A DNA stretch of 64,000 nt from Hypanus sabinus (Eukaryota). The translations under genes and the position numbers were made by a program. The stretch is taken from the NCBI RefSeq assembly GCF_030144855.1, contig NC_082714.1:144832001-144896000 (forward strand). Reading direction: 5' to 3'. The notes beneath the pieces were generated by a model, which saw only the letters and a list, made by a program, of their open reading frames with translations, had not been told where the DNA came from and did not search any database. Shown piece after piece: positions 1 through 64,000 of the stretch; positions within the stretch are counted from its first letter, which is position 1, and the number at the start of each line of letters is the position of its first letter.

Positions 1-164
1 GCATTTCTTAGTCCAGACAGTGCACCCCTTACACGCCCTTTTCCTCACTATTTTCAAAGATTAAGACTGAAACAGAAGTGGAAATGAAAACAATGGCAGC
101 TGGGTCCTAATTTTAACACCAACATGAAGAAAACAGGTAAAACATTATATATATTTTATACCCA

Positions 165-706
165 TGTGATAGGTTAGTGCACACAGTACTAATCTGGAGC
201 ATTGTGTGCTCCAACCTACAGGAGAGATATTAATCAGATTCAAAGAACACCGAGAAAATTTACAATGATGTTGCCGGAACTTGAAGACCTGACTTGTAAG
301 GAAAAGTTGAACAGATTCGAACTTTATTTCCCAGAGCTTCTGAGAATAAGGGGAGATTTGATAGAGACATACAAAATTATGAAGGGTATAAACAGGATAA
401 ATGCAAACAAGCTTTCCCACTGACGGTGGTTGAGACTAAAATAAGAGGGCATAGGTTCACAGTAAATGGTGATGTTTTTCAGAAGAACTCCTTCGCTCTG
501 AAGATGGTGAGAGTGTGGGACAAACCACTTGCAGAAATTTTAAATTCAAATTTTAAACAAGATTTGGATAAGGACATAGATGAGAAGGATAAGGAGGGGT
601 ATGTTCCATATGCAGGTGGATGGGCCAATAGTTAGTAATATCAGTTCAACATGGACTGAATGGGCAAAGCCTTGCTTCCGTCCAATAGTACTCTCTGACT
701 CTATAA
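165..706 (+). mobile_element. CR1-type LINE, 5'-truncated 3' end (degenerate)
   Basis: ORFs 202-423 and 426-635 give degraded CR1 ORF2 C-terminus (RGDLIETYKIMKGI, TKIRGH, VRVWDKP); ends in a CTCTGACTCTATAACT tail like other CR1 copies here. Confidence 0.85.
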
Positions 707-839
707 CTGTAACAGTAGCTACACCACCATAAGGAACATAGTTAAGTAATTATCAGTATAGCAAATCAGACTTTAAACTCCTCGCCAGGTATGAGGTTTC
801 CTACAATACTTTCTCTCTACACCTTCCTTTAGATGTGTC

Positions 840-1126
840 ATGGAATCATAAACTCATAAAAAACTACAACACAGAAACAGGTCCTTACTCACATCCAGTC
901 TGTGCCAAACCATTTAAACTAGCCCATCGACCTACACCGGCACCATAGCCCTCCATACCCCTGCGATTCAAACCTCTCTTAAATGTTAAAATCAAGCTTG
1001 CATGCACCATTTTCACGTTTCACACTCTCATGCCCTCTTGAATGAAGAAGTTTCCCCTCATGTTCCCCTTAAACTTTTATCCTTCCACCCTTAACCCATA
1101 ACCTTTAGTTGTAGTCTCACCCAACA
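840..1126 (-). mobile_element. CR1-type LINE 3' end
   Basis: Reverse complement of the CR1 3' region; similar to 52741-53165 and 61375-61668. Confidence 0.8.
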
Positions 1127-2234
1127 GGTAACTTTGGTCATCAAGTAACATTCCGGAGAGGACTAGAACTGCAAGACAAAGAAAAGTAATGGGACTGCTT
1201 GTGAGGTGGAAGGAAAATGCAAAAACAGTGCTGCAGAATAAACAGCTCCTGAAGAACTTCTGGTGACCAAGGATATTTAGGATGCACTGAGATCTTGGCA
1301 CTTCTCTAAAATTCTTCTTTATCCTTGATTCCATTAGGGCTAATGTGAACAATCCTGCATTCTGAGTCACTCAGCCCAATATCCCTCATTAATAACTTGA
1401 ATCATTCAACAACCACTTCATACCTTGCAGATTCCGAAGGCAGTTTAAAGAAAAGAAGACTTGCAAAGGCAACTTCCTTCCTGCAAACCTGTGCAACAGG
1501 TTCACGTCAATGAGACACATTTCCAGAGTTTTCATCCTAACTCACACCAAATCACTGATCACTGCTGTCCCTACTGCCTGCACTATCATTTAAATAGAAT
1601 CTTATTTTAAAATTGCTCCCTTTGCTTTAAATCAATCTGTCACACCTTGGCTTACCTATTCATAAAGCTTCCACCAGGCTAAAAATTGTACAAGATCTCC
1701 ATGCTCCTTCATTTGTACACATCTGTTTTTCATGGCTCATTCCATTAGTAGCCATTCTTCTTTACCTGCTCGGTTTCTTTTGTTCCATACTCTTTCCTAA
1801 TACATTGCTCTATGTTGCTTTAATAGTTCAGTGTCAACTTTTGTTTTGTAACCTTTCCGTGAAAGACTTTGGGATGTTTAAAAAAGTGAAGAGAAATGAG
1901 GTGTTACTGTGAATTGAAGAGGAGTGATGTTATGGGTTGGAGATGGATCACCCGTATAGTAACAATGAAAGGAGGAATGAATGTTTAGGAAAAGTGAGAG
2001 AATGAATGTGTGCTTCTGTGATTGGTGCATTGGGGAGATGGTTGGAATGCTTCACCTGCTGTTAAAATTAGGACTTCAGGTGCTTTATTTTCAGAAGAAG
2101 TAAAAAAACAGGGTTAGTCAAAAGCTTTTAATGAAAAGACGGAAACATCTTCTTTGCAGGTGGGCAACAACATACCATTAGTTTAATGCAGTTTGTAAAA
2201 GAAATTTAGTTTCTGGATTTATTCTGAAATGATA

Positions 2235-2424
2235 ACCTTTAAATCAACCATGGTTCCTCTTCTTATTCTCAGCCATATTCTATGACACTTTATTCTGCAT
2301 TATTATTGTTTTACCTTATTCTAGCTCAAAGCAGTTTTTAATGATCTGATCTGTATAAATAGTACGCAAGACTAGTTTTTCACTGTATCTTGTTGCATGT
2401 GACAGTAATAAACCAATACCAATA
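2235..2424 (+). mobile_element. Rex1/Babar-type LINE 3' tail fragment
   Basis: TTTTCACTGTATCTTGTTGCATGTGACAGTAATAAACCAATACCAAT terminus typical of Rex-type tails. Confidence 0.6.
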
Positions 2425-2494
2425 TGCTTCTTGTAGGCCACTCCCCTCCCAGGATTACAGTAATCTTGTAGTTACGTGATATCTCTTGCAGCAT

Positions 2495-2993
2495 TGAGAC
2501 ATCCCAATGCATTTTACAGCCAATGAACTGCTCTGGAGGTGTAGTTATTCTGGTAGTGTAAGAAACAAGCAAGACATTTTTACACAGCAAGATGCCACAA
2601 GACGGAGTAAGGAACAAATATTAGCTGGGGCACTAGGAACACAGTCTATTTTTATTAAAAATAATACCGAGGATCATTTCCATTCACCCAAGCAGCCAGA
2701 GCTGTAACAAGTCTTTGGATTAAAGGGTGCAATGAATAATCTGCTGCAAGATCTCATTGTGTCAAGCAGCATCAGCAGAGGATAAGGAGTATCAATATTT
2801 TTGGATAAAGCTCTGCAGATTATTTGTTGCTCCTGATTTTAGTATCTCTAGTCTCTTGTATATCTATTAGAAAACATGGTTCTTTCAATAATATGGCATC
2901 ATCCAAAATGTTTGTATTGTATTCTCTGGGATGAAATATGAATCTGTTACCTTCTAATTGAGAAGTAAGTGTTCCCACTGAGCAATAGCTGAC
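2495..2993 (-). mobile_element. Deu-domain SINE (SacSINE1/AmnSINE1-like), old, interrupted at ~2724-2870 by a Penelope-end fragment
   Basis: ACATCCCAATGCATTTTACAGCCAATGAA...GTGTAGT...CACAGCAAGATGCCACAA resembles the reverse-complement Deu domain/tail; ACCTTCTAATTGAGAAGTAAGTGTTCCCACTGAGCAATAGCTGAC resembles the tRNA-derived head (from recalled consensus). Confidence 0.7.
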
Positions 2994-3810
2994 AATTGTA
3001 CTAACGACGATTCTATGCAATAGAGTGATGCTGCTTCACTTCGACCCTTTCTATCAAGAGAAGCAAGAATCATTTTCAACCTTCATTTCACATTTTGCTT
3101 TAATGATGACAGGCATTTTCAATTTAATCAAATTAAACAAAAGTTTGTCACTGGGAAACATTAAAAAGCAGCAGAAATTGATGTTCTATAAGCCTGGAGA
3201 AACTTATCATTTGAAAATGAAATATTTGACAAGGTATACATTTTGCAAAGGTGCTCCTTGATAAATATTCTGTTTATTGATTGTTTGTTCAAATTTGCAC
3301 AATTCAGGAAAAATATGTACATTGTGAATATTCCATATCTGTTGCATGTACTTTAAGACAAAAATTATTTTACATGCTGGCAGTTTGAGCTAACTCAGAA
3401 TAATTTCATAAGAAAACGGTAGATTTGAATTTACTTTGGTTTCTTATCGCTGTCTTCTATCTTCACAATGTATTGTCCCTCTGGTTCATTTCTAACATAT
3501 TGTGAAAAAGGTTCCACTTCAGCACAGGATACAATGCAAACAGTGACAGGGAGCCAGTTTTTTGGATGAATAAACATGACCTGAATTTGATCTATCATAT
3601 GAATGAGATATCTGTATTCAGTGGCTGAACTATTACCCTTTAGCTTTCATAAACCTCTGAGCCTGTACTGATTCTACCCTTGGAAAGTGGATTTCTCGAT
3701 GACAGGCTCCTCTACAGTACTCCACTTCTCCAAAAGGAGGACACTTGATAGAGAACCGTCCACCTGGGGCCAATCCGAAATCTGCATGTGTGATTGAATC
3801 CTTTAGGATT

Positions 3811-4024
3811 TGTGGTGAACTATGTGCCTGTTGGGACACGCCCCCTGCTGACTGCTCCTGTGGCTCCTCCCACAGGCCCCTGTATAAAGGAGATCTGAGG
3901 CCTGACGCTCGGCCTCAGTCTCCAGGACATTGTATGATAGACACTCACTCCTGGTTCCTTCTTCCAGTCAATAAAAGCCGATATCTCGCCTTACGTCTCA
4001 GTGTGAGTTATTGATGGTGCATCA
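3811..4024 (+). mobile_element. Solo LTR (214 bp), probably Gypsy-type
   Basis: TG...CA ends (TGTGGTG...GCATCA); perfect 5-bp TSD GGATT at 3806-3810 and 4025-4029; TATAAA at 3883-3888; AATAAA at 3970-3975; GC/CpG-rich relative to flanks. Confidence 0.85.
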
Positions 4025-4394
4025 GGATTCGAACACAGAATCAGTTTAATGCTGCTTTGATTAGGAGCAGCAAATTCTATTTGTTAAGCAGAGAGAACAA
4101 TGTGTCCTTAATTGGGAAGATCTACTATTGGGCAACTGCTGGTCTGTTTTGCATTTTTATTCACAAACTAATTGGCCAAAAACTTATTAATACAGCATAT
4201 GTTGTAAAGAGGTGATCTAACACAAGGCATTAACCTTTTAACTGCAAAACTAATTGTATTATTGCTTCATTCTAAAATGAATGATACCCATGTATCATTA
4301 GATAATAACCCATGAAGGGAAAGAGACTTAGCATGAATGAATTGGGCTGAGGGGCCTGGTTTTGTACTGCTTAACTCTATGACTTTTTTGATTA

Positions 4395-4612
4395 GTCGTA
4401 AGATATAGATGTCACTGGAAAAGCCAGTTCTTATTTGTCTATCAGATTGTCCTTAAGAAGGTGGTGGTGAGCAACCACATTAAACGAGGTGCAATACATA
4501 TGGTGAAAGTAGTCCAGCTGTTGGGTTTAATCCCAGTGAACACGAAAGGTCAGAGATAGATTTCCAAAGCAGGGATGTTGCATAAATTGGAGATGGTGGT
4601 ATTGCAGTGATC
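4395..4612 (-). mobile_element. Ancient CR1/L2-group LINE 3' fragment
   Basis: AAGAAGGTGGTGGTGAGC family, also at 7985-8670, 43690-43960 and ~49170-49330. Confidence 0.55.
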
Positions 4613-5116
4613 TCTATCAAAAGGGATTAAAGGTTTTATAAAATCATTCAGCACAGAATTAGGCCCTTTTAACCCACCTCAGCCATGATGATTACGATGC
4701 CTATCCACGATAGTTCCATTTGCCCGTATTATCCCTTGCAGATTTCCTCTCCAAAAACCTGTCCACATGCCTTTTTAACTTTATAATTGTACGTGTCTCT
4801 GCTCACCTTGTCTGGAAACCAATTCCAGATATTCACCAGCCTCTGTGTGAAAATCATACCCCTCAGATCGCCTTTGAATTTCTTCCCTCTTACCTTACAC
4901 CAGTGCCCTCCATTTCTAGACTCCTCTGCCTTGTGATAAAGATTATGACTATCTATCCTATCTATGCCCCTTATAATCCAAATGAGAATAAAACCAACCT
5001 ATCCAATCACTCCTTATAAATCCAGCCCACTATTTTAGGAATCTCTTCTGAACTCACCCTATTGTTTCATCATCTTTTCTGTAGTTTGATGACCAGGACT
5101 GAACACAATATTCAAA

Positions 5117-5766
5117 ATATGAAGAACAACACTTTCTATTCCAACTGGACAGTCTATAAGACAATGATGTGTACAGTGTATTTTCCAGTTCCAGGTATCC
5201 TGCACCTTATGCGCTCCTTTCTGTCTCCTTCTGATCCACCCAGGTTCACTCACCCCACCCTTTCTAACTCCTCACACCACCCCTGGTTACCCAGTTTTGT
5301 TTCCCTATTTAGGTTTCCTGGCTACTTGGTTCCATCTCCCTCTCTTTCCTCCCTTAACTAGTTCCACATTCTTACCTTTCTTAATTATCAGATTGCAGCA
5401 TCTGTTGCCTTTTGTATCTGCATTTATCACCTTCTAGTATGCCCCACCTTCTCCTTCCCCTCTCCCTCCAAACCTTGCTCCATCTAACCTTCTCTTCTCT
5501 CCTTATCGCTCTCGACTTATTGCCCAACCAGCCACGACTCTCAACCCCACCACTCCATCTGCCCAAAACCCTCTCCTCGCTTGCTTCCACCTATCACCTG
5601 CTGGACCCTTACCTAACCCCTCCCTCTAACCTCATTATACCGGTTACCTCCCCTCTACATATTCAGTCATGATGCGAGGTTTTGACACAAAATCCCAATC
5701 ACCCTTTTGCGTCTACTGATGCCGCCTGACTCACTGAGTACTTCTAGTAATTTGGTTTGTACTCTA
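5117..5766 (+). mobile_element. Penelope-like element 3' remnant
   Basis: Encodes degraded EEQHFLFQLDSL (GIY-YIG C-terminus), pyrimidine-rich tract, then GATGCCGCCTGACTCACTGAGTACTTCTAG end shared with other PLE remnants. Confidence 0.65.
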
Positions 5767-5993
5767 GGTGCTCTTTAAACAATGTCTTGTTCAACAGCAA
5801 TGTAACATACCTGTTCTTACTCATTGTCCTGGCCTACGAAGACAAGTATAACAAATGCCTTTTTCACTGTCCTATCCACCTATGGAAAACTTTCACAGGC
5901 GCATGTCTCTCTGTACATCAAGGCTGCTAAGGCTGAAATTTACTCTTTATGCCCTACTAGAGTCTGATATCCAAAAAATGCAATGCTTCACAT

Positions 5994-6237
5994 TGTTGTT
6001 ATTTAACAACTCAGTAATATTTGAGTAATCTTGTTTCTATATATGTATGTGTATATATAAATTTCCTGATGAAGCATTCTTGTTTGCTTAAATAATTCAT
6101 TAAGAATACGGGAATTGCTTACATAAACATGATATGTGCACACCTCACTTAAAGTAAACAGAAAATTAGACTCATATTTTCGACTCCTGTGTCTTCCTTT
6201 CAATCAGTTTAAAGTTTTGAAGTTACAAAACATAACA
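5994..6237 (+). mobile_element. Solo LTR-like element (family 2)
   Basis: TGTTGTT...CATAACA ends; interrupts a colinear CR1; 3' half recurs at 43972-44118; TSD degraded. Confidence 0.6.
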
Positions 6238-6293
6238 TACTTGTCTAAACTAAATTTCATCTGATGCCTTTCTGCCCCGTTTTCCAGATGATA

Positions 6294-6802
6294 GAATGCT
6301 GTGCCAAAAGTCTTAGGCACATTGGTGGATATAGTTAGGGTGCCTAAGCCTTTTCCACAGTACAGTATTAATCAACATGGAGAGGGAGAGAGATTGTAAA
6401 TCTGGTGGGAGCAAAGGCTGTTGGGATTTTTGAGGGTGTAGGACAGAGAAGGAGTTGCGAGGCAAGTGGCGTGGGTGCAGACACACTTAGCCCTGAGACA
6501 CTAGGCAAGCTCTTTTGATTTCAAACAATTGTTTTATTGATGATTACAGAATGTCTCCCTGGTGTTTCCCGTTCCCTTCCCTCTCCCTTCCCCTTTTCCA
6601 ACATGATTCCTTTCTCCTTACCCCCTTCCCACTCTTAGTCCAAAACAGAGACCTGTATCATAATCAGGTTTATTATCACTCACATAGGTCATGTTTTTTT
6701 TGTGGCAACAGTACAGTGTAATATATAAAATTACTAGAGTACTATGCAAAAGTATTAGGCTCCCCAACCAAACATTTATGCCCAACACCTTTGCACAGCA
6801 GT
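6294..6802 (-). mobile_element. Composite Tc1-type non-autonomous element (copy 1 of 4)
   Basis: Hairpin units built from CAGTACTGTGCAAAAGTCTTAGGCAC at both ends (6294-6365, 6737-6802); body is the reverse complement of 12260-12655. Confidence 0.8.
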
Positions 6803-7164
6803 TATGTCCCACTGTGTTCTTCTTCGCTATCTATAATGCTAATAATTTGGGTGTTGTCTGCAGATTTACCAATCATACCAAGTCATTGCAAATGAGCGGT
6901 GCAATTGTATTGATCAGTTAATAGTTGAGCTCTACACCTTCGTAGTGTTAAAACTTTCAGTTTAGAAATTGCTTCCAACTTTGAAAAGAATGTTTAGTTT
7001 TTGCACTGTCTGAAATCTTGCCTGTTGCTTGAGTTTAGAACTTCAGAATTTAACAACTTCTGCACACATTTCTCATAAATCACTCCACAAACTTCACATG
7101 CAAGGGATGAAAAATGACTATATTGTTTACTGATTAACACCTCTGTGAGAAGGATGGAGGGCTT

Positions 7165-7443
7165 AAAGCACAATCATTTTACAGTGCTAGCTGAGAAGAT
7201 CAGGGTTTGATACCCACGACTGTCTGTAAGGAGTTTGTACATTCTCCCCATAACCACAAGGGTTTCGTCCCAAATTCCAAAGATGTAGGCTAGGATTAGT
7301 AAATTGTGGGCATGCTATGTTGGCACTAGAAGTGTGGCAACACTTGTAGGCTTTCCAACACAGTCCTTGATGATTTTATTTGATACAAATGCCATGTTTC
7401 ACTACATGTTTTGATGCACATTAACAAATAAAGCAAATCTTTA
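7165..7443 (+). mobile_element. tRNA-derived V-SINE with Rex-type tail
   Basis: B-box-like GGTTTGATACC; V-domain GTAAGGAGTTTGTACATTCTCCCC; tail TTTCACTACATGTTTTGATGCACATTAACAAATAAAG. Confidence 0.75.
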
Positions 7444-7984
7444 AAAAATATTTTATATATTTTATGAATTTGCAGGCTGATGGAAGCTTTGTATTTAAGA
7501 AAATGGATCAGTGATAAATTGCCAGTAATAACTGTATATAAGGGAAGGATGTGGGCAAACAGTTTAACTGTATAGTAACATAATCCCCTGGCAAATACCT
7601 TGCACAGGATCAAACCATAAACTGAACAAGGGTTCTCTGTTGCAATTCCATGAGTAAAGAATTGTTATTAGTAATAGATATGTGCAAACTCAATAATAAC
7701 TATTTGTGAATTGAAATGTTAACCGTTTGAAAATAGAAATCTTGTCAATGTCTCGTATGTTACGAAAAAGAGGCCACAGATGTAATCTAGGAGTAAGTGA
7801 GTTCATAATGGGGAAAAAAAACACACACACAATTATGTTTGGGAAGATGGAAGAGAAATTCTGAATATCTCTGAAGAGCATCTTCACAAACAAGAGACTG
7901 AACATTGCTCAATTTGTCAATTGTGAAGTTTTGTGGCAAGAAGGATAAAAGGATATAGTGCATTTACCTGAGAATTTGTTTTTC

Positions 7985-8670
7985 AAGATCTGAGCATCAA
8001 TAGAAATCTCAACATCTGTTGTCCACCTTCCGCCTCAGAAGGTGGTAGTGAGTTACCTTCTTGAACTGCTGGGGTCCTTATACTGAAGATGCTCATACAT
8101 TGTGATTGGGTAGAGAGTTCCAGGATTTAAATCCAGAAGAAAAGAGGGACCAACTCTGGATAGTGTGGAATTTGGAGAGGAACCTGCAGACAGTGCTGTT
8201 CCCATGTACCTTCTGCCCTTGTCCTTCTTGGTACTAGAAGATGCAGATTTAGGAAGTGGCATTGGAGGAGCCTATGTCCATTTTGCAGGTACGTGCTGAG
8301 CACAACTTGAGGCAGATGGGATGTCAGTCTAACAGGCTGCTTTGTCCTGGATGATATCAAGCTCTTTGAGTAGTCTGAAGCTGCACTCAACCAGACATGT
8401 GAAGAATATTGAATAGTAATTCCAACTTGTGCCTTGCAGGTAGCAGAAAGGCATCAGAGTGTCAGGAGAGAGTTTCTTACTTCAGGATTCCTGACCTTTG
8501 ACCCTCTCTTGTTAACCTGGCAGAATTGTTGTGTTTGTGGACAGTGGTGAGTCCAGATGCTGACAGCAGGGAATTCAACAATATTGAAGGTAGTTGGGTA
8601 ATTGCGTGGCCTCTATTCTGTTGGAGCTGATGCTTGTCTGGCACTTTTGAGGTATATGTGTTACTTGCCA
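7985..8670 (-). mobile_element. Ancient CR1/L2-group LINE 3' region
   Basis: Reverse strand encodes degraded PRRTRAEGTWEQHCLQVPLQ (ORF 8127-8390) followed by a WNSLP-type motif. Confidence 0.65.
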
Positions 8671-8837
8671 CCTATTATTGAAGAGGAGTCATTTAATTCC
8701 AAATCTACACATTTAGATTTGCCTGTTTTTTTATGGCATCACAGCAGTACGCATGTATTGATAAGTATCCAATGGATATGCTCAATAACTGTGTTGCAAA
8801 TTAAGAGCACATTTATGGAGCAGTTATTGGAAATTGA

Positions 8838-9092
8838 GTGGTGGCATGGTAGTGTAGTGGTTAGCACAGCATTTTACAGCGCAGGCGACTGGTTCAATTC
8901 CTGCCACTGCCTCTAAGGAGTTTGTATTTCTCCCGTGACACCCTGCATTTCCTCGCAGTCCAAATACGTTAATAGGTCATTATAAATTGTCCTGTGATTA
9001 GGCTAGGATTAAATCAGTGGATTGTTGGGTGGCATGGCTTGAAGGTCCAGGAGAGCCTATTCCATATGGTATCTCAATAAATAAATAAACAA
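8838..9092 (+). mobile_element. V-SINE
   Basis: A-box GGTAGTGTAGTGGTTAG; B-box GGTTCAATTCC; V-domain; (AATA)n tail. Confidence 0.8.
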
Positions 9093-9400
9093 ACAATGAA
9101 GCCTACATGATTGTAATTCCAGAGTTTTGTTATACAGCATGTTGGGGTAAGAACACCAAAGTAGATAATGCATTCAGATCAATGAACAACATGGAACTAT
9201 TAAGGAAAGCCAAAAACCTTGGAGAAGTACTTTACTGTTTGGGTTTACTTGCAACTGTTAATTGACATTTATATTGTTATAGATAGCTATAATATTTATA
9301 TTATAGATGCTGCATGACTTGATCAAAGTTACCTAATAATTTGAAGGTTGTCTCTAGCTTTGCCCTATTATTGGTAACATATTAATTCAGAAAATGTGTA

Positions 9401-9588
9401 GCTTGGGTGGTTGATCATTGCACTGAGTTGTTCTCCAATCATGGCAATTTACTTGCAAACGTTCCATCGCCATACAAGGAGACATTGTCAGTGTGTCGCA
9501 ATAAACAGCACACTGACCATGTCTCCTTGCATGGTGACGAAGTGCTTGCATGTAAATTGCCAAGATCGGAGAACAGCTCAACCCAAGC
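9401..9588. repeat. Long palindrome, probable MITE
   Basis: 72-bp arms at 9424-9495 and 9509-9580 (12 mismatches), 13-nt loop, outer GCTTGGGT/ACCCAAGC pair. Confidence 0.8.
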
Positions 9589-9819
9589 ATAACATAACAA
9601 ATTTCTGATCTAATTTAAGTTACTGGCAGAATCTGACTGTTTGAATGATGGGTTTCCCAGAAATTCAGAAGAAAAATCAGGATCTGACCTAGTTAATCAT
9701 GTAGAAACATAGTTATCAGAAATTATGTAGATATCAATGACATGCTTTTATTAATATTTTAAGATTTTACATCTTTTATGTTTCTTACTTTGTTTTTACT
9801 TTTGCTCCTCCCTAATGGT

Positions 9820-10002
9820 AATAATGAGGAGAGAGCATGACCTTGGTGATGGGAGTCCTCACTGATGGATGCCGCCTTTTAGAGGCATCACATTTTTAAG
9901 ATGTTCGCTGTGCTGGAGAGGTTAGTGCCAGTGATGTTGCTGGGTGAGTTTGAAACCCTTTGCAGCTTTCTCCAATCCTGTGCAATGGTCCCTCCATACC
10001 GG
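9820..10002 (-). mobile_element. Rex1/Babar LINE fragment
   Basis: ORF 9888-10133 contains YGGTIAQDWRKLQRVSNSPSNITGTNLSS, the Rex C-terminal motif. Confidence 0.7.
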
Positions 10003-10125
10003 ATTCCTCCGCTTCCAAGTAGAATTTGCCTTTGTGTCTGTGTATTGTTAATAAGTTGGGAAGGGATTATTGACCAAAATAGAATCAAAAAGCCATACAA
10101 TTGTGAACCTGAGATTGGAATCTTG

Positions 10126-10316
10126 AACAACACAAAATGCTGGAGAAACTCAGTAGGTCAGGCAGTGTTTATGGACGAAAATAAACGGAGATTCTGGCTT
10201 CTGTTCCCTTCCTTTCCAGTCCTGATGGAAGGTGTCAGCCTGAAAGGTAGACTGTTTATTTCCCTCTTGAGATGCCACCTGACCTGCTGAGTACCTCCAG
10301 CATTTTGTGTGTGTTA
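10126..10316. mobile_element. Penelope-derived inverted-repeat element
   Basis: ACACAAAATGCTGGAGAAACTCAGTAGGTCAGG ... CCTGACCTGCTGAGTACCTCCAGCATTTTGTGT arms; degenerate hammerhead core near 10227-10264. Confidence 0.75.
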
Positions 10317-10880
10317 GTTATAGAATCATCTAGTGCAAAATCAGGCTCCTAAGACTGTTCTGTCCATTATCCATTTGCACTAACCATACACTTAATTCCA
10401 CTTTATCCTCCTGACATTTGCATCAGCCCCCCCCCCAGATTCTACCACTCCTATGCATTCAGGTCAAGTCTAAGAGATGTATTATCCAATGAGATTGAGA
10501 GTAAACCGGAGCACTGGCAGCCACAGTGGGAATGTACAAGCTCTATACAGACAATCCCAGAGATCAGAATTATACATGGATCTTTGGAGTAGTGAGACAG
10601 CATCTCTGTCAATTAATCGAATTGTCAATTAAATGGAACAACAGTGCTTTTCTTTTCCTTTCAATGCAATATGAAATGTTAGCTGCTCCTCTCTCCGTAG
10701 ATGCTGGCTGACTTGCTTGTATATTTCTAGCTTAGTTCATACTTCCAGAGATTGTAATATATTGCTCTTGAATTGCTTTCTCTGATGCTTTTAATTATGT
10801 TTATGGAATATATTGCTGACTACAGACAAATGCAGAGAGGTTGAATTTTGTTGCCTTGTTCAGATCTGGAGAGTTCAGTG

Positions 10881-10943
10881 GGCTCCATAGCTCAGGGGTT
10901 AGAGCACTGGTTAGGTGTCATGAGTTCAAATAAGTTCAAATCT
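10881..10943 (+). pseudogene. tRNA-Thr(UGU)-derived pseudogene lacking the anticodon loop
   Basis: GGCTCCATAGCTCAGGGGTTAGAGCACTGGT matches the 5' 31 nt of vertebrate tRNA-Thr-TGT (recalled); followed by TAGGTGTCATGAGTTCAAAT (variable loop/T arm); about 9-10 nt including the anticodon is absent and the 3' acceptor strand is lost. Confidence 0.75.
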
Positions 10944-10984
10944 GCAGAAGTTCTGCTTTAGATGAGCATCAGTAGGATATTGTA

Positions 10985-11484
10985 ATGGACAGTGTAGTGC
11001 TTAGCACAATGCTTTACAGCACAAGCAATGCTATATTGCAGCTAGAAGCATAACAATACTTGTGTGCTGCCCCCCAGCTCATCTTTGAACTGCGTTGGTC
11101 ATTGATGCAAACAGTGCATTTCACTCTGTGTTTCACTGTTTCGAAGTACTGTACATGTGACAAATAAAGCTAACCTCAAGAAGGTGGCATCCCTCATTAA
11201 GGAGATGTATTATCCCTCTTCACATTGAGGAGTGAGTGGGTAGAGGAGCCTGAAAGTGCACACTCAACGTTTTAGGAATAGCTGCCTTCCTTCTGCAATA
11301 AGATTACTGAACTGTCCATGGATCCGTGGTCAATGACCCACAATTCCTCTTATGCTCTGTTTATTTCTATTATCTTCATTATAAACTTTTAGTAATTGTT
11401 TATATATTGTGCTGAACTGCTGCTGCAAAGCAACAACTTTAATGACATATGTCAGTGATATTAAATCTGATTCAGTTTCTGATT
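10985..11484 (+). mobile_element. Internally deleted V-SINE (to ~11175) abutting a Rex1/Babar 3' fragment
   Basis: SINE head and tail as at 7165-7443; then CTCAAGAAGGTGGCATCC... to a TGATATTAAATCTGATTC tail. Confidence 0.6.
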
Positions 11485-11559
11485 TAAAGTGATCTGAGTG
11501 ACTCTAGTCAATGCAGATGGAGTTTGTTTTTAAAATTCCAAGGCATATGATTTATTGAT

Positions 11560-12033
11560 GATTGGTGTGGACTGTGGTTAATATTGGTCTCCTTCTGTGT
11601 TTTCTTTCTTGTTGCTGATTGGCCGATGGGTGATATATTACTCTTTTTGGGGACTAGGGAGGGATTGCAGATTTGAGATCTGATGTACTTGTTGGAGTTT
11701 TGCTGTGTGACCGATCTGTTAGAGTGTCGGGTGTGAGAGAGGTCGGGGGTTTGATGTTATTGTCTGTTCTTTTTTAGGAGGGGCTTGGGGGTTAGGGGTT
11801 TGATGTTTTACCTGCTATGTCGGGTGAGTGATTTGTTAGTTTTTTGCAAGGGAGGGGCTGGGTGTTTGGGGTTTGTGAGTTATACTTTTTTCGTGCGGGG
11901 AGGGGAAGGATTAATATCTTATCTTTCAATAAATCTCATGGTTTTTGTGTATTCTATGGCTATCTGGAGAAGACAGATCTCAGAGATGTATTCTGCATAC
12001 ATTCCTTGATAATAAAATGAACCTTTGAATCTT
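11560..12033 (+). mobile_element. Non-autonomous element with G/T-rich body and Rex-type tail
   Basis: Ends GATAATAAAATGAACCTTTGAATCTTT; architecture like 62348-63135. Confidence 0.5.
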
Positions 12034-12186
12034 TTTATACCTTTGATTTTCAGCATTGCAAAGGGTGAACGGAGCTCAAGAATCAGAAAACTGTGATAGA
12101 TGTTGTCTTTCTTCTTTGTCACGATTGTCAATGGCATATACATGTTAAACATGGGGAGTGCAACAGGAAGTAACATGGGGAGGGTA

Positions 12187-12665
12187 CAGTACTGTGCAAA
12201 AAGTCTTACGCACAAATATATACAGAAACTAAGGTGCCTAAGACTTTTACACAGTACTGTCTTAATTTTATGTATTGCATTATACTGCTGCAAAAAAAAA
12301 GTCATGATCTATGTGAGTAATGATAAATCTTATTCTAATATGGATCTCTTTTGTGAACAGAGAGTGGAAAGGGGGCAGGAAGAGGGGACTAATGGTTGGG
12401 AAAAGGAGAAGGAAAGGGAGTGGGAAGAACTTGTGAGACATTCTGTAATGATCAATAAACCAATTGCTTGTAATGATATTTCCTTGCCTGGTGTCTCAGG
12501 GCTGGCTATATCTGCATCTGTGCCACACCACCTCCCTGGCACTCCTTCTCTGCCAACTGTCCCATACCCCTTCTGTGGGGCTCCACCCTTGTGATTCCCA
12601 ACATTCTTTGCTCCTGCCAGATTTACCAACTTGCTCTCCACTCCACGTTGACAAATACAGTACTG
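12187..12665 (+). mobile_element. Composite Tc1-type non-autonomous element (copy 2; right hairpin collapsed)
   Basis: TA|CAGTACTGTGCAAAAAGTCTTACGCAC...GTGCCTAAGACTTTTACACAGTACTG hairpin at 12187-12259; right end reduced to TA-CAGTACTG-TA. Confidence 0.85.
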
Positions 12666-12843
12666 TAGGTTTATGAGAGAAAGAAATGTTAAAGGAATTA
12701 AGAACAGGTAACCATGCTTAAAGTAGCATTTGCTTATACTCCTAATATGTTAAATATAGTTTATAAGCTGTAAGTGAACCTGTGAATATTTACACAAATG
12801 TAAGTACAACTGGATAGTGCAGTTTGTCCATTTTACTGTGAAT

Positions 12844-13135
12844 GGGGCAGCACAATAGTGTAGTGGTTTGCGTGAAGCTTTAGAGTACAAGCAACCTAGG
12901 TTTAATTCCCACCGCAGTCTGCGAGGAGTTTGTACGTTCTCCCCATGACTACATGGGTTTCCTCCAGGAGCTCCATTTTCCTTCCACATTCCAAAGATGT
13001 ACTGGTTGGTTGGTTAATTGGTCATTGTAAATTGTCCTGTTATTATGCTAGGGTTAAATTGGGGGTTGCTGGGCAACGTGGCTCAACGGGTCGGAAGGGC
13101 CTATATTGCGCTGTGTCTCGATAAAATAAAATAAC
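12844..13135 (+). mobile_element. V-SINE, near full length
   Basis: GGGGCAGCACAATAGTGTAGTGG head; GAGTTTGTACGTTCTCCCCATGACTACATGGGTTTCCTCC V-domain; (AAATA)n tail. Confidence 0.85.
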
Positions 13136-13509
13136 AAAACAAAATATCTGTACTGTACTGTATCTGTACTGGGAAGAAAAAAGATAATTGTCTACAGGAA
13201 GTACTCTGTTTCAGTAAATAGGTATATTGTGTGATTATTTGTTTTGTTGATATCAGCATGTGTTTGAGTATTAACTCCTTGTGTAACCCATGAACACTAG
13301 CTCACTACTTTTTTTATTTCCATGCTTTGCATCATCTATTTAATTTAACTACTTAAAAAATATATAGTTACTCTGTAATTCACAGTTTTTTTTCTCTATT
13401 ATTATGTATTGCATTGAACTGCTGCTGCAAAGTTAACTAATTTCACGACAAATGCCGGTGATATTAAACCTGATTTTGATTTTAATGAATCATACCATAT
13501 CATAACCAC

Positions 13510-13636
13510 AAGATGCAGCAAATGCTGGAAATCTGGAGGAGCACGTACAAAGTGCAGGAGGAACTCAGCAGGTCAGGCAGTATCTATGAAGAGGAATAAA
13601 CAGTCGACACTTCAGGCTGAGAATCTTCGTCAGGGC
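13510..13636 (-). mobile_element. Penelope-end short element
   Basis: GCAAATGCTGGAAATCTGG...GGAGGAACTCAGCAGGTCAGGCAG...CAGTCGACACTTCAGG...TTCGTCAGG. Confidence 0.7.
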
Positions 13637-14780
13637 AAGTGTTCTGAGATTCTCGAAGATTACCACTAGTGGTCAGTAGAATCTGGGGACAACATGGCAG
13701 TTTTTCATAATGGGAAATTGCAGTGGTTGTATACATTTGAAAGAGGTTCATTTATCCTTGGATTGTTTATGTTTTAGCAGCAAAGAATCTTATGATTGAC
13801 TGAAGGTGAACAATTAGCTTGTGCCTTTTCTTTGCTCCAACACAGCAAACAAAGCTTCCTTTTTTCTCAGAGCTTGCTTGCCAGTATACCTTGTAACAGT
13901 AGAATAACTCCAGTTTTTAAACTGACAATTCCTTTAATGTCTAAAATTACAAACAACACTGAAGAGAAAACAGAGGACCATTGAGACGCAGACAAAGACA
14001 CAAAAAATCTGAATAACGAAAGAATGCATTTCACCTGCTGTTTCATCACAGAATAGATGAATAGGCACTTTACACAGGAACAAGACAATTAGGCAAGCAA
14101 AAATTAAATGCAGAGTCTGAACAGCCCCGAATTTCCAGTTAAGAGGGCAGAGATGCAGCAAATTATCGTGTTTAATGCTACAAACCAGGGTTAAATTTCT
14201 CAACAATATGCTTGTACAACATAGAAGAAAGGCTTTCAGTGAGATCTGTAAACCTGTACAAATCGTGTACAATTCCTGCTTGTTAAAAATGTAAAATCAA
14301 TATTGATTAAGATCGGTATTGGATGATAGTGTATCAGTAACCCATTTTAGTCCATGCCAGATTTCATTTTTTAAGCCAACTTCTGTCTTGACATGTACAC
14401 CAATATAATCTGTTCAGTAATGCAGATGTTCATTGAGTCATCGTATGCACTGATTTAAGGTGGGCCCTGAACTCACTCTTGAAAATTTGCTTGGAATGTG
14501 AGAACCAGGTGCAGATTTTTCGAAGGCTTAAAAAAATCCAGCTGTATTCGGATATCTTGGTGTCATTTAGCAATCTTGTTGGTTTCCTTCCCTGCCCTTG
14601 AAATGACTGCAAAAAGTACTCCCCAAGACCAGTCCTAACTAGGATAATTCTGTAATTTTTTTCGCTCTTCGGGAGAGAAGTGCTAATTTATCCAAATAAC
14701 CCGGATATTTGGCTCTATTGATGTATCATGTAACCCTGAGGTAATACTGAAGCTCTATAAAATAATGGTTAGCTCGCAAT

Positions 14781-15244
14781 TCTCCCAAGAGGATCACAAC
14801 CTTGTCATAGGGTTTGGAGACTTGCATGCCTCAATGACCCAGATAGCTACTGTATGTTGGCCAGAATCAGGGCCTTATGCTTTGGCTTTTGGAAGGGTTA
14901 TCCATGCAGTGAGTACAGGAGTTGGCAAGGGAAAAATTATACTGCACTGTTGATATCACCTCCGAGTGGACCACAACCTTGTGTGGTTTGGAGGCTGCAT
15001 ACCTCCATGATGTGGAACACCGTGTTGGCTGGAGTCAGGGCTTTATTGTTTTGGTTCTTGGTAGGGTCACCCATGCCAAAGGATAGAGGTCAGATTAAGA
15101 GTGGTCCACTGGTCCTCCAGGTTCAGGGGTTCAGCTCAGGGGTAACAACCCTGACTGGCCAGTGAAGCAATGTTCTATACAGGCAAAGATGGAGGATCTT
15201 TATTGTTGCCCTAAACACCAGCAGCATAACAAGCAGTAAATAAG
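14781..15244 (+). mobile_element. RTE-derived bipartite non-autonomous element, preceded by a second partial 5' copy
   Basis: CACAACCTTGT...GGTTTGGAG unit occurs twice (~14795, ~14972); RTE-like 3' end TTGCCCTAAACACCAGCAGCATAACAAGCAGTAAATAAG. Confidence 0.55.
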
Positions 15245-15732
15245 ATTGCATTTGGAATATTGTGTTAGTTTCCAGGTGCCTCATTATAGGAAGGATGTGG
15301 AAGCTTTAGAGAGGGTGCAGAAGAGATTTACCAGGATGCTGCCTGGACCAGACGGCATGTCTTATGAAGATAGCGAGCTAGTATTTTTTTCGCTGGAGCA
15401 AAGAAAAGGTTGGAGATGACTTGATAGAGGTGTGCAAGATGATAAGGGGCACAGACTAAGTGGACACCCAGACACCTTTTCCCAGGGTGGAAATGCCTAC
15501 TAGGAGGGTATACAATTTTAAGATGATTGGAGAATGTCAGAGGTACACAGAGAATTGTGGGTGTGTGGAATGCTTAGCCAGGCAGATACATTAGGGACTC
15601 TTAGATAGGCACATGGATGATAAAAAAAAAGGAAATCTATGTGGAAGAGAAGGGTAGGTTAAAAGTTCAGCACAACATCATCGGCTGAAGGCCTTGTGCA
15701 GTTACATTCTTAAGTACTATGTTCCATGTTCC
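15245..15732 (+). mobile_element. CR1 LINE 3' end
   Basis: GAGAGGGTGCAGAAGAGATTTACCAGGATGCTGCCTGG; (ATGTTCC)n tail. Confidence 0.85.
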
Positions 15733-16672
15733 ATATTTTCCACAAGAATTAGTAGGATCAGGATTAAGAGCTTTGGATATGAATTTTCTGTCTTAAATAA
15801 GGGCTTACTGGGGCAATATGAAGAATTCCATGCCACCGCTGTATCAAAAAGGAGCCAATTCAGAAAATTCATGACATCTACTTAGTCTGTTCGTTGTCTT
15901 TTCTATAGGTTCTGATTTAAAGACAGATTGCTAATAAGGTTGTCACCAGAGTCTGTTGTGTTGCTGCTCTCCCCTTATTTGGCAACTCATCTCACTTCTC
16001 TTTCCCTACCACTCTGTAGAACAGACCTCTGCTGCTGTGATGGGAACATTCTAGTAGATAGTACTTTCTCAAGATAACTTTCTGTTTCTGCATAATTCAA
16101 AATTTTTTGCAGATATTCACTGAAAAATAATTCCATATATTCAGAGATGTTCTTGGAATTAGTCATCAAATATTGAGCCCTCAAGATCATTTACAGTGTC
16201 CCTTTCAACTAAATTTGGATGAACGTTCTCCTGGTGAACTGTTCCCTGACATAACTTAGTCATGTGCCTTTACTTACCAATGATCTATGTATCTCCTGTA
16301 TTGTCTACACTGCATTACGTAAAATAGCCCTGTTCAAACCGATTGCTATAATTCTTCTCTTGGCCTGCCCTCTTTCTCACCTGCAATTTTGCAGATGACA
16401 CTAAAACTGGTTGTATAGTAGACAGAGAAGAAAGATATTTAAGATTACATCTAGATTTAAAGCAACTGCGAGAGTTGAGTAGCAAATAGACTTCAACTCA
16501 GGCCATTGACAAATGATGCATTTTGGGGAGCTAAACAGAAGCAGAACACACACCCTGAAGTGCAGGGTCTGGGGAATGTTATTGAACAGAGAGACCACGA
16601 GTAAAACTAAACATTTCTGTCAAAGTAGCAACAGAGGTAGACAGACACTAGAAGATGTATGTTGTGCTTGCC

Positions 16673-16955
16673 TTCAAAGTTCAAAGTGCATTCATCATCA
16701 AAGTATGTATAAATTATACAACCTTGAGATTCATCTCCTAACAGGCAGACACGAAGCAAGAACCCAAAAGAATCCAATTAAATAAAAAGACACAATGTGC
16801 AGCAAAAGGGAAAAAGATACAAATCATCCAAAACAATAAGGCAAGCAACAGCACTCTGAACCAGATTGAGTCACCAGGTCTGAGTCCCAGGGCCAGATTA
16901 GGCCCACAGACTCAGTCTCAGTTCATCATAGAGTGGGGCAAGTCACATGGCGGCA
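16673..16955 (-). mobile_element. Non-autonomous Rex-tailed element fragment
   Basis: TTCAAAGTTCAAAG...ATCAAAGTATGT... shared with 44468-45360. Confidence 0.6.
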
Positions 16956-17032
16956 AGGGCATTGAAAGAGGAGTTGAGAAATCAGCTTATAGCTGTACAA
17001 GATAGTTGTGAGACCATACTTGAAGTAGTGGA

Positions 17033-17555
17033 CAGTCAGTAGATACTTTATTAGGTACACCTGTACACCTTATTAATGCAAATATCTTATCAGCCAATCA
17101 TGTGACGGCAACTCAATGTATAACATCAAGCAAACATGGTCAAGAGTTGCAGTCAGAAAGGGGAAGAAATGTGATCTAAGTGACTTTGACTACGGAATGA
17201 TTGTTGGCAGCAGACAGGGTAGTTTGGACAGGATTGCTGACCTCTAGGGATTTTCATGCACAACAGTGTCTGGAGTTTACAAAATATGGTTTGAAAAACA
17301 GAAAGAAACATCCAGTGAGCAGCTATTCTGTGGATGGAAAATGCCTTGTTAATGACTGCGATCAGAGGAGAATGGCCAGACCAGTTCAAGCTGACAGGAA
17401 GGCAATAGAGACTCACATAACCATGCACTACAACAATGGTGTGCAGGAGAACATCTCTGAATGCACAACACATCCACCCTTGAAGTGGATGGGCTGCAGC
17501 AGCAGAAGACCAGACTAGATTCCACTCCGGTACCTAATAAGGTGACCACAAAGTG
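17033..17555 (+). mobile_element. Internally deleted Tc1 transposon
   Basis: TIRs CAGTCAGTAGATACTTTATTAGGTAC / GTACCTAATAAGGTGACCACAAAGTG; encodes degraded Tc1 HTH N-terminus (GKKCDLSDFDYGMIVG; RRMARPVQADRKA...ISECTT...MGCSSRRP); no DDE domain. Confidence 0.85.
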
Positions 17556-17968
17556 TGTACAGTTCTGGTTCCTGCACCATTAGTTTAATCACAAAGATGT
17601 GACTAAGGGAATGGAAGTGCAGAATAGATTTCTGAGGCTTGAGTTATAAGAGGGGTCTGGTTAGGCCAGGGCTGTTTTCCCTGGAGCAAAGGAGTCTAAG
17701 AGGAAATGTTGTAGAGTTTTATAAAATAATGAGAGGGCATAGATTGAGTAGATTCTGTATACCAGCTTTACTCCTGCATAAGTAAGTCTAAAGCAAGAGG
17801 CCATAGTTTTAAGGGTAAAGGGGAATAATTAAAAAGCAATCTGAGGGGCAAGTTTGTCACAGAGGTTGCTGGTATATATGGATGATCTGCAGAGGATTTT
17901 CTGGAGGGCATTAAAACACAGTATTTAAAAGACATTTTGATAGGTACATGGTTAAGAATGGTTTAGAA

Positions 17969-18041
17969 CAGAAGTTCCCAATCTTTTTTATGCCATGGAC
18001 CAATAGCAAGAGGCCTGTGAGCCCCAGGCTGGGAATCCCTG
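17969..18041. mobile_element. hAT/Charlie-type MITE (73 bp)
   Basis: TIRs CAGAAGTTCCCAA / GGGAATCCCTG; perfect 8-bp TSD GTTTAGAA at 17961-17968 and 18042-18049. Confidence 0.85.
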
Positions 18042-18622
18042 GTTTAGAAGGACATAGGTCAAATGCAGGCAAATGGGAAAGGCTTAGGTGGGCATGGTGA
18101 TCAGTATGGACCTGTTTCCATGAGGTAGAATTCTATTACTGTATGTACATAGGGTCTTGGCCACTGTAGTGATGGCCAGTTAAGTAGATGAGTGACTGGT
18201 GAAAGCAGCTTTACTTTGTGGTATTGAGAGTACAGGTTAGTTTTGGAAGGATTTTGGAAAAAGACAATTTCTCCAACTTGCTCATTACTGAGTGTTTGAA
18301 ATTTTTTTCTTCCCATCTTATTCAAAGAATTTTGCTTCTGAGGGACTCACGTTCAGTGGCTGCTGATAACTTTGATAAACTGTATAGAAACATGCCTACC
18401 AATTTCCATCTTTTTTTTTTACAGCTGCTTAGACCAACCATTGCTCTGAGAAGGAAATTTTTACACAGCCTGAAAAATGTGCAGCACCTTTAAATGTTTT
18501 TTGTAATATTCAGCATAAAAATGAAAAATAGCATACTTTTGATTTTATTTATTAATTGAAGGGTATAATAAAATACAGTTCCACAGAGAAAATCTTTTAC
18601 ATTTCATAAACTTTTTCCCACC

Positions 18623-19345
18623 TGAATTAAATTGAATTGACTTTATTTCTTATATGCTTTATATACATGAAGAGTAAAAATCTTTATGTTACATCTCCAT
18701 TCAAATGTGCAATTATAGTAATTTATTATAAATATTATGTACAACAGGATAGTCAATATAACATAGAAATACGGTTGTTTTAGCATGAATTAAGCAATCT
18801 GATGGCCTGGTGGAAGAAGATGTCACGGAGTCTGTTGGTCCTGGCTCTTATGCTGCTGTACCGTTTCCCGGATGGTAGCAGCTCGAACAGTTCGTGGTTA
18901 GGGTGACTCGGGTCCCCAGTGATCCTTCGGGTCATTTTTACACACCTGTCTTTATAAATGTCCTGAATAGTAGAAAGTTCACATCTACAGATGCGCTGGG
19001 CTGTCCACACCACTCTCTTCTGAGTCCTGCGATTGAGAGAAGTACAGTTCCCATACCAGGCAGTGATGCAGCCGGTTAGGATGCTCTCAATTGTGCTCCT
19101 GTAGAAAGTTCTTAGAATTTGGGGGGGAGGGGGGTGTACCAATCTTCTTCAACTGTCTGAGGTGAAAGAGGCGCTGTTATGCCTTTTTCACCACACAGCA
19201 GTATGCACAGACCACGTGAGACCCTCGGTGATGTTTATGCCAAGGAACTTAAAGCTGTTCACGCTCTCAACCCCAGATCCATTGACGTCTACAGGGGCTA
19301 GGCAGTCTCCATTCCTCCTGTAATCCACAACCAGCTTCTTTGTCT
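18623..19345 (-). mobile_element. Rex1/Babar LINE 3' portion
   Basis: ORFs 18780-19142 (FYRSTIESILTGCITAWYGNC...LLPSGKRY...FFHQAIRLLN) and 19188-19403 (KTKKLVVDYR, FKFLGINI). Confidence 0.9.
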
Positions 19346-21408
19346 TTATCCCAGCTGTGTGGTGACAAAGGCTATGTGTGTGTGAGCATTGAAGTGACTG
19401 CACGGCTGTGCACCCACACAGCTTAGAGGGAAGAGGGGGCCCTTTAGCCCACCAAATCTGTATCCACCCTTAAACATCCTTACGCTAATCCTACAATGAC
19501 CCATTTCATTCTCCCCTCATTTCTATAAACATTCCCCTGGATTCACTCAAATACACACTAGTGCAATTTGCCATGATCATTTAACCTAGAAACCCACATT
19601 TCATCGTGGTCGCGCACACAATGTACATTGACTGCATCAGAGGTCAGGACTGAACCATGCTCACTGGAACAGAGAGCTAGGACCTAGCTGTAACACTGTC
19701 TAGTAAGATTATACATGTCACACTGAAATAGTGTGGATCTGGGGTGGTGGAAAAACTGTGTGAAAACATGTGGTAGAAGAACAGAAGAAAACAGAGTGAA
19801 ATGTGGTAAAATTAGTTTTTGTGGAGGTTTGGGTGAGAAGTTTTGGCAGTTGTGTTGAATTCATTTTTCATGGTCTGAGTTAGCAGCGTTACCTTTGCAC
19901 ACCCTGTGAGGTCACTAGGCCTTCTGCGTCCTGCTTTGGCATGATGGTAACTTCAGAATGATTAATTCCACAAGGTATTGCCCCTGCACAATCAGAATGC
20001 CTTCCCCCATTAAAAACGCACAGTACATTTGTATAACGTGGGCAATGTGTGAGCTGTCAATGAAGCCCACCTATCCAATGCTGACTAAGCAATGGAACAA
20101 CGTTTTAGGAAGTGGGTTGCATGAGGAACGTTTGGAGGTTTGACAGGCCCGTTTTCATGCTGTATGATTCAATCACTGGGAAACTAGCCCAGAACAACCT
20201 TCCCCTCTTCATTTGTTACCTTTTATGAGCTACCCACCCTTAAAAGCTATAGTATTACAAACCTTTCATTTTACTGGAGCTGATAGACCACAATAGCTCT
20301 CTGGCATGTAATATCTTACCACCATTCACTTCGTCAACCCCACGAGACAGGTTTTACTTCTAGATTTGAAATGGTCTTATGCTCTGAACTCAATCTTTAT
20401 TGGAGAGAAGTCTGGAAGCATCTGAACTCAGTTCACTCATAACCTTTAATAATAGGTAGGATCAGTCCTTCATCTGCTCTCCAGAGACTGCTGTCAAAGC
20501 CATGTCTCCTGAGAGGCAGGACCAAATAAGCTGCTGCCAGTACAGGAAATGGATCACATTATGCTTTAGGAAATACAGATATGAATTACCATGCATTTGC
20601 TCAGAAAAATTGTTTAACATGTTTTAAATGGGCCTTAGGGTAACAGAAATCAAGATTTATTGCACTGACTTGCTCAATTAACATTTGGATAAGGTCAGTG
20701 GAATATTATTTTGCTGTAGCATACTGTGTTCTATTGAAGTCATTTAAATGTGATGATAACTAAGTACTAGGGACTACATTCAAATTGTTGTCTCACTGAA
20801 AAACTATGCAACGACTGTAGATAAATTGGATTAATTTGAAGGATCATTTGCCGCTGCTTGCAACAACGTTTGAGCGCTTGTATGCAAACATTCACAAAAA
20901 GGTACAGAATTAAAAGCAGTTACCTTTTGCTTTTAAGTGCAATGCAAAGCAATCATTTACTACATTACAGGGGTATCTACAGAATGCAAAAGTATTATGC
21001 AGTAGATATTTAAAGTCTAAAATACAGTAAAAAACAGAAAATGCTAGCAATACTCAGCAGGTTAGGCAGCATCCATAGAGAGGGAGAAATTGACTTTGCA
21101 TCAAATTGGTGAAAAGGTATTGATCTGTTAACAGTAACTGTAGGGTAAAGTATTCTCTTAGCCACAAGTTTATCTACATATATCTGTGAATTTACAGTGT
21201 TTCATACTTTTGTTTTGTTAATTCTTAACTTTATAAATTTGCAAAGAGAAATACTTAGTTAAAAATTATTGAAAGTGCTTAGTAGTGATTCAGATATTTT
21301 CTTTAAATTCTCCTGTATGGATATTGGCTTTTAGTACCTTAGGCCTTCACATGCTTTGAGGAGAAAATAAGAAAATGTTAGGCAAGGCAGCAACTATAAT
21401 TAAGTATA

Positions 21409-24085
21409 TGTAACCTTCTCACTGGGGCTCGTATGCAAACCTGGCTCGATAGCGAACTCAGCTAACAGCCACGTGACTCAGCGGTGAGGAGGCCACCTTT
21501 CATAAACAATATTTGTCTAGTCAGTGTGATTTGGAGTTCAACCAGACAGGAACATCGAGATTTTCCAGTTAAAGAAACCTTGATTTGAGCAAATGCTGTG
21601 TAAATACTGTCCATACACAATTGTCGTTCAAGTCAAGTCAAGTCAACTTTTATTGTCATTTCTACCATAACTGCTGGTACAGTGCATAGTGAAAATGAGA
21701 CAACGTTTTTCAGGACCATGGTGTTACATGACACAGTACAAAAACTAGACTGAGCTACGTAATAAAAAAAACACAGAGAAAGCTATACTAGACTACAGAC
21801 CTACACTGGACTGCATAAAGTGCACAAAAACAGTGCAGGCATTACAATAAATAATAAACAGGACAGTAGGGCAAGGTGTCAGTCCAGGCTTCAGGTATTG
21901 AGGAGTCTGATAGCTTGGGGGAAGAAACTGTTACATAGTCTGGTCGTGAGAGCCCGAATGCTTCGGAGCCTTTTACCAGGCGGCAGGAGGGAGAAGAGAT
22001 TGTATGAGGGGTGCATGGGGTCCTTCATAATTCTGTTTCCTTTGCGGATGCAGCGTGTAGTGTAAATGTCCGTGATGGCGGGAAGAGAGACCCCGATGAT
22101 CTTCTCAGCTGACCTCACTATCCGCTGTAGGGTCTTGTGATCTGAGATGGTGCAATTTCCGAACCAGGCAGTGATGCAGCTGCTCAGGATGCTCTCAGTA
22201 CAACCCCTGTAGAATGTGATGAGGATGGGGGGGTGGGAGATGGACTTTCCTCAGCCTTCACAAAAAGTAGAGACGCTGCTGGGCTTTCTTTGCTATGGAG
22301 CTGGTGTTGAGGGACCAGATGAGATTCTCTGTCAGGTGAGCACCGAGAAATTTGGTGCTCTTTACGATCTTTACCAAGGAGCCGTCGATGTTCAGTGGGG
22401 AGTGGTCACTCCATACCCTCCTGAAGTCAACAGCCATTTCTTTTGTTTTGTTCACATTCAGAGACAGGTTTTTGGCTCTGCACCAGTCCATTAGCTGCTG
22501 CACCTCCTCTCTGTAAGCTGACTCGTCATTCTTGCTGATGAGACCCACCACGGTCATGTCATCGGCGAACTTGATGATGTGGTTCAAGCTGTGTGTTGCA
22601 GCACAGTCGTGGGTCAGCAGAGTGAACAGCAGTGGACTGAGAACACAACCCTGGGGAGCCCTCGTGCTCAGTGTGATGGTGTTGGAGATGCTGCTCCCAA
22701 TCTGGGCTGACTGAGATCTCCCAGTCAGGAAGTCTATTATCCAGTTGCAGAGGGAGGTGTTCAGGCCCAGTAGGCTCAGCTTTCCAATCAGTTTCTGAGG
22801 GATGATTGTGTTGAATGCTGAACTAAAGTCTATGAACAGCATCCAAACGTATATCTTTTTTGTCCAGGTGGGTTAGGGCCAGGTGGAGGGTAGTGGCAAT
22901 GGCGTCATCTGTTGAGCGGTTGGGACGGTACACAAACTGCAGGGGGTCCAGTGAGGGGGGCAGCAGGGTCTTGATATGCCTCATGACGAGCCTCTCGAAA
23001 CACTTCATGATGGTGGATGTAAGTGCAATGGGACAGAGTCATTTAGGCAGGACACTGAAGACTTCTTCGGCATGGGGACGATGGTGGCAGCCTTGAAGCA
23101 CGTTGGAATGGTGGCGCTGCTCAGGGAGATGTTGAAGATGTCAGTGAGAACATCTGCTAGCTGGTCTGCACATCCTCTGAGCACTCTACCAGGGATGTTG
23201 TCTGGTCCAGCAGCCTTCTGTGGGTTGACCCTGCACAGGGTTCTTCTCACATTGGCCACAGTGAGACACAGCACCTGGTCATTCGTAGGAGGGGTGGACT
23301 TCCTCGCCGCCACGTCATTTTCCACCTCAAACTGGGCGTAGAAGTTAATCTGCGCATTTGGGAGGGAGGCATCACCTGCATAGTCAGGTGATGTTGTCTT
23401 GTAATTGGTGATGTCACGGATGCCCTTCCACATGCACCACATGTTGCCGCTGTCCGTTACGAAATAACAGATTGTACACTGCATAAAATTATAAAGAGAG
23501 TGTATTTACTAATTTTAGCCTTATCAAACAGTTAATAGGAAAAAGAAAAATAAATAATAGTGTCCATTACAGTTAAACCTGTCCAATGTGCACATAAACA
23601 CTAGAGCTCATATTGGAGTATTCGGGGTTGTATCTCTTACTCACGCACTAGACCACCGATCTGCATGAGAATGCCGGCCATATTTTCAACTCTCATCGCA
23701 GACCATCTCGAGTAATCTCTCTCAGGACTGTTGCTCTTCCTCCTTGGAGACATTCACCTGCAGAAAAGCTCTTCTTGTCACGGGGACTCTCTTTTCAACA
23801 GCATTCTGCGGCATCTTCCCTTCTGTCCCGCTCTGCAGTTCCCGCCACAAGACCCTAAACCAGATTACTGTCCTTCAGAAAACTCATCCCCGCAGCTCTC
23901 CGGAACCTTCTCTCACATCCCACAACCTTGGTTGGCAGACTCAGATTCCTAAACTGGACAACATGAGTCCTTATCTTAGCGGAAGCCAAAACACACTTTC
24001 CAGCGTGGCACACCACTTTTACAGAAAACTGCTAATATAAACTATCTCACAACATCGTAGTGGAAATCTTAACCAAGGCATAACA
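21409..24085. mobile_element. Solo LTR-like element (~850 bp) interrupted by a Rex LINE
   Basis: TGTAAC...ATAACA ends; flanks TATA/TGTA (4-bp TSD, 1 mismatch); CpG-rich blocks at 21409-21628 and 23456-24085. Confidence 0.55.
21629..23455 (-). mobile_element. Rex1/Babar LINE, 1.8-kb 5'-truncated copy with reverse transcriptase pseudogene
   Basis: Frameshifted ORFs 23005-23484, 22823-23008, 22258-22842 and 21891-22118: [48 protein letters not shown]; (CTTGA)n tail. Confidence 0.95.
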
Positions 24086-24149
24086 TGTAATTTTGAACAT
24101 GCCATGAACATATTTCAGGTGTTGATAGAAGATCTCTGGACAGGGTAGA

Positions 24150-24590
24150 GTGATCTTGGGGTCCATAGTTCCTTGAAGCACATATTTATTGGGGAGTATA
24201 ACATGCTTGCTGTTACCAGTTGAGGCATTAAGTCCAAGAGTCTGGAAGATATGTTGCAGTTTTGTAAAATTCTGGTTAGGCTGCATCTGGATATGGCATT
24301 CAGTTCTGATCATTCCATTACAGCAAGAATGTGGAGGCTCTAGAGAGGATATAGCAGAGGTTTACCAGGATGCTGCCTGGAGTAGAGGGTGTGTGCTATA
24401 GCAAATGGTTGGACAATCTTAATTTGTTTTCTCTGGAGCAACAGAGGCTGAGGAAAGATCTGAAAGAAATTTATAAGATTTTAAGAAGCATAGTTAGACA
24501 GTCATTACCTTTTTCCCAGGGTTGAAATACCTAAGACTAGAGGTCATGCATTTAAGGTGAGCGGGTGTGAGTTTAAAGCAGATGTGAGAC
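24150..24590 (+). mobile_element. CR1 LINE fragment
   Basis: GAGGTTTACCAGGATGCTGCCTGGA, AGACTAGAGGTCATGCATTTAAGGTGAG. Confidence 0.75.
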
Positions 24591-24726
24591 TTACCCTTCA
24601 GAATGCTGAAGAACTATGCTAATACTCACCTGACAAGTTAGAATTGAAATTGGTATATTATTCTCACATGTTCAGAGATATACTGTAGTGAAAAGCTTGA
24701 CTTACACACAGATCAAATTGTTCTAC

Positions 24727-25200
24727 AAGTTCAAGTTTAATTGTCATTCAACCATACACATGTATACAGCTAAACAAAACAGTGTTCCTCTGGGACCAAG
24801 GTGCAAAACACAGTATATACAGTCACACACAGAAAACAACACATATAGTTACAATAGTACATACAGACACAAAAATAATATTAGCACAAGTCCCTGAGTG
24901 GCATGGCCTGAAGATTGATGGGAAATTAGAACTGAAGTCACATTCTGCAGGTACAAGCCCCAAGCAGATCCTCATCTTGCACAGGGTCAGCCGCAGATGA
25001 AAGTAATCCAGCTTGTCTTCCATGGAGCGAACACTGGAGAGCAGCACCACTAGAAGAACTAGCCCAACATGGATGCCTGTGTGCCTGCCATGCCTCTAGA
25101 GCCTTTTCCCTTGGGTGGTTGTAACAGGTGACACCGCCTTCAGTGCCTTCTCCCTGGGAAGGTGTAACAGGCTATCCCGTGGCATGAGGGCCTGGTCTAT
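24727..25200 (-). mobile_element. Rex-derived internal-deletion element (ORF start joined to 3' tail)
   Basis: ORF 24823-25050 begins VLLSSVRSMEDKLDYFHLRL (Rex endonuclease N-terminus) and runs into a (TTGAAC)n-type tail. Confidence 0.6.
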
Positions 25201-25249
25201 CTATTAATTGAGGCTACATAGCTGGCCCGCCACCATTCTCTCAACAATG

Positions 25250-25838
25250 AACACGTTGGAATCTCACAACCACCTATGCTCCATCTGCCATATAAAGCAG
25301 GATCACCCTGTGATCACGTGTTTTAATTCCTCTTCCCATTCTCAATCCAACATGTCAGTCCATGGCCTCCTCTACTATTTTGATGAAGCTACAGTCAGGT
25401 TGGAGGAGCAACACCATATAGCCTTATGCCACCCACCTGATGGCATGAACATCAGTTTCTTGAACTTCTGGTAATGTCCTCTAACCCCTTCCCCCTTCTG
25501 TTTTCCTCACCTTATCTCCTTGCTGCCCATCACTTCTCACTGGTGCTGCTCCCCCTTTTCTTTCTTCCATGGCCTTCTGTCCTCTCCCATCAGATTCCCC
25601 TTCTCCAGCCCTGTATCTCTCTCACCAATCAACTCCCCAGCTCTTTCCTCCACCTTTTTCCCCTCCCAGTTTCACCTATCATCCTGTGTTTCTTCCTCCC
25701 CTCCTCCCACCTTCTAACTCAGACCCCTCATCTTTTTTTCTCCAGTCCTGATAAAAGGTCTCAGCCAGAAAAAAAAACTGTACTGTTTTTCTAGATGCTG
25801 CCTGGAGTGCCAAGTTCCTCCAGCACTTTGTGTGTGAT
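25250..25838 (+). mobile_element. Penelope-like element 3' part with GIY-YIG C-terminus
   Basis: ORF 25208-25474 HLCSICH..DHPVITCFNSSSHSQSNMSVHGLLYYFDEATVRLEEQH..DGMNI; pyrimidine tract; CAGTCCTGATAAAAGG core; CCAGCACTTTGTGTGTG end. Confidence 0.85.
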
Positions 25839-25869
25839 GTCTTCATGGTGAAATTTTTGCTAGGATACT

Positions 25870-26240
25870 GACTCACCAGCATTTGGACCTTCCAGATACA
25901 GGTGTATTTTTACTACAATCAATTGAAGCACCTTGACTGCACACAGGTCATCTCCATTTATCTAATTATGTGACTTCTCAAACAAATTAGCCACACCAGC
26001 GATGATTTGGAGTGTCACATTAAAGGGAGTGAACACCTATTCAATCACTTATTTTGTGTTTTATATTTGTAATTAATTTAGATCACTTTGTAGAGATCTG
26101 TTTTCACTTTGACATGAAAGAGTCTTTTTCTGTTAATAAATGTCAAAAAAGCCATATTACGTCTTCTGTGATACAATGTTGTAAAACAATAAAACATGCA
26201 AACTTCCGGGGGGGTGGGTGAATGCTTTTTATCGGCACTG
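25870..26240. mobile_element. Tc1-type MITE, one TIR visible
   Basis: Ends GGGTGAATGCTTTTTATCGGCACTG|TA, the reverse of a CAGTGCC..AAAAGTATTCACCC Tc1 TIR. Confidence 0.65.
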
Positions 26241-26995
26241 TAAGCAATAAATATCAAGAACATGAGATGAAGAGTCCTTGAAAGTGACTCCATAAATTGC
26301 TGGAGCATTTCAATGATGGGGCAAGTCAAGTTATCCCCTTCGTTCAAGAGCCTGATAGCTGAGGGATAATAAGTCTTTCTGACCCTGGTGATGTGAGTCG
26401 TGAGGCTCTTGTACCTTCTTGCTGATGGCAGCAACAGGAAGAGAGCATGGTCTGGGTGGTGGAGGTCCCTGATGATGATGATGCTTTCCTGCGACAACAC
26501 CTCCTATAGATGTGCTCAGTGGTGGGGAAGTCTTTACTTACGATGGACTGGGCTATATCCATTACTTTTTGTTGGATTATCCATTCAAGGGCAATGTTGC
26601 CTGTCAACATACTCTCCACCATACATCTATAGAAGTTTAATGAAGTTTTAAATGTCATGCCAAATCTTCGCAGACTCCTGCCATGCTTTCTTCATAATTG
26701 CACTTACGTGCTGGGCCCAGGACAGGACCTCTGAAATGACAAATTTAAAGTCGCTAGACCTCTCTACTTCTGATCCTCTGATGAGAACTGACTCATGAAC
26801 CTCTGGTTTCTTTCTCTTGAAGTCAATAATCAGCTGTTTGGTCTTGCTGATGTTGGGTAAGAGATTGTTGTTGCGGCACCACTCAGCCAGATTTTCAATC
26901 TCCTTCCTATGTGCTGTTTCTGGTTACCACCTTGGATTCAGCCTACAACAGTGGTGCTGTGAGCAAACTTGAATATGGCATTGGAGCTGTGCCTA
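26241..26995 (-). mobile_element. Rex1/Babar LINE fragment
   Basis: ORFs 26344-26658 and 26078-26500 (NFYRCMVESML, HPDHALFLLLPSARRY, YPSAIRLLN). Confidence 0.8.
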
Positions 26996-29602
26996 GAAAC
27001 ATGGAAATTAGTACTTCTGCAATATTTGTCTGGATACAGCAATTAGATGATGACTAGATATCTGTTAATGATGTAGCAGAAGGAGAAATATTAACTAATA
27101 GTCATTAGGTTATATTTCCATCCCTGGTAACCAGATTCTTGAAGATCAAAAAACTGCAGCTGGAATTCTGGAATATAAACACACAAAAAAATACTGGGTA
27201 TACTTAGTAGATCAAGCAGCATCTGTGGAAGGAGAACGGAGTTGGCATTTCAGGTTGATCACTTTACATCAGATGTTGACATTTCATTAACTATGAAATG
27301 TTTAAAGGAGTGTTTGTCTTTTTCTTGGAGAAGCAGAGCAAGTGAAAGGTCACCAATCTGAAACCCTGTCTCTCTCCAGTTGTTACTTGGATTTACTTGA
27401 TCTAAGTATTTCCAATATTCTCTATTTTTACTTAGGCTCATGAAAGTTCAGATAGTTGAAACTCTATGAAGCCTCAGGTTTTAACATTAAGTTACTCAAC
27501 AGGGAAGGAATTAGAACTTTACTTTGGCAGGTCTGGATACATCAGATCCAAATTTCAGACCTCAGTTAAATGATCTTCGAACCTGAAACATTAAATATAT
27601 TTCGTTTTGCACAGATGTGGCCTACTACATGATTCCAGTGCTTCCTGCTTTTATTTCAGATTTACTGCATCTGCATTTGTTTGTTTTTCTTTGTTTTTAC
27701 TTCATGATAAAATTGCTTTCATCTTATGAAAATATCTGCCTTTCCATAATTTGGTGTATGCGTCTAGCAGTAATTAACAGTGTAATATGACCTTTTCTTT
27801 CTGTGGCTGAGTATTATATTTCAATACATAATGATGCTTGCTTGAGTATATGTCTAATGCTTGGCTGCTCACATGCTGGTGGGTGGTTTATTAATCTAAT
27901 CACTTATGATTTAATGGTATTATGTATCTAAGTCTCTGGCAAAGAAGAAAGGTTTTATCTGAAACCACAATTTGACTTCAGAATGAACAGTGGCATTTGA
28001 ATCTCAATCTAAATATCCCTTGATGTTCTTCTCAATTATAAAATTATTAACTTTTTGAGATGCTGTTAATTATTTCTGTGCAAACACTTTCTTCTGCTAA
28101 CCATACACCCAGTGTAAATTAAATAGTGGATGTACTGGAACTTTACAAAGGGTGTATAGTATTTGGCAAGGAACATTTGAAGACTAAATTCTTTCTTACA
28201 ACTGGGATTATAGTCTAAAAATTTAATGCCATCTCGTGGGTCAGAGGAAAGTATTTCAGTTGTGATTTTTAAACCAAATCTGTTTTGTTGGAAAATGTTG
28301 AATCCATTTTTCTTGCTGAATAAACAAGGATATAGTTGTCATTTATTCCTTCAAACAAATTCCTGCTTTTATAACTCTTTTCTTTTTGGCCAACATTACA
28401 ATAGGTATCTGGCTGATTTTATCTTGCAGATTTTGGCTTTCATCTTTATTCTTTCTGTCTTTAGGAAAAGTGCTCAGTATTATGGAAGTCTGTGGGAAAG
28501 TTGGCAGGGACCTTAACAGGCATATTTTATAGAGGCTACAATTGAAATGATTTCATACTGCGTCGGAAATGGATATGGAGGATGAAACCCTGCTGAGAGG
28601 TGTGTTCTGCTCTGAGTGATTATAGATGCAATCAGATCTATCAACATCCTATGAAATGTTATCATTTTGTTCCCTTATGAGTCATCCAGGAAGACTATAG
28701 ACAATGAACGCAGCTTACACTGATTGCTCAGAGTTATCAATCACTTTTATCTGCAGGACATATGTCAAGGCTGTTTTTGATGATGAATGATACTCTTGAC
28801 CTCTAAAGTGCCTTTTCTTATAATCCTATTGTGTATTTGCCTATTCTAGGTCATTTATCGGTTTGTTGCCTTGCCCTTAAGTGAAACCATTCTTTGACTC
28901 TTGAGGCCTTTTGCTTGTCCCCTTTCTTCTATCATGCTGCTGCACTCTAAGTGTACACTGTGCTGGATGTAGATTTATGTCTGGTTAAGTGCTCAGTTAT
29001 CTAACTTCTTTCCTTCCCCCCTCACCATCAATCCTTTGAGCAAATAAAACTCAGTAAGAGTGAAATGTGATCAATTCTGTATCAAAGACTTCCTTGGTGA
29101 AAGAAGTATCAAAGACCGTGGATGAAAAAAAAAACCTGAAAGGAAATTCTGTTCTGGATCTAGATGTCAGTTAAACAAATTATTGTCAATATAGAAGCTA
29201 GGAATCCACTTTAAAAGGTCCTATATGTTTGTTAACAGGCACATTAAGCCTAGTTTTAAATTTTAACTCAGTTTTACAGGCACGTGATTTGGCTTTGGAG
29301 ACATTGTTGATTTCAGATTTATGAATGGCCAGTTAACCCAGGAACACTACCCCGCTACTTTTTTGCACTACTCATTTAATTCACATTTTAATATATAGTA
29401 TATACTTCTGACTGTAATTTACAGTTTTTCTTATTATGTACAGTTAGTTACTGCTGCTGTACAACAAATTTCATGACACATTCCAGTGGTATTAAACCTG
29501 ATTCTGATTTTGATTGTCCTAGATGTGCATCTTTGATTACAAAATCAAAGCTGTTTAAACACATTTGTAAAACAATTATTATAAAGACAAAGCAAATCTT
29601 AA

Positions 29603-29822
29603 ATGCAAGAAATTCTGCAGATGCAGGAAATCCAAAGCAACACACACAAAATGCTGGAGGAACTCAGCAGGTCAGGCAGCATCCATGGAAATGAATAAAC
29701 AGTCGACATTTTGGCCCAAGAAGTCCTGAAGCAGGATCTCAGCTCAAAATATTAACTGTTCATTAACTTCCCTAAATTCTGCCTGATCCGCTGAGTTCCT
29801 CCAGCATGTTGTGAGTGTTGCT
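29603..29822. mobile_element. Penelope-derived inverted-repeat element
   Basis: AGCAACACACACAAAATGCTGGAGGAACTCAGC ... GCTGAGTTCCTCCAGCATGTTGTGAGTGTTGCT arms. Confidence 0.8.
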
Positions 29823-29990
29823 ATTATAATGGAAATTTTCGCTCTGCAAAACTTACATTAGAGCTGTGAGAACTGGAGTGGCTGCTCTTTCATAATCACA
29901 TAAACAAGACAATCTGAGGCATGAGAATTCTTTTTCTGTTAGGCTCACCCTGAAAAACTAAATTGTCAATCACTATTAGAAATAAGCCTT

Positions 29991-30099
29991 AAAAACACAA
30001 AATGCTGGCAGAACTCAGCAGGCCAGACAGCAACAATGGGAGGAGGAAGTGACAGCATTTTGGGCCGAAACCCTTCATCAGGAGTCTATTAGAAATAGT
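29991..30099 (-). mobile_element. Short Penelope-end insertion with 17-bp TSD
   Basis: TATTAGAAATAAGCCTT at 29974-29990 and 30100-30116; reverse strand carries CTGATGAAGGGTTTCGGCCCAAAA. Confidence 0.8.
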
Positions 30100-30189
30100 T
30101 ATTAGAAATAAGCCTTGATCACTTTATCAGAAAGCTTCAGCTAGTACCACCTTACAAAGATAATACTCTTATTCTTAACTTACCAGGGA

Positions 30190-30450
30190 AGATATAGGAA
30201 CTAGAGGTCATGGGTTAAAGGTGAAAGTGAAATGTTTAAAGGAAGCATGGGGTGGGGGGACTTCTTCACGCAGAGGGTGGTGGGATTGTGGAGTGAGCTG
30301 CCAGTAGAAATAGTGAATGCAGGGCTGATTTCAACACTTACGAGAAGTTTGGAAAAGTACATGGATAGGAGGGGTATGGGCTGGATGCAGGTCGATGGAC
30401 TAGGTTGATTAATAGTTCAGCACAGACTAGATGGGCCAAAGGGCCTATTG
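30190..30450 (+). mobile_element. CR1 LINE 3' end
   Basis: GAACTAGAGGTCATGGG...TTCTTCACGCAGAGGGTGGTG...GACTAGATGGGCC. Confidence 0.8.
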
Positions 30451-31789
30451 CAAGAAGAGGAAGCAACTGAGCCAGAAACTATGGAACTAAAACTAGAAAT
30501 TATACAAGAGATATGACTCTGCAGATTAGCTTTGTGCAGGTATGTCATTAAGTTTTGTAAAAATCATGAATTCACATGTGATGAACTTAGCTTCAATCTT
30601 ATTTATGGTTTTCCCTTCCGAGATTACATGGATAATGCATTTAGTTAGCTATCGTCATTTTGTTGTAACACCTGAGATTATTACTACAAGTTTTCAAAAC
30701 ATTTAGAGGTATTATTATCCAAACTAAAGCGCTTCAAGATTGGTAGTAATTTAACCTTGACAAAGCAGTTTATTGAGTCAAGTTAAACTTAATAGTTTTC
30801 TAAAGAACCAGTTAAAAGTAGAACATCTGTCCATTCTCATTTTATAGGAGATGTCTAGGTTATTGGCCTAGATTTTAATATGGGCCCACTTCTTGTATTT
30901 ACTGTGTCTCATGGTAACACATCAGAAGCTAAAGGCCAGCCCTGCTGGCTTGTAACTTTGAAACTACATGACAAGGTCTTCAAAAGCATCGGGTCTAATA
31001 TCAAAGACAAGGCATAGCTGATGAAAACTGTCAAGCATCCCACTAAGTCCATCATGGGGAAGTTATTGCCCAAAATAGAGAAATCATTAACCAGATTTGT
31101 TAATGTAGTCTTAATTTATAATTTTTATGTTCATTTAGTACATCCTTCTTTTAAGAATACTGTGCGCATTCTTCTTTAGTCGATTGTAAGACCATAAGAT
31201 AAAGGAGCAGAATTAGGCTATTTGGCCCATCAAGTCGGGTCCACCATTTCATCATGGCTGATCCATTTTTCCTCTCAGCTCCAATCCTGTCTTTTTCCCA
31301 TGTACTTCATGCCCTGATCAATCAAGAACCTATCAATCAAGAATGCCCAGTCACTCATGTTTAGCAATGAAAAAAACAGCCACTGTTTACTTTGAGCTCA
31401 GAAGTTATTCATAGACAGTCACAGATACAAAGGTAACATTGACTGTTTACAGCTGGCATCTAGTTAAGCAATGTTGGTAACTGCAATTAATGGGAACTGA
31501 TTAACCATTTTTGAAAAAGGCAAAACCTTCAAACAGAAGCCAGAAGTTGAAATAGCATTAAGTAGTGGGAAGTCTTCATCAAAAATATCCTGCCAAACAG
31601 AAGGAATCATAAATCAAGTCTAAATCCAAATGAGCTGTGTCCCTCCTCCTATCTGGCACAGAGTTGAAAATCATTGAGGAGCTCTGTCTATTCCCTTGCT
31701 TCTACTCCATCACTAGAATCTATAAACCATTCAGCAATGAAGAGTAATATAAGGTATGGATTAACCACAAGAGACTCTGCAAGAGGCTG

Positions 31790-33375
31790 ATAGGACTGAA
31801 CCCTGAGGAGGGCCATTGATGAGACCTGCACCTTGGTCATCTCCGAGGCTGAGGTACATAGAACATTCTAAGGGGTCAACAGCTGCAAGGCAGCAGGGCC
31901 AGATGGCATCTCAGGGGAAATCCTCAAGATGTGTGCTGAACAGCTGGCTGATGTGTTTACGGACATTTTTAATCTCTCCCTCTCCCAGTGCTTAATGCCC
32001 TCCTGTTTTGAATCGTCCATCATTGTCCCCGTACCTAAGAAAACCAAGGTAGCATGCCCGAAGGATTGACGCCCTATCACACTCACCTCAATTATAAGCA
32101 AATGCTTTGAGAGGCTGGTCAGAGACTACATTTGCAGCATGTTCCGCCCACACTGGGCCAATGGAACCAGTCTACCAATGATGCCATAGCCGCAGCACTG
32201 CACTCCGTCCTCACTCACCTGGAGACAAGGGATGCTGCTTCTGGACTACAGTTCAGCATTCAACACCATAATTCCCTCCAGACTGACAGGAAGCTCAGAG
32301 ACCTCGGCCTGCTCCCCACCATGTGCAACTGGATCCTAGACTTCCTATCGGATTGCTGACTGGTGGTAAGGGTGGGCTCACTAACTCTGCCCCTCTCACC
32401 CACAACACAGCTGCGCCCCAGGGTTGTGCCCTGAGTCCCCTCCTCTACTCTCTTTACACCCACGACTGCACTGCCACAAAATCTGCTGATCAAATTTACC
32501 AGATGACACGACTTTGATAGGCCTTATTTAGGGTGGCAATGAGACACCCTACAGAGGAGAAGTTGGCACACTGACACAGTGGTGCCAGGATAAAAACTTC
32601 TCCCTCAATGTCCAAAAAACAACAGAGCCGATTGTGGATTACAGAAGAAACAGAGACAAGCTTGTCCCAATCAATATCAATGGGTTTGTAGTTGAGAAGG
32701 GGAGTAGTTTCATGTTAACCATAGAACACTACAGCACAGTACAGGCCCTTCAGCCCTCCATGTTGTGCCAACCCATATAATCCTTAAAAAAATGTACTAA
32801 ACCCACACTTCCCCATAACCCTCCATTTCTGTTCCTCGGTATACACATCACTGATGATCTCCCCTGGACTGTTCACACTGGCTTTGTGGCAAAGTAGCAC
32901 AACAGCATCTCTCTCACCTCAGGCAACTGAAGAAGTTTGGCATGGGCTCCTAACTCTTCAAGACCTTCTACAGGGGTATCATTGAGAGCAACCTGATTGG
33001 CTGTATCACCGCCTGGTACGAGAACTGCACCAACCTTGATCACTGGGCACTGCAGAGAGTGGTACAGACAGCCCAGTGCATCTGTGGACATGAACTTCCC
33101 TCCACAAAGGACATTTATAGCAGCAGGTGCAGAAAGAAGGCCTGGAAGATCATCAGGGACACCGGTCACCCCAACCATTAATTGCTTCAGCTGCTTCCGT
33201 CTGGCAAACAGTACCTCAGCATTAAAGCCTGGACCAACAGGCTACAGGACAGCTTCTTTCTCCAAGCAATTAGACATAAATTCAAATCTTAGTACATTGC
33301 ATGGAGTCATTATGCAAAGATTTTTACTCCCTCAAATTGTGGGATGGATGTAAGATTTAAATAAATAAATGAATA
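31790..33375 (+). mobile_element. Rex1/Babar LINE (RT pseudogene) with a CR1-tail insert at ~32718-32830
   Basis: [46 protein letters not shown]; 3' UTR matches 18623-18790 in the opposite orientation. Confidence 0.9.
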
Positions 33376-35186
33376 AAATAGTTGCAGGACATTCAGAGTA
33401 ACCTTACAGTAGGTCCTGATGGAGCTTCTCAGTCCAATACGTTGTCTCTTTATTCCCTTCCATAGATGCTGCCTGGCTTGTGAGTTCCTCCAGCAGTTTG
33501 TGTGCATGGAATTAGCTATCTGTTGGTAAGTTGAGGATTTCAGCTTTTGGCCACATAGTCATGGAGGTCCTGAACTTCCTCCCATTTGAGTGAATAAGTG
33601 TCAGCCATTCAATGCAGAATTGTTGGCAATACCACCAAAACATATGCTATTGACTGACTGGTCTGGGGAAACAATTATTTATTTAAATTTGATGCGCTGA
33701 ATTGGCAAAGCTTCTTGTGGTGCAAATAGTTAGACAATACCGTAATTAATAAAAATAATTATTACCTCTCGTGTTTGTTATGAATGCTTCCATCACTGGA
33801 TTAGGGGGAGGCACATCTGCAAACCAGATGTTTCTGAGCAGCTTGGCTCTCTAGGGAACTCAATGGACTGAGGCTGAGATGTTTGGCTAGTTCCAAGATC
33901 CTCTGTACTTTCTTTTTGATCAGTTGACTTGCCCGTGAAAGATACTGCAAAATCCAACATACAGTTAGGTGATAACAAGTCTGTCACTTTCTATGAAGTT
34001 AAGCAAAAGACTGAAAGCTGAAGTGGTAGATGTGAAGTGAATCATTCCTGATAATCCAACGGCTGGCATCACAACTACAATTATAGCGGGACTGGCCACT
34101 CGAGATGCAACTCCATGTGGGCAGTGTTTCACCAAGAAAAAGGAAGACACATATTTCCAAAAAAGGAGATGACATTTTGCAATTTAATTTCGGAGAAGAA
34201 ACACTAATAATGAGAAAAACATTCCCATCTTTGTTTTTATTGGCAATTTTTGCACTAAACAAGAACACATATAAAAAGGACCAGAATTAGTTCAGCACTC
34301 TGTCCTTAATTGCCAAAGATACTAATAAATAGATTAGATTTGACAGTAGTATTTCCCTTTTTTGTTAATAACTGGAAAATATCTTATTAAGTGCTCAATT
34401 TAAAGAGGGAAGAAACATTCCATTCTTTATTTTGATTGGCAAATATGTTAATTTGATCCCTACTGGTTGAAATGAGCTGGAGAAAGATGGCATGGGAATG
34501 GCTCATTGGTTGTGGGAAACAAAAGTCACTTTCTCATATAGCTGGGAATAGAAAGTGGTTTAGAGTTTAAAATTATGAATCAGGATAATGATTCTGATGG
34601 TGCAATGATGTAAAATAATGCCCTTTCCCCTCAGTAAATGAGACTTAAGCTGAAACATGAAAGAATGCGTAGAAGTTTCCTTTTAATGCTGCAGATAAAA
34701 AGGAGCTTCACTTGTAGTAGTGATTACATATGTGCTTACATCAAGAAATACAACCAATATCTTCATTTACAATCAGTTAATTAGTACTTTTAAAGGGGCT
34801 GGTAATTAACATCATACAATGAGAGCTGTCAAAAGAAAGCAGCATCCATCATCAAGGACATCCACAATGCCAGCCACGTTCTGTTCCCGCTGCTGTTCTT
34901 GGGAAGGAAGTTACAGACCCTCAGGTCCCACACTACCATTTTCAGGGCCGGTTATTAACCTTCAACCAACAAACTCCTGAACCAGACTAGATAACCTCAC
35001 TCACCTCAACATTTTGAAGATGAAACTAAAGAAATGTGTTTATCACTGATTCGGATTCAAAACAAAAAGCAAAACACTACCTTTCTACATATCCTCTTAC
35101 AAATAAATACAGAATGTTCAAATTGAACTAAAGCAATCTGAGTTTACAGGAAAAGAGAATGTTGTAAACAATAGAAATAAATTATT

Positions 35187-35668
35187 CGCTACTGTGTACA
35201 GGCCTTGGGTATACATGTACATAGCACTTTTGCACAGTGCTGTAATAATTTTATGTATTGCACTGTACTGCTGCCACAAAAAAACAAATTTCATGACCTA
35301 TGTGAGTGATGATACACCTGATATGGGTGTCTATTGTGGACTGAGAGTGGGAAGGGGACAGGGAGAGGGGAATCATGGTTGAGAAAAGGGGAAGGGAGAG
35401 GAGAAGGAATAGAAAGCACCAGAGAGACATTCTATAATGATAAATAAACCAAATGTTTGGAATCAAATAAGCTTGTCTGTTGTCTCAGGGGAAAGTGTCT
35501 GCATTTGTGCCAACCCCCGGCCCTGGTGCTCCAGCCCCCTGTCATTCCCAACATCCTTTGCTCCTGCCAGATTTATAAACTTGCTCTCTGTTCCATGTTA
35601 ATAAATAGAGTACTGTGCAAAAGTCTTAGGTCATATAATGTATTTCCCCAAGATCTGTGCTCCGTACT
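35187..35668 (+). mobile_element. Composite Tc1-type non-autonomous element (copy 3)
   Basis: Degraded left hairpin at 35187-35242; shared body; GAGTACTGTGCAAAAGTCTTAGG right unit. Confidence 0.8.
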
Positions 35669-38600
35669 TCACTCAAAACCAAACATGAAAGCCAACTCAG
35701 CAACCTGTAACTTGCTGCTGAACATAATCGGCTCATACTTTTCTGAATCCTGATTAGAGTGGAAGTGAAGACTACTCTTGATGCTTGGAGCAACATAAGA
35801 GATTCTGCAGATGCTGGGAATCCAGAGTAACACTCACAAAATATCAGTGGGACTCAGCAGATCAAGCAGCGTCTATGGAAAGAAATAAAGTGTTGATGCT
35901 TCACACCAAGACCCTTCATCAGGACTGGCTTACCATTTCAACAAGTTAAATTGAATACCATTGTATCGCTGTCAGTCAACCTTTCTGGCATTATTGCAAG
36001 TATGGAATCATATTTTAGCCATGAAATTGGTGGATATTTATCAAAAATTAATTATCTTTTTCTGTCTCCATTTATTCTCATTCTCTTTGACTCTTCAGGT
36101 CTGCTTTCATTCCTTATCCTTATGTGCCTTTCAGCATCCATATTGACATAGATTTCATCCACTGACTCAAAATTGCTTTCATATCTTGTATTTATACATT
36201 TCACCTTGATTTGCCAGATACATGGTTGCTCTGCTCACTTACTGAGATCCTAAATCTTCTGAAGAGGATGTGGCAGCATTCACATGTCATACAAAATATA
36301 ATCTAGCAAGTCAAATTAAATAACAAAAGACAGTGGTTTGTTGGGTGGGAGGGAATGTGAGGCAGACCAACCTTAGTTGTTAAATTTTCTCTCTTCTAAC
36401 TTCTGGGAGTATATCCAGGAGCTTGAAAGGATGAATGTCCAGAACAGGTTCTTCCCTGTTGCTATTGGACCTCTGAGCTAATTATCCGCTTCAAATACCC
36501 TTCTCAGCGGAGCTGTCATGTTCTTGGGCTCATAGTTCTATTCCAATTGGTTATTCTATCATTGTTACCTAAGCATTCTTATCACATTACTGTGGATCCC
36601 ACTGTTACCTTTGTATCACTCTGTTGCTTTGTGCTTGTGGATGTCTTCATTGTCGTATCTTTTTATCTAATACGTTTGCAGTTTACTCTGAGTTTCACAT
36701 GAGCAAAGAATTTCCTTGCAGTCTGCTATATAGGACAATAATCTAGTTTGAATTTGAGAGAGTAAAAGGCTATCAGAAAAGAATGAGGAAATTCCAGTGG
36801 TCGAGTGAAGAAGAATATTAGGAACAAAGGCCTATGTTTGGAGGAGGGTAGAAATCTCAAAGGGGTATATGGCAGGGAAGAGGGAAAGGTCATGGATTGA
36901 TTAGAACTTAAGGATGAGAATCTAAAAATTTTGTTTTTGCTGCTATCTTGACAGTTTTCTCCTATTCTGTCAGGCATGTCCTATTGAAAACCCAAACTAT
37001 CACATGGCACCTACCAACACAACATGAAGCTGAAGTAAATAAATTGAGAAAATTATGAAAAAATTGTCAGCTTCTTTGGAATTTGCTAAGAGTGCCTCCA
37101 TAAACATGATATAAATTTATCTCCACATTATATATTTCTTTCTATGAACAGATTTTAGTTTTCACTTATAGGTCAGTGCTCTGTCGTAGTTTCTCTGGTT
37201 GCCAGCATTTGTAGTCACAACACTAAATTGTCCTGGAGTTTGTGGGAATAATTCATTGGTGATTTGGGAAATTTGATTCTATAGCTTAACTTTGAAGGAC
37301 AAATTTGATATTGCTTTATAGTAATGACCAATAATGTTAGCTTGCTGAATAATGTAAACATTATTTTTTCTTAAGATGCTGCAGGGTTAGCTCTACATTT
37401 GTACATTACTGCTGAGAGGCTTACCCGTGGACCACATATATCAGGTAATTACCTAGCTGCAATTTCCTCATATTCATGGTTAGGAGGCAAGGCTTCCTAC
37501 CAGTAGTGCACACTAATTTTTTTGGTGAGAAAGCATTTTCAGATTGTGCATGAATGTTGACATTTATAGGCAAGTGTTTTGGTTTCTATACATAGAGGTT
37601 GAAAAGTTCGATGAAAATGACTTTGGCCCTGATTTGAATGCAAAATTATTTTGAGTTGAATCAATTTGTAAAAGTAAGTGAACTAAAATCAATGAAAGGA
37701 AAATATTTTTAAATTTATAGAGCTCTGCAGCCTGGTCTTCATTTACCGCTTACTGTTTTCAGGATTGCAATAAGGTTGGACACACAGAGGTTGACTTTTG
37801 TAGTCCACTGTTCATCCTTAGACATTGCTGCCTCAAGATATTCTTTTCTATATTTTCACAGGAGATCCTAAGTTTATATTCTCTTTTTGATCCTTAAAGG
37901 AAGCAAAGTCTATTTACAAGTGGGTGACATTTTTGACTTACTCTGACTTAGGCAGGAACTATGATCTAAATATCGACCAAGCCTTGGGATCAAGCACAAG
38001 ATATTTCAACAACAGATTCTGCAGATGCTGGAAATCCAGAACATCTGATGCAAAAGTCCTGAGAGACCACAACAGGACACATTGCACACCCAGATCTGCA
38101 GACCTGGAACAAACATTCATGGTGGTGGACATCCAACTCTTCTCTGCTTTGAATTTAGGTTGCATTTTAAAGCCCCATTGTTCCTAAAGTTTCTTTTTTG
38201 GTTTCTGTGAAATCCAAAATGCAAAATTGAAGGGGGCATTTATGAAGCAAAATAGTTCACATTTTGGAGATATGAAAATAATGTAAAAACTCAGAACCTG
38301 AATTAATATTTATCTTCTGCCTGAACTTGGAGGAGATCACTGTCCAGTTTGCATTTCAATTGTGGTATTTAGTGATAGTGGAAGGTGCTGATTAACCTTA
38401 AATGGTAGCTGCAGTGTTTGATTATAAGCAGGGATTATCTGCATTTGGTGGTTTACTGGCTAACTAGTTGGACCTGAAAGATCTTCTCTAAACCCAGCAC
38501 ATACCAGCCGGAGGAGAGTGTCAAACAATGATCCTCGTGCAGGAGAACAAAACTGCAGATAGCAGCACTCAGATATCCATGCTAAACTCTAGGGTGTATT

Positions 38601-39679
38601 TCAGGGGGGCATGACAACCCTCCTTTGCTCAATTGTTGTAGATCCTTGTCTGGTGAAACTCAGACTGAATTCTTCTGTTTATTGTGAGTGATTTCTGTTC
38701 TTCAGGATTCTGTATAGTTCTCCTGAGTTCTTGTTACTTTTGCTGGTTAACTTCCGTAATAAGTCTTTTGTTTCGTTTGAGTTACTGAAGTTTCTGTGAT
38801 TCCTGCACTTGAGTTTGCTAGGGATCCTTACAGCTACCGAGATGCACAGAAGTTGCCGATAGATTTGCACTATCACGACTTTGAGTGCTGATAGTTCTAT
38901 TTTGTTTCTCATTGCAGATTCTGGACAAACATGTTCACTTATATAATAACCATACTGAAAATTGCTGTTAAAAAAGTCAGTTTGTCAGATGGCAAAGGAA
39001 GTCTAAACCAGGCAGCTCGTCAATGTACATAGACAGAGTAATCGTCTTGGGGCCCATAGGAGCGGTCAAGAATGGCTCATATTACATTCTATTCTTATTT
39101 TTACTAAAAGTGGCTATAACAGCTGGTGGTAGTTTAACACCTCAGCCAAGCAGTGACAATAATGAGAATACAGGCTTAATAATGAGAGACTTCAGATGCC
39201 AAAATCTGGAGCAAAACAAAATGCTGGATGAACTCAGCATCTGTGGTCAATGCTCAGGTCAGGACCTTGCATTAGGCTTGACACTGTTGCTCCTTGAGCT
39301 GCTGATAGTAGTTGTGTGCAGTATTTTATTGCGACTTACCAACACCAACCTGTCAATAGTTTGTCACTTTTTCTACTATAGGTATAGTTTATTTCTATTG
39401 TGCTCTTTAGAGGATAGCAACATTGAATTAATGCAGAGACAAAGTAATATTAGTAATTAATGCTCAGGTGCAAATTTGTTTCTTCTTCCATTGTACATCA
39501 AAGAGCATGCATTGTTTATTCATGGCATTAATTTAGTAACCTTTGTGAGCCATTTTTCTCTCATTTTATTAGTATTTTCAATGTTTGGCATGTACTCTCA
39601 ATGGCATCTGTCACTGAAATTTAAAATAGGCATTAACAGCCATATAGTAAATAAGCAGAGGAATGTTTGGAATAATTTA

Positions 39680-40275
39680 ATGCAGTATTCTGAGGACTAG
39701 AATATAAAGGCAAGGTTGCAATGCTGAGGCTTTATAATGCTTTGGTCAGACCGTACTCAGAAAGGATGTGTTGACATGGAGAGGGTCTAGATGAAGTTCA
39801 CGAGGATGATCCCAGGAATGAAAGTGGTAATGTATGAGGAGAGTATCAAGGCTCTGGACCTGTACTTGCTGGAGTGTAGAGAATGAGGGAGATCTCATTG
39901 AATCCTATTGAATATTGAAAGGCCTAGATAGGGTGAATATGATGTTTCCTATTGTGGGGAAGTCTAGGACTAGAGGCACTGCCTCAGAATAGATGTATGT
40001 CTCTTTTGAACTGAGATGAGGGGGAATTTCTTATGCCAGAAGGTGGTGAATATGTTGAATTCATTGACACAGATGGCTGTGGAGACCAAGTTTTGGGTAT
40101 ATTTAAATCAGAGCTTGAAAGGTTCTTGATTAGTAAGGGTTTCAAAGCTAATGGGGAAAAAGGCAGAAAAATGAGAGGGATAATAAATCAGGCATGATGT
40201 AATGGCAGAGAAGTCTCAATGGGAAGAATGGCCTAATTCAGTTTCTATGTCTTATAATTTTATGGACCTATGGCT
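39680..40275 (+). mobile_element. CR1 LINE 3' end
   Basis: GATCTCATTGAATCCTAT, GGACTAGAGGCACTGCCTCAGAATAG, ATGGCCTAATTC tail. Confidence 0.8.
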
Positions 40276-42189
40276 TAATGTTAGATCTAGTTAATTGACC
40301 AGGACTGTTTGATCTTTAGTTTTACAATATAAGTATCAGGGAAGTTAGGCTTGTACATTTGAAGATATGAGTTATATACCATGTTTAATGTGAGAAAATA
40401 AAATTAAGATGCTTCGTGTGAGAAGATAATTCTTATTCCAAGATGTAGGTGTTGATGTTGAATGAGAACAAGGAATTTGTAACATATGGCTGTGGGAGTT
40501 CTGAAGAGTAACGTGATGAGAAAAGACTGTTGCTGATGGAAGAATTGGCCTTGGTGTTGACATATAGTATCATGCAACTTCAATAAGTATACCTTAGGAG
40601 TAAAAGAGTGGAAGACAACCATAGAGCAGTTCTAATTCTGAAGATGATTGGTGACAGGTGAGCAGATAGTAGGAAGTAGTATATAAAGTGATCTGGGAGG
40701 CAAGTGCATATTAACTTTGCTCTGGATGCTGAAGGTGCTGTTGGGAAAATTATATCATGGGAAAATCATGTATGAAAACATGAACAAGAGTTTCAACTGA
40801 AGTGGGATGGAGGAAGAGGAAGTTGTATACAAAATACTCCCTTCTGTCCCAATTCTCTTTACACAGTGGGATATCTAATATTTTAAAGTCTATTGATAGG
40901 TGCGAAGGTCATTATTTTAAAAACATATATCTCTTTCAATATTTTAAGTGCCTATAAAGTTACATGCTGGGGTTTATGTCCCCAAAATTGACTTCCTGTA
41001 ATTACTTCCATTTTAACTTAAAGCATTCTAATCAAGTACAATGTTAGGCTTCTCTTTGGAAATAACCAAAACCATATATGGTAAAACTATTCAATAATGT
41101 GTTCAGCCTGTTTTAGGTCTTCTGTGTTTTATTAACACTTCCCAATACTCCACATTTGTGCTGTAATAGAATGCATTTGTCATGGGATAATGGTTGCCAT
41201 ATCAAAATATTATTGTAAAGTTAGTTTCAATGCATCAAAAGTCCTCTAAATTAGCACTAACCATACTGTGAATCTGAACTATTCATTACATGAAGAGTTT
41301 GCTTTTCCAGGAGTTCATGTCCAATTATTGTAGTAAAATTTCTGTTTGATTTTATGCAATTTTCAATATGAGATTTGCTTCTGTAATTTGAGATTTGTTT
41401 TTCTTTTCTACAACTTTAGTATACATTAATGCATTTCAAACAGGAAGATCACTTTATTTTCATTTCTACATTTTTCTTTGCAAAAATTAGAGAGGGAAAG
41501 AACTATCAGCCAAAAATCCAGAAGAGATGGAGTTCAAAATCAACACAATGATACTCATTACTTCTGGAGAATGAATTTATATTGATCTATGGGATTGTAG
41601 AAGATGTTGATTAAATCCAGGTTATGCTTAACATTTTTAAATAAATTCCAGTACTTTCAGTGGAGAGCAGTTCTTCCAACATAGTTTGATATTTAAATGT
41701 CACATTGTTGAGATCCTTAGAAGAGATTTTAGCAGTCAACTGATAGTGATACAATAGGAGAATATTTAATAACATTCTGCTGTCTGTCATTAAAATATGT
41801 TAATTAATGTAAATTATGCTGTAGAAAGTGAAAAATTATTTGAGTGCATTGAATGCAAAAATATTGCCAAGAATATGTTTAGCTGTATTAAAAATGCTTG
41901 ATTAATCATCAGATTTAAGAATTGGAATATTGCTATAAAAACAACAATGGACAAAGTATTCTTATTCAGAACATCAGAAATGTTTATTGACTTAGCATTG
42001 GTTTATTAAATTTAAATCATGAGTGACTATCTCAGAAAAATTGCCTCAACTTTCTGCCTTTTTCTACATTACTTTTTGGCATAAATCATTGCCAATTATC
42101 TTGCAGATTGCTCATCCATTCCAAAATGGTTTTGGGTTTATCAAGATGTGAAATAAATGATGCAATATAACAATGCATAACATTATGAA

Positions 42190-42422
42190 ATGAGATTCTG
42201 CAGATGCTGGAAATCCAGAGCAACACATGCAAAACGCTGGAGGAATTCAGCAGGTCAGGCAGCACCTATGGAAATGAAGAAGAAGGGGATTCTTTGGGCC
42301 AAGACCCTTCGCCAGGACTGGAAAGGAAGGGGGTAAGACCCAAAACTTTGGCCTGGACCATCATCTGCTCATTCCTTTCCATAGATGCTGCCTGACTTGC
42401 TGAGCTCCTCCAGCATTTTGTA
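42190..42422. mobile_element. Penelope-derived inverted-repeat element
   Basis: AAAACGCTGGAGGAATTCAGCAGGTCAGGCAGC ... GCTGCCTGACTTGCTGAGCTCCTCCAGCATTTT. Confidence 0.8.
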
Positions 42423-42619
42423 TGAATTAACATCTTAGTTTTGATATGACCCCAATTAACTAGACTCCAAATGCTAATGGTATTACACTGTCTATGATGT
42501 AACTGGAAAGATCACAAAATAAACCTTGTGTAACAGAATTCGGATATTAACTTTTGATATTGTGGACATTTGGTTTCCATTTTATGTTTGTACTTAACCT
42601 AATGTTTAGGCTAGTGCTT

Positions 42620-43563
42620 AAACATCATATCAGATCAGACAGTGACACCACTGTGGTTGGTCGAATCAATGGTGGTGACAAATCACCATATGGATGGGGG
42701 CGGTGGGGTGAGATTGAAGATTTGGCTAAATGGTGCCACAACGACAACCTCTCACTTAATGTCAGCAAAACCAAAACGCTGGAGAAGAAAACCAAAGGTT
42801 AGTGATCCAATTCTCATCAGGGGATCAGAGCTGGAGTGCATCAGCAACATTAAATTCTGTGGCATTATCATTTCACAGAATCTTCCTGGGTCTGGCATGT
42901 AAGTGCCATTACAAAGATTATTGACTATCTTTCTTGTATGTTTGCAAAGATTCGGCATGTCATCTAAAATTTTGACAAACTTCTGTTGATGTGCGGTGTA
43001 GATATACTGACTGGCTGCATCATGGCCTGGTACAGGACCTCCAATGCCATTGAATAGAAAAGCCTCCAAAAAGTACAGCCCAGTCCATCAAATTTAAAAG
43101 GAGCACTATTGCAGGAAAGCGGCATCTATCATCAAGGACCCCTCCATCTGAGCCATGCTCTCTTCTCGTTGCTGCCATCAGAAAAGAGGTACAGAAATCT
43201 CAAGTCCCACACTAACAGTTATTACCACACAACCATCAGGCTCTTGGACCACAGGTGATGACTTTATTCACTCTACCACTCAGCTGATTTCACAATCTAT
43301 GGACTCAGTTTTAAGGATTCTACATCTCATGTTCTCAATATTTATTGCTTATTTATTTATAACTATTACTGTTTTATTCTGTATTTGCACAGTTTGTCGT
43401 CTTTTGCACATTGTTTGTCCGTTTTTGTTGTGTGTTGTTTCTCATTGATTCTATTGTGTTTCTTTGTATTTACTATGAATGCCTGCAAGAAGATTAATCT
43501 CAGGGTAGTACAGTATATGGTGACACATGTGTACTTTGATAATAAATTTACTTTGAACTTGAA
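42620..43563 (+). mobile_element. Rex1/Babar LINE 3' portion
   Basis: DTTVVGRI, WCHNDNLSLNVSKTK; GATAATAAATTTACTTTGAACTTGAA tail. Confidence 0.8.
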
Positions 43564-43971
43564 GTTTGGCACTAAAGCCTCCAGTTTCAGTCCCTGGATT
43601 GCTGATTACAGAAGGAATACAAATCTAGTTCCCTGCTATTTGGTGTCAGAAGGAGAGAATCAGTAAGTGAATGAAGTCTTTTCTTTATTTACAGGACATG
43701 GACATTCCTGAAGATGGTCTGATTTTCTGCCTGTCATTACTTGGTATGGAGAAGATGGTAACAAGCTCCCTACCTGAACTGCTGGTTTATTTTTGTTGTA
43801 GGTTTTCCTATTTTACTATTGAATAGGGAGTTCTTGGAGGGAAACCCAGCAGCAATAAGGGATCAGGGATATATTCCCAATTCAGGTGACTGAGAGGAAC
43901 AGTATGTATATGCACCCAAGCCCTCGCCCTCCTTTGGAGCAGAGGTCACAGGTTCTAAGTGCAAAATTATG

Positions 43972-44118
43972 GGTTGTATGTAAAATGCATTAGTTGCAAA
44001 CATCATCACGCGATACATGGGCACTCCGCTTAAAGTAAATCTGTAGTTAGACTCATATTTCAGACCCCTGTGTCTTCATTTCAATTAGTTTAATGTTTTC
44101 AAGTTTCCAAACATAACA
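43972..44118 (+). mobile_element. Partial solo LTR (family 2) inserted in an old LINE remnant (43690-44250)
   Basis: CTTAAAGTAAA...TAGACTCATATTT...CCTGTGTCTTC...CATAACA shared with 6140-6237. Confidence 0.65.
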
Positions 44119-44668
44119 GCACACTCTGTCATTTGCTCAACTATAGACAGGGAATGATCCAGTGACAGCTTAGTGGATTGCTTTTGGATATCATGTTTCT
44201 TGTGTACTGTTGGATGTCCAGTATCTCATCCAGCCAACAACGTTCATGTGATCATTTGGAAAAACTCGTACATTGACGGGCGTAAGCTTGCTTATGTCTC
44301 CAAAGTTTAACTGTCTCACAAATACTATTATAGTCAAGCTTAATTTCACACAGAGGCTGGCAGATTTGCTTGGCTGATCAAGAAATGTTTTGTGTCCTCT
44401 TTTGTACATTATGATATTTAACTATAGAATTCTGACTTAAATTTGTTATCGGGGCATCTGGCTTATATCAAAGTTCAAAGCACATTATTTATCAAAGTAT
44501 GTCTGCATTGTATAAACTTGAAATTTGTCTCCTGACAGGCAGCCACAAAACTAAGAAACTTAAAAAGAACCCCCAAAAAAGACCATCAAATACCCAATGT
44601 GCAGAGAGAAAAAAGAACAAATCATGCAAACAATAAAAGTAGGCAAATAGCATTCTGATCAAAAGTGA

Positions 44669-44896
44669 ATTTCATTTTGTTTCATTTCATTTCATTTCAT
44701 TTCGCATTTCCCCCTCCCCCCCCCCACTACTTTCAAATCTCTTACTATCTTTCTTTTCAGTTAGTCCTGACGAAGGGTCTCGGCCCAAAACGTCGACAGT
44801 GCTTCTCCTTATAGATGCTGCCTGGCCTGGTGTGTTCCACCAGCATTTTGTGTGTGTTGTTTGAATTTCCAGCATCTGCAGATTTCCTCGTGTTTG
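44669..44896 (+). mobile_element. Young Penelope-end insertion with 14-bp TSD
   Basis: CTGA(T/A)CAAAAGTGA at 44655-44668 and 44897-44910; (TTCAT)n at the 5' junction; PLE end CCAGCATCTGCAGATTTCCTCGTGTTTG. Confidence 0.85.
44764..44797 (+). ncRNA. Minimal type I hammerhead ribozyme motif (G12>A, probably inactive)
   Basis: GUC-CUGACGA-A-GGG(UCUCGG)CCC-[A]AAA-CG-UC-GAC: core, stem II, short palindromic stem III and stem I. Confidence 0.7.
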
Positions 44897-46424
44897 CTGA
44901 ACAAAAGTGAGTCCACAGACCTGAAGCCTAGAGCAGACGGAGCAGGCCACAACCTCAGTTCAATGCAGAGCCAAGTAAACATGGCAGAGCAGCGATCAGA
45001 ACCAGCCCAACCCTTGCCTTTGGTCCCGACACTCTGTCCTTTCAATCTGGCCTGGCATTTAAATCGTCAAACATTGGGTCGTTCCTTGTTCGCCCATCCT
45101 ATCACTTCAAATCGCTCTGGGCCTGGATCCCACCGCCACATTTTGGCCTGTACCTGACCTTTCCAAATCATCCTGATCTTAGATCGATCAAACCTCGGGT
45201 TGTCCTCGCTCTTGGTTTTGGTGGATGGGCCTTGGCTCCGCTTGCCTTTGCATTGTTTGCGGTGATTGCATAGTTGAACTTGTTCATTTGCAAAAGACTT
45301 TGAAAGGGATTGCATCATTAACTGCACGATGAATAACATATCCTCAGCCAACCCCATTTAAACTTCTACATATATTTCATTCTTTTCACTCACTGCAGGA
45401 TCATCAAGGCATCAAAGAGCCAGCAAATGGATTTACTGTTGGCAATTATTTATTGCTGTGTTCTTTTTTTAACTGAATCTTCGATCTTGTTTTAAAATTT
45501 TGTTTATGGCACTCAGGGTCGAGCCCAAGCTCGGCTGAAAAATCATACGGCACGGAAGTAGGATTAAATGGAGAACGTTTCATAACGTTTAATTGGACAG
45601 AAAAGTGGCTTTAACAATGAGCAGACATTCTTACTGCTGGTACTCCTGACTCAGTCTCATAGGTTGTCAAACTACAGTGACTTGGCCAAGCAACATATAC
45701 GCCTGCCACCAATCCTGTCCATCATGGGGAGCAAGAAGAATGACTTGGCTAGCAGGCAGCTAATTCTACTGCCAACATTATATTTTCTATTTCACTTACT
45801 GTAAGAGAATGTAGCTTGGCCAATTATAAAGATCCCTTGCTCAAGGTCCAATCCACTCATAAGCGGACAGACTTTTGAATGTTCAAATGGCGTAGCCGTC
45901 CTTTGCCAGTGTGGTCAGTCACAGGCTTGCTGTAATTAGCAATTCACCTTCAGTTAGGCAACCCAAAGTGAGAGCAGCAAGAGATTGACAAATAGGCATG
46001 CTAGAATGAGGAAGGTATCCATAGTTAGTGACTCCAGTCCACTTCCAGAGATTCTTATTACAAAGAGCATGCAAATGTGAACTGATTAGAAGCGGCTTTC
46101 ATAAACTATCCTTAATTCATTCACCTACCAACACTATTTCAATGTGATATTAGAATAATGTCTGATAGAATCAAAAATGGTTTCTGTAGATTTGAGGTGG
46201 GAAAATATGTTCCCAACATCTAAGGAAGATTTCAAGTTCAAATTAAATTTATAATCGAAGTACATACAGTATATACTACTTTGAGATTCATTTTCTTGCA
46301 GGCATTTACAGGAAAAACGAATATAATAGAAATTTGTGAAAAACAGATAAAGACTGATAAACAGCAATGGCAAAAGAAGACAAACTGTGTAAATAAAAAT
46401 AATTCTGAGAGCATGAGTTGTAAG

Positions 46425-46665
46425 GGCAGCACAACAATTTACAGTACCAACGGCCTGGGTTCAATTCCGTAAGGGATTTGTACATTCTCCCCATGACCGA
46501 ATGGGTTTCCTCTGGGTGTTCCAATCTCCTCCCACGTTCCAAAGATGTACCGATTGATAGGTTAATTGGTCATTGTAAATTGTCCTGTGATTAGGCTAGG
46601 GCTAAATTCAGGGTGACCTGGCTCAAAGGGCCTATTCTGTGATGGATCACCATAAAATAAATAAA
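46425..46665 (+). mobile_element. V-SINE inserted in a reverse Rex tail (46230-46800)
   Basis: CCTGGGTTCAATTCC; TTTGTACATTCTCCCCATGACC; (AAAT)n tail. Confidence 0.8.
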
Positions 46666-47135
46666 TGATTCCTTGCAAGTGGGTTTGCAGGTTTTCGAAT
46701 CTATTTAGTGTACTGGTGAATGAAGTTATCCATGTCAGTCCAGGAGCTTGATGGGTGCAGGCTAATAACTATTCCTGAATCTGGTGGTGTAGGATCTAAG
46801 GCTTCAGAAGACAAAAGAACTACAGTATGTAATTCAGAGATCACTAAGTGGGAAAATGCAGGAATCTATAATAAAATATCTGATAGCAAGATTGAAAATA
46901 ATATTATTAACCAATATCAACATAGATTTATGAGAGACAAGTTAAGTTTGAATAATCTACTGCAGTTCTTAATGGATGTAGCTGGTAAAGTAGCTGATTG
47001 GCACCTGGAAGATTGGCATATTTGGTATTTTTGAAGATTTTTGTTAAGTTCTGATGCAAGAGTTAGTCAGCAAAGTTTGAGATCATGGAATTGTGAATAA
47101 CCTGATTGTATGGATTGAGAAGGAGTTAAAAAGTA

Positions 47136-47679
47136 CAGTCAGGTACACCTGTACACCTGCTTGTTAATGCAAATATCTATCAGCCAATTATATGGCAGCA
47201 GCCCAATAAATAAACACGTGGAAACATGCTCAAGAGGTTCAGTTGTTGTCCAGACCAAATATCAGAATGGAGAAGAAATATGATCTAAGTGACTTTGACC
47301 ATGGAATGATTGTTGGTGCCAGGCAGGTGGTTTGGGTATCTCAGAAACTCCTGATCACATGGGATTTTCAAACACAACAGTCTCTGGAGTTTAGAGGGAA
47401 TAGGAATGGTGTGAGAAACAAAAACTATCCAGTGAGTGGCAGTTCTGGGGGTGAAGATGCCTTGTTAATGAGAGAGGTTAGAGGAGAATGGGCAGACTAG
47501 TTCAAGCTGACAGGAAGACGACAGTTGCATGTTACAACAGCGATATGTAGAAAAGCATCTCTGAATGTACAACATGTTGAACCTTGAAGTGGATGGGCAA
47601 CAACAGCAGAAGATCAGACATACACTCAATGACCACTTTATTATGTACAGGAGGTTTCTAGTAAAGAGGCTAGTGAGTG
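47136..47679 (+). mobile_element. Internally deleted Tc1 transposon capped by a 57-bp TIR-TIR mini-element; lies within a degraded CR1 RT (46880-48120)
   Basis: MEKKYDLSDFDHGMIVGARQ; TA|CACTCAATGACCACTTTATTATGTAC-AGGAG-GTTTCTAGTAAAGAGGCTAGTGAGTG|TA at 47623-47679. Confidence 0.8.
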
Positions 47680-50600
47680 TAGAAAACAAAGTGTAGGATT
47701 ATTCATGTTTTTCTTGTGTTGCCAGACTCTGATTAGTCGGATTCCCTGTGTATCAGAGCTTGGGACAAACTGGATGATTTATGTCAAAAGTTTGACTGAA
47801 AGGAAAAATATAATATTTCAATTATTGCTAATGACATGAAACTAAACAGTAATGTGAGAAACTGGGAAATGATGAGGTCCAAAGAGATTTGGATTGTCCT
47901 TGAATGTAAGGGAATGCAAGCAAGCATGCAAAACATCTGAAATGACAAACACATTGCAAGAGGATTTGAGTGCAAGAAATCTCACTCCAATTATATCAAT
48001 CCCAAGTGAGACCACACCTATAGAGTTGTGAGCAATTTTAGCTTTCTTTCTTCAAGAAGGATATACTTGCTAAAGTGGGTGTGTGGCAAAGATTCACCAG
48101 AGGGTCTCCTGGGATAAAATCTCCTTACAGAAAGAGAGATGAAGTGACCTAAGTCTTTTGAAAAGTTGTACACATGTCTCTGATGACTAGAAATGCAAAA
48201 GCTATTCAGGTGGATTTAAATAAGTGAAATAAAATTATAACTTTACTTTGAAGCAACTTACACCCCAAGAATGTCATTGCAATATTTCAAAAGGCTTTTT
48301 GCAGCTGTGAATATCATAAGGCCTTCAGCGTAGTTGCCCAAGGCCAAGATATTGTTTACAGGCCATTCTGCTTCAATGTGTGGCCAGAAGATCAAAGCCT
48401 CTGGAATATCAGACTCAAAGTAATTGCAAATCAAATTGAAAATCTTTGGAGAGGGAGAAGGAATGGAGAGAAAATGCTGCCAGTGGTTCAGATCCAAGTT
48501 TATCCAGGTTAGCATATCTGCTAAAGCATCTTCATAATCTGCATTTTACAACAATACTTAATCTCATGTTAGTTCAGTCAATAACTCATTAGGAGCAAAG
48601 TTAATGAATGACATTATGTAATTTCATTTCTTAGCAAAAATAGCATTACTGTTAAGGCCACAGTTGACACAATAATATTTATTTACAATGCTCTGAATCG
48701 AGTCTACAAGTCTCCCTAAAGTGCCAAAGGAAAAATGGTTTGTTTCCCAGCAGAGTCTCGGCATGCCGTGGGATGTTTTTCCAACAGTCATGATGTTTAT
48801 AGCTGACTAGTCAATTTGCAGAATCATTTATTGCAACTCATTTACCATTTCAAAACATTTAGATGGTTTTTACTGAGTTTGACGGTGTCAAGAATATTTT
48901 CTATTTCTTCATAATAGTTTTTTTTAAGCCTGCAAGTTTTTTTCTTTTTACACTCTGCATTAAACAATAATATGTATCATGGCTTCAGTCTTGGAGAATT
49001 TACCATCTTTGCATTTAGAAATATATTGGCAGCATTTTCCATTATCCAAAAAATTTTCACTGAAGTTCTTGATATCTTGGCTAATGTGGTATGATCATTG
49101 CAATTTTCCCCTACTAATAGAATATTTATCTAGGCAAGCAATTATTTTGATTTATATGAAATTGACCGACGAGCATTGAACATTAATTGTTCATCCCCAG
49201 TTGCCTTGAGAAGGCAGTGTTGATGGAGTGTTTTATTAAGCGAGTTCAAATTACATTTAAAGAGCATTCTAAATTGGTTTGGGACAAGGGTTACCTATAG
49301 GTCAGACAATGTAAAGCAACAATTCTTTTTTGTAAAATGAACTAGTTACCTCTTTACACCAGTCTCACAACTCTTTGGCCTCTTTACGCAATACAAATTT
49401 TTTCTAGTCATTTTTAACAGAAAATCCTAATTTTTAAAACATCATGGTAAAATATGGAACCAATCTAAGCTTACAGATTCATGGCTATACAATGACTACA
49501 TTACAAATAAAAAAGAAAATGCCTGAAGCAGGACATCTGCTGAGAGAAGTAAAGGTTTACTATTTTGTGTGTTTGTTCTTTCTTGGGAATATATTTTGGT
49601 GAAAATGTGGGCTATAAAACTAGCCATATAAATGACAGCCAAATAGCTTAGACAAATTGTTATAGAAAAGCACATGAAGGACTGTGCCTTACTTTTCTGT
49701 GACTCTATGGATATGGAGAGATATGGGTATGGAGGTGCAGTCGATTCAAGTAAGCAGATTAAATGGTTTGTATGGACTAGATGGGCCAAAGAGTCTGTTT
49801 CCTTCCCACTTCTACTAATTGATGCAAAGGATTAACAAAACAACAAGTCTAAAATATACAAAATAATTACTACAGTAGAAGGACCTACGCCCTTCTGCTC
49901 ATCAAGGACTTCGACTTATGATGACTGGCCTGGAGACTCTTCGATGTCCTTGGCACATTCTGAATGGACAGCTTCATTATAAATATCAAGATCTGTTTTT
50001 AACCTTCTCATTGCAATGTGTTCCTGCAATTGGTCTAATACTCATGACTTGTTTTTGGATCTTTGGCAGGATCCTTGAATTTGTATTTTTATGTCATATT
50101 TTTACTGACCACATATATTTTCCATTTTTTTCTTGAATATTTTCTTTTCTGGGTATATATCAATATTAAAATGTCAGGTTTAAGTGTTACAGAACTGATA
50201 TGGAAAAGTTGCTGAAAGTTCAGTTCTAACTTAAATTTTTTCAGTTCAAATTTAAGGAAGTAAATATTTAGAATCACGGTCATCTCCTCTGTCTCAATAA
50301 AAGATAAGCGGTTTAATTTAACGTATGGGACTAAATTAATTGTTCTTTTGAAAAACAATGCCTAACTGATAACTTTTATAGATGTTGACAGTGGCTCTAT
50401 GTATTTTCAACCATTTCTGTCAAATGTTCTTTTGTTTTCAGATGCCTTTTTTCAGTTAATCCAGTAGACGTTTAAACAGTTCTCAGTGATTTGTTGCCTG
50501 GAGTACAACATTTAATTTTAAACATTACCTTGTTTTATACTGTGCATTCATTTCCTTCATACTACAAAACCAAGGCTCGTTTATGACCACAAACCTGCCT

Positions 50601-50974
50601 TCATATTCATCATGTGCTTTTTCTCCATTTTACTACTCACTTTCTAGACTGATGTTGTTTTTGTACAGTGAAATATTATGCCAGTTTTGTGTTGCTAGAA
50701 GTTGGTGACTACTTTCAGACTGATCAGCATCTCGTCATTAAGACATCCTTAGTTAAACAACTGCTGAACGGAGGGTTACATCACCTCTCATTTGAACAAC
50801 AGTCAAAGTAGAATTTAACAATTTTTAGTAAATAAACCAGCATGAAAAAGCACGGGAATCTTTGGCTGGTGAAATGAATGAAGGACATACGATGATATAA
50901 TTTTATGATTCAGTGTTGGCTATTATGACTGTCTTACCATTAATGCTTTAATTTAAATGTGATTCAGGTTGTAT

Positions 50975-51543
50975 GTATTTTGTTGAAGTTGTATAAGACA
51001 TTGGTGAGGCCTAGTTTGAAGTACTGTGGGCAGCTTTGGTCACCTGCCTACAGGAAATATGTGAATAAGGCTGAAGCAGTACAGAGAAAATTTACAAGGA
51101 TGTTGCTGGATCTTGAGGACCTGAGTTACATGGAAAAGTTGTTTCTGGAATGCAGAAGATTGAGAGGAGTTTTGATAGAGGTATACAAAACTATGAGGGG
51201 TATAGATAAGGTAAATGCATGCAGGCTATTTCCATTGAGGTTGGGTGGGACTACAATGATGAGTCATGGGTTAAAGGTGAAAAGTGAAAAGTTTAAGGGG
51301 AACATGAGTGGAAACCATTTTAGAGGGTCGTGAGGGTATGGAACGAGCTGTCAATGCAACTGGTGCATACAAGCTTGATTTCAATGTTTAAAAGAAGGTT
51401 GGATAGGTACCTGGATGGTAGGAATATGGAGGGCTATGGTCCCAGTACAGGTTGATGGGAGTAGGCAGTTTAAATGGCTCAGCATGAACTAGATGGGATG
51501 AAGGGCCTATTTTTATTCTGTACTTTTCTATGACTCTATGACT
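50975..51543 (+). mobile_element. CR1 LINE 3' end
   Basis: ORF 50959-51333 LYKTLVRPSLKYCGQLWSP...RRLRGVLIEVYKTMRGID; (CTATGACT)n tail. Confidence 0.9.
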
Positions 51544-51744
51544 ATTCTTTTCTACTTAAAGTAGTTCTTTGAAAATTAATTAATTGAATAAATAAATTCA
51601 AAATTTTAATTTAATTGTAACTTTTTGGTGGTTGGTACCACTACATTTGGATACTGTTAACTTGTCTCATAAACTGGAAACCTATCCTTTCAATATTCCT
51701 TTGAATAAAACATTTTTGGTCATGAGAAAAAGTGAATGCTTATT

Positions 51745-52155
51745 GTAGCTCCTTCCCTCTGCTAGCCTGCAAGTCACCCTTGGGGATGGTGTAGCACCTG
51801 CTTAGCCACCCATTCAGGGTGAAACGGCCACATGAAGCCATGGGAGCAGGTGGTGGATGGTCATATGAGCTGCTGGTGCATATCATAAGTCCTGGTTATG
51901 TGACCAGGCAGGCAATCTCTGAAGAGTATAGATAATTGCAGGGGTCACCTATCTGGAAAAAAGACACTGTCCAGAAGAAGATTTTGGGAAACGACTTTCC
52001 GTGGAAAAAAATTGCCAGGAACGATCATGGTCATAGATAACAAAAAGAACAAGAACAAAAGTGTGAAGGGGGAGGTCTTCCGCACAGGCAATAGAGACAG
52101 GTGGAAGACCGCGATCGCCATGACATGCAACGGGGCACACAGTAATGCTGATAAT
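51745..52155 (+). mobile_element. RTE/Bov-B-like bipartite non-autonomous element
   Basis: GGGAAACGACTTTCCGTGGAAAAAAATTGCCAGGAACGATCATGG and GATCGCCATGACATGCAACGGGGCACACAGTAATG resemble RTE 5' and 3' motifs. Confidence 0.5.
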
Positions 52156-52471
52156 TATCATGGGGGTGGAGTTGTTGAGAGTATGTGACAGCATGGTATT
52201 AGTAAACTCCCTCTAACTTTCTGTCACTTAAAATGAATCAAGTTAAAATTGAGAAAAGTGTATTAGATTACGAGAGGCATAGGTAGAGTGGACAGCCAAT
52301 GCCTTTTACCTAGTGCATCAATGGGAAATATCAGAGGATTTCTATTGTTGAGGAAAGTTCAGTGGAAATATCAGAGGTAGGTTTTTTACAGAAGGAGTGG
52401 TATGTGCCTTGAACTACCTCGCTAAGGGTAGTGATAGAGGCTGATAAGTTAAGGACATTTAAGAGATTTTT

Positions 52472-52597
52472 GCATTGGCTGGTAGTGTACTGGACTGCAA
52501 GGCAGATGATCTTGAGTTTGAATCCAAAACCCTATGGACAACTACACTATCCATAGGGTCACGATGGGTCAACAGCGACTCGACAGCACCCAGCAAC
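52472..52597 (+). mobile_element. 126-bp tRNA-headed SINE with RTE-type tail
   Basis: TSD AAGAGA(T/C)TTTT at 52461-52471 and 52598-52608; B-box-like GAGTTTGAATCC; ACCCTATGGA...TCCATAGGGT stem; CGACTCGACAGCAC tail. Confidence 0.7.
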
Positions 52598-52684
52598 AAG
52601 AGACTTTTAGATAGGTATATAAGATGTAAGAAAAATGGAGGGTTATTGGCAGTGTAGGAATGAAGAGTTAGATTGATCATGGAG

Positions 52685-53385
52685 TGGAGTAGCACGGTAG
52701 TATATTGGTTAGCATAAAGCTTTACAATATAGGCCAATGTAACCATAGAACCATATAACAATTACAGCATGGAAACAGGCCATCTCAGCCCTTCTAGTTT
52801 ACTCTCCCTAGTCCCGCTGACCTGCACTCAGCCCATAACCCTTCATTCCTTTCCTGTCCATACACCTATCCAAGTTTTTTTTAAATGACAATATCGAACC
52901 TGCCTCTACCACTTCTACTGGAAGCTTGTTCCACACAGCTACCACTCTCTGAGTAAAGAAATTCCCCCTCGTGTTACCCCTAAACTTTTGCCACTTAACT
53001 CTCAACTCATGTCCTCTTGTTTGAATTTCCCCTACTCTCAATGGAAAAAGCCTATCCACATCAACTCTATCTATTCCCCTCATAATTTTAAATAGCTCTA
53101 TCTAGTCCCCCCTCAACCTTCTATGCTCCAAAGAATAAAGACCTAACTTGCTCAACCTAACTTGTAAGGCTGAGTGTAAGGAATTTGTACCTTCTCCCCA
53201 TGACCATGTGGGTTTCCTCCAGGTGCTCCAGTTTCCTCCTCACATCAGTTGGTAGATTAATTGGTCATTGTAAATTGCTCTGTGATTAGGCTAGGGTTAA
53301 ATTGGGGGTTGCTAGGCAGCGCTGCTCAAGGGACTGGATGGGCTTATTTTGCGCTTCATTTCAATAAATAAATAAAAGAAATAAA
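52685..53385 (+). mobile_element. V-SINE split by a CR1 insertion
   Basis: Head at 52685-52740; V-domain and (AAAT)n tail at 53170-53385. Confidence 0.75.
52741..53165 (-). mobile_element. Young CR1 3' end
   Basis: ORF 52808-53083 MRGIDRVDVDRLFPLRVGEIQTRGHELRV...FFTQRVVAVWNKLP. Confidence 0.9.
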
Positions 53386-54204
53386 TAGATTGGCACAACA
53401 GCATGGGCAGAAGGGCCCACACTGTGCTGTACTGTTCTATGTTCAGGTGGTTCCGCTTGATGCCAGGTAATATTCATTCTGCATAGGCAATGGGAGAGAT
53501 ATCTCATGGAGTCAACTTCATCATTTTATTTGGTAAAAATGGCAATCAATTTGAAATGGAAACCTGAAATCTTCATCATTGCACCATTTAAAAACTTGGC
53601 TAAACACAAATTTATCTACAACTCCAAAAGTATTATTTTTTATTTTTGAAACAAGAAACTAAATGGATCTGTTCATATAAGGTTATTTGTTCTCATTTTT
53701 TAATTTAAATAGCAAAAGAAACAGACAAATATATTCACTGAAATGTGTTAAGGAAGACGGTTGCTGCAGCTGTTGGTCTGCAGTACAGGAAACATTAATC
53801 TATCTCTTGTTTTGCTAGGGATTATGTTTTAATCTTTCATTTAAGGAGTCCAAGTATTGATATATCCTCTGTGCTGGAAAGAGGGCTGACGGTTATTAAT
53901 ACTCCAGGCATCCGAGCAGGCAGTGAGGTACATCTGGACTTTCCCCCCGTTCTGTGTTCTTATCCTTCCTATTTTCTTAAAACTTCATCAGAGAAACAAT
54001 GATTTATATTTATATAGGTCAGGGGTCAAAACAATATTTGATACAGATTTAATGGATAATGCGATGGTGTGACTGAGTCTCAAAAAGGAAGACAGAGTCA
54101 GGGAGATCTGGAGAGGGAATTCAAGTGTTTTCAGTTTTGGCATAGTAAAAGCACTATAGCCAGTGGTGGAACATCTAGAATCAGGGTTATGTAAATTTCT
54201 CAGA

Positions 54205-54423
54205 AATTGAATTAAATTGACTTTATTTCTTACATCCTTCACATACATGAGGAGTTAAAATCTTTACATTATGGCTTAATCTAAATGTGCAATGTTCAAT
54301 TTATAATAATTTGTAATAAATAGTATGTACAACAGGACAGTCAATATAACATAGAAATACAATTGTATCAGTGTATCATTCTGATGGCCTGGTGAAAGAA
54401 GCTGTTCTGGAGCCTGTTGTTCC
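54205..54423 (-). mobile_element. Rex1/Babar 3' tail
   Basis: Near-identical to 18623-18840. Confidence 0.8.
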
Positions 54424-54519
54424 ACAGACTTCAAGATTTTTCTAATGCTCCAATTCTAGATAATTGTGCATCCCCAATTTTAACTGTGCTGGCTCTACTG
54501 ATAGTAATGACTGACTGTG

Positions 54520-54775
54520 AGCACGTCTTACTATATGAAAGAAATGCAAGGAGGAAAGGTGCCAAAGGGAAGTGAAGGGCAGGTAAGGAGAAGAGAAGGT
54601 AGTAAAAGTGAGCGAAAATAGGATATGGAAAAAGAGAGAAAGGAAAGGGGAAAGAAATGGCCAGAAAGAGAATTCCTTTCATGCTGTCACGATGAACACT
54701 ACCCAGATAGAATATGAGGTGTTGTTCCTCAAACCTGAGATTTCCAGCATCTGCAGAATCTCTTTTGTTTCTGCT
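54520..54775 (-). mobile_element. Penelope remnant
   Basis: Reverse strand encodes LRFEEQHLIFYLGS; adjacent TTTCCAGCATCTGCAGAATCTC end in inverted orientation. Confidence 0.65.
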
Positions 54776-54839
54776 TTACAAGAAATGCAACATTTCTGCA
54801 GATTGGTGATAACATCTCCTTCTTATTGACAATCAATTC

Positions 54840-55808
54840 AGGCACACCTTAAGGATGGGTGCTAAGCCCATTGTTCTGTTCATCTCTACACCTATGACTG
54901 TGTGGCTAAGTGCAGCTCAAGCCCCATCTAGAAATTTGCCAGTGTCACCACTGTTGTTGGTAATATCTCAGATGATGATGAAGAAGCATGCAGAACAGAG
55001 ATGGATCAGAATATTGAGCGGTGTCACAACCTGCTCACACTTGACTACACTCAAGGTCAGCAAGACCAGGGAATGGACTGTGAACCCTAGGAAGGGAAAG
55101 TGAGGAGAACCCATACCAATCCTCAATGAGGGGTCAGAAGTAGAGAGAGTGAACATATTCAAGTTCCTGGGTGTTATATCGCTGAGGGTCTAACCAGGAC
55201 TCAACATATCAATGCAGAAATAAAGAAGTCATGACAGCAGCTATGTTTCATTAGGAGTTTGAGGAGATTTGATATGACATCTAAAGCACATGCAAATTTC
55301 TACAGATGTACCGTGGAGAGCCTTCATACTGGCTGCATCACCGGCTGGTATAGGGGTGGAGCGATGGCACAGGATTGAAGTAAGCTGCAGAGAGTTAGGC
55401 TGCTCCATCACGGCCACCAGCCCACCTTCAAAACATCTTCAAGGAGCGATGCCTCAAAAAGGTGGTGTCCAGCATTAAGGACTCCCACCACCCAGGACAA
55501 GCTCCATCAGGAAGGAGGTACAGAAGCTGAAAGTGATTCAAGAACAACTTCTGCCCCTCTGCCACCTGATTTCTGAATGGACATTGAACCCATGAGCACC
55601 ATCTCATTATTTTTAAAATTTTTATAAGTGTGTATATATATATATCTTACTGTAATTCATAGATTTAATATATATTAATATATATTAAAACATATATTAA
55701 TATATAAATATATTAACCTATATATTATCATGCATTTCATTATACTGCTGCCACAAAGTTCACAACTTATGCCAGTGATATTAAACCTGATTCTGAATCT
55801 AATTCTGA
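54840..55808 (+). mobile_element. Rex1/Babar LINE 3' portion
   Basis: LKVSKTREWTV, FKFLGV, NFYRCTVES; TGATATTAAACCTGATTCTGA tail. Confidence 0.8.
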
Positions 55809-56027
55809 CCAAAGCTGTAATGTCTGAATTCAGAGATGCACAAATAGCTAGAATTGGAACTGAGTAAAAGCTGTGTAAATTACTGAAAAGACCAGGATGA
55901 ATTAGTGACAATTTTCCTTAATTTCCTGTGTCAAATTTAATGTTTCAGATAACCACCTTCTAGACAAACAGTTTGCTAAATCTAATGATGGAGACAACTG
56001 AACATTTAATGTTTAGGTACAGAAAAC

Positions 56028-58646
56028 TAAGGGTAGAAAGACCCTAATGGGAGTTATCTACAGGCCCCCAAACAGCAGTCTAGATGTACGGTGCAAGTTG
56101 AATGAAGAGTTAGAATTGGCATGTCGCAAAGGTAATGATACAGTTGTCATGGGGGATTTCAACATGCCGGTAGACTGGGAGAATCAGAATGGTACTGGAC
56201 CCCAAGAAAGGGAGTTTGTGGACTGCCTCCGAGATGGATTCTTAGAACAGCTTGTACTGGAGCCTACCAGGAAGAAGGCAATTCTAGATTTAGTGTTGTG
56301 CAATGAACCAGATTTGATCAGGGACCTCGAGGTAAAGGAACCAGTAGGAGGTAGTGACCATAATATGATATGTTTTAACCTACAATTTGAGAAGGAGAAG
56401 GGAAAATCGGATGTGTTAGTATTACAGTTGAACAAAGGGAACTATGGAGCTATGAGGGAGGAGCTGGCCAAAGTTCAATGGAACAATACCCTAGCAGGGA
56501 AAACAGTGGAACAACAATGGCAAGTATTTCTGGGAATAATCCAGAAGGTGCAGGATCGGTTCATCTCAAAGAGGAAGAAAGATCCTAAGGGGAGTAAGGG
56601 GTGGCCTTGGCTGACAAGGGAAGTAAAGGGCAGTATAAAAATAAAAGAAAAGAAGTATAACATAGCAAAGATGAGCAGGAAACCGGAGGACTGGGAAGCT
56701 TTAAAAGAGCAACAGAAGATAACAAAAAAGGCAATACGCCAAGAAAAAATGAGGTATGAAGGTAAACTAGCCAAGAATATAAAGGAGGATAGTAAAATCT
56801 TTTTTAGGTATGTGAATAGCAAAAAAATAGTTAAGACCAAAATTGGGCCATTGAAGACAGAAACGGGTGAATTTATTATGGGGAACAAGGAAATGGCAGA
56901 CGAGTTGAACAGGTACTTTGGATCAGTCTTCACTAGGGAAGACACAAACAATCTCCCAGATGTAATAGTGGCCAAAGGAACTAGGGTAAAGGACAAACTG
57001 AAGGAAATTTATATTAGGCAAGAAACGGTGTTGGATAGACTGTTGAGTCTGAAGGCTGATAAGTCCCCGAGACCTGATGGTCTACATCCCAGAGTACTTA
57101 AAGAGGTGGCTCTAGAAATTGTGGACGCATTGGTAATCATTTTCCAATGTTCTATAGATTCAGTAACAGTTCCTGCTGATTGAAGGGTGGCTAATGTTAT
57201 CCCACTTTTCAAGAAAGGAGGGAGAGGGAAAACAGGGAATTATAGACCGGTTAGCCTGATGTCGGTGGTGGGAAAGATGCTGGAGTCAATTATAAAAGAG
57301 GAAATTACAACACATTTGGATAGCAGTAGAAGGATCAGTCCGAATCAGCATGGATTTATGAAGGGAAAATCATGCTTGACTAAACTTCTGGAGTTTTTTG
57401 AGGATGTAACTATGAAAATGGACAAGGGAGAGCCAGTGGATGTAGTGTACTTGGACTTCCAGAAAGCTTTTGATAAAGTCCCACATAGGAGATTAGAGGG
57501 CAAAATTAGGGCACATGGTATTGGGGGCAGAGTACTGACATGAATTGAAAATTGGCTGGCTGACAGGAAACAAAGAGTAGCAATTAACGGGCCCCTTTCA
57601 GAATGGCGGGCTGTGACCAGTGGGGTACCGCAAGGTTCGGTGCTGGGACCGCAGCTGTTTACAATATACATTAATGATTTAGATGAAGGGATTAAAAGTA
57701 ACGTTAGCAAATTTGCTGATGACACAAAGCTGGGTGGCAGTGTGAAATGTCAGGAGGATGTTATGAGAATGCAGGGTGACTTGGACAGGTTGGGTGAGTG
57801 GGCAAATGTATGGCAGATGCAGTTTAATGTGGATAAATGTGAGGTTATCCACTTTGGTGGCAAGAACAGGAAGGCAGATTACTATCTAAATGGAGTCAAG
57901 TTAGGAAAAGGGGAAGTACAACGAGATCTAGGTGTTCTTGTACATCAGTCAATGAAAGCAAGCATGCTGGTACAGCAGGCAGTGAAGAAAGCTAATGGCA
58001 TACTGGCCTTTATAACAATAGGAATTGAGTATAGGAGTAAAGAGGTTCTTCTGCAGCTGTAAAGGCCCCTGGTGTGACCCCACGTGGAGTACTGTGTGCA
58101 GGTTTGGTCTCCAAATTTGAGGAAGGACATTCTTGCTATTGAAGGAGTGCAGCATAGGTTCACAAAGTTAATTCCCGGAATGGCGGGACTGTCATATGTT
58201 GAAAGATTGGAGTGACTGGGCTTGTATACACTGGAATTTAGAAGGATGAGAGGGGATCTGATTGAAACATATAAGATTATTAAGGGATTGTACACGCTGG
58301 AGGCAGGAAGCATGTTCCCGCTGATGGGTGAGTCCAGAACTAGAGGCCACAGTTTAAGAATAAGGGGTAGGCCATTTAGAACAGAGATGCGGAAAAACTT
58401 TTTCACCCAGAGAGTGGTGGATATGTGGAATGCTCTGCCCTAGAAGGGAGTGGAGGCCAAGTCTCTGGATGCATTCAAGAGACAGTTAGATAGAGCTCTT
58501 ATAGATAGCGGGGTCAAGGGATATAGGGAGAGGGCAGGAACGGGGTACTGATTGTGTATGATCAGCCATGATCACAGTGAATGGCGGTGCTGGCTAGAAG
58601 GGCTGAAAGGCCTACTCCTGCACCTACTGTCTATTGTCTATTGTCT
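56028..58646 (+). mobile_element. CR1 LINE, 2.6-kb 5'-truncated copy; ORF2 (partial APE + RT) pseudogene
   Basis: Same-frame ORFs 56047-57183, 57187-57543, 57613-58062 and 58222-58443 with YRPP, MGDFN, SDHN, YLDFQKAFDKVPH, PQGSVLGP, FADD; six in-frame stops; (CTATTGT)n tail; probable TSD AAAAC. Confidence 0.97.
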
Positions 58647-60292
58647 AAAACATGGCTAGGATCTTTTCTGGGAATGATTTGATGACACTCAAATAATTTT
58701 TCACATTTTTATTCATTAGCTCATGATTCCTTTACTTCAAAAATTCAATATAGTTCTTTAGTGGTCAATTCGAATCAAACCAAATTACCACTGCTGGTGA
58801 CCACCACGGGTTTGTTATACTTGTACGACACACCCTCATCTCCAATAATGGTCATTCCAAGAGTCAATGATATGTGTTCGATCCTTTATTAGCAACTATT
58901 AAACATACAATCTTGACGTGTTGAAACGTAAGTGTACCCAAGTGTAAGTCAAGCATAATTGATTGGTCAACAAAAGATATGATATCCATCAGTTCCAGCT
59001 ACAAACTGCCATGAGCAAAGCCTGAAGTCGTAATTTATTCCCTTCACTTTTAGCACTCACATAACTAGTGATTATAATAAAGATAATAAACGTGCAGCAC
59101 AGAATACAATGCAGACAGAGAACTGATGCATGGCTCCTACGGTTGGTTTTGATTCTCTTTTTCTTACTTAGAAGTTATCAATAACTTAAAATGCTCTGTG
59201 TTTTATGGATACCTGATAATGCTATGAAACATGATACATATAAGATCCTAAAGGGGGTAACAGAGTGCCTATCAAGATATTTTCATTCAAAGAAGAAATA
59301 TAAAGAAAGGGACATGTTTACAAAACAAGGGGACAGACATTTCAAACTGACCTCCATAGGGACTTCTCAAAGTAAATTTCCAGAATTCCCTACCCAGAAA
59401 TTGTAGAGACTAGGTCTCTAACAATATTTAAATATTATATTTATTTTAATATAGTTACAGAGTGCGGAACAGACCCTTCCCACCCAGCAAACCCCTATTA
59501 AATAAACAGCTGAGGCTGGTTCATTGGCTATATTTAAGAGGAGGTTAGATATGGTCTTTGTGGCTAAAGGGATTGGGGGTATGGAGAGAAAGCAGGTACA
59601 GGGTTCTGAGTTGGATGATCAGCCATGATCATACTAAATGGCGTTATTTTCTACGTTTCTATTTAGCCCTAACCTAATCACAGGATACCGACTAACAGGG
59701 ACGACTTTGAACGGTGGGAGAAAACCAGAGCACCTGGTGGAAATCTATGCGGTCATGAGGATAACATACAATTTCCTCAAAGACTGCGCTGGAATTGAAC
59801 TCTGAACTCTGACACCCCAAACTGTAATGGCATTGTATTAACTGCTACACTACCATGGCATCACAGGAGATTAAAGGGTAACGTATAAGCTGCTGAAGGA
59901 TTGGAGAAAATAGAGCTGCAGAGAACTGGTACAGAACAGAAGATTAGGCTTGGGAGAGATCAGCCATTATTATATTGAATGGGGGGAGGTGTGGTGAAGA
60001 ACTGAGCGTTCTACTCCTGCTGCTCTGTTCTTATGTGCATGCAACCCAACAACTGGAACTTATAAAAATGGCAGGTACTAAATAACAAGATATGGTCAGA
60101 AGTCTCATTGGCAACTGATGCTTGACAACCGTATAACCAGAAGTCAAATACCGCAAAGGCAAACAAAATGCAACTTTGGCATAAGTTCTGTCAGAGAAAA
60201 AAGAATATTGTACTGACCGTGATTTGGCAAGTGTCATAATTGAGTTGAAATTGATAACAGGCTTCTCACTGAGTGGATTTATACGTATATAT

Positions 60293-60793
60293 TGAACAGT
60301 GCTAAAGTCTTAGGCACACACACATATAGCAAGATGCCTAAGACTTTTGCATAGCACTGTGGTAACTTTATTTACCGATGCAAAAAAAACTAACTTTGTG
60401 ACATATGTGAGTGATGATAAACCTAATTCTGATATGGGTCTTTACTGTGGACTGAGAGTGGGAAGCGGGCAGAGAGAAGGCAATTATGGTTGGGAAAAAG
60501 GGAAGGGAGAGGAAGCACCAGAGAGACATTGTGTAATGCTCAATAAACCAATTGTTTGGAATCAAATGGCCTTGTCTGGTGACTCAGGGCTGGGTGTGTC
60601 TGCACCCATGGCATTCCCCACACCTGGCACTCCTCTACCGTCTGTCCCACACCCCTCCCACAATGGACCACCCTCGCCAGTCCAAACATCCTTTGCTCCT
60701 GCTAGATTTACGAACTCAGTCTCCACTCCACATTGACAAATATAGTACTATGCAAAAGTCCTAGGCGTGCTAGCTACTGTACATTTATGTGCC
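60293..60793 (+). mobile_element. Composite Tc1-type non-autonomous element (copy 4)
   Basis: AAAGTCTTAGGCAC...TGCCTAAGACTTTTGCATAGCACTG left hairpin; shared body; TAGTACTATGCAAAAGTCCTAGGC right unit with truncated outer arm. Confidence 0.8.
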
Positions 60794-61374
60794 ATATATT
60801 TATATGCATATCAGAGTGGTGCCATTAACTGTCCATTTCCATTCTGTCGGTTACCTACAGCAGACAGCCACATGTGTGGAACAGTCTGAGCTGCTTTCAG
60901 TAATCGCAGCAACCACATACAGGCAACAACACCACAAGCTTAACACCAACCATGTGTGAAATTCATCATGCTGGCAATACTCAAGTGAAATTGTAAAGCT
61001 GCAGGCAAGAAAATTAGTGATTTAACCTCCTTAACTGGATCTATCAAATTTAATATTCTAATTATATAATAAGCACCATGAAAACGTTGGATGTTCGGAG
61101 CACAATGGAACAAGGAAGCAGAGGGACAGATTTGGTGGTCTGTGCGTGCTCCATCATCCCTTGTTCACAAGCTCTGTGAAAAGAATAGAAGTTAAAGGAC
61201 CCAATTTTGTTTTAGGCCTTATTTTTCATTGTGCTTGCCTGTCCTTTTGGTAACTTGCAGGAATGATCCAGTACACATATAGTTATTAATCCTGGCCCTC
61301 TGTTCATCCTGTCCTGATTATATTGACTGAAAAACATGACGACCATTGGAAGTGGGAAAAAATGTTATAGTTCT

Positions 61375-61668
61375 TAGAAACATAGTCATTAAAAGCAAAG
61401 CACAGAAACAGGCTCTTCAGCCCATCTAGTCCATGCTGAACTATTATTCTGCCTCATCCCATTGACCCACACTCAGACCATAGCCCTTTGTATCCCTCCC
61501 ATCCTTGTACGAAACCAAGTTAAATTTCTCTTAGATATTGAAATTGAATGCACATCTACCACTTCTACTGGCAGTTTGTTCCACACTGTCACCACTCTCT
61601 GAGCGAAGAAATTCCATCTTAACCATTTCACCTTTCACCCCGAACCCAAGACCTCTAGTTCTAGCTCT
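61375..61668 (-). mobile_element. CR1 LINE 3' end
   Basis: GCACAGAAACAGGC...CACACTGTCACCACTCTCTGAGCGAAGAA. Confidence 0.8.
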
Positions 61669-61844
61669 TGTCAGATTAATTTAGAATTCGTCAAAATATG
61701 CTTTAATGTAAGTTCAATGAATTAAATTCTCGAGCACCCTTTTATTTTCTCATTTTCTCTAATTTATTCTCTTATTACAATGAAAAAAATAATATAAAAT
61801 ATTATCTCATCACTGCGCTATTTCAAATCCTGTTTGTATTGTTA

Positions 61845-62195
61845 AGAAGCATATATAGAGTGGATGGCCAGGGTTTTACTCCCAGGGTGCCAAAAGCTAA
61901 TACAAGGGGGCATAAAATACTTGCAAGTTGATTGGAGAAATTACGAGGGACATGTCAGATGTAGGTTGTTTTACACAGAAATGGTAAGTGCATGGAACAC
62001 CGCTAGGGTTGGTGGTAGAAGTAAATGCATCAGTATATTTAAGAAACTCTTAGATAGGCACATGGATTGAAGGGAAAATGGAAGGCTACATGGGAGAGAA
62101 GAGTCAGATTGACCTTTGAGTAAGTTAAAAAGGCGGCACAATAGTGTGGGCTGAGGGGCCTGTGCTGTGCTGTACAGTCCTATGATTTATGTTCT
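61845..62195 (+). mobile_element. CR1 LINE 3' end
   Basis: TTTTACACAGAAATGGTAAGTGCATGGAAC; GGGCTGAGGGGCCTGTGCTGTGCTGTAC tail. Confidence 0.8.
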
Positions 62196-62347
62196 GTTGT
62201 TGCCCTTTAGGATAGTTCTACAATGGAGATATGATTCTGCTTGCTGAGTGATGAATAATGTCATCTTATGTACTGAGCAATAAGCAAACAGCAGATGCTA
62301 TACTACAGGATGAGAAGTATCTGTGAGGGAGAGTGAGCTGGAAGCTT

Positions 62348-63135
62348 AGGAGAATGATGGCGGCCTAACGGCGATTCCTTTGCTTGCGTCTTTGGGAACA
62401 GCTTTATTTCTATATTTGATATCTCTTTTTTTTCCCCTTTCAAGGTTCTTTTGAAGACCCTGACCTGGAGTTATACGCTGACTTCGGTTCTTTGCAGAAA
62501 TGGGACCCGTTCTCAGGGCCTCACGGCCGGCCACTTTCCGATGTGCCAAGGATGCGGTCTGGAAGACTAGCGCGCGTTTTGGTGCTGGATTTTCATGGAT
62601 CTGGAGACGGGCGGATTCAAGGCCGGTGCTATCGCCTGATGTGTCATGGGAGTACATGGAAGATCTAAAGCAGCGCGCTGGCTGTTCTTTAGGCACAGAG
62701 CTTGGAAAAAGCAACACAACAAACATTTAACACCATAAATCAGCGAGTTGTTTTGTTATGTCTCTTCTCTCTCTGTGAAACGTGGACAACTCTTTTTCCC
62801 TTATTAGAGAGAGAGAGAGACCCTGTGGTATGTCAAATACTGAGTGAGTGAGTAGACTTTGGGATACTCCAACTCTGTGTCTTTATTGATGCTTTGCTGC
62901 ATGCTTGAGTGCTCAGTGGGGGATGCTGATGCTTTCTTGCTGGTGGGGGAGGGAGGGTGGTTGCTTTGCTGCTGCTTGTGCATGGGAGGGAGAGGTGGGG
63001 GAGCTTTGGGGTTCTAACATTTAACTGTCATTCATTCTTTGGGGCACTCCTCTGTTTTTGTGGATGTTTGCAAAGAAAAACAATTTCACGATGTACATTG
63101 TATACATTGCTCTGACATTAAATGTACCTATTCAA
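62348..63135 (+). mobile_element. Non-autonomous Rex-related element (GATGGCG 5' end, CpG-rich body, Rex-type tail)
   Basis: Starts GAATGATGGCGGCC; ends CAATTTCACGATGTACATTGTATACATTGCTCTGACATTAAATG; no RT ORF. Confidence 0.55.
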
Positions 63136-63252
63136 TGGATCTTTTGATATGTTGGATCAAGACCCTGAATCAGGCCTAAGAATGGAGAGCGAAGATAGTT
63201 GGCAGAGCGCGAAAAGGGGGAGTGGTGAGGCAGTGGCTGATGGTGATTGTTG

Positions 63253-63790
63253 GAATTGAATTGAATTGACATTATTACTTATATATGAGGAGTAAAAATC
63301 CTTATGTTACATCTCCAGCTAAATGTACAATGCACAATTATAGTAATTTGTAATAAGTATTATGTACAACAGGATAGTCAGAATAACACAGAAATACAGC
63401 TGCGTCAGCATAAATTAGGCAGTCTGATGGCCTGATGGAAGAGCCTGTTGGTCCTGGCTTTTACGCTGCTGTACCGTTTCCCGGATGGTAGCAGTTGGAA
63501 CAGTTTGTGGTTGGGGTGACTTGGGTCCCCAATGATCCTTTGGGCCTTTTTGCACACCTGACTTTGTAAATGTCCTGAATAGTGGGAAGTTCACATCTAC
63601 AGATGCACTGGGCTGTCTGCACCACTCTCTGCTGAGTCCTGCGATTGAGGGAGGTACAGTTCCCATACCAGGCAGTGATGCAGCCAGTCAGGATGCTCTC
63701 AGTTGTGCCCCTGTAGAAAGTTCTTAGAATTAGGGGGCTCACACCAAACTCTTTCAACCATCTGAGGTGAAGGAGGAGCTGCTGGCAACA
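63253..63790 (-). mobile_element. Rex1/Babar 3' portion inserted in a reverse Penelope remnant (63140-63990)
   Basis: LRWLKEFGVSPLILRTFYRGTTESILTGCITAWYGNC; tail as at 18623. Confidence 0.9.
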
Positions 63791-64000
63791 GACTGAGGGG
63801 AAGTGAGGAATGACAGGCAGCTGAAGGCAAGCGAGTGTGGGTGGGGAGGGGAAATAGAGTTGTGAGACGGGGTAGATGAGTGAGAGGTGCAAGCAATCTG
63901 AAAAAAAGCAGGTGGATGGAAGCAGGTGCAGTGAGGGCAAAGGTAGAGGCAGCTGCAGGAGGCTGGTAAGTGGGGGCACTGGAACTGTGTACACCTTTCT

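Follow-up and report, generated by a model that had tools for sequence, protein, structure and literature searches.

The repeat, its copies and its surroundings

The stretch of DNA analysed here, hereafter ‘the window’, comprises 64,000 nt of the forward strand of the Hypanus sabinus genome (GCF_030144855.1, contig NC_082714.1, 144,832,001-144,896,000), and all positions given below are counted within it. Using self-BLAST and a four-way alignment, we see that it contains four copies of a single non-coding repeat of ~500 bp, with terminal units and bodies placed as follows:

6294-6802, minus strand: copy 1; right unit 6294-6365, body 6366-6737, left unit 6738-6802; flanked by TA at 6803-6804 and 6292-6293
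12187-12665, plus strand: copy 2; left unit 12187-12259, with 24/26 arm complementarity; LINE-tail part of the body about 12262-12341, remainder of the body to 12655, inner TA at 12656-12657; right unit collapsed to CAGTACTG, 12658-12665; target duplication TA at 12185-12186 and 12666-12667
35187-35669, plus strand: copy 3; left unit 35187-35242, its loop and inner arm partly lost; right unit 35607-35669, its last arm decayed; right flank CA
60292 to about 60814, plus strand: copy 4; left unit 60292-60359; 12-bp deletion within the LINE-tail part; right unit 60742 to about 60814, its last arm badly decayed and its end uncertain by a few bases

Four copies had already been recognised at these places in a sequence-only reading of the window, and the alignments agree with it to within one base other than at the right edge of copy 4: the end proposed there, 60793, only reaches the point where the last, decayed arm begins and has been refined accordingly. 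Every pair of copies is 70-74% identical over ~445-480 bp (self-BLAST, E 1e-60 to 1e-86), whilst pairwise K2P distances between the bodies lie at 0.25-0.32, equivalent to roughly 0.13-0.16 substitutions per site per copy since insertion. In the four-way alignment, homology ends at the edges of the terminal units and the flanking sequences are unrelated; in addition, when the flank pairs were joined across each copy, no shared flank or uninterrupted paralogue was found in the 64-kb window. A check for common flanks, of the kind that segmental duplication would leave behind, therefore shows all four copies to occupy independent sites. The whole module-cargo-module arrangement thus occurs at several independent sites, as represented by the four window copies and by thousands of contigs from public runs (see below). 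We see no sign of a host function.

Other repeats share the window with this family. A segment of ~190 bp (10126-10315) matches its own reverse complement at 67%, forming a fold-back repeat with partial copies at 29639-29830, 42188-42429, 13542-13634, 25741-25836, 35828-35928, 44763-44858, 33413-33504 and 29988-30083. A dispersed repeat at 12795-13146 has copies at 8797-9093, 46438-46661, 53179-53387 and 7204-7270 (64-82% identity), and another, at 54205-54423, recurs at 18625-18841 and 63254-63449. No hammerhead reaches the Rfam gathering score in the window.

Palindromic terminal units and their TA flanks

At seven of the eight ends, local alignment reveals a palindromic unit of 60-75 bp, composed of a 26-bp arm, a loop (the spacing from arm to inverted arm being 11-20 nt across the seven ends) and the same arm in inverted orientation; this upholds the earlier proposal that each end, where intact, is a unit of ~55-75 bp carrying an inverted pair of its own. 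The consensus for the arm, CAGTACTGTGCAAAAGTCTTAGGCAC, forms the outer tips of the copies, recurs in the consensus of the family's loose ends and, as a 26-bp sequence, is confined within the window to these copies. A 17-mer representing its core is matched ten times in the window at up to 3 mismatches, against an expectation of 0.17, with nine of the matches located inside the four copies and a single weak match at 20986. Folding calculations predict that the better-kept units form DNA hairpins (-16.7 to -18.6 kcal/mol, z -4.3 to -7.7); as no Rfam family attains its gathering score in the window, the units contain no known miRNA or ribozyme.

The terminal inverted repeats start with CAGT and end with ACTG, and the duplicated target site is TA (cleanly so in copy 2); both are features of Tc1/mariner elements. 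The IR/DR organisation, in which a TIR of ~200 bp holds an inner binding site directly repeating the outer one, is not seen: the inner arm lies 15-20 nt from the outer arm and is its inverted complement. We also considered whether each unit might have arisen as a hairpin at a transposon end, or by fold-back duplication of such an end, and rejected the idea: the two arms would then meet at their tips, but in these units the CAGT tips point outward at either side.

Contigs from four public runs allow the relative orientation of the two units to be established at the level of the family. Their alignments to copy 2 stop at 12229, because the loop and outer arm of this particular copy differ from those of the family. 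The family consensus before 12229 consists of the arm plus ATATATATAG, followed by the CTAAG of copy 2 and then the inverted arm, whilst after 12666 it consists of the arm plus CCTAGCTATATAT. As the left loop, ATATATATAG(CTAAG), and the right loop, CCTAGCTATATAT, are reverse-complementary, the two units are mirror images of each other, forming ends of ~67 bp; the four window copies taken alone show only a weak trend towards this arrangement. A mirror orientation would be expected only half the time if two units had inserted independently, but every time if they arose in a single event or were inherited from a parent with long palindromic TIRs.

The right end of copy 2 is a special case, reading AAA-TA-CAGTACTG-TA-GG, where TA-CAGTACTG-TA occupies 12656-12667 and only an 8-bp palindromic tip is left. 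In each of the four public runs, 309-475 contigs continue past 12666 with GCAAAAGTCTTAGGCAC CCTAGCTATATAT, i.e. with the missing right arm and loop. Contig joints leading back from 12666 to 12234 hold, between their two sides, a loop plus the remainder of an arm. Since CAGTACTG is its own reverse complement, the two tips of a unit are also direct repeats of each other; together with the contigs that run on, this indicates that the right unit of copy 2 was lost through deletion between two 8-bp tips. The loss is old, as a contig from one of the sampled organisms (organism A) crosses this junction with only three gaps. An interpretation of TA-CAGTACTG-TA as a transposase footprint was tried and set aside, the sequence being indistinguishable from the product of slippage between 8-bp palindromic tips and differing from the canonical TA-C(A/T)G-TA scar.

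Turning to the dinucleotides that border the units, all four copies have TA on the inner side of the right unit; on the inner side of the left unit, the dinucleotide is TA in copies 1 and 3, TC in copy 2 and TG in copy 4. At 12261-12262, where copy 2 has C and T, about nine tenths of the family depth (public-run contigs aligned on copy 2) reads A and G, such that the family sequence becomes ...CAGTACTG-TA-GTAATTTTATG, with an inner-left TA in the family majority. For the outer flanks, the suggestion that the ends are usually bordered by TA is sustained at both ends of copy 2, which are clean, and at both ends of copy 1 provided that one arm base has been lost; it is not sustained at the right end of copy 3, where the flank is CA, and the left end of copy 3 and right end of copy 4 are ambiguous. 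A clean outer TA is seen at only about half of the ends, the imperfection reflecting their decay. Each unit is bounded by TA both inside and outside.

Cargo, abundance and age

Over its first ~80 bp, the body matches the 3′ tail of a LINE that is also found free in the window (70-78% identity over 75-85 bp, E 1e-6 to 1e-13), in the following places:

about 11375-11498, plus strand: free LINE 3′ tail; its subtype is the one most similar to the cargo
13284-13486, plus strand: free LINE 3′ tail, 5′-truncated and ending in TGATTY repeats
29334-29514, plus strand: free LINE 3′ tail
55668-55803, plus strand: free LINE 3′ tail, ~320 bp downstream of a reverse transcriptase (RT)-derived remnant at 54799-55349

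The similarity is real, as had been claimed from free copies at ~11405-11484, 13400-13482 and 55730-55808; the tail at 29334-29514 is a fourth, missing from that list. We identify the repeat as a LINE 3′ tail from the position of its copy at 55668-55803, which lies downstream of a stretch (54799-55349) homologous to 22163-22704; the minus-strand ORF at 22261-22842 encodes a reverse transcriptase (RVT_1, E 5e-20). The free copies moreover have upstream sequence in common and all stop at TGATTY repeats, thus behaving as the constant 3′ end of a plus-strand retroposon. ORFs upstream of the tail at 55668-55803 gave no Pfam match from which to assign the LINE to a clade, for which Rex had been suggested.

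Further LINE sequences are scattered through the window. One on the plus strand (56047-58059), which closely precedes copy 4, is fragmented into three or more ORFs and retains matches to an endonuclease (Exo_endo_phos_2, E 2e-11) and to two pieces of RVT_1 (E 2e-15 and 1e-12). LINE RT remnants on the minus strand, at 22261-22842, 18783-19142 and 63464-63994, each have a C-terminal match to Pfam ALKBH8_N (PF09004), above the cut-off in the first and below it in the other two; this looks like a LINE-derived domain, not an alkB gene.

Within the element, the tail has the orientation in which it aligns to the free copies, and its TGATTY 3′ end is internal, ~85 bp inside the left unit. It is followed by ~310 bp of body found within the window only in this family, and then by the right unit. 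With the 3′ end of a LINE joined in this way to ~310 bp of other DNA, the cargo is a captured piece of the genome, spanning a LINE-end junction and unrelated to the modules at either side. The element thereby departs from the pattern of SINEs and other LINE-dependent retroposons, for which the tail serves as the 3′ end of the element and the 5′ end is variable. The free tail at 11375-11498 reads ...AAACTTT-TA-GTAATTG... with no unit present, and the same TAGTAAT follows the left unit in the element; the inner-left TA thus pre-existed in the tail—as expected had a unit inserted there—and this free tail represents, by paralogy, an ‘empty site’ of the left unit. As a separate observation, the LINE-tail part of the cargo contains GCACTGTACTG (35256-35270, with counterparts in the other copies), agreeing with the arm tip GCACAGTACTG at 10/11 positions; the free LINE tails read GCATTGAACTG or similar at this place. 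The resemblance may be due to chance, or may represent a third tip-like motif ~20 bp inside the left unit.

Across four coded organisms, 9,178-14,498 Logan contigs per run match copy 2 at 80% identity or more; these are contig pieces and not copies, and indicate that the family numbers at least thousands. The amplification claimed on the strength of four copies in 64 kb is in this way supported, both by the independent sites and by the contig counts. As depth in these data is per contig, the contrast in depth between hairpin and body carries no reading. To the left of copy 2, 12000-12057 corresponds to a high-copy repeat (summed contig depth 2,000-11,000 in all four runs), the next 115 bp being unique.

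A contig from organism A spans 12007-12324, leading from the unique left flank into the element (36 differences, 12 gaps, ~85-88% identity), and a second (12598-12850; 20 differences, ~92%) extends across the right junction; for organism F, a contig covering 12641-12850 shows 2 differences. Organism A therefore carries copy 2 at the same site, in flanks that have diverged by ~10%, and the copy was inserted before that divergence. No empty orthologous site was encountered, in that contigs from the four runs aligned on copy 2 never skip the element, and the one relative that covers the site has copy 2.

Origin of the element and relation to known systems

We consider this family to be, more likely than not, a non-autonomous cut-and-paste Tc1/mariner element (TA-targeting and CAGT-ended) that is built like a composite or ‘sandwich’ transposon. 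The complete, TA-bounded units, the captured cargo, the independence of the sites and the abundance of the family all speak for the composite arrangement that had been proposed from sequence alone; on the other side stand the lack of a solo unit in the window and a mirror-image symmetry that fits other origins too. Outside the four copies, no solo mini-unit was found in the 64 kb by mismatch searches with the arm, by an ungapped 18-of-26 scan or with an nhmmer profile of seven units, where the best match outside the copies had an E-value of 0.42. Within the 64 kb, the count of solo mini-elements against composites, put forward as a genome-wide check on the idea, thus stands at zero to four; solo units are rarer than composites in the window, making two independent nearby insertions less likely a priori.

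Nor was an autonomous element or transposase domain found among the 18 window ORFs of at least 110 aa that were scanned (all but three ORFs, which overlap the LINE at 56047-58059 in antisense); the matches obtained were to LINE endonuclease and RT. Exact searches with 19-20-mers from the TIR and a 21-mer from the body gave no matches in metagenome contigs and none in viral contigs. In prokaryote genomes there was a single exact match to a 19-mer of the arm, on a contig of Simplicispira psychrophila (L001; 2266-2284), consistent with chance given that ~4 such matches are expected for a 19-mer in 596 Gb.

In our model, a TIR-only palindromic mini-element of ~67 bp, capable of moving independently, would have inserted into a TA within a LINE 3′ tail, ~85 bp from the end of the tail. 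A second mini-element, in mirror image, would then have become established ~400 bp further downstream, through another (local) insertion or else through alternative transposition starting from the first. Because the units are mirror images and solo units are lacking, we hold a single-event origin for the second unit—for example, alternative transposition from one unit—to be as likely as a second independent insertion. A Tc1-like transposase, supplied in trans, would subsequently have used just the two outermost arms, carrying the entire ~500-bp segment (from one unit through the LINE tail and ~310 bp to the other unit) to fresh TA sites. Its copies would have risen in number to thousands or more ahead of the split among the sampled ray species, and the family is now dead and decaying; palindromic ends being unstable, units lose arms or collapse, e.g. 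at the right end of copy 2. It has been argued (PMC5224488) that some Tc1-family transposases act poorly on ends with too little DNA between them; should that argument hold here, the composite, with its ends ~500 bp apart, may have outgrown its own mini-element.

An unlikely, though by no means negligible, alternative is an ordinary non-autonomous element, whose parent had TIRs of ~67 bp with two inverted transposase-binding sites in each, and whose transposase gene was replaced by the LINE tail and neighbouring filler during abortive gap repair, the unit never having moved alone. Non-autonomous DNA elements usually arise through capture of filler during gap repair, and such a parent would account for two units that are exact mirror images at family level, as well as for the lack of a solo unit in the window. 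It would however leave to coincidence the TA found exactly at the inner tip of both units (a chance of roughly 0.07 squared), and the LINE-tail homology begins at that inner TA, just as it would at an insertion junction. Moreover, no Tc1/mariner end with an inverted inner site has been described, the repeats of IR/DR ends being direct (PMC5224488). We think it rather improbable that the arm-loop-arm unit is the obligatory end of a ray Tc1/mariner lineage, with two inverted transposase sites per end or an end that forms a hairpin; were this so, the synaptic complex would be unlike those of the simple-IR and IR/DR types, and a ‘composite’ appearance would be the normal look of the non-autonomous elements of this lineage.

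We give little credence to the idea that one mini-element plus cargo is the true unit, with the second hairpin stemming from an arrangement in tandem or in circular permutation, or from a single-step event (aberrant repair or alternative transposition) that duplicated the unit in mirror image. The symmetry of the ends would follow naturally, and alternative transposition does generate composite insertions that act as macrotransposons in maize (PMC9910405), but contigs with back-joints from 12666 to 12234 carry 27-31 letters on their short side, corresponding to the second arm only, without continuation into another body, meaning that tandem arrays are not the usual form; furthermore, a single body lies between two units in all four window copies. 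Lastly, a SINE-like retroposon moved via its LINE tail, or a set of segmental duplications, has next to no likelihood: a LINE 3′ tail is indeed present in the body, but both fail on anatomy, the 3′ end of the tail being internal and followed by ~310 bp and another unit (ends that LINE-mediated copying could not make), the boundaries of the copies coinciding with CAGT arm tips and TA, and the copies being ~28% diverged within unrelated flanks.

Composite mobilisation is textbook knowledge in bacteria; for eukaryotes, it has been demonstrated at a handful of hAT loci in maize and has been engineered for Sleeping Beauty. In Tn5 and Tn10, a small mobile element is present as two inverted copies, whose outer ends serve to mobilise the intervening DNA, and it is these inverted IS modules that the mirror ends of the ray element resemble. 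The IS modules encode transposase, whereas the ray modules are non-coding and would be reliant on an enzyme acting in trans.

For the unit itself, the closest likeness we draw is with MADE1, an Hsmar1-derived palindromic MITE of primates made up of two 37-bp IRs and 6 bp, which is similarly a TIR-only Tc1/mariner mini-element with a short spacer (~80 bp, TA target, hairpin-forming; PMC5224488). MADE1, however, has 37-bp arms, a 6-bp spacer and ~8000 solo copies, whereas the ray unit has 26-bp arms and a loop of ~15-20 nt, is unrelated in sequence, and is seen only in pairs around one cargo. The family would offer a natural test of whether TIR-only palindromes are poor substrates and the same ends ~500 bp apart good ones (compare PMC5224488). 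It is also of practical value for the annotation of batoid repeats and for transposon-vector thinking.

For the arrangement as a whole, the Sleeping Beauty sandwich (SA) vector has two complete elements placed head to head (PMC4229213, describing Zayed et al. 2004); there, as here, mirror-image elements of the Tc1 family flank a cargo, and the vector uses its outermost ends for cut-and-paste (PMC4229213). The SA vector is engineered, with inner ends mutated against cleavage, full IR/DR ends of ~230 bp and a cargo measured in kilobases; the ray family, in contrast, is natural, with simple 26-bp arms, inner tips that are apparently intact and thousands of copies. In the Ac/Ds macrotransposons of maize, the ends of two closely spaced elements cooperate in excising and reinserting the DNA that separates them, and an increase in copy number is possible (PMC9910405); these nevertheless belong to the hAT superfamily, produce 8-bp duplications, span 10-28 kb and are confined to few loci, as opposed to being dispersed at high copy number. 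A natural Tc1/mariner family of sandwich shape, present in thousands of copies, would show that the same design works at genome scale in a vertebrate.
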